A DNA stretch of 64,000 bases. Origin: a virus. The notes under the pieces are model-generated. The model was not told the DNA's origin. It saw only the letters and a program-made list of their open reading frames with translations, and did no database searches. The first letter of the stretch is position 1. Every line of letters begins with the position of its first letter. The stretch spans positions 32,001-96,000 of the IMG/VR virus record IMGVR_UViG_3300020472_001862. The stretch is one strand, 5' to 3'. This document shows, in pieces, positions 1 through 64,000 of the stretch. A program made the position numbers and the translations under genes.

Positions 1-1
1 A

Positions 2-877
2 GTCGAAAAAATCTCAAACCCTAAATCAAATTTTAAGAAAGGCGATGACAGGGAATGGAAACCCACAGTAGATAAAGCAGGTAACGGATACGCAGTTATT
101 CGATTCTTACCTTTGTCTCAAGGTGCTACAGATACTGGTGTACCCTGGGTTAGAATTTTCAATCATGGCTTTCAAGGCCCTGGTGGGAAATGGTATATTG
201 AGAATTCTCTCACAACTCTTAACAAGCAAGATCCAGTTTCAGAACTTAATACTGAACTATGGAATTCTGGTGTAGAGGCAAACAAAGAGATTGCTCGTAA
301 ACAAAAAAGACGCCTAAATTATTGGGCTAATATTTTGGTAGTGGAAGATCCATCTAATCCTGAGAGTGAAGGCAAAGTCTTCATTTACAAGTTTGGTAAA
401 AAGATCTTTGACAAAATCCAAGATGTTTTGAAACCAGAGTTTCAAGATGAGAAACCAGTTAACCCTTTCGACTTTTGGGAAGGTGCTAACTTTAAACTAA
501 AAATTCGACAAGTAGAAGGCTATCGTAATTATGATAAAAGTGAATTTGATTCGCCTTCTTCTATTGCAGAAGATGATGCTAAAATTGAAGCAATATGGAA
601 TACACAATATGACTTAGGTACTCTTGTGTCTCCAGATCAATTTAAATCTTATGATGAGTTGAAGTCTAAACTAGACATGGTTCTAGGAACAAAGACTGTC
701 CCTACAGCAGAGTCCATTTCAGCACAAACTAATGATGCTGAGGATGATCACTTTGTACAAAAGGCAACCTCTGTAGAAGCTTCAGCTCCTGCACCAGTAT
801 CCACTCCTGAACCAGCAATTGCTGATGATGAAGATGATACTTTAAGTTACTTTAAACAGCTTGCTGATGAAAAGTAA
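2..877 (+). CDS. gp32: T4-like single-stranded DNA-binding protein (5' end outside window)
   Basis: Frame is open from nt 2 (…DDREWKPTVDKAGNGYAVIRFLP…). HGFQGPGGKWYIENSLTT, KFGKKIFDKI, PFDFWEGANFKLKIR and the acidic tail DDTLSYFKQLA are typical gp32 motifs. Confidence 0.97.
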   Translation, partial: VEKISNPKSNFKKGDDREWKPTVDKAGNGYAVIRFLPLSQGATDTGVPWVRIFNHGFQGPGGKWYIENSLTTLNKQDPVSELNTELWNSGVEANKEIARKQKRRLNYWANILVVEDPSNPESEGKVFIYKFGKKIFDKIQDVLKPEFQDEKPVNPFDFWEGANFKLKIRQVEGYRNYDKSEFDSPSSIAEDDAKIEAIWNTQYDLGTLVSPDQFKSYDELKSKLDMVLGTKTVPTAESISAQTNDAEDDHFVQKATSVEASAPAPVSTPEPAIADDEDDTLSYFKQLADEK

Positions 878-894
878 ATAAAACCTAGAGTTTT

Positions 895-921
895 GGGGGC
901 TCCTAACGGAGCCTTCTTTTT
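895..921 (+). terminator. Rho-independent terminator after gp32
   Basis: GGCTCC-TAAC-GGAGCC hairpin followed by TTCTTTTT. Confidence 0.85.
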
Positions 922-925
922 GACT

Positions 926-933
926 AATAAATA
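926..933 (+). promoter_or_regulatory. Near-consensus T4 late promoter (AATAAATA)
   Basis: One mismatch to TATAAATA, directly after the terminator and 5 nt before ATG 939. Confidence 0.55.
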
Positions 934-938
934 GTATT

Positions 939-1655
939 ATGAAGTACACAACCAAGACAGCAATTAAATTAGCTATATTGTTTTCAGTAGCAATAGGTGG
1001 GTTAGCATATTGGTTCATACAAGGTGCAACAATATGGCAATTTATTTTTGCCTTTATAATGTTGTCATTAGTTTCTCGAATAGCAAATGCAGGTTATCAT
1101 AGGTGGTTAACACATAATCAATTTCAACCTACATGGTTGGGTAAAAATATAATGTTGTATTTTATGGTTCTTACAGGCGAGGCACCACCTGGACATTATG
1201 TAATAGCACATTTAAATCATCACAAGTATACAGACGAAGAAGGCGATCCTCATGGTCCTAAACAAATAGGATTTTGGAATCTTACATTAGGAAGATATGG
1301 AGAAACAAAACCTGTATTCATGCGAAACTATGCTAGAAATAAAGACGCACAATGGGTAACAGAACATTATTGGAGTTTATATCTTGCTAATTGGATATTA
1401 TTTGCATTAATAAATCCTTATTTAAATGTATGGTTAGCATGTATGTTTTGTTGGAGTTGGCTACAGATGATTAATTTAAATTGGCGAGGACATGGTGGCA
1501 CAAAAGGAACACCTACAAACTTAGGTAGAATATCTAATTTGTTTATGGGCGGAGAAGACTATCACAAAAATCACCATGAGAATCCAGGCAAACTTGTTAT
1601 GGGCAAATGGGACACAACAGGAAAATATTTAGTTCCTTGGTTATTAGCAAAATGA
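939..1655 (+). CDS. Membrane fatty-acid desaturase (delta-9/DesC-like), auxiliary metabolic gene
   Basis: Three His boxes (HRWLTH, HLNHH followed by TDEEGDPHGP, GEDYHKNHH) and hydrophobic TM segments. Confidence 0.9.
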   Translation: MKYTTKTAIKLAILFSVAIGGLAYWFIQGATIWQFIFAFIMLSLVSRIANAGYHRWLTHNQFQPTWLGKNIMLYFMVLTGEAPPGHYVIAHLNHHKYTDEEGDPHGPKQIGFWNLTLGRYGETKPVFMRNYARNKDAQWVTEHYWSLYLANWILFALINPYLNVWLACMFCWSWLQMINLNWRGHGGTKGTPTNLGRISNLFMGGEDYHKNHHENPGKLVMGKWDTTGKYLVPWLLAK

Positions 1656-2362
1656 AAAATATATTAGGGTTGCCATTATATCATGTAAGTAATGTAGGCA
1701 TGGATCTTATTCCTGACTTACAAGATTCTATAGAAAAACTACAAACAGAAAAACAACATTGGGATAGACAGAAGAGTAAACTTTCTATATACACAGAAGA
1801 GGGTGAGCATAAATTTAAATTAAAAATAGATCCTATGGAAGGCGTAAAGGGCTGGGAAGAATTACGGAAAAGAATAAAGGACCATGTAATGAATTATTAC
1901 TATTTTACACAGCCCATAGATGATGATTTCCAAGAAGGTCCTGATTCCAAATTAAGAGATTCGTTAAAAAACTTTTGGCACAATTATGCTTGGTATACTT
2001 ATTTTGATGAAACAGATTCTTATGGTTGGCATGCACACACGCAATACTATCTAATTGTTACTTATTATGTAAGAGCAGACGAAGAGCATGCTCCCATACA
2101 ATTTAAGTCCCCCGTATCTGACATGTACACATCTTGGACATTAGGAACAAAGAAAGCAGAACTAAAAGAAACAATACAACCTAAGACAGGAGATATAATG
2201 ATATGGCCTGCTTGGTTAGAACATCAAGTTCCTTCAATACAAGAAAAAATACTAGATCATAGCACTATTGAAGAAAACTATAAATATACAAACAAGAGGA
2301 TTAGCATAACAAATTGTTTCGTTAAACCTCATCAACAATTTTTACATACACAAAGGAAGTAA
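1652..2362 (+). CDS. Putative 2OG-Fe(II) oxygenase
   Basis: HAH…YYV…P.TGD..IWPAWLEH.V…RISI pattern. Start placed at the ATGA overlap with the desaturase stop. Confidence 0.7.
   Translation: MKNILGLPLYHVSNVGMDLIPDLQDSIEKLQTEKQHWDRQKSKLSIYTEEGEHKFKLKIDPMEGVKGWEELRKRIKDHVMNYYYFTQPIDDDFQEGPDSKLRDSLKNFWHNYAWYTYFDETDSYGWHAHTQYYLIVTYYVRADEEHAPIQFKSPVSDMYTSWTLGTKKAELKETIQPKTGDIMIWPAWLEHQVPSIQEKILDHSTIEENYKYTNKRISITNCFVKPHQQFLHTQRK
2279..2286 (+). promoter_or_regulatory. T4 late promoter upstream of lysozyme
   Basis: Exact TATAAATA about 80 nt upstream of ATG 2365, inside the preceding gene. Confidence 0.55.
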
Positions 2363-2364
2363 TT

Positions 2365-2808
2365 ATGAACAGGACTAATGTCTATGAACAACTAAAAATA
2401 GACGAGGGAGTAGTATATGAAATTTACAAAGACCACTTGGGCTACCCGACATTTGGAGTCGGACACTTGGTTAAAGCATCCGATCCTGAGCAAGGACAAG
2501 AAGTCGGAACGCCTATTTCAGAAGAGAGAGTTAAAGCTTGTTTCGAGAAAGACTTGGATATCTCAATAGACGAATGTAAGGCACTATTTAAAGATAATTG
2601 GGAAAGTTATCCTGGCGAACTACAAGAGGTTCTTGTTAATATGATGTTTAATTTAGGACGACCTAGACTAGGAAAGTTTAAAAAGTTTATTGGTGCTATC
2701 AACGAAAGTGATTGGGATAAAGCAGCTATTGAAATGATGGACAGTCGTTGGGCTGTACAAGTAGGACCTAGAGCTAATAGACTCCGTGATAGAGTTCAAT
2801 CGCTTTAA
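2365..2808 (+). CDS. T4-type lysozyme/endolysin (GH24)
   Basis: Catalytic E-x8-D-x5-T pattern (DEGVVYEIYKDHLGYPTFGVGHL), NMMFNLG, DSRWAVQVGPRA. Confidence 0.93.
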   Translation: MNRTNVYEQLKIDEGVVYEIYKDHLGYPTFGVGHLVKASDPEQGQEVGTPISEERVKACFEKDLDISIDECKALFKDNWESYPGELQEVLVNMMFNLGRPRLGKFKKFIGAINESDWDKAAIEMMDSRWAVQVGPRANRLRDRVQSL

Positions 2809-5800
2809 GTAAATCTTCGGTCCATTGCTCTGTGAATGGTACTATCATTGTTTCTAATTCCTGGGCTACCCATAACACCTATAAGTTTATCATCTGATTT
2901 GCCACTTGCTGGTGCACTAGTAGAGTTATTGTTTACTACAACTGGTTGGGGTTGAGCACTGGCCATATCGGCAGCTTCACCACTTAATCGTCCCATGTTT
3001 TCAACTGCTAATGCTGTTTTGTTACCTTCAGCATTAATACCTGCCTCATTCATTGATGCCTGATCTAATGTTCCTGATTCTAGTTTTTGTACCATCTCAG
3101 CTTTAGCATTTCTTTTCTCTTCTAAAGTATCCTTAACTAGTTGCATATCTTCACCTGTTAAATCATCATCTTTTATGATAGCCTTAAGTTGACTTATAGA
3201 TGCGTCTTTAAGTTTTTCTTTATCTATTGTAGACTCACCAAATAATTTTTCGTCATACAAGCCACTTTCTTTAGCTTGATCCATACCTGCTTCTAAGTCT
3301 GTGGTTGTAGTAGCATCTGTAATTGCATTCTTTATCATTCCAAAAGGACTAGCATCAAATGCTTTACCAAAGAATCCTCTATCGTCTACACCCGCTTCCT
3401 TAATGTTAGCTTGTTCGTCATTAATAACATCATCTAAATTTTCACCCTGTGCAACTCTCTTTTCTATTCTAGCTGCTAGTTCTGGATCTTTTTCTTTAAG
3501 TGCTTCTAATGTTTGAGCGCCTGTCTTACCATATATACCTTTAGAAATAGTATCTGCATCTGCGAGTCCTAATGTTAGTGCTGATAAAGCTCCACCTGCT
3601 GCACTGGCAGCTTTCATACCGCCTGTTGCGTCTTTACCCTCTACACCAAACTCATCTGTTTTTCCAAACTGATTAAATGCTCCATAAGCAGCTGTACCTA
3701 CAGCAGCTATTCCTGCTAGTGGACCGGCAAACCTTGCTGCTCCTTTTAATAGTCCGCCTGCTTTACCTGCCAGCCTACCTAACTTGCCTAACTTACCGCC
3801 TCTCTTTTTACCACCTCTCTTACCGCCTCTTTTACCGCCTTTTTTCTTACCGCGATTCATAATCATATCCATCATGCCACCACCACTATCTTCTCCACCG
3901 CCACCGCCTAGGCCACCGGCTTCAATGTTTTGTAGTGACTCTAACATCTGTTCTAGTGTGTCTAATTGTCTTTCTGCAAATGACTCTGTGTCTTGTCCTG
4001 TTCTTTCATCTTTGCCTTTGATAGCGTCTGCAAGTTCATCAAATTTTTCTTCTAAGTGCGTATCATGTGTAAAGATAGATCCTTCTGTTGTAGCTTCTTT
4101 TGTTAAAGTAGCAATGTCTTCTGCTGTAGCTTCTGTGTTCTCTGCTGTAGCTTCTAGATCAGCTATGTTTTCTTCTGAGGCTTTTCGTACAGATCCGTCT
4201 CGGTTTTCTTCTGGAATATTTTTATCTCTCCATTCATCTTTCTTACTAGGATCAAATATAGGCTGTCCAGTCTTTGAATCAACATTTCCAGGTTGATTTA
4301 ATATGCCAAGACCTGTATCACTACTCATCATTCTAGCTTGAGCTTCACCTTGACTCTCTACTTCTAAATCTCTTTGTGCTGCCTCTTTAAACTGAAGATC
4401 TCCTTGAAGGCTTTCAAAGTTAGAAAGTTTACCTGTGTTAGCATCTCCAAAAATACGAGAACTATCAAATACTTGACTCATGGCATTCTTAGATAAATTC
4501 ATTCTACCTATTGTTTGGTTTAGAGTTCTATTGAATACTCCTCCACCTATTGCTTTTGCTTTGGCAAATCCTGTTTTACCTTCAGCATCTTTGCCTATGT
4601 TACCTTTATCAAATATACCTTTAAAGCCTTTGCTATCCGGTGTACCAAATAATCTATCTTTTGATTCTTGTGCTTGAAGAGGATCTCCCTGATTAACTCC
4701 AAAGAAAGCTTTAGTTATGGATGAAACTTTTCCTTCTTTACCTGCAGATGCTTTGTTAACACCTTCCAAGTTTAACATTTTTGCTAAATCTTCTCCACCT
4801 GTAACTTTAAGTCTTTCTATATTCTTAGTTACCTGGCCTCTTAATTCGTTTTGTTTCTTAGGATCTTTATTTTCTTGCATTGCTCCCAATGCTTTTATGA
4901 CGTCTCCTAAGTCTGCCTTGGCATCCTCATTTGCATCTAATGCCTTTTGTACAGCAGCTGCGTTAGCTCCTATATTTTTATTTAATTCTGCTGCTCCTTG
5001 TGAGCCTTGATTTTGTAATCTGTTTCTTGTTGTTCCTACAACACCCTGAGATATTCTTACATCTTCTGCCAATGCTTTAATAGGATCTGTAACTGCAAAT
5101 TTACCGGTATCTACATTTTGAAATTTAGCAGTACCTGTTGTCTTATAATCGCCTGCTCTTTTATAATTAGTTTGACCTACTCTTATTTGTTCGTCTTCTC
5201 TAAACACAAGATTCTGTGTTCTATCAAACATGTCTTGGTTAGGTGATAATTCCTGTCCAGATATTTTTCTTTTATTTAAACTCTTGCCTGTCGTTTTAAC
5301 ATCGCCGGAAAGAGAGCCTATATCCTTTACTCTACTTTCTCTTTTTAAAGCAGCCTGATCTCTTTCAAATTGTCTGGCATAGTCTTCATCGTCCATGCCA
5401 TAGCCTTTACGCTTTTTCTCTGTATCTAATTTCTCCCCTGTGCCTGCTGCACCTTCACCTTGGCCTACGGTTGTTTGTTCTGCAATCTTTCTATCTTTTG
5501 CAGATATTGTTTTCTTCTTTCTTTCCTTTTTAATCTTCTCATCTCTAGCATCTGCTACCTCGTCTTGACCGGCAAACAAATCTCCTTGTGCGCTTTCTTT
5601 TTTCTTTCGTTTTTCAGTAGACTCTTTTGTATTCTTAGCTGCTTGATCTAGGTCTTTTTCTGCTTGTGTTTTTTGACTATCCGGTTTATTAGGTCCAGGA
5701 CCAGGCTTGCCACCCAATCCAGCTCCGCCAATTCCACCTTGTTTACTAATAAGAGCTAAAGTTTTTTCAATTCTATTCAACCCTTCTAGAGTCATTTTGT

Positions 5801-6131
5801 TTTGTTCTAGAATAATTTCTCTGGCTGCTTTACCGCCCTTATCTCTTTTTAATTGGCTAGCTTTTTCTTCCTTTAGTTCTGCTAGATTCTTATCTGCTGT
5901 TTCTTGCGCCTTCTTATTTGACGCCATTTCTTTTATCTTACCTGCAATATCAACAGCTAACTGTATTTTATTAAGTTTATCGTTACCTTGTGCGATACCC
6001 TTAAGGACCGTGGTTTCTTCTTTTATGGCAGCTTCAAGATTTTTAAGCTCATCTGATGAAGCCATATCTTTACCAGCATCACCAACTGCTTTAACCTCAT
6101 CTATTAAACCTTTTAACTTCTTGTCATCCAT
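2805..6131 (-). CDS. Putative tape-measure / baseplate hub protein (gp29-like)
   Basis: 1108 aa, helical and Gly/Ala-rich with amphipathic GxxxG stretches, C-terminal PVVVNNNS motif, located downstream of gp26/gp51. Confidence 0.6.
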   Translation of the reverse strand: MDDKKLKGLIDEVKAVGDAGKDMASSDELKNLEAAIKEETTVLKGIAQGNDKLNKIQLAVDIAGKIKEMASNKKAQETADKNLAELKEEKASQLKRDKGGKAAREIILEQNKMTLEGLNRIEKTLALISKQGGIGGAGLGGKPGPGPNKPDSQKTQAEKDLDQAAKNTKESTEKRKKKESAQGDLFAGQDEVADARDEKIKKERKKKTISAKDRKIAEQTTVGQGEGAAGTGEKLDTEKKRKGYGMDDEDYARQFERDQAALKRESRVKDIGSLSGDVKTTGKSLNKRKISGQELSPNQDMFDRTQNLVFREDEQIRVGQTNYKRAGDYKTTGTAKFQNVDTGKFAVTDPIKALAEDVRISQGVVGTTRNRLQNQGSQGAAELNKNIGANAAAVQKALDANEDAKADLGDVIKALGAMQENKDPKKQNELRGQVTKNIERLKVTGGEDLAKMLNLEGVNKASAGKEGKVSSITKAFFGVNQGDPLQAQESKDRLFGTPDSKGFKGIFDKGNIGKDAEGKTGFAKAKAIGGGVFNRTLNQTIGRMNLSKNAMSQVFDSSRIFGDANTGKLSNFESLQGDLQFKEAAQRDLEVESQGEAQARMMSSDTGLGILNQPGNVDSKTGQPIFDPSKKDEWRDKNIPEENRDGSVRKASEENIADLEATAENTEATAEDIATLTKEATTEGSIFTHDTHLEEKFDELADAIKGKDERTGQDTESFAERQLDTLEQMLESLQNIEAGGLGGGGGEDSGGGMMDMIMNRGKKKGGKRGGKRGGKKRGGKLGKLGRLAGKAGGLLKGAARFAGPLAGIAAVGTAAYGAFNQFGKTDEFGVEGKDATGGMKAASAAGGALSALTLGLADADTISKGIYGKTGAQTLEALKEKDPELAARIEKRVAQGENLDDVINDEQANIKEAGVDDRGFFGKAFDASPFGMIKNAITDATTTTDLEAGMDQAKESGLYDEKLFGESTIDKEKLKDASISQLKAIIKDDDLTGEDMQLVKDTLEEKRNAKAEMVQKLESGTLDQASMNEAGINAEGNKTALAVENMGRLSGEAADMASAQPQPVVVNNNSTSAPASGKSDDKLIGVMGSPGIRNNDSTIHRAMDRRFT

Positions 6132-6136
6132 TTATT

Positions 6137-6280
6137 TTACCAACCTTTATTTCTTTGAGCCTTTTCTTTAGCCTTTTCGGCTTTGTTTTTTAAATGTACT
6201 ATAAGCATTCCTACATACACTTCCCTTTCCCAGGGCATCATATTTTCTAATTCTGTTAGACTATAATGATGTTCCTGCAT
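6137..6280 (-). CDS. gp51: gp51-like baseplate hub assembly protein (not in ORF track; probably the C-terminus of a gp26 frameshift product)
   Basis: Hand translation MQEHHYSLTELENMMPWEREVYVGMLIVHL…GW*. The frame stays open upstream (LSLSQESLDNYYRTNFLL) into the gp26 end. Confidence 0.8.
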   Translation of the reverse strand: MQEHHYSLTELENMMPWEREVYVGMLIVHLKNKAEKAKEKAQRNKGW

Positions 6281-6330
6281 TAACAAAAAATTAGTCCTGT
6301 AATAATTATCAAGACTTTCCTGAGAAAGGC

Positions 6331-7020
6331 TTAGGCGAAAAAATGTTCGTATCCATTAATGTTAACTGCTTGGTCTTCACCACAATGTGGACACTCATAT
6401 TCAATCAACTTCTGTAATACAGGCATTGATCTAATAAACTCTCTCATTTTTTCAAACACATCAATAGGAAGATCATTAATAAATTCATCAACTTCCTCTC
6501 TTTTAACATCTTCAATAAATTGTTCCTCTTCTTCAGTAACAATAGATTCTATACAATGTATAATAGTATCGATGTCTGTTTGCCCTTCTTCCTGTGTAAC
6601 TTTCACTGCACTCGGAAATTTCATTTTTATCATAAATTCATCATTAACTTTTATTTCTCTATCTGCGACTCCACTAAGATCGCCTACACCCATCTCATTT
6701 AGATCTAAAGTATAGTTTATAGTGCCTTGGCAATTACCACATACAAGATTAAAATCCTGACTCTCACCAACTGAGGCCATTCTTATTTTTACAAACAAGT
6801 CTTGTAATTGAAACATTGGCATATTCTCGACATTTAATTTCTCGAATGTGCAATTGTCTACAACTTGAGCACAAGCCTGTACCATCTCTTTGTAGTCATC
6901 ACCTTCACTCGCTAGCATTAGAATCTTTTCTTCCTTAACTAGAAAGGGTCTGTATTTAACAGTCTCTCCAGATAACGCAAGAGTAGTATCATATACTGGC
7001 GTATCTATTTTAGGTAACAT
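6331..7020 (-). CDS. gp26: Baseplate hub subunit / assembly chaperone
   Basis: MLPKIDTPVY…YRPFLVKEEKIL, two CxxC pairs, C-terminal G..FF. Confidence 0.9.
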   Translation of the reverse strand: MLPKIDTPVYDTTLALSGETVKYRPFLVKEEKILMLASEGDDYKEMVQACAQVVDNCTFEKLNVENMPMFQLQDLFVKIRMASVGESQDFNLVCGNCQGTINYTLDLNEMGVGDLSGVADREIKVNDEFMIKMKFPSAVKVTQEEGQTDIDTIIHCIESIVTEEEEQFIEDVKREEVDEFINDLPIDVFEKMREFIRSMPVLQKLIEYECPHCGEDQAVNINGYEHFFA

Positions 7021-7042
7021 AATTTTATTTCTCCATTATTAA

Positions 7043-7675
7043 TTATTTGTCCCATTGGTTTGATATAGAAGATCTATTAGAAGGACTTGTTCCAAAAGAT
7101 TCTATACCATCTCCTTTCTTGGAATCACTAGATTCCCAATACGCTGCTGAGACAATTAGCGTATTTCTAATTGGCGCTACTGTACCACTAGACATAGGTA
7201 CTAAGTTTAAAACCTTTGGCATACATTCATACAAGCGCCATTTCTTTGTAATATTGTCTTGTAAATCTAAAGTAGCAATATCAACAGTACAAGTTACATC
7301 ATCTATATAACCTAGTTCTTGGCTATTAGTATCTGCACAAGCTGATATCCATTCTTCAAAAAATGATCTTAATTCCCAATCATTTGTTGTTAGAAATGTA
7401 AAGTTAATTTCGTTTCCTAAGAATCCTACTTTAGTGTTTCTAAAGAAAGTCCAAGGACCTATGTTAAATTCTTTGTTACTTAATATCATACCTGGGATTT
7501 GTACTTCTTCACAATACAACTGACCTGTTTTAATAGGATCTTTCCTATCACCTTTCCCTACATTTTTGTCTTTTATTTCCCCTAGATTAAAAGTAACCTC
7601 AAACCTATCTGCTCTAGCAAAGGTTCTTTTTTTAATATCTTCTATGTAATTATTAAGTTTATGATTTGCTGGCAT
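7043..7675 (-). CDS. Tail-tube-like baseplate protein (tail tube initiator, gp54-like)
   Basis: AR..RFEV, CEEVQIPG, FFEEW, LYECMPK: gp19/gp54 fold motifs. Confidence 0.7.
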   Translation of the reverse strand: MPANHKLNNYIEDIKKRTFARADRFEVTFNLGEIKDKNVGKGDRKDPIKTGQLYCEEVQIPGMILSNKEFNIGPWTFFRNTKVGFLGNEINFTFLTTNDWELRSFFEEWISACADTNSQELGYIDDVTCTVDIATLDLQDNITKKWRLYECMPKVLNLVPMSSGTVAPIRNTLIVSAAYWESSDSKKGDGIESFGTSPSNRSSISNQWDK

Positions 7676-8286
7676 TATACTTTCCCTACATTAATAGACT
7701 GACGTCTTTTTCTTTCTGGTTTTTCCATTGTTGTTCTATATACTGTTCTATCTGATGCACCAACAAAGTTTTGTACAGGTAAAAATATAGCTGCTTTCCA
7801 ATTTTTAGGATGTACTTCTATCATTTTGCCTGTTATGTTAACAGACAAATATTTTTTAACAGAGCCTCTTACTTCTGGAAATCTACTAAAGTTACTTAAA
7901 TAACTCCAATTAGCTTTTAATTCACTTTCATCTGTTAAGTTTCTATTTGAAGGCATTATCTTATCAATAAGATTTGCTCTTAGTGTAGGAGCTAAATAAT
8001 GTAGGTTAATACCACTAAATCCAGATGGCATTGGTTCTGTAATTATAACCAATGGAACAGTATCATAATATGGTAAGTCTGCTTTCCATTTAGGGTCATA
8101 AGAAAACATATACATTTTTCCTACTGCTAAAGTTCTTGCTTCTTTACCTAAATCTGTTTGGCTAGCCTCTTGAAAAGTATTAACTCCTCTAGCATATTCA
8201 CGAACAGCACGAACATACCATTGGACTGACTTGTCTTGGTGTCTATTGCCTGCCGCTTGCTGTATATCTTTGAATGGTGTAGCCAT
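7675..8286 (-). CDS. gp2: DNA end protector protein
   Basis: GKMYMFSYDPKWKADLPYYDTVPL, GINLHYL, AIFLPVQNF. Confidence 0.93.
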   Translation of the reverse strand: MATPFKDIQQAAGNRHQDKSVQWYVRAVREYARGVNTFQEASQTDLGKEARTLAVGKMYMFSYDPKWKADLPYYDTVPLVIITEPMPSGFSGINLHYLAPTLRANLIDKIMPSNRNLTDESELKANWSYLSNFSRFPEVRGSVKKYLSVNITGKMIEVHPKNWKAAIFLPVQNFVGASDRTVYRTTMEKPERKRRQSINVGKV

Positions 8287-8291
8287 GTAAG

Positions 8292-8299
8292 TATTTATA
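8292..8299 (-). promoter_or_regulatory. T4 late promoter for the gp2-gp26 operon
   Basis: TATAAATA on the minus strand, 5 nt before ATG 8286. Confidence 0.8.
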
Positions 8300-8746
8300 C
8301 TAGATACCGAGTTCTTTCTCCGTAACTATTTTAAATTCCATGCCTTGAGACTTACAAAAATCCTTAGCAGCTATCCATTTAGCTTCGTTAACTCCGTATT
8401 GTGCTATTTCTTGTAAGTATCTTTTAGTTTTTCTTTTGCCTGGCTGTGGAGCTTTTGTAAATCTTTCAGGTTTAACCTCTATTAAATACTTCTTTATACT
8501 ATCTTTCTCTTGTACTTCTATATAGAAATCAACCATATACCTGCGTATCTTATTGTCTAATGGATTGCGATAGGGTATAGCAATCTCTTCTGATACCCAA
8601 CCTTTAATAGAGTTACTACGATCACACCAGTTCATAAACTTTAATTCGTAACTTGATCTATAGGTTATTGAGTTGAAGTCGCCGAGATACTTCGTTGGGT
8701 TCTTAGGAATAAACTTTCCTTTATAAATTTCTTTGGCATAAACCAT
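8300..8746 (-). CDS. gp4: Head completion nuclease
   Basis: YKGKFIPKNPTKYLGD…YRSSYELKFM, RY..DF…IEVKP, N.AKW.AA. Confidence 0.95.
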   Translation of the reverse strand: MVYAKEIYKGKFIPKNPTKYLGDFNSITYRSSYELKFMNWCDRSNSIKGWVSEEIAIPYRNPLDNKIRRYMVDFYIEVQEKDSIKKYLIEVKPERFTKAPQPGKRKTKRYLQEIAQYGVNEAKWIAAKDFCKSQGMEFKIVTEKELGI

Positions 8747-8781
8747 ATAAATAAGACTATAATGTTAAATAACTATTTATA
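8746..8781. promoter_or_regulatory. Pair of face-to-face late promoters (+ 8746-8753, - 8774-8781)
   Basis: Exact TATAAATA on both strands between the divergent gp4 and gp48 genes. Confidence 0.8.
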
Positions 8782-8794
8782 GGAGAATATTTAC

Positions 8795-9901
8795 ATGCCG
8801 ATCAAGAGTTTAATAGGATCAGCTGCTGGAGCGCTTGGACTAGGCCGCAAGAAAAATAGCCCTCAAGTATATCTATATCCCCAAGAACTGGGAGATAAAA
8901 GATTTCCTAACATGGTTAAGTTCAACATCTTTGCTAAAAAGATTACAGCAGCTAAAGGACAAAGAGACTACGGCGATTTATCTGCTTCGGATATACAAAG
9001 TCGAGCTAATGAAAATAGATCCAAAGCAGAAAACTATGAGAAGATAACAAAAAGAGCAACCTTAATAGCAGGTACAGTAGGCAGTTATTATGCTGGGAAG
9101 GCCACTTCAGGAGATAATGTTAGTAAGTTTATGGAGATGGGTAAAGGTTTATTAGGCGGAGTAGTTGCTACAGGTGTTATGGCTGCTGTAGATGAAAATC
9201 AGGAAACAGTAAAATTAAAAGAATCAATATCTCTTTATGTACCTCAATCTATTATAGCAGCTTATACGGCGAATTGGGACGAAACAGATTTGGGTCCTTT
9301 CGCAGGTCAAATAGGAGCAGGTTCAGGTGGAATTACAGATATAATGAATACAGACGCAATGGAGCTTGGAGGAAGGGGAGCTATAGCAGCAGCTGCCAAT
9401 GTACCCTCAGCAGTAGGTGTAGGAGATTTTGATTTAGGTAATTTGTTTGAAGCGACAAGCAAAAAGATTGGTAACCCATACAAAGAACAATTATTTAAAT
9501 CAATGGGCTTTAGGCAGTTTTCATTTCAATATCAATTTTCTCCTAAAAACGAGAAAGAAGCAACAGAGGTTCAAGAGATTATTAGTTTATTTAAAGAAAA
9601 TATGCACCCAGATGTTAGTGAGGATGGCATGATGTTAATTTATCCTTCAGAGTTTTCTATAGAGTTTCATCATAGAACAAGTGATACTTCATCTGCAATA
9701 AACAAAAACTTACCTAAAATATCTTCATGTGCATTAAAAAATTGTAAGGTAACTTATGGCCCAGATGGAATGTTAAACACATTTAAAAATTCAGAAGGCA
9801 TGCCAACAGAAACAACTATGGAACTACAATTTGTAGAACTAGAAACTCTTACAAGTAAACGAATAAGAGAAGCCAGAGAAGAAGGCAAGGGAGAATTTTA
9901 A
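8795..9901 (+). CDS. gp48: Baseplate tail-tube cap
   Basis: NPYKEQLFKSMGFRQFSFQYQFSPKN..EA, YPSEF, FVELETLT. Confidence 0.9.
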   Translation: MPIKSLIGSAAGALGLGRKKNSPQVYLYPQELGDKRFPNMVKFNIFAKKITAAKGQRDYGDLSASDIQSRANENRSKAENYEKITKRATLIAGTVGSYYAGKATSGDNVSKFMEMGKGLLGGVVATGVMAAVDENQETVKLKESISLYVPQSIIAAYTANWDETDLGPFAGQIGAGSGGITDIMNTDAMELGGRGAIAAAANVPSAVGVGDFDLGNLFEATSKKIGNPYKEQLFKSMGFRQFSFQYQFSPKNEKEATEVQEIISLFKENMHPDVSEDGMMLIYPSEFSIEFHHRTSDTSSAINKNLPKISSCALKNCKVTYGPDGMLNTFKNSEGMPTETTMELQFVELETLTSKRIREAREEGKGEF

Positions 9902-10416
9902 TGTATTTCAAAGCACTACCCAGAATGGTTTATCCCTGGAAAGATAACGAAGGACAATTTAAAGGAGCCGTTGTACCTGATATTTTTCGTCGAGTACAAC
10001 TAGATAAATTTTTTAAGAATAGACAACTATTACTTAGTGACTGGGTAGAAGATGGGGACATGCCAGAACATGTAGCACACAAATACTATGGCTCTGTAGA
10101 GTATCATTGGATTGTATTATTATCTAATAATATTACTGATGTTAGAAAAGAATGGCCACTATCTCACAGAAGTTTAGTAGACTATGTTGAAGATAAGTAT
10201 GGCACAGGTAACGCATCGGCAGTACATCATTATATAGACAATACAACTAAATTAATCGTTGACTGGGATCAAGCAAAATTAAATGCAGGTACAATTTCAG
10301 GAGTTTCCAATTATGATTATGAAACAGAAGTTAATGATACCAAGAGGCAAATTACATTATTAAATAAAAAGTTTTTAAAGGACATCGTAACACAGTATAA
10401 AAAATTGGTGAAATAA
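9901..10416 (+). CDS. gp53: Baseplate wedge subunit
   Basis: MYF..LP, DGDMPEHVAHKYYG…WIVLLSNNI…EWP, N..KRQI.LL. Confidence 0.92.
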   Translation: MYFKALPRMVYPWKDNEGQFKGAVVPDIFRRVQLDKFFKNRQLLLSDWVEDGDMPEHVAHKYYGSVEYHWIVLLSNNITDVRKEWPLSHRSLVDYVEDKYGTGNASAVHHYIDNTTKLIVDWDQAKLNAGTISGVSNYDYETEVNDTKRQITLLNKKFLKDIVTQYKKLVK

Positions 10417-10420
10417 TATT

Positions 10421-11812
10421 ATGGCCGAGGAAGTTTTAATAAAGCCCGGTGATGTAACAATAGACGAACTGTTCATTACAGCACACGATGGCACAAACTA
10501 CAATCTTAAAGACGAAGGAATGTTCGCAGAAATTAACATATATGAGGATATATGGAATAAGTTTTTGACAGGAAACATTGCTCTTAAAGATGCTACCAAC
10601 TTTATAACAAACGCCCCTATAATGGGAGGCGAGTTAATAACAATAAAATTAAGAACTAATACCTTCGAGGATACACCAGATACAATTATAGATAAATCAT
10701 TTCAAATTTATTCAATTAAGAATAGAGCATTAAATAATGATAGGGAACAATTATACATGTTAAACTTTTGTTCTATAGAAATGATGTCAGATCAAACACA
10801 TACATTATCTCAAAGATATAAAGGCAATACTGAGGATATTATAAAAAACATATATGATAATTTTATAGTAGAAGCAAGACGTCCAATGGAAGGAACAGAC
10901 CCAACAGGTATTCTTATAGGAGATACACCTCATGTTTCCAATATAAACTTTATTGCAAACAACTGGACACCAGTACAAACTTTTGATTTTATGTCTAAAT
11001 ATATTAGAGGCAATAAACATGTAGGGGCAGATTTTATATTCTATGAGTCATCCAAACGATTTTATTTTACCTCATTACAAGCATTAATAAATGATGGTAA
11101 AGATAATGTTTTTGAGGAATATGTTTATTCTCCTTCGAATTTAAAAGTAGAACACAGGAGTTCAGGAGATAAGTTTATTGGTACTCCTTTGCCTTTACCC
11201 TGGTGTAAAATTGATGCTATGAAAATACCTAGAACTATAGACATTATAGATGGACAAGACTCAGGATACTATGCCCAAAGTGTAAGAGCATATGATATAT
11301 TTACAAAAGAAACTATAGCAGCTGAAATTGATGTTAGAAAAGATTTTAGTAAATTTGTTCATACTGATGATGGAACACCTGTACCTGAAGGAATAAAAAG
11401 AAATCCTAACTCAATGACAACATTAAAGGTATTGAATAGTGTAAACAATATGACACAAACAGCAAATATACCTGGCTCAAAATCAGGCAATTCTGATAGT
11501 GAAAATATTATAGGAGCAAGTTTATTTAGAGACAATTATTTTAATTCTTTCAAAGACTTTCAATTTGAAATAGATGTGCCTGGTAGGACAGATATAGAAT
11601 GTGGTAATATAATTTACATACAATATCCATCACCTAGATCTAAAACAGCAGATTTAAGTTTTGATGATATATACGATAAACAATTATCAGGCAAGTATAT
11701 TATTACAGCAATAAGACATAAAATAGATACAGTAGCTCATGTTATGAAAATGGAAATTATGAAAAATGGATTGCCTGAATCAATGGGTGAGCCGGAGAGT
11801 AGAGATGAGTAA
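10421..11812 (+). CDS. Baseplate hub protein (gp27-like position)
   Basis: INIYEDI, FIFYES, VPGR…G, SGKYIITAIRHKI; located between gp53 and gp5. Confidence 0.7.
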   Translation: MAEEVLIKPGDVTIDELFITAHDGTNYNLKDEGMFAEINIYEDIWNKFLTGNIALKDATNFITNAPIMGGELITIKLRTNTFEDTPDTIIDKSFQIYSIKNRALNNDREQLYMLNFCSIEMMSDQTHTLSQRYKGNTEDIIKNIYDNFIVEARRPMEGTDPTGILIGDTPHVSNINFIANNWTPVQTFDFMSKYIRGNKHVGADFIFYESSKRFYFTSLQALINDGKDNVFEEYVYSPSNLKVEHRSSGDKFIGTPLPLPWCKIDAMKIPRTIDIIDGQDSGYYAQSVRAYDIFTKETIAAEIDVRKDFSKFVHTDDGTPVPEGIKRNPNSMTTLKVLNSVNNMTQTANIPGSKSGNSDSENIIGASLFRDNYFNSFKDFQFEIDVPGRTDIECGNIIYIQYPSPRSKTADLSFDDIYDKQLSGKYIITAIRHKIDTVAHVMKMEIMKNGLPESMGEPESRDE

Positions 11813-13361
11813 ATTAAAAAATTATGGTAGATTAAATGTTCCAGATTTTGTCTGGTGGATAGGTGTTGTAGAATCAAGAGCTGATATTACAAAAACAGGA
11901 AGATACAGAGTTAGAATTATGGGGTATCATACTTCTGATACAGAAATACTTCCTACTAAAGACTTGCCTTATGCGCCTGTTATAAACGATCCTACAAATG
12001 CAAGTACATCTGGAATTATGGAAAACCCTAATCTATTACCTGGCTCAACAGTAATAGGATTTTTCTCTGATGGTGATGAAGCACAAATGCCTGTTATATT
12101 AGGTTCCATATCAGGACTCCCTGCAAAGAAAAACGAAGATATTTATGTAGAAGAAGGATTTAAAGACCCTACTAAAACATATCCTAGAGGAGGTTTTGAT
12201 GAGCCTCTTCAAGACGGATTAGCAGGAGCAGGAGAACCTGACATATCTAGACTTGCTAGAGATGAAGCAGCAGAAACACATTACACACTACAAACAAAAA
12301 GAGCTGAACGAGAAGTAGATATAAGAACAGCATCAGCTCCTTCAGTAGAAACAGATCAAATATTAGATGATAAAGAAGGCATAGATTACGAAGGACAAAA
12401 ATGGGAAGAACCTTATGCCAGAGGTAAAGGCCCATATAAAACATTTGAAATGGAAGAATTTACTCCTAAATATTGGGACGCTCTATCAGATCTAAAATCA
12501 GGAGGGACAGGTATTCCTAAAGAGCCAGGAACATATACTTCCATGTATCCTTATAATCAAGTTAGAGAAACAGAATCAGGATTTACTACAGAAATTGATA
12601 ACACAGCAGGCAACGAAAGATATGCTTGGTATCACCCTGTAGGAAATTTTGAGGAAGTACAAGCAGACGGAACAAGAGTAAATAAAATTAAAGGCTCTGA
12701 CTATGAGATTGTAGCAAAAGATAAAAATGTTCTTATAAGAGGTTCTTGCAATGTAACTATATTAGGCGATGCCAAAATGTTAGTATCAGGAAACAAATAT
12801 GAGGAAGTCGAAGGAGATTATTTCTTAACAGTTTTAGGAGACAGAGTTACAAAAATTAATGGTAACGATATTAAATCTGTTATAACAGATGAAAACACAT
12901 CTATAAAAGGAAACAGAACAGTTCGTGTAGCATTGGATGATACACAAACAATAGTAGGAAAACAAGAAGAAACGGTTGCTAAATCTAAGAGTGAGAAAGT
13001 AGGAGGCAATGTAACAGAAACATTTGCTGGAACACATAATACAGTGGTTTCTAAAACTAGATTTAATCAAATAGGAAGTCATAGCAATGTACAAGTAGGT
13101 GGCAACTTATCATTAGGAGCAGGTGGAACAAGCACATTGGCATCTCAAGGAGATCAAACAATAAGAACATTTGCAAACTTAGATATGGATGCAGATGTTT
13201 CAATGACTATTGATTCACCTACAATGTCTATAGATGGACCTGCAGGAAATATTACATCTAATAATGTAACATTACATACACATACACATGGACAAACAGG
13301 TGGTACCAACCCAGATTCAGATAAAGATGTAGATACAAAAGCACCTACATCAGGAACATAA
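11805..13361 (+). CDS. gp5: Baseplate central spike (no lysozyme domain)
   Basis: OB-fold FVWWIGVVE…GRYRVRIMGYH, YPYNQVRETESG, beta-helix repeats, C-terminal HTHTH. Confidence 0.9.
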   Translation: MSKLKNYGRLNVPDFVWWIGVVESRADITKTGRYRVRIMGYHTSDTEILPTKDLPYAPVINDPTNASTSGIMENPNLLPGSTVIGFFSDGDEAQMPVILGSISGLPAKKNEDIYVEEGFKDPTKTYPRGGFDEPLQDGLAGAGEPDISRLARDEAAETHYTLQTKRAEREVDIRTASAPSVETDQILDDKEGIDYEGQKWEEPYARGKGPYKTFEMEEFTPKYWDALSDLKSGGTGIPKEPGTYTSMYPYNQVRETESGFTTEIDNTAGNERYAWYHPVGNFEEVQADGTRVNKIKGSDYEIVAKDKNVLIRGSCNVTILGDAKMLVSGNKYEEVEGDYFLTVLGDRVTKINGNDIKSVITDENTSIKGNRTVRVALDDTQTIVGKQEETVAKSKSEKVGGNVTETFAGTHNTVVSKTRFNQIGSHSNVQVGGNLSLGAGGTSTLASQGDQTIRTFANLDMDADVSMTIDSPTMSIDGPAGNITSNNVTLHTHTHGQTGGTNPDSDKDVDTKAPTSGT

Positions 13362-13373
13362 TAGGAGGATAAA

Positions 13374-13979
13374 ATGAGTTGCGGATTATCAGAAGCAATG
13401 AAGGGAGCAGCAGATCAAGTAGATGCTTTAAACGAAAAATTTGATGCTGCAGTTATGAATTCACCAATAGGAGAATTAGGAAATATAGCAGAGAAGGCAG
13501 AGGCAGCAGCACAAGGTGTTATGGATAAATTAAATGATGCCATACCATCAATTAAACTTCCTAACTTGCCTTTTGATCAACTACCATTACAAGATCAATT
13601 TAAAGAGTTGGCAGCATTAACAGCATTGGGTATATTACAAGCGCCAAAAATAGCTCAACAACTTGAATTAATGAAAAGAAAGTATAAAGGTACTGATATA
13701 GACATAGATAATTTAGCACAACTATTAAGAAGCGGTGCAATGGATATAGATAAAATATGTAAACTAGTACCTAATGTAGACATGCAAGGTGTTAATGTAG
13801 AAGTCAAAGGTGTACCTACATCATTTCCAGACATCGATCCTGTGGCACTAATTAGAAAAGGTAAGTTACCAGACTCTCCTATTATAGACAAAGACTTTAT
13901 TCATTTAGATACACGGGTTGTTAGCAAAAAACAAGCTGATGATTTTTTAACTATAGAGCTACCATCCTTTGACTTTTAA
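13374..13979 (+). CDS. Hypothetical protein between gp5 and gp25
   Basis: 201-aa ORF with AGGAGG SD. Confidence 0.75.
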   Translation: MSCGLSEAMKGAADQVDALNEKFDAAVMNSPIGELGNIAEKAEAAAQGVMDKLNDAIPSIKLPNLPFDQLPLQDQFKELAALTALGILQAPKIAQQLELMKRKYKGTDIDIDNLAQLLRSGAMDIDKICKLVPNVDMQGVNVEVKGVPTSFPDIDPVALIRKGKLPDSPIIDKDFIHLDTRVVSKKQADDFLTIELPSFDF

Positions 13980-13980
13980 G

Positions 13981-13988
13981 TATAAATA
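13981..13988 (+). promoter_or_regulatory. T4 late promoter for gp25
   Basis: Exact TATAAATA 5 nt before ATG 13994. Confidence 0.85.
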
Positions 13989-13993
13989 CTAAT

Positions 13994-14398
13994 ATGGCCG
14001 TTCAAAGACAAAAAATAACTAGACTATATAAAGATTTCGATCTAGCCTTCGGTAAAAATGCAATAACGGGTGATATTAATAAAAAGCTAGATGTAAATGC
14101 TGTTAAACAGTCAATGAAGAATTTAATATTAACTGAGCTTATGGAAAGACCTTTCCAACCAGACTTGGGTTCTGCTTTAGCTGGTTTGTTATTTGAAAAT
14201 GCTACAATGTTTACAACAGAAAGAATCAAAGTAACAATAGAAACATTATTAGAAAACTTTGAAAGACGTGCAAAAATTAATAGTATAGATGTAGAACCTA
14301 ATATTGATAATAATAGGTATGATGTATCAATTAATTTTTATGTTATAGGTATTAACGAGCCACAAGAATTAGAAGTCAAACTAGAGAGAATACGATAA
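13994..14398 (+). CDS. gp25: Baseplate wedge subunit
   Basis: YKDFDL.F, AVKQS.KNL.LT…ERPFQP.LGS, LERIR end. Confidence 0.95.
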   Translation: MAVQRQKITRLYKDFDLAFGKNAITGDINKKLDVNAVKQSMKNLILTELMERPFQPDLGSALAGLLFENATMFTTERIKVTIETLLENFERRAKINSIDVEPNIDNNRYDVSINFYVIGINEPQELEVKLERIR

Positions 14399-16302
14399 TG
14401 GCACAATTAAATTTAACAGAATTAGACTTTGAAGATATAAAAACTAATCTAAAAGCTTATCTGAAATCACAAAGTGAATTTTCAGACTATAACTTTGAAG
14501 GGTCAGGCTTAGCAACACTAATAGATTTGTTAGCATACAATACACATTATAATGGTATGTTAGCACACATGGTTTCAAATGAAAACTTTATTGATACTGC
14601 TGTAAAAAGAGAATCAGTAGTATCTATTGCAAAGGCACTAGGATATACCCCGAGATCATATTTAGGAGCAACTGCAACAGTAACAGCTACAGTAACACCA
14701 CCCACATCTTTTACAGATACAACCTTAGAACTTAGTAGAGATACTGCTTTTACATCTGCTATAGGAGGCGTAACATATAATTTTTATCCTTTAGAAAGTG
14801 TAACAGCCTCAGCACAAGTTATGGACGGTGTAACAAAATTTGTTTTTACAGACTTATTATTAAAAGAGGGTGTAAGAACATCAAACTCATTCACAGTAGA
14901 GGCAGCAAATCCTCAAGGTCCTTATATTATTCCTAATAGAAGTGTTGATGCTTCTACAATAAGAGCTAGAGTACAAACATCTTTAGGAGACACTTCACTA
15001 ACTACATGGAATAAATCTACAACAATATTAGATGTTAAAAAAGATAGTAGAGTATATTGGTTAGAAGAAGGAATAGATGGATTAACACAATTAAGATTTG
15101 GAGATGGTGTGCTAGGAACAAAACTTGCTGTGGACAATATTCTTTCAGTAGATTATATTGCAAGTTCAGGCACAACACCCAATGGAGCCAAAACATTTAA
15201 TGTAGCTGGGATAGTATCATCATCAGGCGAAACTGTTTCTGTTGCTACTTCTAGTCCAGCATCAGGAGGCAACATCCAGGAAACAGTAGATGAGATTAGA
15301 TTTAACGCACCAAGATTAAATGCTACAAGAGATAGAGCAGTTACAGAATCAGATTACAAATCATTAATATTACAAAGTAACTCTAATATACAATCGGTAG
15401 CAGTTTGGGGAGGAGAGAAAAACGATCCTCCTATATATGGTAAAGTATTCATTTCATTAAATCCTGTCGAAGGACAAATTATAACAGACCAGGATAAAGA
15501 TAATATTAAGAATAGTATTATTGATCCTAAAACACCTGTAGCTATTACACCTGAATTTGTAGATCCAGAATACACATACTTACAACTAGAAGTTATATCT
15601 ACATATGATCCTAAGATTACAGGATTAACAAAGGGTGAAATAGAAACAGCAATTAAATTACAAATAGACAACTATTTTACAAACTACTTAAACAAGTTAA
15701 ATAAAAGTTTTTATTATAGTAGACTACACGATTTAATTAATGCACAAACACCTGCTATTATATCTACAAACATACAAATAGGATTACAAAAAAGAGTTAA
15801 GGTTACATTAAATAGTGACTTTAACTATACGGTTAAGTTTAATCAAAAACTTAATCCTAGAGAATTATCAAGTACATTTTTTAACTTGGAAACATCGGGC
15901 TCAATTACCAAAGTATCTTTATCCGATGTTCCAGCATCAACAGTAGTTGCACCATTATATAGTGGAACAGGAGTAGTTAACGCAGTAGGAATAGACGGTT
16001 CAATTATTAAGGCAGTAGGAACAATTAACTACGATACAGGAACAGTAGAATTGCCTGCAATGAAGATTACAAGTTTATTAGGAACAGAAACAAATTTAAG
16101 AATTAATGTAAAACCTCATGACAGTATTAAAGACATTACAACACAAGCTCTAATTAGAACATCTGATACAAGTACAGCAGCAGTAATTGCAAAACCTTCT
16201 CGTAATACAGTTTTATCTAAAGATGATAGTGTTTTAAATTCTACAATTAATACAACATCAGGTATAAAAATAACAGCTACTAAAGAAGTCGAAGAAGTTT
16301 AA
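14398..16302 (+). CDS. gp6: Baseplate wedge subunit
   Basis: LDFEDIK.NL..YL, DYNFEGS, FGDG, RAVT..DY, WGGE…P.YGKVFIS. Confidence 0.95.
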
Positions 16303-19169
16303 TGGCAGATTATATTCCATCATATTATAGATATGTATCATCTATAACAGTTACAGCCGGAGGTACGGGGTATAATAATGCTCCTACAGTTACCTTAACC
16401 GGCGGTGATGGAACGGGCGCAACAGCAACTGCAACAATATTCAGTGGATCAATAACAGGCTTTGTTATTACAAACAAAGGCACCGGCTATAATACTGCAC
16501 CCACAGTTACAATAACACCTCACGCTAGCGATACAACAGCAACAGGAGCAGCAGGTACAGCAGTATTAGACGCAGCTCAAGGAGCTTCTAGTTTAGAAAT
16601 AACAAATAACAGTTTTTTAATTAAGGAACAGGTACCTCAATATATTAGAACAGAGTATCCTGTATTCGTTACATTCCTAGAAAAGTATTATGCTTTTATG
16701 GACGCCAATTATGGTGAGCCTAATAATTATGTTTCAGATATAGATTATGCCCAGGAAGCATTCTTAGATAAATGGCGCGGAGCATTAGTATCAGATTTTC
16801 CTAAACTATTAAGCGCAGATAAATCCTTCTTTTATAAAAGAGCAAAAGATTTTTATGAATCTAAAGGCAGTAAAAGATCTATAGAAGCTTGGTTTAGAGT
16901 ATTATTTAATGAAAATGTAGAAGTATTATATCCTTATCAATATGTACTTAAACCTTCAGACGGCATCTATAATGTAGAAACAGCCGTTAAGATTCAAGAA
17001 GCAGAACATGGTGGAGGCAGTTTAGAACCACTTACATTAGAAGGTAAAAAGATTGATCTTAGATATAAAGAAACAACAGGTACAGTTTCAATCACAAAAA
17101 CTGTTAATGCTAGTGTAAGAAGAGTAGAAAAGAACACATACCAAACAAATGGATTAACCTTACAAAGATTTGAATTAATCTTAGCATTCGATGATGCCGG
17201 CGTAACAACTATTGAAGGACCAGGAGCAGGAGCAACTTTTACTGCTGCAGTTTCAGGAGGAGCAATAACAGGCATTACAGTTGATACTGCAGGATCAGGT
17301 TATAACGCAGCACCTCCCGTACAAATTTTCCCAGCTTCAGGAGATACAATAACAACACAAGCAACAGCACATGCTTTAGTAGCTGATGGAAAAATTACAA
17401 GTATTGTTATAGACAATGCAGGAGCAGGATATACAAGTGCTCCAACAATAGAATTAGATTTAGAATCTATTAAATCCTATGTTGTAGATGACGGTGCAGC
17501 AAACAACGACTCAGATATATATGGTTATATTGTTAGAGTATTAACAGGTGTATCATTTAAATCTTACACAGGCTCAGCAGCTAACGCAGGATTTAAAGTA
17601 GGACAGATATTTGCTATAAACGAAACAGGAGATGACGGAAAAGCATACGCCATCTCAGGTTATTTTGCTGAGGACTATACATTTATAGGTGGCTCTAATG
17701 ATGCCTATATAAGAGTAACAGCTGTAACAACATCAGGCCTTCCATCAGCATTTACCGTTGTAAATCCAGGATCAACATTCCTTAAAGATACAGCGGACAT
17801 ACAAATTACCTCTCCCTCAGGAGAGACATGTACTATTACATTAACAACAGGATATCTATTTTCATACGAAGGTAAATATAAAAACGACCAAGGTAAATTA
17901 TCCGATGTTAATGTACTGGCAGACAACAAACGATACCAACCATTCTCTTATGTAATTAAATCGGGTATTGCACAAACAACTTGGAATAGAGCTTTACGAG
18001 ATACAGTTCACCCTTCAGGTATGGAAGTGTTTGGAGATTTAATTGTTAAAAGTGAGATAGACTTTAATGTAGAATTTAGTGTTGAATCTACAGGATACAC
18101 ATTCTACATATTTGATGCCGATGATCTAGTAACGACAGTTGAAACTGTTGGTATATTAGTAGAGAAAGCGTTATCAGAAACACCAACAGTAACAGAAAAT
18201 CATGGAATACATTTTGTTCCTGCAGGTAAGACAGATACTACACTTGCTACAGACCAAGGATCTAATCCTTATGTTGTAAGTGGGTATTGGAATGATGATA
18301 GTGATGGTATATCATCAGACAATTATAATATTGGAGACGAACAATTTATTCTAGATGTTTCTAAAGCGTTCGTGGAGACACTAACTGTTTCTGATAGTGT
18401 TGCAGAAGATGCAATAGATATTAGTTTTGTTAGAGCATTTACTGATTCAACAACATCAGTTTTAGATACTCCAGCCAAACACTTTACTAAATCATTCTTA
18501 GAAGCATTTAATAATACATATTGGACACCAGCAAATGGCACAAATGCCTATACAAACGATTTGGCTGATAATGGTGACAATCAATATTATGTGGCAACAA
18601 GTTTAGGATCAGTAACAGTTACAGAATCTATTGATGTAGAAAGAATATTAGGTATTCCAGGACTAGATGAGACAGTATCAGTAACCGAGGTTGCCCAAAT
18701 AAATACATCATTTAATAGAGCTCTAAGTGATACTGGTACAGCACAAGATCCTACTTTTGTAGTAGATCTAAGTGTTTCTTATACTGATACAACATCTAAC
18801 ACAGATACAAGTGTAGTATCAGTATCCAAAGTATTAGCTAATTCAATAACAGTTACAGAAGCTGTGGTATTAGCATACTTCAACAATGTAACAGAGTCCA
18901 TAACAGTAAGTGATTCTGATACATTACAAATAAATAAACCAGTTTCTGAATCTTTAACAGGATCGGAAGCGATAAACAGTATAAATACAAGTAAAGGTAT
19001 AACAGAAAACACCTCAGGTGTTGCAGAATCCTTAGCTAATGCACTTAACAAACCAGCAGTAGCTGATAGTGCAGGAGCTACAGACACAGGTATAGGATCA
19101 ATGCAAGATTATGCAGATCCCTCATATCTTTCAGAGGATTATGTAGGAACCGGTTGGAACTTTACATAA
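16302..19169 (+). CDS. gp7: Baseplate wedge initiator (gp7-like) with inserted GxGY domains and a repetitive C-terminus
   Basis: [42 protein letters not shown]. Confidence 0.75.
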
Positions 19170-19192
19170 GATAAACATATTAGGAGAAGAAA

Positions 19193-19636
19193 ATGTTTAA
19201 AAATGATAAATCAGAAGCTACAGGTAAGCTTACTATTGAAATCAAAAACCCTCAGGGTAAAGTAGTCGAAACAAGGGAAGTAAAAAACCTTGTTGTTGAC
19301 GACGGCCTTGAATTTATTGCGTCCAGAATGAAGGACACAACATCAACAGCTATGTCTCATATGGCTATTGGAACAGGATCTACAGCAGCAGCTGCTGCTG
19401 ATACAGCTCTTGGAACAGAAGCAGCTAGACAAGGACTAACATCTACAACTGTTACAGCAAACGCTGTAGCGTATGTTGCATCTTTTGCAGCAGGAACAGG
19501 TACAGGCGCTATAACAGAAGCAGGTATTTTAAATGCCAGTTCTGGTGGATCTCTACTTTGTAGAACAGTCTTTAGTGTTGTCAATAAAGGGGCTTCAGAC
19601 TCAATGACAATTACTTGGACAGTAACAATATCGTAA
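19193..19636 (+). CDS. Virion structural protein (baseplate/fibre associated)
   Basis: KNLVV..G, MAIGTG, AITEAGILN, LLCRTVFSVVNKG. Confidence 0.7.
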   Translation: MFKNDKSEATGKLTIEIKNPQGKVVETREVKNLVVDDGLEFIASRMKDTTSTAMSHMAIGTGSTAAAAADTALGTEAARQGLTSTTVTANAVAYVASFAAGTGTGAITEAGILNASSGGSLLCRTVFSVVNKGASDSMTITWTVTIS

Positions 19637-19645
19637 GGTAAATAG

Positions 19646-21232
19646 ATGGCTCTAGTACTTCGAAGACTAGGTAGGGTTGAATTAGCAAGGACATTCCATA
19701 GAGATGTTCGTAATAACAACGACTACTTTCATTTTGCAGTAGGCAGAACAGAGGCTTGGACAGATGAGACAAGCCCTGAATTGCCTATTGACAATGATTC
19801 TTATGTCTCGAATTTTAGAAGGAGCATGATGTTTACACAACGGATTGATTCTGCAGATGTTTGTTTACTAGCTAAACGAACAAATTGGCAAACCGGCACC
19901 GTATATGATGAGTATGATGATGCTTATACATCAACTAACCAATCATATTCTGGTGCCTCCAATTTAGCAGATGCTAACTTCTTTATAATGACTGATGAAT
20001 TTAAAGTATATAAATGTATTAGTAATAATAAAAATGGAGCTAGCACAGTTAAGCCTACAAGTACAGGAACATCTGTATTTGAACTATCCGATAACTACAA
20101 TTGGAAATTTATGTTCCAAATCTCAGCATCAGATCAAAATAAATTCTTAGATGCAGATTATATTCCTGTAAGAAAACTAACAGGTAATCCTACACATGAT
20201 GTTACAGGAGAAGTAGACAGTATTACAATAACAGCAGGTGGAACAGGTTATACCAGTGTTCCTACAGTAGTAATACAAGGCGATGGAGATGGCTTAGCAT
20301 CTGGTACAGCAACTATATCAGGCGGAGCAGTAACAGGAGTTACAATAACAGCTTCTGGCTCAGGTTATAGTTTTGCTTTTGTAACTTTCACAGGCGGTGG
20401 CGGTTCTAACGCAGCAGGTACAGTTAATTTAGGAGACGCAGACGCTCTACCTACATTACAAAGTGCTGTAGAAGGAGCAGCAGTTAGCGGAACTTTAGAT
20501 AGAGTTATTGTAACAGCAGCAGGACAGGACTATGCAGCAAGTGATGTTCAAGTTACAGTAGAGGGGGACGGAACAGGAGCAGAAGCAAGTGCTTATGTTA
20601 ACGCAGCAACAGGTTCCCTTACGAAAATAAGAGTAACAAATCCTGGTTCAGGTTATTCTTATGCAGACATAAAAATTACAAACACAGCAGCACCAGGAAC
20701 AGGAGCAACAGCTAGGGCTATTGTATCACCTCAAGGTGGACATGGTTCAAATGCAGTCAGAGAATTATTTGCTCATAATGTAGGCGTAACAGTTTCATTC
20801 TCAGACAACGATAATAGAGATTTAATATTAGGCAATGACTTTAGACAGATTGCTTTAATAAAAAATGTTAAAACACCAGCGGGTGTAACATATACAACAA
20901 ATACAGCTACAACATGTCATATAATTAATGTGGCGACAGTAGCAGATTATGCAGTAGATGATATCATCACCACAGATGATGGTGGCTCATTTACTGTTAT
21001 ACAAATAGATACAACAAACAAAAACATATATTTAACATCTACAAATCCGGCAATCACAGTTAATTCAACATTAACAAATACCACTCAAAGTAAGAGTAGT
21101 TTGAGTATAAATAGTTTAACAGATCCAGAAGTTGATAACGCTACAGGAGAGGTTATTTACTTAGATAATAGATCGCCAATTATTAGATCGGCGGACCAAG
21201 TAGAACAAATAAAGGCATTGATTAGGTTTTAA
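19646..21232 (+). CDS. gp8: Baseplate wedge subunit
   Basis: VYKCISN, Y.WKFM, P.GGHG, DFRQIAL..N, GEVIYLDNR.PI.R..DQ.E.IK…F. Confidence 0.9.
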   Translation: MALVLRRLGRVELARTFHRDVRNNNDYFHFAVGRTEAWTDETSPELPIDNDSYVSNFRRSMMFTQRIDSADVCLLAKRTNWQTGTVYDEYDDAYTSTNQSYSGASNLADANFFIMTDEFKVYKCISNNKNGASTVKPTSTGTSVFELSDNYNWKFMFQISASDQNKFLDADYIPVRKLTGNPTHDVTGEVDSITITAGGTGYTSVPTVVIQGDGDGLASGTATISGGAVTGVTITASGSGYSFAFVTFTGGGGSNAAGTVNLGDADALPTLQSAVEGAAVSGTLDRVIVTAAGQDYAASDVQVTVEGDGTGAEASAYVNAATGSLTKIRVTNPGSGYSYADIKITNTAAPGTGATARAIVSPQGGHGSNAVRELFAHNVGVTVSFSDNDNRDLILGNDFRQIALIKNVKTPAGVTYTTNTATTCHIINVATVADYAVDDIITTDDGGSFTVIQIDTTNKNIYLTSTNPAITVNSTLTNTTQSKSSLSINSLTDPEVDNATGEVIYLDNRSPIIRSADQVEQIKALIRF

Positions 21233-21235
21233 CAA

Positions 21236-24200
21236 ATGGCATTAAATTTAAATACATCACCATACTACGACGATTTTAGCGACGACAAAAGATTTCATCG
21301 CGTTTTGTTTAAGCCTGGCGTAGCGGTACAAGCTCGAGAGCTAACTCAACTACAAACAATCTTACAAGATCAATTAGATAAAGGATTTGGTTTTGTAATA
21401 CAAGAAGGCGCAGTTATAACAGGTTGCGCAGAATCTACAGAGTCTGTTAATTGGATTAAAGTCAACGATACAGACGCAGCAGCAGCGGCAATAGACAATA
21501 CAACACTTGTTAATTATGTAGGAAAGGAAATTGTAGGTGGTACATCAGGATTGCAAGCAAGAATTATTGGTACAGAAACAGGAACAGTAGGAGCAGCACC
21601 TAATCTAAAAACACTTTATCTTAAATATTTAAATACAGATTCAACTTATAGTAATTTTACATCAGGCGAAACCTTAAGTGTTTATACAGCTAATGAAGGT
21701 CCTGGTAATTCAGCAACAGACTTAAACGGTTTTACTTTTGTTGTAAACAATCTAACAGGTAATAATTTTACAGCCAAATATTACGGAGCAACAAACAAAG
21801 TTACATTACAGCCTGGCATTATATATGCTCGAGGCTCTTTTATTAAAACAGATAAAATATCTTGTTTGGTAGATAAGTATAATGAACTACTACCGAAAAA
21901 TGTAGGATTTGTTGTTGAAGAATCTGTTGCAGGAGCAGCCACAGATTCCTCTTTATTAGATCCTGCACAAGGCTCATTTAACTATAATGCACCTGGTTCA
22001 GACAGACTTAAATTTACAGTAACATTAAAAGCTTTTGGTACAGCAGAAACAAAACCAGAAAACTTTTATACATACGCACACTTTGAAGAAGGAGCTATAC
22101 AAAGAATAAGTCTTAAAGACAGTCCATTACATGGCGTAGGTAATATATTAGCAAATAGAACTTATGACGAATCTGGAAACTATCTTGTTAAAGGTAATAC
22201 TGTTTCGTTAAGAGAACATTTAAACGAAAATAATAACGGTGGTATATACACAGCAGGCAACGGTGGTTCTAAAGATGCGTTAATGATACAAGTAGATCCT
22301 GGTGTATCTTATGTAGGCGGACACAAAAGAGAATTATTAAGCTCTAAGCGTATTCCTTTTATGAAACCTTCATTGTCTATTACAAAAGAATCACAACCAA
22401 TATCAACATCTTATGGCAATTATGTTTTAATAGATAATTTAACAGGCACATTTGATGTAGATGGTGGTGAGAAAATAGATCTATATAACAACACAGCAGG
22501 AGCCGGCGGAGCAGGTAGTAAAATTGGAGAGGCAAAAGTAAGGCAATTAGTTTACGAAAGTGGAACTATTGGAGCTACAGCAGCGCAATACAGATTATAT
22601 CTATACGATATCCAAATGCTTAGTGGAGATTTTACAGCAATTAAAAGTGTAGATTTTAATAACGGAGAAACTTGGGGCGGTGTAGGTAATACAGTTCTTG
22701 AAAGTAGTGTAACTGTATTGAAAGAAAGTAAGGTAAACAAACTAGTTTATAGATTGCCATTTAAAAATATTAAAACATTAAAAGCAGAGGCAGGCGATAC
22801 ATACGATTACACATTCCAATACCAAAAAGAATTTAATGTTGAATTAGATGCTTCATCTGGTGCTGCAAGTATAACACTTTCAGGCAATGAAACTTTCCCT
22901 TATTCAGGAACACTAACAGATACACAAAAACGAGATTTTATAGCAGTAGCAAAAGTAGGATTTACACAAAACTCTGCTGCCGTAGCAGCAGGGGAGTATA
23001 TAGATTTAACATCAGCAAATAGTAACGCAACAGTTACAGTTACAAACTCACAATCTATAGAAATAGATTTAGGAGGAGCAGTTACAGGAACAGGTACAAT
23101 AAGAGTATATGCACCCGTCCAAGTAGCAGATGCTAATCCAATTGCTAAGACGCTTAACACATCACAATATGTTAAAATAGATACAGGTACACATGTTGCA
23201 GGAACAACAGGTGAATATAATTTAGGTGTAGTAGATTTATATAAAATAGAATCAATTACAGCCGGAACAAATTCAGACTATTCAACAGGCCAAGTAAATG
23301 TAACATCAGACTTTAGATCTATTACAGGCCAAGAAGATAGTTATTACGGACAAGCAAAAATATTCCAAAAATCTACAAGCACTTTAAATCTTACAACAAA
23401 TAGATATATTGTTGTTAAATTTTCTGTATTTTCAAATACTGTTTCAGGACCTTCATTTGCTTGTTTAGATAGTTATCCAGTAGATGATACTGCAAGTCCA
23501 GCATCAGGAACAATTAGAACAGAGAATGTTCCGTTATATAATTCTCAAAAATACGGAGAATTTAATTTAAGAGATTGTGTAGACTTCCGTCCTTATGTAA
23601 CTAATACAGCAACACTTACAGGAACATTAGGAAGTGCTACAGTTAATCCAACAAACGATAAATTAATCAATAAGCCAGGACAAGGATTAAGTAATCCTCT
23701 TCCAACAAAAACATTTAGCACAGATTTAAAATATTATCAAGGCAAAAAACTTAGATTAGTATTAGACTTTGATGGCGAATATAGAATAGTAGAAGGCACA
23801 TATTCAGATAATCCTACTATGCCAGCAGAGCCATCCAAAGCAATGACAATGGCACTAATTGATTTACCACCTTATCCAAGTTTATCTCCTCAATCAGGTA
23901 AACTAGCAGGAAGACTAGACTATACAGCTAGCATTAAAAATGTATCTCAGAAACGATTTACAATGAAAGAGATTGGTGGTTTAGAACAAAGAATTAAAAA
24001 TTTAGAATACTATGCCTCACTTAATTTATTAGAAACTTTTGCTAAAGATCAAACTATTGTAAACAGTAGTGGTGTTGATAGATTTAAAAATGGTATCCTA
24101 GTAGATCCTTTTACGGGACATAATGTAGGTTCAGTATTAGATCCCAATTATAGAATTTCAATTGATCCTAAATTAAAACATGCTAGGCCGTTCTTTGTAC

Positions 24201-27200
24201 TTGAAAATATTAGAACTCAATTGTTCCAAAATATTTCAAATACAGCAACATACTCAGGCACAGCTTTAAGACTAACAGGTAGCACAATAACTGCCCCTTA
24301 CAATACAAGAATTTTAACAGAACAACAACAAGCATCTCAGACTGAGAACTTAGTTAAAGAACTTACATTCCACTGGAGTGGAGACATGGTCCTTACACCA
24401 GATGTAGACAACTTTGTAGACACATCAGTACAACCAGCAGTTAATAGAAACTTTGACGGTAACTATGACGCTTGGGAAAACATGGCAAATGCTTGGGGAA
24501 CACAATGGGGCTCTTGGGAAGACTCAGGTGCAGCAAATGTAACTAGTTCTACAGAATCTATAAATGGTTTTGGAACAAATGGAACAGGAGGCGCACTTGC
24601 TACATTTACAACAACCACAACAGAACAAACACAAGTAAGACAAGGCATCGGCTTAGATGTTTCAGCAGGAACAGAAACACAATCATTAGGAAACAAAATC
24701 GTTGATGTGGCATTCGCTCCATTTATGAAAAGCCAATTAATTATTGCAGAAGCTAGCAGACTGAAACCTAATACAAGAGTTTATCCATTCTTTGATGGAG
24801 AAGATGTATCAACAAATTGTACATTGCAAGATGGCTCAACTACAAATTTAACAACAGACAATAATGGTGGTATTGTAGTTAGATTTACATTGCCTACAGA
24901 AAGATTTAAAACAGGACAAAGAGTATTTAAACTTATAGACGATGTAAATAACCAAGATAAAACAGCTAAAACTTCTGCTAATGCTATATTTGAATCCTCA
25001 GGTTTCATACAACAGAAACAAGACACTATATTAGGATTTAAAACAGCTAACATATCATCTACAGCATTTTCAGATAGTCGGGTAGTAACAGATACTAGTT
25101 TGGAATATACTATAGGAACAGGAGCACCTTTACCACCTCCACCGGCACCAGTTATTATTAACAATCCTCCGGTAGAGATTATAACAATACAACCTGTTCC
25201 AGTACCCGTACCACAGGTTGTATTAACTAATCCACCTGATCCTAGTTTACCAGCTGGTTGGCCTCCAACTTCGTCTTTAACGACAACAGCGGCGCCAGTA
25301 ACAACAACTGTATCACCACCAGTAACAACAACAGTTAGAGTGACACCGGTGGTAACAGATCCACCTATACCAGACTGGCCACCTTCAACACCACCCCCAT
25401 TTGATCCACCGATATTAACTCCAGTGGTTACACAGGCACCGGCACCGAATACTGTTCCGTGGAATCCTGGTTTCCCTATAAGAGGATTAGGAACAGGAGG
25501 TTGGCCAAGTTTTGTTGTTGATATAGGAGCATCAGTTAACGCTCTTATATTACCAGACATACAAATACCAGCAACTCCACCTCCACCAGAGCCAGAACCA
25601 ATAGTAATGGATTTTGAAACACCTGAATTAGACTTTGGTGAGAACTTTGGATGGCGAGGACGAGGAAGAGGTTTCATGAACTTTGGCCGTGATCCTTTAG
25701 CACAAACATTTACAGTTACCGGTATGCCTGGAGGCGTCTTTGTTACAGATATAGATCTTTATTTTAAAACCAAACCAGCATCAGGAGCTAATGGTGTGGT
25801 AATGGAAGTTAGAGAAGTTATTAACGGCGTACCAGGACCTCGTATTGTACCTAATGGACAGAAAAAAGTTTTAAGAACTCGTATTAATACTTCAACAGAA
25901 TCTGGTGGAGTGACATCATTTGTTCCTACTAAATTCTTATTCGATAATCCAGTATATTTACAAAATGACACAGAGTATTGTTTTGTTCCTAAACCAGAAA
26001 ATGACGAAGAAGGTTATGATTTATTTATTTCTCAACTCGGAGAGAACCAAATTGGAACAACAGAAAGAATTACTAAACAACCACACGGTGGTATGATGTT
26101 TAGTTCTGCTAATGACAGAACATGGTCGCCTAATCAGTCACAGGATTTAATGTTTAGAATTAATAGAGCAAACTTTAAGTTAGGAACAACAACAGGAAAA
26201 CTGGCAAACGAAAACTTAGATTGGATTAAATTTAGTTCTACAAGCACAGGCGAAGATATTACATGGGCACCAGGTAACTTTATACACGGATTCCACACAA
26301 CATCAGTAACAGCAGGAGCAGGATATACAAGTGCACCAACAGTAAGTGTAAGCAACACAGGTACAAATGGAACAGGTTTTGCTGCTACAGCTACAATTAG
26401 TGGTGGAGCAGTAACAGGTATTACAGTTACAAATCCTGGAACAGGATATACAACTGCACCAACTCTTACATTAACAGGCGGAGGGTTTAGTACACAGGGA
26501 GCAGTAACAATACAACTTAAAAAAGGATTAATAGAAAACTATAATGCTTTAGATAAGCAGTTAACAGTAAACAGACAAGGAGACATAGCTCCATTCTTAG
26601 TAGGAGATGTTATAGGTAATGCAGATGGTTATGCAACTATAGGTTCATTTACAGATAAAATAGTTAATGAAGTAGCATTAAACGGAGCCAATATTTTACC
26701 TTCAGTTAACACAACACTATTATCTAGAATAGCAATTAACGAAACAAGTGCAGCCTCAGCAGTAGGTGCAGATGGTGTAGCAGAAGTATATACAGATATA
26801 GATTTTAATGTTACAACAAAATTAGAAAAAGAACATACGCTTTACAGTAGATCAAATGAATTGCAATCAACAGCAGCAGGCGGTTATGCTAATAATAAAA
26901 CAGCATTAGTTGATTTACAATTTACTACACAGCAAGAAAATGTTAGTCCAGTTATAACAATGGAACAAATGGATTTATTGTGTATCGCTAATAGCGTAAA
27001 CAACGATGCTACAAATGAAGATACACGATATAAAGGAAACGCTTCTTCTCGGTATATTACAAGAAGGGTTGTGTTGGAAGACGGCCAGGATGCAGAAGAT
27101 CTAGAAGTATATCTAGATGCCGCTATTCCAACAGAAGGAAGTTTAAAAGTTTACGGTAAAATGATGAATTCCGCAGACGAATCTAACTTCCAAGATGATT

Positions 27201-27679
27201 TAGGTTGGGTAGAGTTATCATCACAAGTTAGCCCATTTGAATCAACAGAAGATTTTGCAGAATATAAATTTAAAATACCAGCTAAAGGTTCTAACGCAGC
27301 AGGACTAAATGGTAGTATATTTGAATATGATGTGAAATCAGTGGCAAGTATTGCTGCTACTGCAGGATCAGGATATACAAGTGTTCCTACAGTTACTATA
27401 ACAGGTGGCGGTGGTTATGGAGCAACAGCAGTTGCATCCATTAACGGAAGTAACCAAATTTCCGCAATAACGGTTACAAATCCTGGAAGAGAATATACTT
27501 CCACACCAACAGTTACTATATCGGGTGGCGGTGGTACAGGTGGCGGTGGTACGCCAACTATAGGTACTGTTACACATTCAGGCTTTAAAACCTTTGCGGT
27601 TAAGGTTGTGCCTTTAAGTACTACAACATCTAAAGTTCCGTTCTTTAAGGACTTAAGAGCAATAGCGTTGCAGGCGTAA
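21236..27679 (+). CDS. Large virion structural protein (VrlC/DUF4815-like)
   Basis: [59 protein letters not shown] end. Confidence 0.88.
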
Positions 27680-27691
27680 GGAGTTAGAACG

Positions 27692-27922
27692 ATGACAAAC
27701 TTACCCAACGGACTTATAAATATAGAGGGAGAACGAGATTTAGTTAGAGATCGTAATTCCAAAGCCTTACTCAATACAAACAATGAAAGTCTTAAAGCAT
27801 ATAAAATCAAAAGAAATGCAAATCTTAAGATCCTAGAGTATGAAAATGATATAAATACTTTAAAGACAGAAATTGTTGAGATAAGAAAAACATTAGAAAT
27901 TTTAGTCAACAAAATTACATAG
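27692..27922 (+). CDS. Small coiled-coil protein after VrlC
   Basis: LVRD..SKALLN followed by a heptad C-terminus; AAGGAG SD. Confidence 0.75.
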   Translation: MTNLPNGLINIEGERDLVRDRNSKALLNTNNESLKAYKIKRNANLKILEYENDINTLKTEIVEIRKTLEILVNKIT

Positions 27923-27930
27923 GAAGATAA

Positions 27931-28461
27931 ATGGCAACTTTAACATTAAGATCAGCAAAAGGTAGTCCTCTTACGAATAATGAGGTTGACGCTAACTTTA
28001 CCAATCTTAATACTGACAAATACGAATCAGGAAACAATGCCGTATTCGGTACAGTTTCAGGTACGACGATTAGTGCTACAAGTGTTGCAACAACTGGCGC
28101 ATTAAGTGTAGGAGGTTCTTCTACATTAAGTGCAACAACAGCAGTCTCAGCAGCAGGTAGTGATTTGGCAGGAGCTACAGCCTTAACGAAATCATATAAT
28201 ATAGTTACAACAGCTACAGCTAACCAAGGAGTTTCACTTCCTGATTGTGCAGCTGGTTTAGAAACATTTATATTAAATGATACCGCAGTAAATTTAAAAG
28301 TATACCCTATATCAGGAGAAACTATTGATGGTGGTGGCAGTGGCGTAGCAGTAGATTTGGCACCAGGGCATTCATTGAAACTGGTGGGAGTAAGCGCAAC
28401 AAAATGGAACAGGTTAAGCCCTGTTATCATTTACAATTCATCAGGAACAAGAGTAAACTAA
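27931..28461 (+). CDS. Tail-fibre adaptor/structural protein
   Basis: N-terminal LR..KGSPLT..EVD.NF.NL fibre-attachment motif; TATAAATA at 27850-27857 upstream. Confidence 0.7.
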   Translation: MATLTLRSAKGSPLTNNEVDANFTNLNTDKYESGNNAVFGTVSGTTISATSVATTGALSVGGSSTLSATTAVSAAGSDLAGATALTKSYNIVTTATANQGVSLPDCAAGLETFILNDTAVNLKVYPISGETIDGGGSGVAVDLAPGHSLKLVGVSATKWNRLSPVIIYNSSGTRVN

Positions 28462-28473
28462 GGAAACGGGATA

Positions 28474-29760
28474 ATGAGACCACTAAGAATTAAAGCATCA
28501 GGTAGTCCTGTTAGTTCCAGTAACATTCAAGGGTTACAGGAAATGACAGATACTGAGATAGAGCAGTATTATAGTGCAATACTTACAAAAGATTTCGCAG
28601 ATAATCATGACGGCACAAATACTGGGGAAATTAATATTGGTGGCTCAGGAACAACTATTGGCACAGCAACAGATACAAAAAGAGATGACGCAGTAGGAAC
28701 ACACCCTACAGACGGAGCATCTTCTACAGTTACTACTTACACAGCTAAACAAGTAGAAACAACAGTATCTGAAAGTATTACTAACAGACCTATAGGTTAT
28801 GTATCATCTGGTACAGTAGGTGTACACGAGTTCGATGATACAGAATTAGACTCAGATATTCTAGATAAAGTAGCTGATGATTTTGTTGCACAAGGAAACT
28901 ATACAATAGGACAGTATTCATTAAACGCATCTACACCTGCAGGTGGTACATGGACATCTAGATATACATTAACAGATACACAGGTAGATGGCACAACTGC
29001 TAACATGTACATTTGGCAAAAAACAACTGCTACAACAGCAGCTGCAACAGATTACAAACCTCTTAAAGTTAAAGATAGTGGCGCAGGTATACAGGAAATG
29101 ACTGTTGCAGAGATTGAACAACAAATGCCTAACTTTAGAAACTATATTATTTCTAGTGGTAAAGGTAAATATGTTTTACAGGCATCAGCACCTGGTTCAG
29201 GTACTTGGGTTCAACAAGGAGACACAGGCGGGTTTACAGACACTAAGAAAGATGTAGCATCACAAAACTACACAGGCGCTTATTCAGGAAGTTATACAGG
29301 TGGCTATACTGGTGGTTATACTGGAGCTAAAAATTACGCAGGAAACTACACAGGCGCTAAAAATTACGCAGGAAGTTATGTAGGAACCTCAGGTTATTCA
29401 GGTACATACACAGGAACATCTGGATATTCAGGCACTTACTCGGGCGCTTATACAGGTACTTACGCAGCAGATTACTCAGGTTACGCAGGAACATCTTACT
29501 CAGGAGATTACACAGGTTCATATACAGGATCATATACAGGCGCTAAAAACTACACAGGATATTATACAGGCGCTAAAACATATGGTGGAACCTATACAGG
29601 TACATCTGCTTACGCAGGTACATACACAGGAACATCTGCTTACTCAGGTACATATTCAGGTACATACACAGGTTATTATTCCGGTACATACGCAGGTGAT
29701 ACAATACAAAGTTCAAGCTCAACGGCCAGTACGGTAAAATTGTGGTTAAGAACTGCTTAA
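28474..29760 (+). CDS. Putative virion protein with internal duplication and C-terminal Y-x-G repeat array
   Basis: Repeated (R/K)PL…QEMT..EI module and about 30 Y(T/S/A)G units. Confidence 0.75.
   Translation: MRPLRIKASGSPVSSSNIQGLQEMTDTEIEQYYSAILTKDFADNHDGTNTGEINIGGSGTTIGTATDTKRDDAVGTHPTDGASSTVTTYTAKQVETTVSESITNRPIGYVSSGTVGVHEFDDTELDSDILDKVADDFVAQGNYTIGQYSLNASTPAGGTWTSRYTLTDTQVDGTTANMYIWQKTTATTAAATDYKPLKVKDSGAGIQEMTVAEIEQQMPNFRNYIISSGKGKYVLQASAPGSGTWVQQGDTGGFTDTKKDVASQNYTGAYSGSYTGGYTGGYTGAKNYAGNYTGAKNYAGSYVGTSGYSGTYTGTSGYSGTYSGAYTGTYAADYSGYAGTSYSGDYTGSYTGSYTGAKNYTGYYTGAKTYGGTYTGTSAYAGTYTGTSAYSGTYSGTYTGYYSGTYAGDTIQSSSSTASTVKLWLRTA
29269..29697 (+). repeat. Coding repeat array of 12- and 18-nt units (Y-x-G-x[-x-x])
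   Basis: Recurrent TAY-ACA/TCA/GCA-GGN units. Confidence 0.9.
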
Positions 29761-29767
29761 TTAGCAG

Positions 29768-29775
29768 TATAAATA
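29768..29775 (+). promoter_or_regulatory. T4 late promoter
   Basis: Intergenic exact TATAAATA upstream of the GGAG SD and ATG 29797. Confidence 0.85.
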
Positions 29776-29796
29776 AACTTACATTATGGAGATATT

Positions 29797-30306
29797 ATGG
29801 CAAAGAAGAAGGCTACACCTTTAAAACTTGAAATTGATCCTACAGAAGTTACAACTGTAGAAGAAACCCCCAAAGAAAAGAAATTTAAATATGTTGCTCC
29901 TTATTGGTCTAATAAAGAGCGTAAGCATATCGTTGTTACTTTAGAATATACTGACGGTAGAAGAGCAACAGCATCTGTCCAAGACATGGACGGAACAAAT
30001 CCAGACTACAAAGCAATATTAGAAGAATTTGGTGAAGAGCAACTCGATAAAAATACAGAAGAAGGTGTTAGACGAAGAGACGAAAATATTAAAAAGAGAC
30101 TTCAAAGAAAAGAAACAGAGGCAGTTCGTGCCAAACAAGAACAATTATTCGGTGCTAAGCTACAAGCATTTGAAATAGAGGCAGTTAAAGACTCTTCTAA
30201 TATAGAATTAAAAAGACTAATTCGTAAAGCTAAATCTCCAATGGAAGTTACAGCCTATACAACTATATTATTAATGGAGTCATTGGATGAACAAAATAAA
30301 TCCTGA
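29797..30306 (+). CDS. Hypothetical protein (possibly fibre-assembly chaperone)
   Basis: 169-aa ORF after the repeat protein. The P.WSN.E…I.V motif is reminiscent of fibre assembly proteins (weak). Confidence 0.55.
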   Translation: MAKKKATPLKLEIDPTEVTTVEETPKEKKFKYVAPYWSNKERKHIVVTLEYTDGRRATASVQDMDGTNPDYKAILEEFGEEQLDKNTEEGVRRRDENIKKRLQRKETEAVRAKQEQLFGAKLQAFEIEAVKDSSNIELKRLIRKAKSPMEVTAYTTILLMESLDEQNKS

Positions 30307-31036
30307 AGAATTTCCTGAGAACGGTTTTGTAATTGTAGCATCCAAACATGAAAGGTTCTATAAAGCAGCTTTAGAGTGTGCAGAGTCAGTAAAATTATTT
30401 TATCCTGAAGCACACATTACACTATTTACAGATCATGAAGAATGGGTTAAACCCACTGATTGGAATATAGCAGACTATATTATAACATGGGAAGTGCCTA
30501 AACATATAAGAGCTAAACTATGGGCTCTGTCGCAAACACCATACAAAGGCAAAACATGTTATTTAGATGCCGATATGTTATGTCAACATGAAGATATAGA
30601 ATTTGTATTTGATCAACTAACAGATGATTTAGATTTAATTTTTACAAAAATTAGGCCATACAATGCTAAAGTAACAAAGTTATCTAACACAGAAGAAATG
30701 ACAATGCACTGTGGAATGTTTGTCTATAGAAATAATCCTCAGACTATTAAGTTAATGGAATCTTGGTATGGAGAATATTTAAAACAAACAGAGCAAACAG
30801 TAGATGCAAAATATGTACATGACATAGGTGGTTATCCTGATGATGTTAGACAATGGGACACTTTTACAATGTGGAAACTTTTAACATATTCAGATCACGG
30901 TGTTAAGTGGGGAGAAGATATGCCTGTTCGTTGGAACTTTATTAATGGCCACATGTATGAAGAACTAGAAGGAGATGAGATTGTTATGTGGCATTACTCT
31001 ATCCCATCTCACGAAATATATTTAAAGAAAAAATGA
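30287..31036 (+). CDS. GT-A fold glycosyltransferase / nucleotide-sugar transferase
   Basis: ITLFTD, KLWAL..TPY…YLDAD (DxD), CGMFVY, WD, RWN, H. Confidence 0.8.
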   Translation: MNKINPEEFPENGFVIVASKHERFYKAALECAESVKLFYPEAHITLFTDHEEWVKPTDWNIADYIITWEVPKHIRAKLWALSQTPYKGKTCYLDADMLCQHEDIEFVFDQLTDDLDLIFTKIRPYNAKVTKLSNTEEMTMHCGMFVYRNNPQTIKLMESWYGEYLKQTEQTVDAKYVHDIGGYPDDVRQWDTFTMWKLLTYSDHGVKWGEDMPVRWNFINGHMYEELEGDEIVMWHYSIPSHEIYLKKK

Positions 31037-31680
31037 TTTGGACTGAAATATCAGATGAAGTAAAAGAAATGTTGGAGCCGTATTCAGAGTGGTTCTTTAG
31101 ACAAGATTTGGCTCCATTAAATAAATTAGCAGAAGACAATCCTAAAAATACAGATACAATGGAAAACGCTTGTTCCAGAGCGTACCTAGATGAAATAGTT
31201 TTAGCAGACGGGCGACATGAAGGCTACCCAGAAATTTCATATAGTTATGATTTAAAAGCAGGCAATATACCTGGTGAGTTTCAAGAAAAATATCAGACAC
31301 TATCTACAGAACTATGTACATGGTTGGGAGCTCGCAACGAGGCTGTCCATGTATACTATCCTAAGAATGGATTCATGAGTTGGCATAATAATTGGAATGC
31401 ACATGGATACAACATACTATTATCCTATACAGAAAACGGCGGTGGGTTCTTTAAATATAGAGATCCATTAACACATGAAGTCGTTGAAATGCTAGATCCA
31501 GGTGGCTGGTCTTGTAAGGTAGGATACTATGGCAGGGGTAGAGAACCAGATAAAGTATACTATCATTGTGCTGGAACACACGAACCTCGCCTCACATTAG
31601 GGTTCGTTATCCCTAATATTGACCTGTGGAGATGTATGATTGAAGATATCTCAGGAAAAGATGCTTCACATCTTTCCTAA
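31033..31680 (+). CDS. Putative 2OG-Fe(II)/cupin-fold oxygenase-like protein
   Basis: YP..GFMSWHNN…YHCAGT..RLTLGF (H-x-N…H…R); ATGA-coupled to the GT gene. Confidence 0.55.
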   Translation: MIWTEISDEVKEMLEPYSEWFFRQDLAPLNKLAEDNPKNTDTMENACSRAYLDEIVLADGRHEGYPEISYSYDLKAGNIPGEFQEKYQTLSTELCTWLGARNEAVHVYYPKNGFMSWHNNWNAHGYNILLSYTENGGGFFKYRDPLTHEVVEMLDPGGWSCKVGYYGRGREPDKVYYHCAGTHEPRLTLGFVIPNIDLWRCMIEDISGKDASHLS

Positions 31681-31697
31681 ACCCTTGTTCTTACAGT

Positions 31698-31757
31698 AAA
31701 AAAGATTTCAAAAAACCCTAAAAAATGCTTGATTTATGGTTCGTAAGAGTGCATAAT
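31698..31757 (+). promoter_or_regulatory. Sigma70-type early promoter with phased A-tract UP region
   Basis: TTGATT(31729)-17 bp-CATAAT(31752); A6 tracts at about 31698, 31710 and 31720. Confidence 0.75.
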
Positions 31758-31788
31758 GTATGTATATTAAATAAAAAGTGAGGACTTT

Positions 31789-32220
31789 ATGATACTAGAT
31801 AACACAGTAATAATAGCAGGCGAGACGGTTAACAAAGAAAGATGGGGCATGGCAGCACATCACGATGAGAACAAAACTTTTACAGGTGATGTTTTATACA
31901 AAAACCAAATAAGAACAGCACCAAGTGGTTATTCTTATGATAATTCCATTGAAACAAAATTCCAAGATACAGCTCAAGTAGATGGGCTTACAGTTTGGAA
32001 ATCAAATGGTGAAGTTCCATTCGCAGACATGTTATTAGACTTTGTACAAATTGGTGCAATTACTTTGGAACAAGCAGAGTTCTCACTAATACAAAAACAA
32101 AAAGATCAAAGCGCAAGTCTTGATACTTTGTTTAGAGCAGACGACGGCAACATTTACTTAGGTGAAGGTGCCCTAGACTATAGAGACGAAAGACTAGCAA
32201 AAATAGCGGAGGCAGCGTAA
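31789..32220 (+). CDS. Hypothetical early protein
   Basis: 143-aa ORF with GAGGA SD behind the sigma70 promoter. Confidence 0.75.
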   Translation: MILDNTVIIAGETVNKERWGMAAHHDENKTFTGDVLYKNQIRTAPSGYSYDNSIETKFQDTAQVDGLTVWKSNGEVPFADMLLDFVQIGAITLEQAEFSLIQKQKDQSASLDTLFRADDGNIYLGEGALDYRDERLAKIAEAA

Positions 32221-33326
32221 TGATATTTCCTTTACCAACACTTTACAAAAGAGACACGAACGGAAACATTCGTGAACTAACAGTTGAATATTCTAATGGT
32301 GTGATGAATGCTACTAGAACTATTGCTGGAATTAAAGACGGCAACTTAGTTACAAGTGGCTGGAAAGATGCTGTAGGCAAGAACACAGGCAAAGCAAATG
32401 CTACTACAGATGCTGAACAAGCACAAAAAGAAGCACAAGCAATGTGGGATAAAAAAGTAGAAAAAGAATACTTCGAAGATATTTCCAAGATTGATACTTA
32501 TGATAAGTTCAAGCCAATGTTAGCTCATGACTATACAAAAAGGCCACAGTCTAGTGGTATTAGTCAACCTAAGTTAGATGGTATTAGATGTATTGCAAGG
32601 AAAGATGGACTTTACACAAGAGCAGGTAAAGCAATCACAACATGCGATCATATACATTTTGAGTTACAAGCATTCTTTGTACAATATCCTGATGCTATTT
32701 TAGATGGTGAACTTTACAATCACGAACTAAAAGATGACTTCAACAAAATTACAAGTCTAGTTCGTAAAATAAAACCTACTCCAGAAGAGGCAGCAGAATG
32801 TCAAAAACTTGTTGAGTATCATGTTTATGATTGTCCTTACTGGGGCAGAGGTTTAGCTGAAACTACTCTAGACAGAATAAGTTTTATAGAAGATCAAGAG
32901 TTTGAAAGTCCTGTAGTTACAGTTCAAACATCAGTATGTGAAAATCAAGAAGAGTTAGATGCTTTGTATTCACAATACACAGAAGATGGTTACGAAGGCC
33001 AAATGATTCGTAACAATGCCGCTTACGAAAACAAAAGAAGTAAGAACTTACTTAAAAGAAAAGAGTTCATTACAGAAGAGTTTGATGTTGTAGAAGTATT
33101 AGAAGGCTCAGGTAATTGGGCAGGATATGCTAAACACTTTGTTCTTACAGACGGAACAGAAACATTTAAGAGTGGTGTTAGAGGTAATCAAGCAACACTT
33201 AAAGCTCTACTAGAACAAGAAGAGAAACCTACTTGGGTAACATGTAGATTTTTTGAAAGGTCAGTAGATAACATTCCTAGATTCCCGGTTGTAATTGATT
33301 GGGGTGTAGGTAAGAGGATAGACTAA
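32220..33326 (+). CDS. ATP-dependent DNA ligase
   Basis: PMLA, motif I QPKLDGIRC, LDGELY, YHVYD, EGQMIR, KRS.NLLK.K, PRFP. Confidence 0.95.
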   Translation: MIFPLPTLYKRDTNGNIRELTVEYSNGVMNATRTIAGIKDGNLVTSGWKDAVGKNTGKANATTDAEQAQKEAQAMWDKKVEKEYFEDISKIDTYDKFKPMLAHDYTKRPQSSGISQPKLDGIRCIARKDGLYTRAGKAITTCDHIHFELQAFFVQYPDAILDGELYNHELKDDFNKITSLVRKIKPTPEEAAECQKLVEYHVYDCPYWGRGLAETTLDRISFIEDQEFESPVVTVQTSVCENQEELDALYSQYTEDGYEGQMIRNNAAYENKRSKNLLKRKEFITEEFDVVEVLEGSGNWAGYAKHFVLTDGTETFKSGVRGNQATLKALLEQEEKPTWVTCRFFERSVDNIPRFPVVIDWGVGKRID

Positions 33327-33487
33327 TGTTAGAACTAATAGGTTTTATAACTATACTTTACTTGGCAATAAAATTTTTGCCTGACTTGTTAATGTTTATG
33401 CTTAAATTGGCAGTCATACTTTTGTTAATTGTATTAGCAATAGGTGCATTTGAATTTATTTATCATTATATTTACTTTCGAATCTAA
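33326..33487 (+). CDS. Small hydrophobic membrane protein (53 aa, not in ORF track)
   Basis: Hand translation MLELIGFITILYLAIKFLPDLLMFMLKLAVILLLIVLAIGAFEFIYHYIYFRI*; TAATG overlap with the ligase stop. Confidence 0.65.
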   Translation: MLELIGFITILYLAIKFLPDLLMFMLKLAVILLLIVLAIGAFEFIYHYIYFRI

Positions 33488-33731
33488 GCCTTACAAGAGC
33501 TTTTCTTACAATAGCAATTCCAGTTAATCCTAAAAAGTTAATAAACGCAGCCATCTCAGCAGAGGTGCCTGCGTAGTCTATGCAAGCCTTAATTATTCCC
33601 ACACTTAAAGGGAACATTATTATTGCTCCTATGGCGGTGTCATAAGTTGCTTCGTGTAATGCCTTCCTTAATCTACTATTTTGTGCCAATTGCCATAAAC
33701 CTATCAAAATGTACCTTCCCATTCCAATCAT
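33456..33731 (-). CDS. Small two-TM protein (true start probably internal)
   Basis: ALHEATYDTAIG…two hydrophobic helices…VR…R.RF; last gene of the minus operon. Confidence 0.6.
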   Translation of the reverse strand: MIGMGRYILIGLWQLAQNSRLRKALHEATYDTAIGAIIMFPLSVGIIKACIDYAGTSAEMAAFINFLGLTGIAIVRKALVRLRFESKYNDK

Positions 33732-34344
33732 AATAAAATTGTTTTGTCTTGCCTGTGTAGGAGGTATTCACAAGTCCTGCATTTTCTATTAAAGCTTTCT
33801 CACTATCAACACAATTAATACCATACATCTCTTCTATAACATTAGAATTTTGTATAGCAAATATAGCATGTTTGTTGGCAGTCTTTAAATCTTTTAATGG
33901 ATACATCTGTTCTGCTCCCATTGTAATAACTATATCAACCTTAAGTTGATTTAATTCATCAAAAGCAAATGGAATATCCATGTTCCAGTGATTTATTTTT
34001 ATGAATTCTTCGGTGATATAATGCTTATTAAACACCTTAGAGAGCTCTAAAGCTTCGTTATCGATGTCAACTAGGTGCAATTCACCTACGGACAAGTTCT
34101 CACATAAGAGTGGAACTAAAGGAACTCCTAACCAGCTGTTTAATACAAGAATGTTAAACTGCTCGTCTTTCATATAATCATCTAGACTATTTTTTAGTTC
34201 TTCAACTAACCAAATAGCGCCTTCCATTGTATTAGGATTAAGAGCTTGTCTAAAGTCATCATGCTTATGTTTCATCTCATGTTCAACCTTAGCGAGGCCT
34301 TCTCCCCAATATTGCATACTGTTTAAAAAATTAAAATTTAACAT
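33676..34344 (-). CDS. Class I SAM-methyltransferase-like protein
   Basis: ILVLNSWLG (degenerate motif I), LVDID (motif II), DIVI…EQM, IQNSN, RFMAIG.K. Confidence 0.6.
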   Translation of the reverse strand: MLNFNFLNSMQYWGEGLAKVEHEMKHKHDDFRQALNPNTMEGAIWLVEELKNSLDDYMKDEQFNILVLNSWLGVPLVPLLCENLSVGELHLVDIDNEALELSKVFNKHYITEEFIKINHWNMDIPFAFDELNQLKVDIVITMGAEQMYPLKDLKTANKHAIFAIQNSNVIEEMYGINCVDSEKALIENAGLVNTSYTGKTKQFYYDWNGKVHFDRFMAIGTK

Positions 34345-35011
34345 CTTCTTTTCTTCCCATTGAATCAAATAAACAGACATATGGTATTTGTCTGAATACA
34401 TGTTTTTCTATATCATGTGGATAAATATAGCCTTGGTTATAACTATAAAACCACCCTAACGGAAAATATTTAATTCTTGCTACACCTTTGTGCATAAAGA
34501 AATTATCTATTCCACGGTAGTACCATAATATTTTATCTAAATGTGTTTTAAAATAAAGAGTAATATTTTCTTTATCTAAATTATCGTTCCATCTTAATAT
34601 ACTAGAGTTTAAGTCTGTATATTTATGAGGAACATGTTCTGTTTCTTTCTTTTGTGTTTCCATATCATGCCAATGCGTTTGGCCAAAACATAAACAATCT
34701 TCAGGATCAAAGTTTACTATATCATCTATGTTCTTTTGTATAATAATATCTAAGTCCAAGAATAAGTTTTCGCCTTTTTGTCTAACTACATTATCATCAA
34801 ACAAATACATTTTATTCCACCACTTCTCTAATTTGTTTTCTTTAGGAAATGGTAGAACATTAATGTCTTCATTAAGTCCTTTTGCATTTTCTGTTAGACA
34901 GTAAAATGTAAAGCTTTGAGATACAGATTCCAGACAGGATTCGTATATCTTGTTAACATGTTTGGCAGAATATTTACTGCCCCACTTTACTGTATAAATG
35001 TTTAGCGCCAA
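34331..35011 (-). CDS. Glycosyltransferase-like protein (KWG-x-KY family)
   Basis: VKWGSKY, WWNKMYLF, FLDLD, NSSILRW, YSY. Confidence 0.75.
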   Translation of the reverse strand: MALNIYTVKWGSKYSAKHVNKIYESCLESVSQSFTFYCLTENAKGLNEDINVLPFPKENKLEKWWNKMYLFDDNVVRQKGENLFLDLDIIIQKNIDDIVNFDPEDCLCFGQTHWHDMETQKKETEHVPHKYTDLNSSILRWNDNLDKENITLYFKTHLDKILWYYRGIDNFFMHKGVARIKYFPLGWFYSYNQGYIYPHDIEKHVFRQIPYVCLFDSMGRKEDVKF

Positions 35012-35817
35012 TGGTTTAATAACTCCGGATCTACCAATTCATTTTGCTTTGTATGTCCTCTACCTGAAGTCATTTGTTTAGGTAGTAGATCAATATTAAA
35101 TACACAAAGGATTGGTGTTTCTCTGTATATTTCTGTTTCTAAATCATCATCTTCCCAACTACGCCCTCGGTTATACGAGTAGGCATAATCTGATGGGAAA
35201 TGATCCCATAATTTTTTACCCCAATCACCCCATCTCCATGAGTGATAATTGTCTGTTCCGTCTGTATATGTAAACCATATCTTTTCTTGGTTCTCTAATA
35301 CATCATGCCATATACATTCTGCTTGATCGTCGGACCAAACTTGGCAACTGCCATTAGTATATGCTCCGTGTGATAATTTAAATCTCCGCGTCTTCATTGG
35401 GCGCGGGTCTTGCCACCAGCTTCTTAACTTAGTTGGTCTTTCCATATTATAGGTAATTAAAGGCTCTATATCATTTTGTATAATAACATCTAAGTCAAAG
35501 AATATAAAACGACCTGTAGGTTTATCTTCAGCAAAGTTATGAGTATTGAATACCATTGTCTTAGGCCTATCCCAACACCTAGCCATACCATACTTAAAGT
35601 CGTCTTTTTGAAACCAATACTTAGGATGTATGTTAGGTATATCTGGAAAAGGAATAACTTTTACATCATCATCTAATCCTTCGGCATCATCTGTATAACA
35701 ATAGAAATGGAAATCGTGTTTAGGATTACAATTTCTCTTGGCCATATTTTTCAATTTGTTCACAAAGTGAGGACCATATCTGGTGCCCCACTTAGAACAT
35801 ACTACATTTACTCTCAT
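35002..35817 (-). CDS. Glycosyltransferase-like protein (KWG-x-KY family)
   Basis: CSKWGTRY, CYTDD, FFDLDVIIQ, NGSCQVW, GTDNY, YSYNRG. Confidence 0.75.
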   Translation of the reverse strand: MRVNVVCSKWGTRYGPHFVNKLKNMAKRNCNPKHDFHFYCYTDDAEGLDDDVKVIPFPDIPNIHPKYWFQKDDFKYGMARCWDRPKTMVFNTHNFAEDKPTGRFIFFDLDVIIQNDIEPLITYNMERPTKLRSWWQDPRPMKTRRFKLSHGAYTNGSCQVWSDDQAECIWHDVLENQEKIWFTYTDGTDNYHSWRWGDWGKKLWDHFPSDYAYSYNRGRSWEDDDLETEIYRETPILCVFNIDLLPKQMTSGRGHTKQNELVDPELLNHWR

Positions 35818-36485
35818 ATCTCTTTGCCTTTATAATCTCCTGCTAGTGGAAAAATTTTAGTTATTACATCTGCAACTGCATGTGCAATATCCATGTGTTC
35901 TAACTGCGTACCATTAGCACCTCGAAGTTCAATGTAATGTATCCAGCTTCTTAGTGTTCCGTTAACATACATTCTACTCTTAGTATTGCCTTCAGGTAAT
36001 ACAACTCTTGCTTGTTCTTTTGCTATCCCATGTTCTAAAGCCCATGTATAAGCATATCTAGTTTGCCTAATAATATCCTTTTGTAATTCCTGCCACTTAC
36101 TATCTAATTCATAGTCTTCAGTAGGAATACTATTTTGTCTATTTTTAGGGTCTTGCATTCTTGCTTCTCTTACTTCAAACTCTAAGTCCTTTGTAGGATC
36201 TGCATACCGCTGACTAAATTCTTGAAAGCTAAAACTCCTATGCCTTAAAATTTGTCTTGCAATGTCTCTTGTGGTGTCTATTTCTAAACATACACTAACC
36301 ATTTCTAATGGCGACCAATGCTTGTGTTTCATTAGATACTTAATAAGTTTCTCACTTGTATCTTTATTTAACTGCCCATCTGGATTACTTACTCTAGCAC
36401 AAAAGGCTACAAGTTCTGTAGCACTTGTGCTGTCTATAAGATAATTGCCATCTGCTTTACTGTAACTGATTAAGTTAACTTCCAT
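35814..36485 (-). CDS. thyX: Flavin-dependent thymidylate synthase
   Basis: ARVS, H.SPLE, signature RHRSFSFQEFSQRY, E.AR..LP. Confidence 0.96.
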   Translation of the reverse strand: MEVNLISYSKADGNYLIDSTSATELVAFCARVSNPDGQLNKDTSEKLIKYLMKHKHWSPLEMVSVCLEIDTTRDIARQILRHRSFSFQEFSQRYADPTKDLEFEVREARMQDPKNRQNSIPTEDYELDSKWQELQKDIIRQTRYAYTWALEHGIAKEQARVVLPEGNTKSRMYVNGTLRSWIHYIELRGANGTQLEHMDIAHAVADVITKIFPLAGDYKGKEI

Positions 36486-36723
36486 ATATTCCCTCGTTTC
36501 CGAATGTCCCTGCTCTGGTTCGAGCAATTATAAAGTCCGTTCCATATTGTTTACCTATATTAGCTAGTGCCGAGGTAATTTCAATACATTTATCTTCGAA
36601 TGTTTCTATACGAACACGCACAATTAATGTTGCAAATTCAGTTTCCGCTATTAAAGGAACATAAATATCTGCATCGTCAAATGCACCTTCGATTACAACA
36701 CCGTCTTTTCTTACTTTTAACAT
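36475..36723 (-). CDS. Hypothetical protein
   Basis: 82-aa ORF overlapping both neighbours in the operon. Confidence 0.6.
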   Translation of the reverse strand: MLKVRKDGVVIEGAFDDADIYVPLIAETEFATLIVRVRIETFEDKCIEITSALANIGKQYGTDFIIARTRAGTFGNEGIYGS

Positions 36724-38207
36724 AAACCACCTTGTTCATTATGTATTATTGCTGGATTCAACTTTAATAAATTATTAAAGTAACCTTTAAAGAAGTCATT
36801 TGTAAAAATTTCTTCTAGAGTGTGTTCATTTATATTATTCTTATCCCAACTATACAATAACTCTGTCTTGTGTTCAGGAGAATTATATGCAGTAGTTAAG
36901 TTAAGAGCCACATGTTTACAGGGAAACACATTACCTTTAGAGTTTAGATAAAATGAATTATTAACTTTACCTTCACACTTAACATGTGGTGAAAACTTTA
37001 TTGTTCTCTCTTTATATATGTCATCTTTTTTTCTTGTCTGTAGAGTCTCTAGTTCTATAAGTTTATAGTCTGGCATGTCTGGTTTTTCTTTTTTATCTAT
37101 TACTATTTCTTCTTTAGATATTTGATTATCATATATAAAGCCATAAAAATTATATTGTTGTGAAATCTTTTTAGCTTTCTGAATATCAGAATCTAACTGA
37201 TTCGTATGTACATAATTCCAAAACACTCTACACCCAGAGTCTATTAATGCCTTTGCATTTTGTAATATTCGTTTATCTGGATTGCCAGTATTAATATTAA
37301 ATGTAATATTGCCTGCTTCTAAAAACATTAAGCCTAAGTTACTCCACCAAATAGGTTCATTAGATTTGCCATCTGTAGTTATATCACACCCACCAATACC
37401 CCATCTAGACATAAAGAAATGAGCTATATCAAATAGTTCAGGATTTAGTGTAGGGTCTTTATCTGTACCTTTAAAATGTATTCTTTTTAACTTAGATTTT
37501 TCTATAAAGTCTTTTGTAAATGTATCCTCTATCTGTTCTAAAGTTAGATAGTCATCTCCTGATATAGGATTTATTTCTACTCTTTCAGGTAAGTAAGGAT
37601 AAAGATCTGTTTCTTTGTTATACATTCTATCTAATTGTTCTTCAGTAAAATCCTCATACCAAAAAGGCAATGCAACTATATTACCATCTGTTTTTTCTGG
37701 ATAGGATGCTGTACTATCTTGTAGGAAAGGTATTGTACCTTCTTCTATCAAAAACTTCTCGCTAAATATATCATAGTTATATAATAAATCATCTTCGCTT
37801 TTGTCCCATTCTTTAAGTATGGCCTCCACTTTATCATTACGGTATACAAAATATCCTAGGTTACCATCCTCAAGCAAAATCTTCTTGTTTGATTTATAAA
37901 TGTCTATGTCCTGTATGTTGTTAATAATACAATTAGGAGTTATAAACAATGTATGTCCGCCAGGTTTGGTATGTTGCATTATATCTATTTCCAACCAATC
38001 CTTCCCATACTTAGGCACATGAAAGGTTATACCATCTATATAGCCTTCTTTTTTTCGTGTAGTTTCTAAAATTTTATATTCATCATCATTAGTAAAGACA
38101 TAGAAATCAAAAGGATCTACGCACAGTTTCTTAACCTGCGTATATAATGCGTTTATTTGTACTTGACTGTAATTATTGTCTAGCTGATTTGCTATAATCG
38201 TTACCAT
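36717..38207 (-). CDS. Degenerate glycosyltransferase-like + radical-SAM/SPASM-like fusion
   Basis: N-terminus aligns by eye with the neighbouring GTs but lacks DxD. C-half has F.G…DPTLNPEL, ITTDG…WW..L and C…YLNSKGNVFPC but no CxxxCxxC. Confidence 0.55.
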   Translation of the reverse strand: MVTIIANQLDNNYSQVQINALYTQVKKLCVDPFDFYVFTNDDEYKILETTRKKEGYIDGITFHVPKYGKDWLEIDIMQHTKPGGHTLFITPNCIINNIQDIDIYKSNKKILLEDGNLGYFVYRNDKVEAILKEWDKSEDDLLYNYDIFSEKFLIEEGTIPFLQDSTASYPEKTDGNIVALPFWYEDFTEEQLDRMYNKETDLYPYLPERVEINPISGDDYLTLEQIEDTFTKDFIEKSKLKRIHFKGTDKDPTLNPELFDIAHFFMSRWGIGGCDITTDGKSNEPIWWSNLGLMFLEAGNITFNINTGNPDKRILQNAKALIDSGCRVFWNYVHTNQLDSDIQKAKKISQQYNFYGFIYDNQISKEEIVIDKKEKPDMPDYKLIELETLQTRKKDDIYKERTIKFSPHVKCEGKVNNSFYLNSKGNVFPCKHVALNLTTAYNSPEHKTELLYSWDKNNINEHTLEEIFTNDFFKGYFNNLLKLNPAIIHNEQGGLC

Positions 38208-38949
38208 GCCATAATCTCAATAATGTCTCATCTTCTAATTCATCTATTTTTATTTGCTTATTATTAGACTTCAATACATCTACATTAAATAAACAAAATT
38301 TACATTCTTCTCTATATTTATGTGTCTCCAAATCCTCTGGAAATTGCATTCCTCTATTGTAAGAGTAAATCCATTCAAAAGGCATATTGTGCCAGAACTC
38401 TCTTTGACGCCAGTAATGATAGTTATCTGTTCCTTTCCAGAATGTTTTAAATATCATTTGATCTTCTTGTAATGCCTCCCAAAAGATATGTTCACATTGA
38501 TCTCTATTCCAACACATTACACTAGAGTTAAAAAATGTTCCTCGAATATCAATAAACTTCCTATCATGTTTGTGTTTAGGATTTTGCCACCTAGAATGTA
38601 TAATCCTAGGCTTCAAGGCCAGTTCATATATATCTGATATATCACTTTGTATAATAACATCTAAGTCTAAGTAACACCATTTATCGTCGAACCCTAAGAA
38701 GTTATGAGAATTAAATACTAAAAACTTAGCCCTATCCCAACAATAGTTTTCTTTACCAAACCAATACTTAGGATGTAATGGTTCTATATCAGGTATATCT
38801 CTAGCATCACATTTTAATCCTGTATCATCATCTGTATAACAGGTAAATGTAAAGTCATTGTGATAGTGTTCCTGTACCATACGATACAGATTGTTTACAT
38901 ACTCAGGAGAGTATTTAGTCCCCCACTTGATGCATACAAAGTTCATCAT
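38173..38949 (-). CDS. Glycosyltransferase-like protein (KWG-x-KY family)
   Basis: CIKWGTKY, CYTDD, YLDLDVIIQ, NSSVMCW, GTDNY, YSYNRG. Confidence 0.78.
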   Translation of the reverse strand: MMNFVCIKWGTKYSPEYVNNLYRMVQEHYHNDFTFTCYTDDDTGLKCDARDIPDIEPLHPKYWFGKENYCWDRAKFLVFNSHNFLGFDDKWCYLDLDVIIQSDISDIYELALKPRIIHSRWQNPKHKHDRKFIDIRGTFFNSSVMCWNRDQCEHIFWEALQEDQMIFKTFWKGTDNYHYWRQREFWHNMPFEWIYSYNRGMQFPEDLETHKYREECKFCLFNVDVLKSNNKQIKIDELEDETLLRLWHGNDYSKSARQ

Positions 38950-39577
38950 ATTCTTTCTCAATCTCCGGGTGTCTGTCTAAGCCGTTTAATAAACATATAG
39001 GATACTCTGGTCTATACTTTCTTCCTGAATAAAGATAAGAGTATACCTCATTATGTGGCAAGTGTTCAAATGTAAATCCTTCATGGTAAAGATAAGTATC
39101 ATCACCATATGGATATTGTACATCATATGTTTCAGGATATTTATTATAGTGATTCCATATATGCGTGGCATCTTTCCATAACATTACACTAGAATTATAA
39201 TTACTTAATGGAAATCCTGGCTGATGAGGGAAATCATGTATATTTAATTGTTTATCTCCCTTATCTTTCCACCAAGTATATACTATAACAGGATTATCAA
39301 CACAATAATCAAACAAATGATCTATGTTCTTTTGTATTCTTATGTCTAAATCTAAATATAATATAGTACCCATATCCTTTAACTGGAATAGTTTTATTTT
39401 TTCCATATTGTCGTTGGGTTCATGTTCCATATAAATAATCCCGATATCAGGATGTAACCCTTTAGGGTCATCCGTAACGCAAACATAATCATATTTGCCT
39501 TCGGTATGTTCGTATATAGAATTAACAGCATCAGAGCTGTATTTCTCACCATATTTTAATGTTAAAATAGTTTTCAT
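38915..39577 (-). CDS. Glycosyltransferase-like protein (KWG-x-KY family)
   Basis: LKYGEKY, CVTDD, YLDLD, NSSVMLW, GDD.YL, YSY. Confidence 0.75.
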   Translation of the reverse strand: MKTILTLKYGEKYSSDAVNSIYEHTEGKYDYVCVTDDPKGLHPDIGIIYMEHEPNDNMEKIKLFQLKDMGTILYLDLDIRIQKNIDHLFDYCVDNPVIVYTWWKDKGDKQLNIHDFPHQPGFPLSNYNSSVMLWKDATHIWNHYNKYPETYDVQYPYGDDTYLYHEGFTFEHLPHNEVYSYLYSGRKYRPEYPICLLNGLDRHPEIEKEYDELCMHQVGD

Positions 39578-39589
39578 TGTAATCACTTT

Positions 39590-39601
39590 TATTTATAAAT
39601 A
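39590..39601. promoter_or_regulatory. Palindromic bidirectional late promoter TATTTATAAATA
   Basis: Contains TATAAATA on both strands between the divergent GT operon and the fibre genes. Confidence 0.85.
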
Positions 39602-39634
39602 AGACTATACACGATATTTTAGAGATAGAGATTA

Positions 39635-39964
39635 ATGGCAACCGTTTCAAATGTAGTAATAGATCAAGGTACGACGTTCAGTTTGGAGTTAAATCTCACA
39701 AACGACGACACTACTGCTAAAGATTTAACGAATTATACAGTAACTTCACAGATGAGAAAATCTTATGAAGCTACAACTGCTACAAGTTTTACTACTGCCA
39801 AGGTTAATGCTACAGGTAAAATAACAATATCTTTAACAGCAGCAGAAACAGCAGCTGTTAAAGCAGGAAGATATGTTTACGATATTGAGATAGCCTCAAG
39901 TTCGGAGACATTAAGAGTTTTAGAAGGAATAGTAACAGTAACACCAAATGTTACAAGAGCATAA
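39635..39964 (+). CDS. Small virion/fibre attachment protein
   Basis: IDQGTTF, DLTNY…QMRKSY, GRYVYDIE, RVLEG.V.V.P.VT. Confidence 0.75.
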   Translation: MATVSNVVIDQGTTFSLELNLTNDDTTAKDLTNYTVTSQMRKSYEATTATSFTTAKVNATGKITISLTAAETAAVKAGRYVYDIEIASSSETLRVLEGIVTVTPNVTRA

Positions 39965-39974
39965 GGAGATTTAG

Positions 39975-40232
39975 ATGGCAGTTAATGTTAACGCTACACA
40001 AAATCCAGTATCGGTATCCGTATCGACTGGTAGTACTAGAGTCGTAACAACTACCACAACTCAAAGCCAGGTTGCAACTTCAACTAACATTGACAATTTG
40101 TCTGGTATTGATACCAGTGCAAAACAAAATGGGTATACTCTAGTTTATGATGGGAGTAGCGGTAATTTCATAGCAGCACCAGCATCGTCTGTTGCAGCTT
40201 CTATTACAGCTATTGACGGTGGCACTTTTTAA
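39975..40232 (+). CDS. Small fibre-associated protein ending in DGGTF
   Basis: NG.TLVYD…F motif and C-terminal IDGGTF. Confidence 0.7.
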   Translation: MAVNVNATQNPVSVSVSTGSTRVVTTTTTQSQVATSTNIDNLSGIDTSAKQNGYTLVYDGSSGNFIAAPASSVAASITAIDGGTF

Positions 40233-40289
40233 GATGGTATAAAGCTTTATATTATAATATTTAAAAGACATTTAACTAGGAGAAAATAA

Positions 40290-41684
40290 ATGGCAACAAC
40301 AATTCAAATTAAAAGAAGTACAGGCGCAGCAGCTCCCGCTACTTCGGATTTAGTTGAAGGCGAATTGGCGTATGCTGAGGATAGATCCAACTCAGGAGCA
40401 TCTGCTAAGTTATACATTTCATCTATTGATTCAGGTGGTAACGAGGTTATTCAAGAATTAGGTGGTAAGTACTACACCGATCTTATTGACAACGCTACAA
40501 ATTCAGCTACGGCTAGCACCCTTGTAAAGAGAGATGGAAGTGGACACTTTAACGGCGCAACTATTACAGGTTCAACACTTACTGATGGCACGGCAAGTAT
40601 AAATTCAGGTGCTATTACAGGAGCAACAAGTATAACAGCTTCTGGTACAGTACAGTTTGGATCTATATCAGATGGTACTATTACAGCAACTGCATTTGTA
40701 GACGAAGACAATATGGCTTCCGACAGTGCAACGCTTATTCCAACTCAACAATCTGTGAAAGCCTATGTAGACGCACAAGTAACAGCAAGTGATTTAGATG
40801 CAGCTGGTGATTCTGGAACAATAGATATAGATCTAGATTCAGAAACATTTACAGTAGCAGGTGGTACAGGTATTACAACTGCAGCATCCGGCACAACAAT
40901 TACAGCGACACTAGATAATACAGCAGTTACAGCAGGATCATATGGTTCTACTACAGCTGTTCCAATATTAACTATTGACGCACAAGGTCGTATTACAGCA
41001 GCTTCAACAGGTTCGATTGCTACTTCGTTTAATATTGCAGCAGACTCAGGTTCAGACGATACTGTGGCTGGTGGCGAAACATTAACTTTCGAAGGAACAG
41101 CGAACGAAATAGAAACAACAGTTTCCAATAACAAAATAGCAATAGGCTTACCTACAAATGTAACAATTTCAGGTAACCTTACAGTTAGCGGTACAACTAC
41201 AACTGTAGATTCCACAACATTATCCGTAGCAGATCCATTGATCTCACTAGCAACAGGCAATAACTCGTCTGACGCAGTGGACATTGGTATATATGGTTTG
41301 TATGACACTTCAGGTTCAACTGATTTATATGGCGGTTTATTCAGAGACGCTAATGACTCAGGTAAATGGAAGTTATTTAAAGACAACCAAGCAGCACCTA
41401 CTACAACTGTAAACACAGGCGGAACAGGTTACGCAGTAGCTACATTAGTAGCAAACATTGAATCATCTAGCGCTACAATTACAGGCGGTACTATTACAGG
41501 CATCACAGACTTAGTAGTAGCAGATGGTGGTACGGGCGCAGGTACATTTACTTCTAAAGGTATCCTTTATGGTAATGGTACAGGAGCTTTACAAGTAACA
41601 GCAGCAGGTACTGAAGGACAAATTCTTCAAGCTGGCTCAGGCGGTACTCCAGAATTCGGTGGAATAGACGGCGGAACTTATTAA
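40290..41684 (+). CDS. Tail/whisker fibre protein
   Basis: IQIKRS…L.EGELAY N-terminus, PTQQSVKAYVD, GNLTV.GTTTTV, C-terminal DGGTY. Confidence 0.82.
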   Translation: MATTIQIKRSTGAAAPATSDLVEGELAYAEDRSNSGASAKLYISSIDSGGNEVIQELGGKYYTDLIDNATNSATASTLVKRDGSGHFNGATITGSTLTDGTASINSGAITGATSITASGTVQFGSISDGTITATAFVDEDNMASDSATLIPTQQSVKAYVDAQVTASDLDAAGDSGTIDIDLDSETFTVAGGTGITTAASGTTITATLDNTAVTAGSYGSTTAVPILTIDAQGRITAASTGSIATSFNIAADSGSDDTVAGGETLTFEGTANEIETTVSNNKIAIGLPTNVTISGNLTVSGTTTTVDSTTLSVADPLISLATGNNSSDAVDIGIYGLYDTSGSTDLYGGLFRDANDSGKWKLFKDNQAAPTTTVNTGGTGYAVATLVANIESSSATITGGTITGITDLVVADGGTGAGTFTSKGILYGNGTGALQVTAAGTEGQILQAGSGGTPEFGGIDGGTY

Positions 41685-41703
41685 TATTAGATAGGATTTT
41701 GAA

Positions 41704-42036
41704 ATGGACGAACAATTAATTAATGAATATATTAACAACTTGGCTAATCAAGTAAATAACTTGACCCAAGAGAACATACTACTTAAAACTAGACTTAGTC
41801 TTTTAGAGAAAAGGGAACAAGAGAGGTTGACAGCAGAAGAGAAGAAGGAAGTTCCAACACAACCGGCACCAAAGAGTGAATACTCTACACCGCCGGAGGA
41901 ACAACCTAAGCCACAGGTGGAACAAATAGTTCCTAAAGAACCTGATTTTGTTAAAGGGCCTAAACCAAAAGGATATAATCCTAAGGTGGATGGACCAAGA
42001 CCTCTTATCCCTAATCCTAAAATAGCAGAGGAATAA
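41704..42036 (+). CDS. Hypothetical coiled-coil/Pro-rich protein
   Basis: 110-aa ORF with N-terminal heptads. Confidence 0.7.
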   Translation: MDEQLINEYINNLANQVNNLTQENILLKTRLSLLEKREQERLTAEEKKEVPTQPAPKSEYSTPPEEQPKPQVEQIVPKEPDFVKGPKPKGYNPKVDGPRPLIPNPKIAEE

Positions 42037-42040
42037 TCAA

Positions 42041-42361
42041 ATGGCAACAGTAATAAAAATAAAGAGATCGGAAACAGCAAGTGATGCACCTACTACCAGT
42101 GATTTAGTTGCAGGTGAGGTAGCATTAAATACAGCAGATCAAGTTCTGTATGTAAGAGATTCTGGAGGTTCGATTGTTAAAGTTTCTAACTTTTCAGAAG
42201 TAGACCAATCTTTAGTTTTTCCTACTGGCGACTATGGAAGTGTGGCATCAGCGCTAGCAACAGACGCATTTGGCCAAACTATAGACAAAGTATTTGATTG
42301 TAATTCAAGTGTTAAGTATAGAGTAAGTGAAGTAGATCTCGGGTCGGATTCAGCAGTATAA
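42041..42361 (+). CDS. Short fibre-module protein
   Basis: IKIKRS…P…L..GEVALNT.D N-terminus paralogous to 40290; DYG and DLG motifs. Confidence 0.72.
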   Translation: MATVIKIKRSETASDAPTTSDLVAGEVALNTADQVLYVRDSGGSIVKVSNFSEVDQSLVFPTGDYGSVASALATDAFGQTIDKVFDCNSSVKYRVSEVDLGSDSAV

Positions 42362-42375
42362 CAAGGAGACTATAG

Positions 42376-42630
42376 ATGACAGTTACAGTACAGTTTAGGA
42401 GAGGGACAACAGCACAGAACAATGCGTTCACTGGCTCGATTGGCGAACTTTCTGTAAACACTACAACAAATACTATTAGGGTCCATGATGGGAGTACAGC
42501 AGGCGGGCATGAGCTTATGAAGGCTGATGCCACAAATATTGATGGGAATGTACCCATAGGTAACATTTCAGGAACAATATCAGCTAGCGCATTGGATGAT
42601 GGGTCTAGCATAGACGGCGGAACATATTAA
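42376..42630 (+). CDS. Short fibre-module protein
   Basis: VQFRRGTT…FTG..GEL…VHDG.TAGG; ends DGGTY. Confidence 0.78.
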   Translation: MTVTVQFRRGTTAQNNAFTGSIGELSVNTTTNTIRVHDGSTAGGHELMKADATNIDGNVPIGNISGTISASALDDGSSIDGGTY

Positions 42631-42643
42631 TTAGGAGACAAAA

Positions 42644-43927
42644 ATGCCAACACAAGTACAATTTAGGAGAGGGACGACTACACAGAACGAATCCTTTACT
42701 GGTGCGGTAGGTGAACTTTCCGTAGATACTACGCTAGATACAGTTCGAGTACATGATGGTTCAACGGCAGGCGGTATAAGGCTAGCAAAATATTCTGAGA
42801 TACAATCAGGGGATATTACAGCAGTCGTAGCAGGCACAGGACTATCAGGAGGAGCTACTAGCGGAAGTGCTACAGTAAACTTATCACACTTAGGCTTAGA
42901 AAGCCTTTCAGACCCAAATGATGATCAGATAATATTTTGGGATGACTCAGCAGGAGCAACTGCATTTTTAGATTTAGGCACAGGTTTGTCTATATCAGGA
43001 ACAACAATTTCTGTAGGAACACTTAACCAAGATACTACAGGAAACGCAGCTACGGCAACAGCATTAGAAACAGCTAGGACTATAGGTGGTACATCATTTG
43101 ATGGTACTGCAAATATAGCAGTTGCATTAGCAGCAACAGCTACAACATTAGCAACAGCAAGAACAATAAACGGTGTAAGTTTTGATGGTAGTGCAAATGT
43201 AACTACATTAACAGCAGGCACAGGTGTTTCAGTTTCAGGCACAGCAGTTTCAATAGGACAAGCAGTAGCAACATCAGATGATGTTACATTTGCAGATGTA
43301 GCAGCAACAGGTAATGTTACTATTACAGGTAACTTAGATGTAAATGGAACAACTACAACCTTAGATTCAACTAACTCTACTATTGCAGATAGACTAATTG
43401 AATTAGGAAACGGAACAACAGGAACACCAGCAAACGATATGGGTCTGGTCTTTGAAAGAGGATCTTCAGACAATGCGTTTATTGGTTGGGACGAAAGTGC
43501 AGATAAATTCCTAGTAGGTACTGGCTCATTTACAGGTGCAAGTACAGGAGATTTAACAGTTACCACAGGAACACTTGTAGCAAACTTAGAAGGTAATGTT
43601 ACAGGTAATGTTACAGGTAACACAAGTGGAAGTTCAGGTTCATGTACAGGGAACGCAGCAACAGCTTCGGCACTTGCAACAGCAAGAACTTTATCGTTTA
43701 CAGGAGATGTTACAGGTACAGGAGACTTTGATGGCTCAGGTAACTTAGCAACTGCATTAACTATAGCAGCAAATAGTGTTGCATTAGGTACAGATACAAC
43801 AGGGAATTATATGGCACAAGTAAGTGGTGGAGATGGTATTACTATTTCTCACACGCAGAGCGAAGGCTCAACGGCTACAATTACTGGCACAGCAATATAT
43901 GATTCAAGTGGAACTAAATTAAATTAA
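42644..43927 (+). CDS. Tail fibre protein
   Basis: VQFRRGTT N-terminal domain, repeated GNAATA.AL.TARTI…FDG, WDESADKF. Confidence 0.82.
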   Translation: MPTQVQFRRGTTTQNESFTGAVGELSVDTTLDTVRVHDGSTAGGIRLAKYSEIQSGDITAVVAGTGLSGGATSGSATVNLSHLGLESLSDPNDDQIIFWDDSAGATAFLDLGTGLSISGTTISVGTLNQDTTGNAATATALETARTIGGTSFDGTANIAVALAATATTLATARTINGVSFDGSANVTTLTAGTGVSVSGTAVSIGQAVATSDDVTFADVAATGNVTITGNLDVNGTTTTLDSTNSTIADRLIELGNGTTGTPANDMGLVFERGSSDNAFIGWDESADKFLVGTGSFTGASTGDLTVTTGTLVANLEGNVTGNVTGNTSGSSGSCTGNAATASALATARTLSFTGDVTGTGDFDGSGNLATALTIAANSVALGTDTTGNYMAQVSGGDGITISHTQSEGSTATITGTAIYDSSGTKLN

Positions 43928-43939
43928 GGGTAGACGCAG

Positions 43940-44917
43940 ATGGCTTTAGCAAGTAGAACAGATTTACAGGATTATTGTTTAAGGAGACTTGGACACCCTG
44001 TAATTGAAATTAATGTTGACGATGCTCAACTCTCAGATCGTATAGACGATTCTTTGCAGTTCTTTCAAGAGTATCATTTCGATGGTGTTGAAAAGACATT
44101 CGTTAAACATCAAATTACAGGCTCCAAACTAAAGCTAACTGCTAACCTTGGTGGTAATTTTACAAAGGGAGAAACTTTAACAGGAGGAACTTCCGGTGCA
44201 ACTGCTCTATTTGATTCAACAGATTCAACAGCACAGTTTTTACTTATAGAACAAATTAAATCAGGAACCTTTGTAGCATCAGAAACAGTAACAGGTAATA
44301 TATCAGGAGCAACAGCAACATTAGGAGCAACAGATTTTTATACTAAAGGTGATATTGAAAACGGCTATTTGCCAATAAGTAACAATATCATAGGTATAAC
44401 CCGTGTCTTTAATTTTGGTGGAGCAGCTACAAACAATACAAAAGACGGACAACTGTTTGATCTAATGTATCAGTTTAGAATGAACGATCTATATAACTTA
44501 ATGGGAGCAGACATGATATATTATTCAGTCGTACAATCTCATTTAACAACATTGGAACAACTACTAGTAGGACAACGACAAATTCGTTGGAATAGAAAAA
44601 CAGACAGACTTTATATAGATACTGATTGGGATAAAACATACAATATAGGCGACTATGTAGTAGCAGAAGCTTATGCTATCCTTGATCCTTCTACATATAC
44701 AGAAGTTTATGATGATATGTTCCTAAAGAAATATACAACAGCATTATTTAAAAAACAATGGGGCGATAATCTGAAGAAATTTGCAGGTATTCAAATGCCA
44801 GGTGGTGTGACTTTAAACGGAGAAACCATTTATAACGAGGCAGTACAAGAGATACAAGCAATTGAACAGGAGATGCAACTTAAATACGAATTACCTCCTC
44901 AATTTATGATAGGTTAA
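43940..44917 (+). CDS. gp13: Neck protein
   Basis: YCLRRLG.PVIEINVD..Q..DRID, K.QWG.NL.KF.G.Q.PGGVTLNG. Confidence 0.95.
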   Translation: MALASRTDLQDYCLRRLGHPVIEINVDDAQLSDRIDDSLQFFQEYHFDGVEKTFVKHQITGSKLKLTANLGGNFTKGETLTGGTSGATALFDSTDSTAQFLLIEQIKSGTFVASETVTGNISGATATLGATDFYTKGDIENGYLPISNNIIGITRVFNFGGAATNNTKDGQLFDLMYQFRMNDLYNLMGADMIYYSVVQSHLTTLEQLLVGQRQIRWNRKTDRLYIDTDWDKTYNIGDYVVAEAYAILDPSTYTEVYDDMFLKKYTTALFKKQWGDNLKKFAGIQMPGGVTLNGETIYNEAVQEIQAIEQEMQLKYELPPQFMIG

Positions 44918-44921
44918 ACAC

Positions 44922-45671
44922 ATGGCCACAAATTTTTATTTCCAAAATGGCGGTGGTATAGGACAAACAGGCGAACAGCGCCTAATAGAAGATCTTATAA
45001 TCGAAAGTCTTAAAATATACGGACACGATACTTACTACTTGCCTAGAACAATAGTTAACAAAGATGACATCTTTGATGAGGACTCATTGTCTAGGTTCAC
45101 CCAAGCATATCCTTTAGAAATGTACTTAGAAAATGTACAAGGGTTTGAAGGCCAAGGAGATATATTTACAAGATTTGGAATGGAAGTTAGAGATCAAGCA
45201 ACTTTCGTACTAGCAAAAAGACGATGGGAGGACATGGTTACAAGGCAAGGTCCTGATGTAGCAAGGAAAGCCAGACCAGTAGAAGGAGATTTAATTTACT
45301 TTGAAAAAACTAAATCTTTATTCGAGATTAAATATGTAGATTTCCAAAATCCATTCTATCAGGCAAATAACATTTATGTATTTAAATTAACTTGTGAATT
45401 GTTCGAGTATAGTTCAGAGGATTTAGATACAGGTATTGCAACAATAGATGCAATAGAAACAAAATACTCTCAAGATATGTTGGAGTATCAATTTAAGAAA
45501 GAAGATGGTGGATTGTTCCTTAAGGAAGATGGCGGTAGTTTAATTACAGAAGCTTATCAAACAAGTGTATCAGAACCAATAGATAACGCAGACTTTGATA
45601 ACTTATTAACATTAGAAGGCATACTAGACTTTAGCGAATCTAATCCGTTTGGTGAGATAGGAGGCTCGTAA
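44922..45671 (+). CDS. gp14: Neck protein
   Basis: EQ.L.EDLI.ES..IYG, P.EGDLIY, LFEYS.E, DFSE.NPFG. Confidence 0.95.
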   Translation: MATNFYFQNGGGIGQTGEQRLIEDLIIESLKIYGHDTYYLPRTIVNKDDIFDEDSLSRFTQAYPLEMYLENVQGFEGQGDIFTRFGMEVRDQATFVLAKRRWEDMVTRQGPDVARKARPVEGDLIYFEKTKSLFEIKYVDFQNPFYQANNIYVFKLTCELFEYSSEDLDTGIATIDAIETKYSQDMLEYQFKKEDGGLFLKEDGGSLITEAYQTSVSEPIDNADFDNLLTLEGILDFSESNPFGEIGGS

Positions 45672-46465
45672 TGTTTAGAGATAAGACATTCTATCATAGT
45701 CATGTAAGGAAAGCTATTATAGCTTTTGGTACAATATTCAATGATATAAACATAGAAAGAAAGAATTCATCGGGTGCAGTAGCACAAACATTAAGAGTGC
45801 CTTTAGCGTACTCTACAAAACAAAAGTTTTTAACTAGGATTGCCAGAGTAGCAGATACAAGTACTAGAGGAGAAGTAGCTCTTACTTTACCTAGAATGGG
45901 GTTTGAAATAAATGGTTTAAACTACGACCCAGGCAGGAAGGTAGCTCCTATAAATAGAACGAGAGTAGTAGGAGAAGGAGATGATACTAATACAGTTAGA
46001 TCTGTGTTTGCTTCTGCTCCGTGGAACATGGATTTAGCATTATATATATTTGCGAAGAACCAAAATGATGGATTAAATATAATAGAACAAATACTTCCTT
46101 ATTTTAATCCTGACTTTAATGTAACAATAAACGATCTCCCAGAAGTGGGAATTAAAAGAGATTTAAAAATAACTTTAGATAATGTTAATTATGAAGACGA
46201 ATATGAAGGCGAGTATGCGAACAGGATTAGTGTAATATGGACATTAAATTTTACTATGAGGCTTAATTTTTACAGTCATGTAGCAAATGTAGATGTTATT
46301 AAACAGGCAGTAATAGATGCTTATAGTGATCCTAACTTATCCTTAGATAAAGTAGCACTCTCAGCAGGAAGAGCAAGGGTTAAAGCAACTGTTGATCCTC
46401 AATCTGCAACACCAGCCGATGAATATAAGTTCTTGGAGGAATTTGATGAAGCGTTCGAAACATAG
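45671..46465 (+). CDS. gp15: Tail sheath stabiliser / completion protein
   Basis: FYH…RK.IIAFGT.FN, VPLAY, LPRMGFE, IEQILPYF.P. Confidence 0.95.
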   Translation: MFRDKTFYHSHVRKAIIAFGTIFNDINIERKNSSGAVAQTLRVPLAYSTKQKFLTRIARVADTSTRGEVALTLPRMGFEINGLNYDPGRKVAPINRTRVVGEGDDTNTVRSVFASAPWNMDLALYIFAKNQNDGLNIIEQILPYFNPDFNVTINDLPEVGIKRDLKITLDNVNYEDEYEGEYANRISVIWTLNFTMRLNFYSHVANVDVIKQAVIDAYSDPNLSLDKVALSAGRARVKATVDPQSATPADEYKFLEEFDEAFET

Positions 46466-46952
46466 CGGTTTTGAAGAATTAGATAAAAGTTTTAATACAA
46501 AAGAAATTACAAAAGCTTTAGAAACTAATTTAAGAAAAACTGAAGAAGAGAGACAACTCCCAGCAGTAGACATGTCAGAAGAAGAAAAAGATGCTCTACA
46601 TGCCAAACAACAAGAAGAAGACTTACAATACGCTAGAATGATGCTAAAACAAGCAGAGGCATTTAATGCTGAGGCAATAGAAGGCATATTACATATAGCA
46701 AGAAACTCAGACCAGCCTAGAGCATACGAAGTAGCAGGTGGATTAATTAAAAATCTACAGGATAATGCTAAAGACATGTTAGATGTACATGAAAAACAGA
46801 AAAGAATAACAGCAGATGACTCTAAAGGCAAACAAATTAAAACACAAAACAATATGTTCGTAGGTAGCACAAAAGATTTACTACAAGCATTAAAAGGCGA
46901 ACAAGCTAAAACAATAGAAGGCGAAATAGCAGAAGACGATGGCACGACCTGA
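46446..46952 (+). CDS. gp16: Terminase small subunit
   Basis: PRAYEVAG.LIK and NNMFVGST.DL; precedes gp17. Confidence 0.92.
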   Translation: MKRSKHSGFEELDKSFNTKEITKALETNLRKTEEERQLPAVDMSEEEKDALHAKQQEEDLQYARMMLKQAEAFNAEAIEGILHIARNSDQPRAYEVAGGLIKNLQDNAKDMLDVHEKQKRITADDSKGKQIKTQNNMFVGSTKDLLQALKGEQAKTIEGEIAEDDGTT

Positions 46953-48600
46953 AGAAGTCTCATATCACGGTAATCCTAATCTTAAACCATTAGCATATCA
47001 GCACGATTTTACTAAAGAAGAAATTGCAGAGTATGTTAAATGTCAAAAAGATCCTAAGTATTTTATAGAAAACTATGTAAAGATTGTTACACTAGACAGA
47101 GGATTACAACCTTTTAAATTATTTGATTGTCAGAAAGGCAAAGTAGATCTCATAATGAATGAGAGAAAAGTAATTTTAATGGAAGGTAGACAGCAAGGTA
47201 AAACAGTAACAGCAGCTGCGTGTATATTACATTATACAATATTCCAAGAAGATAAGACAGTAGCTATAATGGCTAACAAAGCCTCAGCAGCGAGGGAAGT
47301 ATTAAACAGATACCAGATAATGTATGAGAATTTACCTTTGTGGATGCAACAAGGTGTTAGAGTATGGAATAAGGGTGATGTAGAATTAGAAAACAATAGT
47401 AAAGTACTCTCAGCAGCTACAACAGCATCCGCCATTCGAGGTAAATCAGTTAACTGGTTGTACATTGATGAGGCAGCAATCATACCTAACAACATAGCAG
47501 ACGAGTTCTTTACATCTGTTTATCCTACTATCTCAGCTGGTGAGACAACAAAGATTCTACTTACATCTACACCATTAGGCTACAATCACTTCTGGAAATT
47601 CTGGAATGAGGCAGAGAAAAAAGAAAACGGTTTTGAACACATGTTTATACCTTACTATGAGATACCAGGAAGAGATGAGAAGTGGTTAGAAGAACAAAAA
47701 GGACTCTTAGGTGAGGTAAAATTCAACCAAGAGGTAATGTGCGAGTTTCTAGGTTCAACAAATACTTTAATAAATGCTACAACAATTGGTAGATTAAGTA
47801 GTAAACCAGTAGAGTTTACAAATAATGGACTAGATATATATGAGAATCCTAAAGAAGGACATTACTACGCAATGGCATGTGATACTGCCAGAGGTATTGG
47901 TGGAGATTATTCTGCTTTTGTAGTCGTAGATATAACACAAATGCCTTATAAGGTTGTGGCAAAGTATAGAGACAACTCAATAGCCCCTATGTTATTTCCA
48001 GATGTAATTGGAAAGGTTGGTAGGGACTATAATAATGCTTTTATATTAGTAGAAGTAAACGATATAGGACAACAGGTAGTAGAAATACTACATCAAGAAG
48101 TAGAATATGAGAACATATTAAGCACAGTACAAGAACAAAACAGACAATATGTAAGTCCTGGCTTTGGTAAAGCAACAAAGTTAGGTGTAACTACTTCTAA
48201 ACAAGTTAAAAGACAAGGGTGTTTTACATTTAAGTCTTTACTAGAAGAACAAAAATTATTGATATTTGATGAACATATAATACATGAGATATCAACTTTT
48301 ATTGAGAAAGGCAATACATATCAAGCAGACGAAGGTTATCATGATGACTTAGTCATGTGTATGGTATTGTTTGGGTGGCTTACAAGTCAAAACTTCTTTA
48401 AGGATATGACAGATGTCAATGTTAGAGAAGGATTATATGGACAACAGATGGGAGAGATTGAAACTAATCTTACTCCATTTATTAAAATAGATGGCTCAGA
48501 GCCCGAAGTAGAAGTTATAGGAGATGATGTCTGGTTATTAGAAGATGAGTATAATCCAGGCAACTTGCAGAAGAAATTAAGAGATTTAATAAATAGATAA
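46939..48600 (+). CDS. gp17: Terminase large subunit
   Basis: Y.GNPNLK, Walker A RQQGKT, Walker B YIDEAA, STP.G.NHF, HDDLVM. Confidence 0.98.
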   Translation: MARPEEVSYHGNPNLKPLAYQHDFTKEEIAEYVKCQKDPKYFIENYVKIVTLDRGLQPFKLFDCQKGKVDLIMNERKVILMEGRQQGKTVTAAACILHYTIFQEDKTVAIMANKASAAREVLNRYQIMYENLPLWMQQGVRVWNKGDVELENNSKVLSAATTASAIRGKSVNWLYIDEAAIIPNNIADEFFTSVYPTISAGETTKILLTSTPLGYNHFWKFWNEAEKKENGFEHMFIPYYEIPGRDEKWLEEQKGLLGEVKFNQEVMCEFLGSTNTLINATTIGRLSSKPVEFTNNGLDIYENPKEGHYYAMACDTARGIGGDYSAFVVVDITQMPYKVVAKYRDNSIAPMLFPDVIGKVGRDYNNAFILVEVNDIGQQVVEILHQEVEYENILSTVQEQNRQYVSPGFGKATKLGVTTSKQVKRQGCFTFKSLLEEQKLLIFDEHIIHEISTFIEKGNTYQADEGYHDDLVMCMVLFGWLTSQNFFKDMTDVNVREGLYGQQMGEIETNLTPFIKIDGSEPEVEVIGDDVWLLEDEYNPGNLQKKLRDLINR

Positions 48601-48656
48601 TGTATTTACAATAAGAATGTCGTATTTACAAAATTGTAAGTCTAACTTTTGTCATG

Positions 48657-48664
48657 TATAAATA
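48657..48664 (+). promoter_or_regulatory. T4 late promoter for gp18
   Basis: Intergenic exact TATAAATA. Confidence 0.85.
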
Positions 48665-48723
48665 GTAGGATGATAATAAAAACTTGTGTCATTCATAAGA
48701 TAATATAAACCGAGGAGAAAAAC

Positions 48724-50637
48724 ATGGCATTTCAGCTATCACCAGGTGTTCTTGTTAAGGAAACAGATCTTACTTCTGTTATTCCAGCAGTAGCTACTTC
48801 TATAGGAGCTTTTGTTGGTAATTTCAGATGGGGACCTGCCGGCGAGATCACAACAATTAGTACAGAAAACGAACTTGCAGCCAAGTTCGGACAGCCAGAT
48901 GACGCTACAGCAGTTGACTTTTTAACAGCAGCTTCATTCTTGGCCTATGGTAATAACCTTCAATTAGTTAGAGCTATTGACGATACAACAGCAGTTAATG
49001 CTGTAGCATCTGGCTCAGCGACACTAATTAAAAATGCAGAAGATTACGCATTAAACCATTCAACCGGTTCCGGTTCAAATGGTATGTGGGCAGCTAAATA
49101 TCCTGGCGTCTTAGGTAACTCACTTAAGGTTGCATTCGCAGATTCTAGTAATTTCGACACTAATTCAGTGGCGTCTACTACTATAACAGCAGGCGGAACA
49201 GGTTATACAAGCGCACCTACAGTTGCATTTACTGCACCTGGTTCAGGTGTTACTGCTACAGGTACTGCTACAATAAGTGGCGGAGCTGTTACAGCAATCA
49301 CTATTACAAACCCAGGTAATGGTTACACCAGCGCACCAACAATTTCATTCAGTGGCGGTGGAGGTTCTGGAGCAACAGCTACAGCAACACTAGCAACTGA
49401 TTGGGCATATAAAAATGAATTTGATAGAGCACCACTTACTTCTACAAAGGTAGCAATACAAGGCGGTTCAAACGACGAACTTCACATTGTTGTTATTGAC
49501 GAAGATGGAGCAATTTCAGGCGTAGTTAATACAGTCCTAGAAAGATTCTCTCATGTGTCTAAAGCATCAGATGCTAGAGGACTAGAAGGTGGTTCAATAT
49601 TCTACAAAGATGTAATTAACAATCAGTCACAGTATGTTTACTGGACAGATCATCCAGCAGGAGACGCTACTTGGGGAACAGCAGGTAACGCAACAGCATT
49701 TACATCAGGATTCACAACAGCAGAAGCAACAATTAGCCTTTCAGGTGGTGTTGATGACGCACCTGACTCAGGTGACTTACAAACAGCTTGGAGCTTGTTT
49801 GCAGATGCAGAACAAACAGACGTAAACCTTCTTATAACTGGAGCATTGAATACTACAGACCAAAAGTATGTACAAGATAACATTGCTAAAGTAAGAAAAG
49901 ATTGTGTTTCATTCCATTCACCAGTACTAGCCTCCGTTGTTAACAACTCAGGCTCAGAAGTATCATCCATTACTACAGATAAAGGGCAGTTAGCTGCTAC
50001 TTCATATAGTTTCATGGACGGCAACTGGAAATACATGTATGATCGTTATAACGATGTATACAGATGGGTTCCATTAAATGGAGACACAGCAGGTTTATGT
50101 GCAAGCACTGACGCAGAAGCAGATCCGTGGTTCTCACCAGCAGGATTTAACAGAGGACAGATTAGAAATGCTGTTAAACTAGCATGGAGTCCTACTAAAA
50201 CAAACAGAGACGAACTTTACAAAATTGGCGTAAACCCAATTATCAATAGCCCAGGAAATGGCATTGTATTGTTTGGAGACAAAACTCTATTAGCAGCACC
50301 TAGTGCGTTTGATAGAATTAATGTTCGTAGACTGTTCATTGTATTAGAGAAGGCAATTTCTACTTCAGCTAAATTCCAATTGTTTGAATTTAACGATGCT
50401 TTTACTAGGAATCAATTCACATCACTTGTTACACCTTTCTTAAGGAATGTACAAGGTAGACGTGGTATATTTGATTTTAAAGTAATATGTAACGAAAGTA
50501 ATAACACAGGACAAGTTATCGATAGCAACCAATTTGTTGCAGATATCTTCATTAAGCCTGCTCGTTCTATTAACTTTATTACATTAAACTTTATAGCTAC
50601 TAGAACAGACGTTAGTTTCGAAGAGATTGGCGGATAA
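48724..50637 (+). CDS. gp18: Tail sheath protein
   Basis: [40 protein letters not shown]. Confidence 0.98.
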
Positions 50638-50639
50638 CT

Positions 50640-50647
50640 TATAAATA
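50640..50647 (+). promoter_or_regulatory. T4 late promoter for gp19
   Basis: Intergenic exact TATAAATA. Confidence 0.85.
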
Positions 50648-50671
50648 ACTATTAAGGAGTAGGAGAACAAC

Positions 50672-51184
50672 ATGCCTAATATAACAAATTTTAAAACAGC
50701 GTTAGCAAACGGCGGAGCTCGTCCTAACCAGTTTAAAGTTTTTATTCCATTTCCAACTGGAGAAGCGAATGAGAACGAACAACTGTTAGTTAGTGGAGCA
50801 GCTTTACCGGCTTCAACTGTTAATCCAGTGATTACACAGTATAGAGGTAGGGAAGTTAAGTTTGCAGGTGAAAGAATATTTGATCCGTGGACAATTACAA
50901 TTATTAATAACGAAAACCAAACTCTCAGAAGGTTATTTGAGGATTGGATGGAGTTAATTAATAATAAAGAGGATAACAGCGGCGAAACCGAATGGCTTCG
51001 TTACCAGCAGGATGTTATTGTTGAACATTTGGACAGGAACGATAAACCTTTAACCGGTGGTAAGTACAAATTGAAAGAGGCCTTCCCAATAAACATGTCA
51101 GAAATTGCATTACAGTATGCACAGAACGACATTATTGAAGAATTTACGGTTACATTTCAATATCAAACATACGAAGTCAGCTAG
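50672..51184 (+). CDS. gp19: Tail tube protein
   Basis: GGARPNQF.V, LPAS, RGR..K.AG.R.F.PW, IEEF.VTF.Y. Confidence 0.96.
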   Translation: MPNITNFKTALANGGARPNQFKVFIPFPTGEANENEQLLVSGAALPASTVNPVITQYRGREVKFAGERIFDPWTITIINNENQTLRRLFEDWMELINNKEDNSGETEWLRYQQDVIVEHLDRNDKPLTGGKYKLKEAFPINMSEIALQYAQNDIIEEFTVTFQYQTYEVS

Positions 51185-51215
51185 TTTTAGACTAGTGTAC
51201 AAGGATATATAAATT

Positions 51216-52811
51216 ATGGATTTATTTGGATTTGAGATCAAGCGGAAAGAGCAACCGAAGGGTGAAAAGTCCTTCGTTGCTCCATCCCAAGATGATGCTA
51301 TTGAAAGCATACGAGCTGGTGGGTATTATGGCACCTACATGGATTTGGAAGGTGTCGCTCACACAGAGTCGGAACTTATTAAAAGGTATCGAGACATTGC
51401 CGGAATGGCAGATGTTGATACAGCAGTAGAAGATATTATTAATGAATCAATAGCACAACTTGAGAATGAATCTCCCGTTGAACTCAACCTAGATGATGTA
51501 GATTTATCATCTGCAGTTAGGAAATCAATCCAAAAAGAATTTGAAGAGATTAAAAATCTCATGGACTTTAAAAATAGAGCCCAAGATTATTATAGACGAT
51601 GGTATATTGATGGCAAAATATTTTTTCACAAAGTCATCGATATGGAAAATCCTAAAGACGGGATCAAGGATATTAGATATATTGATCCAAGAAAAATTAG
51701 GAAAGTGCGTGAAGTTAAGAAGGAAAAGAATCCTTCTGGCGTAATGTTTGTTAAAGATGTAGAAGAGTTTTTTATCTATAATGATAAAGGAGTTACATCT
51801 AAACCAGGAGCTTATGTAGCACCTGAAAATCAGCAAGGGCTGAAGATAACAAAAGACGCCATAGCATACGCACCAAGTGGTTTGGTAGATCACGATAAGA
51901 ACATAGCACTATCGTATCTACATAAGGCTATTAGGCCTGCAAACCAACTAAGAATGATGGAGAATGCTGTTGTTATATATAGAATAACAAGAGCACCTGA
52001 AAGAAGGATATTTTATGTAGATGTTGGTAACTTGCCGAAGATGAAGGCAGAACAATATCTAAAAGACATCATGGATAGATATCGTAATAAATTAGTTTAC
52101 GATGCTAACACAGGTGAAATTAGAGATGATAAGAAGTTCATGTCTATGTTGGAAGACTTTTGGTTACCCAGAAGGGAAGGCGGAACAGGAACAAGTATTG
52201 ATACATTGCCAGCAGGTCAAAACCTAGGGCAGATAGAAGATGTAGAATACTTTCAAAGGAAATTATATCAGTCCTTGAATATTCCTGTATCGAGATTAGA
52301 ACAACAGGCTGGACTAAACTTTGGTAGAGCAGCTGAGATAAACCGAGACGAGATGAAGTTTACAAAATTCATCATCAAGTTAAGAAGGAAGTTCTCAGTT
52401 ATGTTAAGCGATCTTTTGAAGACGCAGCTCTTACTAAAAGGTGTTTTAACAGAAGACGATTGGCATGGAATCAAAGACGATATAGAATTTGAGTTTGCCA
52501 CAGATGCTTATTACACAGAGTCTAAGGAACAAGAAATTCTTAGAAGTAGAGTAGAAGTATTAAACGGTCTAGCAGCATATATAGGAACATTTTTTAGTAA
52601 GCGTTACATACAAAAGAATGTATTAATGTTAACGGACGAGGAAATAGATACAATCGAAACAGAAATTATGGCAGAGCCACAATATAGTAGACAGTATCAA
52701 TGGAGTCCATTACAAGCAAGTGATCCGGCACAACCGGCACCTGAAGGTAATATAAGTAATGATGTACCAGGAGAGGGTAACCCTGTACCTGGACCTGATA
52801 ATGGAGCATAA
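51216..52811 (+). CDS. gp20: Portal protein
   Basis: YRITRAPERRIFYVDVGN, EDFWLPRREGG.GT, LP.GQNLG. Confidence 0.98.
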   Translation: MDLFGFEIKRKEQPKGEKSFVAPSQDDAIESIRAGGYYGTYMDLEGVAHTESELIKRYRDIAGMADVDTAVEDIINESIAQLENESPVELNLDDVDLSSAVRKSIQKEFEEIKNLMDFKNRAQDYYRRWYIDGKIFFHKVIDMENPKDGIKDIRYIDPRKIRKVREVKKEKNPSGVMFVKDVEEFFIYNDKGVTSKPGAYVAPENQQGLKITKDAIAYAPSGLVDHDKNIALSYLHKAIRPANQLRMMENAVVIYRITRAPERRIFYVDVGNLPKMKAEQYLKDIMDRYRNKLVYDANTGEIRDDKKFMSMLEDFWLPRREGGTGTSIDTLPAGQNLGQIEDVEYFQRKLYQSLNIPVSRLEQQAGLNFGRAAEINRDEMKFTKFIIKLRRKFSVMLSDLLKTQLLLKGVLTEDDWHGIKDDIEFEFATDAYYTESKEQEILRSRVEVLNGLAAYIGTFFSKRYIQKNVLMLTDEEIDTIETEIMAEPQYSRQYQWSPLQASDPAQPAPEGNISNDVPGEGNPVPGPDNGA

Positions 52812-52812
52812 T

Positions 52813-53094
52813 ATGGCAGAAACAGACAGAACACAAGAAGTTAATGATTTGGTGAATGACATCGTAGCAGGTAATACTGCAGATGCGCAACAAAAATTTA
52901 ACGATCAGATGACAGCCCGAGCACAAGAGGCGTTAGACGATCAAAAGGCAGGAGTAGCAGCAGACATATATAATAAACATGTTGTAGATCCTGACATGGA
53001 ACCACAAGGTGTAGCATTAGATGATGCACTTGTGGATATAGATCAAACAACAGGCATGCCTGTAGAAGGAGAAACAAATGGCGAAGACATTTAA
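52813..53094 (+). CDS. Prohead core protein (gp67-like)
   Basis: Small acidic ORF directly after the portal gene; GGAG SD. Confidence 0.6.
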   Translation: MAETDRTQEVNDLVNDIVAGNTADAQQKFNDQMTARAQEALDDQKAGVAADIYNKHVVDPDMEPQGVALDDALVDIDQTTGMPVEGETNGEDI

Positions 53095-53371
53095 AAATTT
53101 TAGAGCAGGAATTATTACCGAAAGTCCTGTTGACGGTGTAGCTAAAGGCTCACTGGATGGTGATAAGCACATGTGCGCTAGTAAAATAATGCACAAGGAA
53201 TGGAAAGAGGGTACACCTATTATTGGTGAACACGCAGAGCCAGTAGATGGTGAAGTATCCTGGTATAAAGTAATGTTTGAACACGGTATAGAAACAGTTG
53301 AAGTGAATGATCCTAATGTAGAAGTTATAGAAGAAGCTTCTCACATGAACCATAAGAAAAAATCATATTAA
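53078..53371 (+). CDS. Hypothetical head-module protein
   Basis: 97-aa ORF with AGGAG SD, between portal and protease. Confidence 0.7.
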   Translation: MAKTFKNFRAGIITESPVDGVAKGSLDGDKHMCASKIMHKEWKEGTPIIGEHAEPVDGEVSWYKVMFEHGIETVEVNDPNVEVIEEASHMNHKKKSY

Positions 53372-53391
53372 TTTAATTAAAAGGAAATCAC

Positions 53392-53817
53392 ATGGCAGTC
53401 ACAGTAAATAACTTAAAACTAACCCAAGTCCAGGGTGTAGTATCTGTTAGGGGGACTGCTGCTACCGGAACAATTGCTTTAGCAACAACACTAAAGAAAT
53501 CAACTGAGACGCAAAGCTCCCCAGCAGTCAATATAAAAGGACTACATTGGACCTTGTCTAGCGGTGCTAGCGCCAAGGTTCAAAGAAACTCCGTCGTATT
53601 ATTTGAACTACACGAAAGTGGTTCATTAGATATGTACGGATATGCAGAGAACTCAGAAAACACATCAGATATAGAAGTAGTTATAGCCGGCGGAGCTGGT
53701 GGAACTGTTATAGTTGATTGTGCTAAAGTTTCTGGTTACGGTTCACAACAACATCAAGATGCACCACTAGACACTAACGACGCAGGTAATGTCTATGACG
53801 GTGGTTCATTAGGTTAA
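53392..53817 (+). CDS. Hypothetical head-module protein
   Basis: 141-aa beta-rich ORF before gp21. Confidence 0.7.
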   Translation: MAVTVNNLKLTQVQGVVSVRGTAATGTIALATTLKKSTETQSSPAVNIKGLHWTLSSGASAKVQRNSVVLFELHESGSLDMYGYAENSENTSDIEVVIAGGAGGTVIVDCAKVSGYGSQQHQDAPLDTNDAGNVYDGGSLG

Positions 53818-53828
53818 CGGAGAAATAA

Positions 53829-54488
53829 ATGAGACTTATTAAAGAATTTAACGAAAGTATTAACTATCTCACAGAAGATAGTAAAGATCCTAAGAAGCCT
53901 AATGTATTCATAGAAGGTGTATTCTTACAATCAGATTTAAAGAACAAAAACGGTCGTGTATATCCTAAAGAGATTATGCAACGAGAAGTTAACAGATATG
54001 TTAACGAATCTGTCAACACTAAAAGAGCTTACGGAGAGCTAGGACACCCAGAAGGCCCTACTGTAAACTTAGACAGAGTATCTCACATGATAGTCTCACT
54101 AAAGGAAGACGGCAGCAATTGGATTGGTAAAGCCAAAATTATGGATACACCAATGGGTAAAATTGTAAAAGAACTTATTAGCGAAGGCGCTCAACTTGGA
54201 GTAAGCTCCAGAGGATTGGGCTCTTTAAAAGAGAGGAATGGCATTAATGAAGTACAAGATGACTTTATGCTTGCCACAGCGGCAGATATTGTTGCAGATC
54301 CTAGCGCTCCAGACGCTTTTGTATCCGGTATAATGGAAGGAAGGGAATGGGTTTTTGTTAATGGTAAATGGACAGAACAAGACATAGAAGAGAGCCAAGC
54401 GATAATTAATCAAGCTTCACAGAGAGATCTAGAAGAAGCTAAATTCGCTGTTTTTAGCAATTTTCTTGATAAACTGTCTAAAATATAA
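53829..54488 (+). CDS. gp21: Prohead protease
   Basis: IEG.FLQ…N.NGR.YP, GELGHP, GVSSRGLGS, D.VADPSAPDAFV. Confidence 0.98.
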   Translation: MRLIKEFNESINYLTEDSKDPKKPNVFIEGVFLQSDLKNKNGRVYPKEIMQREVNRYVNESVNTKRAYGELGHPEGPTVNLDRVSHMIVSLKEDGSNWIGKAKIMDTPMGKIVKELISEGAQLGVSSRGLGSLKERNGINEVQDDFMLATAADIVADPSAPDAFVSGIMEGREWVFVNGKWTEQDIEESQAIINQASQRDLEEAKFAVFSNFLDKLSKI

Positions 54489-54498
54489 TAGAAATCTG

Positions 54499-54512
54499 TA
54501 TAAATATAAATA
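54499..54512 (+). promoter_or_regulatory. Tandem overlapping late promoters for gp22
   Basis: TATAAATATAAATA. Confidence 0.8.
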
Positions 54513-54559
54513 GTTTATTAGATTATATTAAAATTAAATAATCCTAAGAGGAGAGTAAC

Positions 54560-55864
54560 ATGGGAGTAGAATCCAAAATCAGAGAACTTCTAGAAGGTAA
54601 GTTGCAAGACGACGCCGTAGAAGTACTTGACGAACTAGCGGCACATCGTCCGTTAGATAAGTCAAGCAATGGAGATGCTAAACCACCCCTACAAGGTAAC
54701 TCTAATCCAAACCCAGAACAGCAAGACCTTAGCGGTTCAAGCAACCCTGAAGGCGGATTAACAAGCCCGGTAGGAAAGGAAGCGTCAGCTAAGGCTGGTA
54801 GTGCCCCTAGACCTTCTAACTCAGGTGCTGGTAAAGCACCAAACTATAACGACGGAGAGGCAACTCAAAGCGTTGTAGCACAATCTAGCTCTAAAGGTAA
54901 TGTACATCAAGAAGAAGTCGAAGAGACTGAAGACGAAGTACTAGAAGAAACACCTGAAGTAGCAGAAGATGAAGTAGTATCCGAAGAAGAGGAAGCTACT
55001 GAAGAGATTGTTGCAGAAGAGGAAGAAGTCGAAGGCGAAGAAGTTGAATATGTTGAAGAAGGCGAAGAAGAACTTACAGAATCTGACGAAGAGGAAGTAG
55101 AAGCATCTGAAGACGAGTCAACAGAGGAAACTTTATTCGAAGAGGACATTGCTAACTTGTTCGCAGACGAGGAGCATCTTTCCGAAGAATTTAAAACACA
55201 AGCCGCTTCACTTTTTGAAGCATCGGTTGTGGCCAGAGTCAATCAACAAATGGAGTCCATTGAGGATGAGCTTGTTGAGGAAGCCAATAAAGCTTTTGAT
55301 GAGGCAAAAGAGAAGCTCGTAGAAAATGTAGACAAATACCTCAGTTATGTAACTGAGCAATGGCTCAAAGAAAACGAGTTAGCTGTTGAGAACGGCTTAC
55401 GCAACGAAATTACTGAATCATTCCTTAACGGCATGAAAGAAGTATTCAAAGAACATTATATTGATGTTCCTGAAGAAAAATTCGATGTGTTGGCAGAACA
55501 ACAGTCTGAAATTGATGAGTTAAAATCTAAGTTAAACGAAGAGATTAACAAGTCAGTTGCAATCAGCGAAGACAGAGAACAACTACAAAAGGAAAAAGTT
55601 TTCCGTTCCGTGGTTGACGATCTAGCTGAAACTGAAGTGGAGAAATTCGCAGGTTTAGTCGAAGGAATTAGTTTCGACGACGAAGACAAGTATATTTCAA
55701 AACTAAATGTTATCAAGGAAAATTATTTTCCTAAAGCGAAAGCTGATGATAGTGATAAGCTAGAAGATAGCGTTGATCAGGGAACTTTAACAGACAACAC
55801 CGTGATGAGTAGATATGTACAAGGTATCTCTCAAGCAGCGAAGTTTGATAAGGTTAAAAATTAA
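54560..55864 (+). CDS. gp22: Prohead scaffolding (core) protein
   Basis: Very acidic; LSEEFK..A..LFEA.V, VD.YL.YV.E.W..EN, IKENYF. Confidence 0.95.
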   Translation: MGVESKIRELLEGKLQDDAVEVLDELAAHRPLDKSSNGDAKPPLQGNSNPNPEQQDLSGSSNPEGGLTSPVGKEASAKAGSAPRPSNSGAGKAPNYNDGEATQSVVAQSSSKGNVHQEEVEETEDEVLEETPEVAEDEVVSEEEEATEEIVAEEEEVEGEEVEYVEEGEEELTESDEEEVEASEDESTEETLFEEDIANLFADEEHLSEEFKTQAASLFEASVVARVNQQMESIEDELVEEANKAFDEAKEKLVENVDKYLSYVTEQWLKENELAVENGLRNEITESFLNGMKEVFKEHYIDVPEEKFDVLAEQQSEIDELKSKLNEEINKSVAISEDREQLQKEKVFRSVVDDLAETEVEKFAGLVEGISFDDEDKYISKLNVIKENYFPKAKADDSDKLEDSVDQGTLTDNTVMSRYVQGISQAAKFDKVKN

Positions 55865-55870
55865 CATTTT

Positions 55871-55878
55871 TATAAATA
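55871..55878 (+). promoter_or_regulatory. T4 late promoter for gp23
   Basis: Intergenic exact TATAAATA. Confidence 0.88.
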
Positions 55879-55923
55879 ATTAGGTTATAGAAATAACAAA
55901 CAAAGTAAAACAAGGAGAAACTG

Positions 55924-57189
55924 ATGTATCTTTCAGAAGAACTACAAAATAAGTGGCAACCAGTCCTTGAGCATCCTGAACTCTCAGAGATTCAAGATCC
56001 ATACAAGAAAGCTGTTACCACAGTAGTACTCGAAAACCAAGAGAAGGCTCTTCGTGAAGAAAAAGAAGCTCTTTTCGAGGCTACACATGCTAACCAAACA
56101 GGTGCAGGCGTTGACAACTACGATCCAATTCTTATATCGTTAGTTAGACGTGCTTTACCTAACCTTATGGCTTACGATGTTTGTGGAGTACAACCAATGT
56201 CTGGACCAACTGGTCTAATCTTTGCAATGAAGTCACACTATACTAGTCAAACTGGTACAGAGGCTTTATTTAACGAAGCAGACACTGATTTCTCAGGTGC
56301 AGGAACCCACGCTGGAGCTAATCCAGTAGACGGTACTTACACTACAGGAACAGGCGTATCTACAAGCACTGCAGAAGGTTTTGGAGACTCAACTACACTT
56401 AATGAAATGGCGTTTTCAATCGAGAAGACAACTGTTACGGCTAAGTCCAGAGCGTTAAAAGCTCAGTACACCGTAGAACTTGCTCAAGATTTAAAAGCTG
56501 TTCATGGTCTAGATGCAGAATCTGAACTTTCTAATATTCTTTCACAAGAAATACTTGCTGAAATTAATAGGGAAGTCATTAGAACTATTTACAAAGTAGC
56601 TAAAACAGGCTCAGCCTCTACAGCTACAGCTGGAACATTCGACTTAGATGTTGATTCCAACGGTAGATGGTCTGTAGAAAGATTTAAAGGTCTTTTATTT
56701 AATATCGAGCGTGACGCTAATGTTATAGCACAAGACACAAGGCGTGGAAAAGGTAACTTCATCATCTGTTCATCAGATGTTGCAAGTGCTCTTTCAATGT
56801 CAGGCGTACTTGACTATGCACCAGCTTTATCAACTAATTTAAATGTTGATGACACAGGTAATACATTTGCTGGTGTACTTAACGGTCGTTATAAAGTATA
56901 CATTGACCCATATTCTGCTAATACAGGAGCTGCAGCTCAGTTCTATGTATGTGGTTATAAAGGCACAAGCCCTTATGACGCAGGTCTATTCTACTGTCCT
57001 TATGTCCCACTACAAATGGTTAGGGCTATTGACCCAAGCACATTCCAACCTAAAATTGGTTTCAAAACTAGGTATGGCATGATCGCTAACCCATTCGTAA
57101 TGCAGTCAGACGGCACTACAGATGCAGACACATTTACAGCAGACAGAAACCAATACTACAGATCAGTAAAAGTTTCTAACTTAATGTAA
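55924..57189 (+). CDS. gp23: Major capsid protein
   Basis: DPILISLVRR, GVQPM.GPTGLIFAM, ELAQDLKAVHGLDAE.EL, PKIGFKTRYG. Confidence 0.99.
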   Translation: MYLSEELQNKWQPVLEHPELSEIQDPYKKAVTTVVLENQEKALREEKEALFEATHANQTGAGVDNYDPILISLVRRALPNLMAYDVCGVQPMSGPTGLIFAMKSHYTSQTGTEALFNEADTDFSGAGTHAGANPVDGTYTTGTGVSTSTAEGFGDSTTLNEMAFSIEKTTVTAKSRALKAQYTVELAQDLKAVHGLDAESELSNILSQEILAEINREVIRTIYKVAKTGSASTATAGTFDLDVDSNGRWSVERFKGLLFNIERDANVIAQDTRRGKGNFIICSSDVASALSMSGVLDYAPALSTNLNVDDTGNTFAGVLNGRYKVYIDPYSANTGAAAQFYVCGYKGTSPYDAGLFYCPYVPLQMVRAIDPSTFQPKIGFKTRYGMIANPFVMQSDGTTDADTFTADRNQYYRSVKVSNLM

Positions 57190-57216
57190 TTTAGGTCTTT
57201 TCTAGAAATAGAATTT

Positions 57217-57248
57217 AAACGGGCTACCAATAGGCAGCCCGTTTTTTT
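57217..57248 (+). terminator. Rho-independent terminator after gp23 (possibly bidirectional)
   Basis: AAACGGGCT…AGCCCGTTT stem plus T7; lies between convergent genes. Confidence 0.9.
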
Positions 57249-57257
57249 GACTTGAAT

Positions 57258-57479
57258 TTATTTTTGAACTACAAAGTCGTTTAGTTCTTTTGCAACAGCA
57301 ACAACATCGCTAGCTAAGATACTTTCACTAGGTAGTGGTTTCTTATCGTTAGGATTGTTTTCGTTGTGTACATGGATAGCGTCTGCTTTCCTATGTAAGT
57401 TCTGTTCTAGTAAGCCTTGCGCTTGTCCTAGTAGTTCGGCTCTTATAGCATAGCCCGATTGTGTAAATGCTTTTTCCAT
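57258..57479 (-). CDS. Small hypothetical protein
   Basis: 73 aa with AGGAG SD; downstream of the riboswitch-led peptide. Confidence 0.75.
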   Translation of the reverse strand: MEKAFTQSGYAIRAELLGQAQGLLEQNLHRKADAIHVHNENNPNDKKPLPSESILASDVVAVAKELNDFVVQK

Positions 57480-57540
57480 ATTTTTCTCCTGTGTGTATAT
57501 GTGTTAAATGGGAGGCCGTTTCCAGCCTCCGCATTCATAT

Positions 57541-57696
57541 TTATACAGCCCAGCGCACACCTCTATAGATGCCTGACTTTGGTTGTACCTTTTCTAATGG
57601 AATAGGGCCGTGACTTACGCCCCTGTAAATGCCTGGTAAAGATTTCGCTTTCGATTTCTTAACCAGGGCTTTGTAAAATATACCTCGATAGTACAT
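57541..57696 (-). CDS. 51-aa basic peptide with three YRG repeats (DUF4278-like)
   Basis: MYYRGIFY…GIYRGVSH…GIYRGVRW; AAGGAGG SD at 57703-57709. Confidence 0.8.
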   Translation of the reverse strand: MYYRGIFYKALVKKSKAKSLPGIYRGVSHGPIPLEKVQPKSGIYRGVRWAV

Positions 57697-57719
57697 TGTA
57701 CGCCTCCTTGGTTGAAAGC

Positions 57720-57781
57720 GCGTTCCTTCGACATTATTGTCTACTTCCGTGTGTAGGTTAATGAACTTACACATGAACGAT
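57720..57781 (-). ncRNA. glnA-class glutamine riboswitch
   Basis: Minus strand ATCGTTCA-TGTGTAAGTT CATT AACCTACACA-CGGAAGTA-GACA ATAA TGTC-GAAGGAACGC: P1 CGTTC/GAACG, hairpins P2 and P3, and the conserved junction/E-loop residues of the glnA motif as I recall it. Confidence 0.88.
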
Positions 57782-57786
57782 ATAAT

Positions 57787-57794
57787 TATTTATA
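57787..57794 (-). promoter_or_regulatory. T4 late promoter for the riboswitch transcript
   Basis: Exact TATAAATA 5 nt before the riboswitch 5' end. Confidence 0.85.
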
Positions 57795-57837
57795 CAAGAA
57801 AGGTAAAGCAGAGTTTGATTATTGGTTTGTAATTTGT

Positions 57838-57845
57838 TATAAATA
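57838..57845 (+). promoter_or_regulatory. T4 late promoter for iscU-iscA-gp3
   Basis: Intergenic exact TATAAATA. Confidence 0.85.
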
Positions 57846-57866
57846 CTAATAAGACCAGGAGGATAT

Positions 57867-58295
57867 ATGGCATACAGCAAAAAGGTTGTAGATAGATTTA
57901 ATGATGTATTAAATAACCCACAACAGCACGGGGTAGGACGATTTGATCCTAATGACCCTAATGTTGCTACAGGAATGACTGGAGCACCAGCATGTGGAGA
58001 TGTAATGAAATTAGATTTAAAAGTAAATCCAGATACAGATGTTATTGAAGATGTAAAGTTCAAAACATACGGATGTGGAAGTGCTATTGCTAGTTCTACA
58101 ATGTTTGTGGAAATGTTAAAGGGTATTACAATGACTCAGGCTTTAGAAATTAAAGATAAAGACATTGCAGCAGCTTTAGAATTACCACCTATTAAATTAC
58201 ATTGTTCTGTATTAGCAGAAGATAGTATTAAAAGAGCCCTACAAGATTGGGACGAAAAGAAAGCACACAGACAACACAACAGGGGGCCTGAATGA
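57867..58295 (+). CDS. iscU: Fe-S cluster scaffold protein
   Basis: MAYS.KV, GAPACGDVM, FKTYGCGSAIASS, LELPPIKLHCS.LAED. Confidence 0.96.
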   Translation: MAYSKKVVDRFNDVLNNPQQHGVGRFDPNDPNVATGMTGAPACGDVMKLDLKVNPDTDVIEDVKFKTYGCGSAIASSTMFVEMLKGITMTQALEIKDKDIAAALELPPIKLHCSVLAEDSIKRALQDWDEKKAHRQHNRGPE

Positions 58296-58612
58296 TAGAA
58301 TGGACCGACGAAGCAATGGAACAAGTGATTAGTAGATTGGAAAGACAAAAATCTCCTGGTGTAAGACTTGCATTGCTAGGCGGAGGTTGCGCAGGTTTCA
58401 AATATGATTTTAATTATGCTGATGGACCGAGAAACGATCAGGATGAGGAACTAGACTTTGGCAAATTCAAAATGTGGATATGTCCTATGTCGGCAGGTTA
58501 CTTAGCTGGTACAGTTATTGGATGGCGAGTAGAAGGATTGGTAGAAGAATTTACATTCTGGAATCCTGCAGAGTCTCAAGCCTGTGGTTGCGGTGAAAGC
58601 GTAGGATTTTAA
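58292..58612 (+). CDS. iscA: A-type Fe-S carrier (IscA/SufA/HesB family)
   Basis: GGGCAGFKY and NP….CGCGES. Confidence 0.9.
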   Translation: MIEWTDEAMEQVISRLERQKSPGVRLALLGGGCAGFKYDFNYADGPRNDQDEELDFGKFKMWICPMSAGYLAGTVIGWRVEGLVEEFTFWNPAESQACGCGESVGF

Positions 58613-58627
58613 TAATGGAGATACAAT

Positions 58628-58786
58628 ATGGCAAAAGCATGGAGTGGAAAGCTCACACATAGTGGTGTAAAGAAATCTACATCACAGGGCGTCGGAGGAA
58701 GAGGCAGGAAAGTTAAAATTTCTACTTCCACGATGAATAAAAACAGAAAAAGAAGTTATAAAAAGTACAGAGGACAAGGTAGATGA
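58628..58786 (+). CDS. Small very basic protein (52 aa, not in ORF track)
   Basis: Hand translation MAKAWSGKLTHSGVKKSTSQG…KRSYKKYRGQGR*; GGAG SD and ATGA overlap with gp3. Confidence 0.78.
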   Translation: MAKAWSGKLTHSGVKKSTSQGVGGRGRKVKISTSTMNKNRKRSYKKYRGQGR

Positions 58787-59367
58787 CAACAACTAATATT
58801 ACGAATGTTTCAGAAGCATCGTGGAGTAATGCTAACCCCAATGAGTTAGATTATTTGCGTCCCAACGCATTTAAATTCCAAATAGCTAACATTCCTAATA
58901 CAAGTTACTTCTGTAACGCAGCTAATATACCAGAGATGAATTTACCTCCTGCGTTACAACCTACACCATTAGTAGATGTAGGACACCCAGGAGATAAAGT
59001 AGAATTTGGTACCTTAATGATAAGATTCCTCATACAAGAGGACATGAAAAATTATATAGAACTATATAATTGGTTGGTAGGCCTAGGTTTTCCAAAAGAC
59101 AGCAAACAACATGCAGAATATACAAAAACACAAAACTATAGGTTCCCAGATATATCTCCTGAGAGCCAAAAAGGGTTAGGACAGTATAGTGATGCTACAC
59201 TTACCCTATTAGATTCAAATAACAACGCAAAAATAATAATTAAATTTATGGATGCTTTCCCTACGAGTTTACAGGGTTTAGATTTTGAAATAGTAACAGG
59301 CAGCACAGATTATATGATGGGTGTTGCTATGTTTAAATACACACTATTTGAAATCGAAGTATTATAA
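58783..59367 (+). CDS. gp3: Tail completion / sheath stabiliser (tail tube terminator)
   Basis: L.P..FKF, YFC..ANIP, PGDK..F..L, SDATL..L.SN, F.D.FP.SL. Confidence 0.9.
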   Translation: MTTTNITNVSEASWSNANPNELDYLRPNAFKFQIANIPNTSYFCNAANIPEMNLPPALQPTPLVDVGHPGDKVEFGTLMIRFLIQEDMKNYIELYNWLVGLGFPKDSKQHAEYTKTQNYRFPDISPESQKGLGQYSDATLTLLDSNNNAKIIIKFMDAFPTSLQGLDFEIVTGSTDYMMGVAMFKYTLFEIEVL

Positions 59368-59389
59368 TACCAAAAGGTACAACAAACAG

Positions 59390-59418
59390 TTGACTCTTAC
59401 TACATAAGAGCCTATAAT
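59390..59418 (+). promoter_or_regulatory. Sigma70-type promoter for uvsY-uvsW-gp55
   Basis: TTGACT-17 bp-TATAAT. Confidence 0.85.
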
Positions 59419-59427
59419 GTGTATATT

Positions 59428-59871
59428 ATGATAACTCTACAAGAACTACAAGACATGTGGCAAGAAGACTGTAAGGTTGATGAACTTAACCTTGGCCAAG
59501 AGTCTACACGCATACCAGAACTACATTCTAAATATCTTAACCATTTATCTACATTAAGATTACAATGCCGAAGAGCTCAGAGTGAATTATTTAAAATGAG
59601 AAGGCTGAAGTGGAAGTATTATCGAGGAGAGTTGGACCAAAAAGAATTAAACGAAAAAGGCTGGGATCAGTACTTAGGTAATGCTCCACTTAATAATCAG
59701 ATGAATGAGTTCTTGGATACAGATGAAGATGTTATTAAATTAACTGATAAATTAGAGTATTTAAACACTTGTATGACCCTATGTGAGAGTGTTATGAAGT
59801 CGATTTCTAGCCGTTCTTTTGATATTAAAAACGCAATTGAATGGACAAAATTTACAAACGGGTCTTACTAG
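59428..59871 (+). CDS. uvsY: Recombination mediator
   Basis: W..D…D, IP.LHSKY, YY.G, R.F.IKNAIEW.KF..G. Confidence 0.93.
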   Translation: MITLQELQDMWQEDCKVDELNLGQESTRIPELHSKYLNHLSTLRLQCRRAQSELFKMRRLKWKYYRGELDQKELNEKGWDQYLGNAPLNNQMNEFLDTDEDVIKLTDKLEYLNTCMTLCESVMKSISSRSFDIKNAIEWTKFTNGSY

Positions 59872-59908
59872 TGAAAAATATTTGGCCGGTATTTTGGAGC
59901 AAAAAAAG

Positions 59909-61375
59909 TTGATCAAAGTTTCTAAGAAAGACGAAGTACATATAAGTGTAGATACAGATCCAAGTACTGCACAAGAGATATGTGACTTCTTCACTTTTGA
60001 GATACCGGGTGCCAAGTTTATGCCTCTATATAAAAAGAGAGTATGGGATGGCAAAGCAAGATTGTTTAATATATACAACCGAGAATTATACATAGGTCTT
60101 TTGCCTTACTTGAAAGAGTTTGCAGAAACCTTAGAGTATGATATAGAAGTAAACATGCCTGATATAGGCGAATCAATAGACATAGATAGATTTACTAATG
60201 AACTGAGGTTACAAGCAAATGGAAAACAAATCGAAATTAGAGAGTATCAGAAAGAAGCAGTTACAAAGGCAATTAATGTGGGGAGAACTCTCCTCTTATC
60301 TCCAACTGCTTCTGGGAAGTCTCTTATTATTTACAGTCTGCTTCGCTATCATCAATTAAAAAATAGGAAGCAACTTATAATTGTGCCTACTACATCTTTG
60401 GTAGAACAAATGTACGGAGACTTTCAGGACTATGCTACGGCAGACACTTGGCAAGTATCAGAAAATTGTCATAGGATATATGGTGGTAAAGAAAAAACAA
60501 ATGAATATCCTGTAACAATAAGTACATGGCAATCTATATACAAGTATCCTAAAAAATGGTTTGAACAATTTGATGTTGTATATGGAGATGAGGCACACTT
60601 GTTTAAGGCAAAGTCTTTAACAACTTTAATGAACAAACTTACAAACACACCTTTTAGAATAGGAACAACAGGCACATTAGATGGAACTAAGACACATAGG
60701 CTCGTACTAGAAGGTGTGTTTGGACAAGTACATAAGGTTACAACTACTAAAAAACTAATGGACGATAATCAACTTGCTACATTAAAAATTGTATGTTGTA
60801 TGATTAACTGGAAGGACGCACACAGAAAAGAAGTTAAGGGTATGACTTATCAAGAAGAGATAGATTGGATAGTAACACACCCTGATCGTAATGAAATTAT
60901 AAAAAATTTAACAATAGCACAGGAAGGTAATACACTTGTTCTATTTCAGTATGTAGAAAAACATGGAAAAGTTTTACATGAAATGATAAGTAAGTCTGTA
61001 AAAGAAAATAGAAAAGTATTTTTTGTATATGGAGGCACAGATACAGAGGTTAGAGAAGAAATAAGAGCTATTACAGAGAAACAAGACGATGCTATTATAA
61101 TTGCCTCATACGGTACATTCTCAACGGGTATAAATATAAGGAACCTTCATAATATTGTGTTCGCCTCACCTAGTAAGAGTAGAATTAGAAACTTACAAAG
61201 TATAGGTAGAGGCCTCCGTAAAGGAGAGAACAAAGTATCATGTAATCTTTTTGATATTGGTGATGATTTATCGTGGAAGTCTAAGAAGAATTACACAATG
61301 AACCACTTAATAGAAAGGATCAAGATTTATAACGAAGAAGGTTTCGATTATAAACTTGTTAAATTAGATGTCTGA
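59909..61375 (+). CDS. uvsW: SF2 DNA helicase
   Basis: WDGK, SPTASGKS, DEAH, GTTGT, STGINI, LQSIGR.LR. TTG start with GGAG SD chosen. Confidence 0.96.
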   Translation: MIKVSKKDEVHISVDTDPSTAQEICDFFTFEIPGAKFMPLYKKRVWDGKARLFNIYNRELYIGLLPYLKEFAETLEYDIEVNMPDIGESIDIDRFTNELRLQANGKQIEIREYQKEAVTKAINVGRTLLLSPTASGKSLIIYSLLRYHQLKNRKQLIIVPTTSLVEQMYGDFQDYATADTWQVSENCHRIYGGKEKTNEYPVTISTWQSIYKYPKKWFEQFDVVYGDEAHLFKAKSLTTLMNKLTNTPFRIGTTGTLDGTKTHRLVLEGVFGQVHKVTTTKKLMDDNQLATLKIVCCMINWKDAHRKEVKGMTYQEEIDWIVTHPDRNEIIKNLTIAQEGNTLVLFQYVEKHGKVLHEMISKSVKENRKVFFVYGGTDTEVREEIRAITEKQDDAIIIASYGTFSTGINIRNLHNIVFASPSKSRIRNLQSIGRGLRKGENKVSCNLFDIGDDLSWKSKKNYTMNHLIERIKIYNEEGFDYKLVKLDV

Positions 61376-61757
61376 TATAAGCATATTAAAATTAATGGAC
61401 GGTACTACAATAGTAGGCAGATTAACACAAGACGGAGATCTTGTAGAAATAGAACACCCAATAGAATTGGTGTCTAATATACAACCTGTAGGAAATATAT
61501 TAGGCGAGCAAGTAAGTTTAAGACCTTATGTTGCAATAGCACAAGAACATATTTTTACAATAGAGAGATACAATGTTATTAATATATCTACTCTACAGGA
61601 AAATTTTGTTGAAGGCTATGAACGAATGGTAGAAAATATTTATTTCAGAGAACAACAATGGGAAGGTGACTTAATGTCAGAGGACCCAGACTCAGAATTA
61701 GATATGGAAACAATGTCTGATCTTGCAGATGCAATTATAAAGAAACAAATACATTAG
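61368..61757 (+). CDS. Hypothetical protein (Sm-like) between uvsW and gp55
   Basis: ILKL.DG..IVG…P pattern; syntenic position. Confidence 0.7.
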   Translation: MSDISILKLMDGTTIVGRLTQDGDLVEIEHPIELVSNIQPVGNILGEQVSLRPYVAIAQEHIFTIERYNVINISTLQENFVEGYERMVENIYFREQQWEGDLMSEDPDSELDMETMSDLADAIIKKQIH

Positions 61758-61766
61758 GAGTATATT

Positions 61767-62393
61767 ATGGCAAAAAGACGTGACCCTAACTCGGCACACT
61801 ATATAGACAACAAGGAGTTCCTTGTAAAGATTAGTGCTTACCGAGAGGAAAGAATAGAAGCAGAAGAGAGTGGAGATGAAAGACCACAAGTAACAAATTA
61901 TATAGGCGAGTGCTTTGTTAAAATAGCAAACCACTTGGCTTATAAATCTAATTTTGTAAACTATACATTTAGAGATGAAATGATTTTGGATGGTATTGAA
62001 AACTGTCTTACATATATGGACAACTTTGATCCAGCAAAATCTAAAAATCCATTTGCATATTTTACACAAATCACATACTACGCTTTTATTAGGCGAATCC
62101 AAAAAGAAAAAAGACAAATGGAAACTAAGTTCAAGTATATTAAAAGCTTGGACATAGATCAAATCTTAGAACAGAGTGCAGACGGAAGTGAACACTCTAA
62201 TGATTACCTAAGTTATATGAGAGGTATGATTGAGCAAGCAGAGGCAGATAATTTAGCAGCAGATAAAGCCAATGCAGGTAAGAAGATGCCTAAGCGTAGA
62301 CCTAAATACTTAGATGAAAGAATTAAAGCCGAGGAGGCAGCTGCTAAGGAGAAGGAAGAAAACGGTCAACCAAACGACGAAATTATATCTTGA
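61767..62393 (+). CDS. gp55: Late-transcription sigma factor
   Basis: HYIDNKEF, YIGECF.KIA, NF.NYT.R.EMI.DG.EN, NPFAYFTQI.YYAF.RRI.KEK. Confidence 0.97.
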   Translation: MAKRRDPNSAHYIDNKEFLVKISAYREERIEAEESGDERPQVTNYIGECFVKIANHLAYKSNFVNYTFRDEMILDGIENCLTYMDNFDPAKSKNPFAYFTQITYYAFIRRIQKEKRQMETKFKYIKSLDIDQILEQSADGSEHSNDYLSYMRGMIEQAEADNLAADKANAGKKMPKRRPKYLDERIKAEEAAAKEKEENGQPNDEIIS

Positions 62394-62418
62394 TTGTTGG
62401 TTAGGTCGTATATATAAT
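62390..62418 (+). promoter_or_regulatory. Sigma70-type promoter for the queE operon
   Basis: TTGATT-17 bp-TATAAT, 8 nt before ATG 62427. Confidence 0.78.
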
Positions 62419-62426
62419 ATCATACT

Positions 62427-63305
62427 ATGAAACTGAGATACAGCGAAGCATTCTATAGCATACAAGGTGAAGGTAGATTCGTAGGAGTACCTAGTGTATT
62501 CTTAAGAGTTTTCGGTTGTAACTTTGAATGCGCTGGTTTTGGACAAGAGCGTGGCAAGTATATTGCTACAGACCAAATGCCTTATATGACAGATCCTAAA
62601 GGCGATAAAAATCACCCAGAAGCTTATAAAGATATTTCAGAACTTCCTGTTACACCTGTAGGTTGTGATAGTTCTGCTTCTTGGGCTATGAAATATAAAC
62701 ACTTACAAATGACTAAGACTGTAGATGAAGTGTTTGAACATATTGTAAGCCTTTTACCTAATGGAAGATTCGATGAACAAAATGATATACATTTGGTTAT
62801 TACAGGTGGTGAACCTTTACTCGGTTGGCAAAGAGTATGGCCTGAACTAATTAAAATGTGTATGGAAGTAGGATTGACTAATGTAACATTTGAAACTAAT
62901 GGAACACAATTAGTTAAACCTGAACTAACAGATTTCTTTAACGAAAATCGTGAGGGTGTACATGTAACTTGGAGTACATCTCCTAAGTTAAGTCTTAGTG
63001 GTGAGAAGAATGAAGATGCTTTAATACCTGATGCCTTAGTTACTATGAATACGGTTGAGAACTCTCACTTATATAATAAATTTGTCGTTAGAGATATAAC
63101 AGACTTTAAAGAAGTTGATAAGTTTTATCTAACTTATCAGAAAAGTGGTGTACAGATAGATGCTGTTTATTGTATGCCAGAAGGAGCAACATTAGAACAA
63201 CAAACATTAACTGCTAAAGGCGTAGCAGAAGCTTGTATGAAAACAGGATACAAGTTTAGCCCTCGATTACATATCGATTTATTTGGCAACGCGTGGGGTA
63301 CTTAA
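62427..63305 (+). CDS. queE: 7-carboxy-7-deazaguanine synthase (radical SAM)
   Basis: E.FYSIQGEG…G.PS.FLR..GCN..C…CDS, ITGGEP, ETNGT, SPKL, RLH. Confidence 0.92.
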   Translation: MKLRYSEAFYSIQGEGRFVGVPSVFLRVFGCNFECAGFGQERGKYIATDQMPYMTDPKGDKNHPEAYKDISELPVTPVGCDSSASWAMKYKHLQMTKTVDEVFEHIVSLLPNGRFDEQNDIHLVITGGEPLLGWQRVWPELIKMCMEVGLTNVTFETNGTQLVKPELTDFFNENREGVHVTWSTSPKLSLSGEKNEDALIPDALVTMNTVENSHLYNKFVVRDITDFKEVDKFYLTYQKSGVQIDAVYCMPEGATLEQQTLTAKGVAEACMKTGYKFSPRLHIDLFGNAWGT

Positions 63306-63515
63306 ATGAAATGGAAAGATATTAAAGAAACATTGTGGGGACAAAATCCTCAGAAAGATATTGATACATGGAAAGAGCCAGATCCAGATGATTTAAATAT
63401 AGACAATGCTTATAAGACTAGGTGGATTTGGTATCATACTATATTAGCAGTGGAGCTATTCCTAGTAGTTATTATTCAACTGTTAATACTATTTTTATTG
63501 GCGGTAAAACTATGA
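63306..63515 (+). CDS. Small membrane protein
   Basis: 69 aa with a C-terminal TM helix. Confidence 0.65.
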   Translation: MKWKDIKETLWGQNPQKDIDTWKEPDPDDLNIDNAYKTRWIWYHTILAVELFLVVIIQLLILFLLAVKL

Positions 63516-63937
63516 CAGGTGACGCAACAAAACTTTATATATCATGGGAAGATGTTAATCAACTAGTCTTTAAATTATTTAAGGAGTTAGGAAAACAAGA
63601 TATAGATAAAGTGGTAGGTATATCACGAGGTGGATTAATACCTGGTGTTATGCTTTCACATTGGCTAGGATCAGGCTTTGAACCTCTTGAATGGCAAACC
63701 AGAGATGGTGAGTTTCAAGATAGGATTAAAGCCAACGGATTCAACAAAAATTTAAAAGGTACTATTTTTGTTGATGATATATGCGATAGTGCCTTAACAA
63801 TAAAACAGATCAAGGAAATTATTCCAAACAGCAGGTGGGCTGTATTACACCAAAAAGCAGACATAGAGCTTGACTTTGTAGGCGAAAGACTGCATAATAA
63901 CGACAAAAGATGGATAGTTTACCCTTGGGAAACATAA
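63512..63937 (+). CDS. Purine phosphoribosyltransferase (Gpt-like)
   Basis: SRGGLIPG, PRPP motif FVDDICDSALT, WIVYPWE. Confidence 0.88.
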   Translation: MTGDATKLYISWEDVNQLVFKLFKELGKQDIDKVVGISRGGLIPGVMLSHWLGSGFEPLEWQTRDGEFQDRIKANGFNKNLKGTIFVDDICDSALTIKQIKEIIPNSRWAVLHQKADIELDFVGERLHNNDKRWIVYPWET

Positions 63938-63955
63938 TCTCATACAGGAGAAAAA

Positions 63956-64000
63956 ATGAAAATAAGCGATAAAATAAAACAGAGATTGGAGTTGGACAGT
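63956..64000 (+). CDS. Start of next gene (truncated; possibly GTP cyclohydrolase I)
   Basis: AGGAG SD then MKISDKIKQRLELDS; identity guessed from context only. Confidence 0.35.
   Translation, partial: MKISDKIKQRLELDS

Follow-up and report, generated by a model that had tools for sequence, protein, structure and literature searches.

The DNA analysed here is a window of 64,000 nucleotides from the genome of an uncultured marine T4-like phage, a genome estimated as 99% complete. Nine tightly packed genes lie on the minus strand between a 12-bp palindrome and position 33456, and each adjacent pair of ORFs overlaps by 4–56 nt. An earlier note on this DNA had described the block as an operon of glycosyltransferase (GT) paralogues with a degenerate fifth copy, a methyltransferase-like (MT-like) gene and a membrane protein. 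All of these were recovered at the same positions, but a canonical ThyX gene and an 82-aa ORF had been missed. The features of the region are as follows:

28474–29760, plus strand: Tyr-x-Gly repeat protein, on the opposite flank of the cassette
29768–31680, plus strand: late-type box (29768–29775), then o169, a probable GT-A gene (30287–31036, YLDAD) and o230
32220–33326: DNA ligase gene, between the two fibre blocks
33456–33731, minus strand: hydrophobic 91-aa ORF, probably membrane-bound as judged from its sequence; tblastn matches in the close clade only
33676–34401, minus strand: MT-like gene, predicted class I SAM-methyltransferase-fold protein, core member
34331–35011, minus strand: GT4, GT8-like paralogue, KWGSKY, DLD; E 3e-22 to GT2; PHROG 1962, 8e-9
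35002–35817, minus strand: GT3, GT8-like paralogue, KWGTRY, DLD; E 7e-56 to GT2
35814–36527, minus strand: ThyX, flavin-dependent thymidylate synthase; Pfam Thy1, 4e-44; variable insertion
36475–36723, minus strand: 82-aa ORF, no family match; variable insertion
36717–38207, minus strand: fusion protein of 496 aa, decayed GT domain plus radical-SAM/SPASM-like C-domain
38173–38961, minus strand: GT2, GT8-like paralogue, KWGTKY, DLD; the member chosen for the structure model
38915–39586, minus strand: GT1, GT8-like paralogue, KYGEKY, DLD; E 3e-8 to GT2; PHROG 1962 glycosyltransferase, 5e-10
39590–39601, both strands: palindrome TATTTATAAATA, with TATAAATA on the plus strand at 39594–39601 towards F109 and on the minus strand at 39597–39590 towards GT1
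39635–39964, plus strand: F109, small Ser/Thr-rich Ig-like structural-module protein; PHROG 1084 and 3304
39975–43927, plus strand: F85, F464, F110, F106 and F427, fibre-like; tail-fibre PHROGs, Mtd_N domain

The true start of GT1 is likely the ATG at 39577, the position matched by the starts of its orthologues in related phages.

A search of the genome with GT2 recovered the other three intact paralogues at the E-values given above (7e-56 to 3e-8), and the K(W/Y)GxKY and DLD motifs were kept in all four. DLD was also invariant in 15 further homologues, and neither the DxD motif nor ∼27 further residues vary among the four paralogues or in their orthologues. The AF2 model of GT2 (pLDDT 87) is a confident one, with a predicted GT-A fold like that of the retaining GT8 enzymes. 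The model matched a glycosyltransferase fold in Foldseek (E 1e-8) and aligned best with GlyE (PDB 5gvv; Z 16.2, rmsd 3.1, 210 aligned residues, 13% identity), followed by glycogenin (Z 16.0), WbbM (Z 15.4), Gat1 and LgtC (both Z 14.9) and A64R of PBCV-1 (PDB 2p6w; Z 13.2). The glycosyltransferase-like reading of these genes is supported at the level of fold (Z 14.9–16.2). Placement in GT8 stands by fold but not at the level of Pfam, where GT1 and GT2 scored 18.1 and 18.8 bits against PF01501, below the cut-off of 24.3, and GT3 and GT4 had no match. The paralogues form a family of their own, so far unnamed, with 3062 clusters and no Pfam-level GT8 match. A tblastn search with GT2 against 50,697 phage records found no match.

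Several of the top fold matches extend protein-bound glycans (GlyE, glycogenin, Skp1 Gat1, LARGE1, UGGT and A64R of PBCV-1). The best folds also include the LPS/LOS enzymes WbbM and LgtC, an observation that counts against a role in glycosylation of the virion.

The additional GT-A gene that the note had placed behind a late promoter, at 30287–31036, probably does encode a GT-A glycosyltransferase. Weak matches to GT-A families of Pfam came from eight orthologues (GT2 in six, Nucleotid_trans in two and GT8 in one). The ORF that it overlaps begins 21 nt past the TATAAATA box at 29768. The neighbouring o230 carries an invariant H..H..R. The genome also encodes a sugar epimerase/dehydratase and, outside the cassette, a gene of the GT60 family (polypeptide GlcNAc-transferases), both of which speak for glycosylation of the virion.

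The product of the MT-like gene was modelled with pLDDT 80, residues 1–22 being disordered, and translation probably begins at an internal Met (residue 8 or 20). The model matched BioC, COMT, NRMT2 and METTL6 in Foldseek (E 7e-9 to 1e-7, TM ∼0.5), which upholds the label of methyltransferase-like: as modelled, the protein has the seven-stranded, Rossmann-like fold of class I SAM-methyltransferases. It had no Pfam or NCBIfam match and its motif I reads LNSWLGxP in place of the usual GxGxG; the gene is conserved among relatives and D112 and D114 (LVDID) are invariant.

The degenerate fifth copy proved to be the N-domain of the 496-aa fusion protein (hhalign to the family profile, E 4e-5, probability 69.5%), with KWG and DxD lost and the DxD site reading TPN. 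Its C-domain is homologous to the C-domain of intact GT fusions (P0114, E 3e-17); it scored 18.5 bits against SPASM, under the cut-off of 21.5, the CxxxCxxC cluster motif is absent from its sequence, and the look-alikes found for it were feature-based only. The ThyX sequence scores at equivalog level (TIGR02170, 154.9 bits against a cut-off of 87.9) and contains the RHR...SQRY motif as RHRSFSFQEFSQRY, and by these measures it is a canonical, ordinary flavin-dependent thymidylate synthase. The 82-aa ORF had no family match in Pfam or PHROG, and tblastn detected it in relatives at 39–54% identity. Among 80 relatives, the fusion protein was found in 25 and ThyX in 6, so that the overlapping minus-strand genes described as one operon take in some that vary between relatives. 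In close relatives the last gene of the operon is that of the 91-aa, probably membrane-bound protein, which is dispensable. Under our best explanation these four genes and the adjacent ligase gene are lineage-specific insertions that would not be needed for cassette function.

What remains is a core, GT1-GT2-GT3-GT4-MT, conserved in ∼80 related viral contigs and in 26/26 relatives of a set picked via gp13, independently of the GTs. Sequence change in the cassette has been as slow as in the neck proteins: its most conserved gene, GT3, has a median identity of 72%, compared with 56–61% for the neck proteins of the same relatives (57–61% for gp13/gp14), and core-like conservation of sequence reaches relatives with ∼55% neck-protein identity. 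In every informative relative the cassette holds a fixed position between structural genes, with F109 invariably the divergent neighbour of GT1 and the Tyr-x-Gly block always convergent with the cassette. The two fibre clusters noted earlier also have the DNA ligase gene between them.

The window contains 23 copies of the motif TATAAATA, where 11 would be expected. Genome-wide, 35 of 47 boxes have a gene downstream of them on the same strand, a figure that drops to 7 when the strand is flipped. A gp33 homologue is encoded in the genome (PF16805, 4.5e-16). From this distribution we consider TATAAATA a genuine, oriented T4-type late promoter motif in this genome. In the window, copies stand ahead of the genes for sheath and scaffold and of those at the tube and capsid positions; the motif is not restricted to virion genes, because it also lies ahead of the regA and hsp20 homologues. 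The palindrome was found to carry the motif on both strands, as claimed, but its two halves are unequally kept: the box towards F109 has no mismatch in 61/63 relatives, whereas the one towards the GT genes matches fully in 24/63 and at 7/8 in 32/63 (1.5% and 20%, respectively, in shuffles). At least 7/8 of the latter is therefore present in 56/63 relatives against 20% expected, in two different layouts, with perfect boxes confined to the close clade and 7/8 matches in most other relatives. Here this box stands 12 nt before the ATG, implying a leader of ∼6–7 nt, and in some relatives a start from it would cut into a Shine-Dalgarno sequence. Such proximity to the ATG, and the imperfection of the box in most distant relatives, speak against the virion reading. 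Metatranscriptome contigs attest to the presence of the cassette and carry no information on timing. We infer that the cassette would be transcribed late, from a T4-type late promoter back-to-back with that of the fibre operon.

On either side of the cassette are encoded the five most Ser/Thr-rich of the genome's 185 proteins, F85, F464 and F427 among them; S+T content is 28% in both F109 and the Tyr-x-Gly repeat protein. F109 also has a weak match to the collar protein p132 of T5 (E 0.0065). The fibre-like proteins (39975–43927) and the Tyr-x-Gly protein are candidate acceptors. Richness in Ser/Thr is common in fibre proteins generally, which weakens the acceptor argument.

Our best reading, to which we give slightly less than an even chance, is that the cassette glycosylates the phage's own virion (fibre) proteins. 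The core would be a five-gene cytoplasmic glycan-building cassette of four retaining GT-A (GT8-like) enzymes with intact DxD and one MT-fold protein. Late in infection, the four transferases would add sugars in sequence, from nucleotide sugars of the host, perhaps modified by the phage, onto the side chains of Ser or Thr, and possibly of Tyr, or onto a priming sugar, in F109, F85, F464, F427 and the Tyr-x-Gly protein. Glycosylation would take place before or during particle assembly, and the MT-fold protein would cap the finished glycan.

Such a scheme would be akin to that of chlorovirus A064R, or to the decoration of serine-rich adhesins by GT8 enzymes. In the streptococcal serine-rich-repeat system, the source of the top fold match GlyE, the gene of a Ser/Thr-rich fibrillar protein has next to it those of several paralogous cytoplasmic GT-A enzymes, which extend the adhesin O-glycan stepwise. 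That system is bacterial, coupled to export and primed by the GT-B pair GtfA/B; no such primer is apparent in the phage cassette. In PBCV-1, a GT-A domain encoded by the virus acts in the cytoplasm to glycosylate a virion protein, and A064R also has a methyltransferase domain that caps the glycan, a GT plus MT logic matching that of our cassette; however, PBCV-1 is a eukaryotic giant virus, the domains are fused, the glycan is an atypical N-linked one, and there is no sequence similarity. To our knowledge, virion glycosylation in mycobacteriophages is the sole experimentally shown case in tailed phages. Mycobacteriophage-encoded glycosyltransferases are reported to decorate capsid and tail-tube subunits (Freeman et al. 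2023, as cited in PMC12619734 and PMC12801897). These enzymes are likewise phage-encoded, but their phages are siphoviruses of Actinobacteria.

Modification of the host envelope is a less probable but serious alternative, for which we would allow about one chance in four. Here, GT8-like enzymes on the inner side of the host membrane would act on LPS/LOS core, O-chain or capsule precursors, and the altered surface might, for example, block adsorption of other phages or of the phage's own progeny. The closest precedent is in pelagimyophages, also marine T4-like myoviruses, in which several GT8-type transferases, the commonest GT family there, accompany tail-fibre genes in a hypervariable host-recognition cluster between the baseplate and neck modules; they were argued to modify the host O-chain (Zaragoza-Solas et al. 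2020, PMC7029224). The matches to WbbM and LgtC, and the small membrane protein encoded last in the operon of close relatives, point the same way. However, that study found no late promoters (PMC7029224), and the five genes of the present cassette stay together as a fixed unit behind a late-type box, a kind of promoter that suits superinfection exclusion poorly; their GT family has no Pfam-level GT8 match. The cassette is conserved like a core gene rather than variable like a host-adaptive accessory gene, it has no flippase, polymerase or lipid-carrier transferase, and its membrane protein is dispensable. The narrow GT family is near-absent from 185,579 cellular genomes, and its single clear isolate copy lies outside any LPS cluster. 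Nor is this genome that of a typical pelagimyophage, since it lacks curli CsgG (PF03783), the pelagimyophage hallmark; as it also lacks psbA, it is not a typical cyanomyophage either. Its portal is ∼50% identical to cyanomyophage portals.

A different acceptor is improbable. The product in this case would be a soluble or lipid-linked methylated oligosaccharide, or a glycosylated host or non-virion phage protein, with a purpose unrelated to the particle and a location among fibre genes that is historical. T4-like hypervariable regions do gather unrelated genes, as the ligase and ThyX illustrate, and in the cultured pelagiphage Mosig distant homologues lie beside methyltransferases and a sulfotransferase, away from virion genes; the placement of one among nucleotide-metabolism genes also speaks against the virion reading. 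Against this stand the strictly kept position, the divergent promoter region shared with F109 and the core-like conservation described above.

DNA glycosylation pathways (T-even alpha/beta-GT; arabinosylation in RB69 and DLP3, PMC13326640; 5hmC glycans) likewise use several phage transferases in series, some of them GT8-like, with a thymidylate-synthase-like gene nearby, but in their clusters the transferases are mostly of the GT-B type and stand with nucleotide kinases and a hydroxylating enzyme, either TET or of the ThyA family, none of which was found here (for TET by a search lacking a working control), and the synthase here is an ordinary, dispensable ThyX. The earlier note had set DNA aside on the ground that its modification must accompany replication; this is contradicted by PMC13326640, which has such group transfers occurring late, up to packaging. 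An oligosaccharide built on a hydroxylated pyrimidine of phage DNA, with ThyX in the pathway, is nevertheless very improbable: GT8-like GT-A phage enzymes do add secondary sugars to 5hmC glycans in some metagenomic phages (bioRxiv 10.1101/2023.12.21.572611) and the operon here includes a gene for a thymidylate synthase, but a DNA target is unlikely because the 99%-complete genome has no ThyA-family gene (PF00303; hydroxymethylase, 5-hydroxy-dCMP synthase) and no C5 cytosine methyltransferase (PF00145), positive controls for both being detected, while the TET/JBP search (PF12851) was empty with its positive control also undetected, ThyX is missing from 74/80 relatives that retain the cassette, and in relatives the cassette never adjoins replication genes.

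Returning to the virion reading, we suggest tentatively, and with rather less than even confidence, that a widespread uncultured marine T4-like lineage may attach a methyl-capped oligosaccharide, O-linked, to the Ser/Thr-rich fibre proteins of its own particles, by means of a virus-specific GT8-like family that has no database model. If true, no earlier system for virion glycosylation would be on record for a T4-like phage.

This T4-like myovirus carries a conserved GT8-like cassette for glycan building, which is probably expressed late. The source record (IMG/VR; 170,236 bp, of which the window is bases 32001–96000) was judged 99% complete and encodes recognisable T4-like genes (gp32, baseplate, gp13/14/15-type neck, terminase, sheath, portal and scaffold), the portal being ∼50% identical to cyanomyophage portals. 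Neither psbA nor the curli gene CsgG, typical of pelagimyophages, is present in the genome, and the lineage and its host are therefore undescribed. Searches of 50,697 phage records by megablast with the locus and by tblastn with the glycosyltransferase GT2 gave zero matches, and a search with its paralogue GT4 returned solely distant ones, in Mosig, C48C1 and two Xanthomonas jumbo phages. In the Pelagibacter phage Mosig (locus L181; MT647606.1, 124832–130666) the distant homologues are set apart from the virion genes: they belong to a block that comprises a pair of methyltransferases, a pair of glycosyltransferases and one sulfotransferase and that has nrdB and RuvC as neighbours. Elsewhere in the window, gp32 is followed by a fatty-acid desaturase (PF00487) and a 2OG-Fe(II) oxygenase (PF13759) at 939–2362. 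The genes around the cassette are:

28474–29760 (+), Tyr-x-Gly protein
30287–31036 (+), second, probable GT-A gene, behind a late box at 29768 with o169 and o230
33676–34401 (−), methyltransferase-like gene (MT)
34331–35011 (−), GT4
35002–35817 (−), GT3
35814–36527 (−), ThyX
36717–38207 (−), 496-aa fusion of a decayed glycosyltransferase and a SPASM-like C-domain
38173–38961 (−), GT2
38915–39586 (−), GT1
39590–39601, palindrome TATTTATAAATA
39635–39964 (+), F109, small Ser/Thr-rich Ig-like gene

Nine minus-strand ORFs run gap-free from 33456 to 39586, neighbours overlapping by 4–56 nt, and the earlier note's account of the genes holds with corrections: it overlooked a canonical ThyX and an 82-aa ORF. 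The four paralogues were recovered in the genome with a GT2 query (GT3, GT4 and GT1 at E = 7e-56, 3e-22 and 3e-8), and all four retain K(W/Y)GxKY, DLD, NSS and GxDNY. The proposed degenerate fifth copy proved to be the N-terminal third of the 496-aa protein, which matches the family profile (hhalign E = 4e-5, probability 69.5%) and has TPN at the DLD position. The C-terminal part of this protein resembles viral radical-SAM/SPASM proteins as a look-alike in its features (SPASM 18.5 bits, under the cut-off), and no CxxxCxxC motif occurs in it. Because metagenomic proteins P0114, P0121 and P0123 fuse an intact glycosyltransferase domain to the same C-domain (C-domains E = 3e-17), the architecture of the 496-aa protein is a recurring one, present here in a decayed state. 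Like P0122 and P0124, these metagenomic proteins (454–807 aa) have an intact family member fused to a C-domain with C..GxVxPC...CxxxCGxC, also without the radical-SAM CxxxCxxC.

Across 80 related viral contigs, found via the glycosyltransferase family, a constant order was observed: F109, then GT1 and GT2, GT3, GT4 and MT, then o230, the second GT-A gene, o169, the Tyr-x-Gly protein and o176. GT2 and GT3 are directly adjacent in 52 of the 80; 25 carry the SPASM-like gene, and just 6 carry ThyX. The GT2/GT3 junction (window 35814–38207) is an insertion hot spot at which near-identical contigs differ by ThyX, as in L005 and L007, of which one has the gene and the other lacks it though the contigs are 90–95% identical elsewhere. 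The membrane protein and DNA ligase are confined to close relatives; the ligase gene (ATP-dependent, 32220–33326, between fibre blocks; PHROG 114, 1.6e-65) is found in some of these only. The single operon of the earlier note takes in ThyX, the SPASM-like gene and the membrane protein, which are variable insertions. Since most cassette-bearing relatives lack ThyX, its presence in the operon is uninformative on cassette function. In a second set of relatives, sampled via gp13 and blind to the glycosyltransferases, the cassette lay beside F109 in 26/26 informative contigs. Relatives whose neck proteins are 56–61% identical have GT3 at 72%, GT2 at 58%, and GT4 and MT at 54–55%; by this comparison the cassette is conserved as a core gene is, unlike a floating accessory gene.

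The AlphaFold model of GT2 (pLDDT 87) has a GT-A fold, not a non-GT fold. Foldseek matched it to LARGE1, alpha-1,3-galactosyltransferase, XXYLT1 and UGGT (E ∼1e-8), and an independent all-against-representatives structural alignment was topped by GT8 enzymes: GlyE (Z 16.2), glycogenin (16.0), WbbM (15.4), LARGE1 (15.4), UGGT (15.1), Skp1 Gat1 (14.9) and LgtC (14.9). The PBCV-1 capsid glycosyltransferase A64R scored below these (Z 13.2). Pfam GT8 gave sub-threshold matches at most, and a profile search placed 3062 clusters at 50% identity in the family; the paralogues define a large, unnamed GT8-like GT-A family that is nearly virus-restricted and captured by no Pfam model. When 185,579 cellular species genomes were scanned by pattern, 10 loci were found, mostly on short MAG contigs that look like mis-binned phage; the sole isolate copy, in Neorhizobium, has an efflux pump on one side and an iron transporter on the other and is in no LPS locus. 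The methyltransferase-like gene is modelled (pLDDT 80) with a class I SAM methyltransferase fold (BioC, COMT, NRMT; E = 7e-9), with an atypical motif I and an invariant LVDID. Searches of PDB sequences with profiles of the glycosyltransferase family, MT, o230 and the 30287 gene gave no significant match.

The motif TATAAATA is a real late-type promoter motif. Thirty-five of its 47 boxes genome-wide have a same-strand gene starting no more than 100 nt downstream, versus 7 with the strand label flipped; within the window it is found ahead of the sheath, scaffold and adjacent head/tail genes, and gp33 is encoded in the genome. Homologues of regA and hsp20 are likewise preceded by it, and PHROG annotation of the genes behind other boxes is mostly blank. 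In seven cases exactly 5 nt separate the end of the box from a start codon (window 13981–13994 and 8286–8299; whole record 23959, 137989, 141062, 143826 and 155769). T4 transcription starts ∼6 nt past the late box; by analogy, late mRNAs from these seven would be leaderless.

Between F109 and GT1, the F109-facing box is perfect in 61/63 relatives. The cassette-facing box is perfect in 24/63 (a close clade, as the palindrome) and matches 7/8 positions in 32/63, the corresponding rates in shuffled sequences being 1.5% and 20%. Most 7/8 boxes are TATAAATT, placed ∼31 nt upstream of the ATG in another layout, a crossing one, and retention through two layouts argues for function. In this phage the box ends 12 nt ahead of the ATG at 39577; a start from such a close box would truncate the Shine-Dalgarno of some relatives, and TATAAATT is weakly gene-associated in this genome (5/16). 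Between 32000 and 40300, sigma-70-like promoters (39 versus 41.9 expected) and terminators (4 versus 3.4) show no excess over chance. Four seawater RNA libraries, drawn from three studies, yielded contigs covering the operon and the fibre genes at 99% identity; since strand, starts, level and even transcription are unreadable from contigs, these say nothing about timing. Late expression of the cassette is likely.

Glycosylation of virion proteins is the best reading of the cassette, tentatively held and circumstantially supported. F109, which has a weak match to the T5 collar protein p132 (E = 0.0065), is strictly paired with the cassette via the shared promoter region, and the cassette's neighbours are precisely the five proteins, out of 185, that are richest in Ser/Thr (27–32%; median 11%). 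A second GT-A-like gene, which the earlier note also placed behind a late promoter, has its own late box and would be co-transcribed with structural-module genes. The genome also has, in other places, a GT60-family gene and a sugar epimerase; it has no nucleotidyltransferase (PF00483). Locus L085 (G000:C1:28551–31199), immediately before the start of the window, holds a cell-wall hydrolase, an NAD-dependent sugar epimerase/dehydratase, the gp33 late coactivator and a PF11397 glycosyltransferase (GT60, the Skp1 GlcNAc-transferase family), with two TATAAATA boxes upstream. The product of o230 (30988–31680) matches no family and has H133, H193 and R201 invariant in nine orthologues (H..H..R), and the fibre-like F427 (42644–43927) has an N-terminal Major-tropism-determinant domain (PF18454, 3.8e-11).

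Modification of the host surface ranks after virion-protein glycosylation, as a less probable but serious alternative. GT8 genes in pelagimyophage fibre clusters have been read as modifying the host O-chain (PMC7029224), and the fold does not tell a host-envelope target from a protein one, since LgtC and WbbM score on a par with GlyE. Arguments against this reading are the late-type promoter, a core cassette without membrane machinery, its conservation like that of a core gene, and the near-total lack of homologues in cellular genomes.

DNA is an unlikely target. GT8-like phage enzymes are able to extend glycans on 5hmC (bioRxiv 10.1101/2023.12.21.572611); however, the genome has no ThyA-family enzyme or C5 methyltransferase, its ThyX is ordinary and dispensable, and known DNA-modification clusters differ in makeup from the cassette. 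A TET/JBP family search matched nothing in this genome, but nor did it in any control genome, and so carries no weight. The earlier interpretation is supported in part, for its conserved, glycosyltransferase-fold cassette with a late-type box; its argument that DNA modification must accompany replication is contradicted by the abstract of PMC13326640, which puts the group transfers late, up to packaging.

A large, nearly virus-restricted GT-A family without a Pfam model holds whatever the target. Should the virion be what is glycosylated, the best-studied group of phages, the T4-like ones, would be added to the mycobacteriophages and giant viruses that coat their virions with glycans of their own making. 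This would matter for host recognition, for how stable particles are in seawater and for losses to grazing or adsorption. It would also overturn the published assumption that GT8 genes in the fibre clusters of marine myophages serve to remodel the O-chain of the host.
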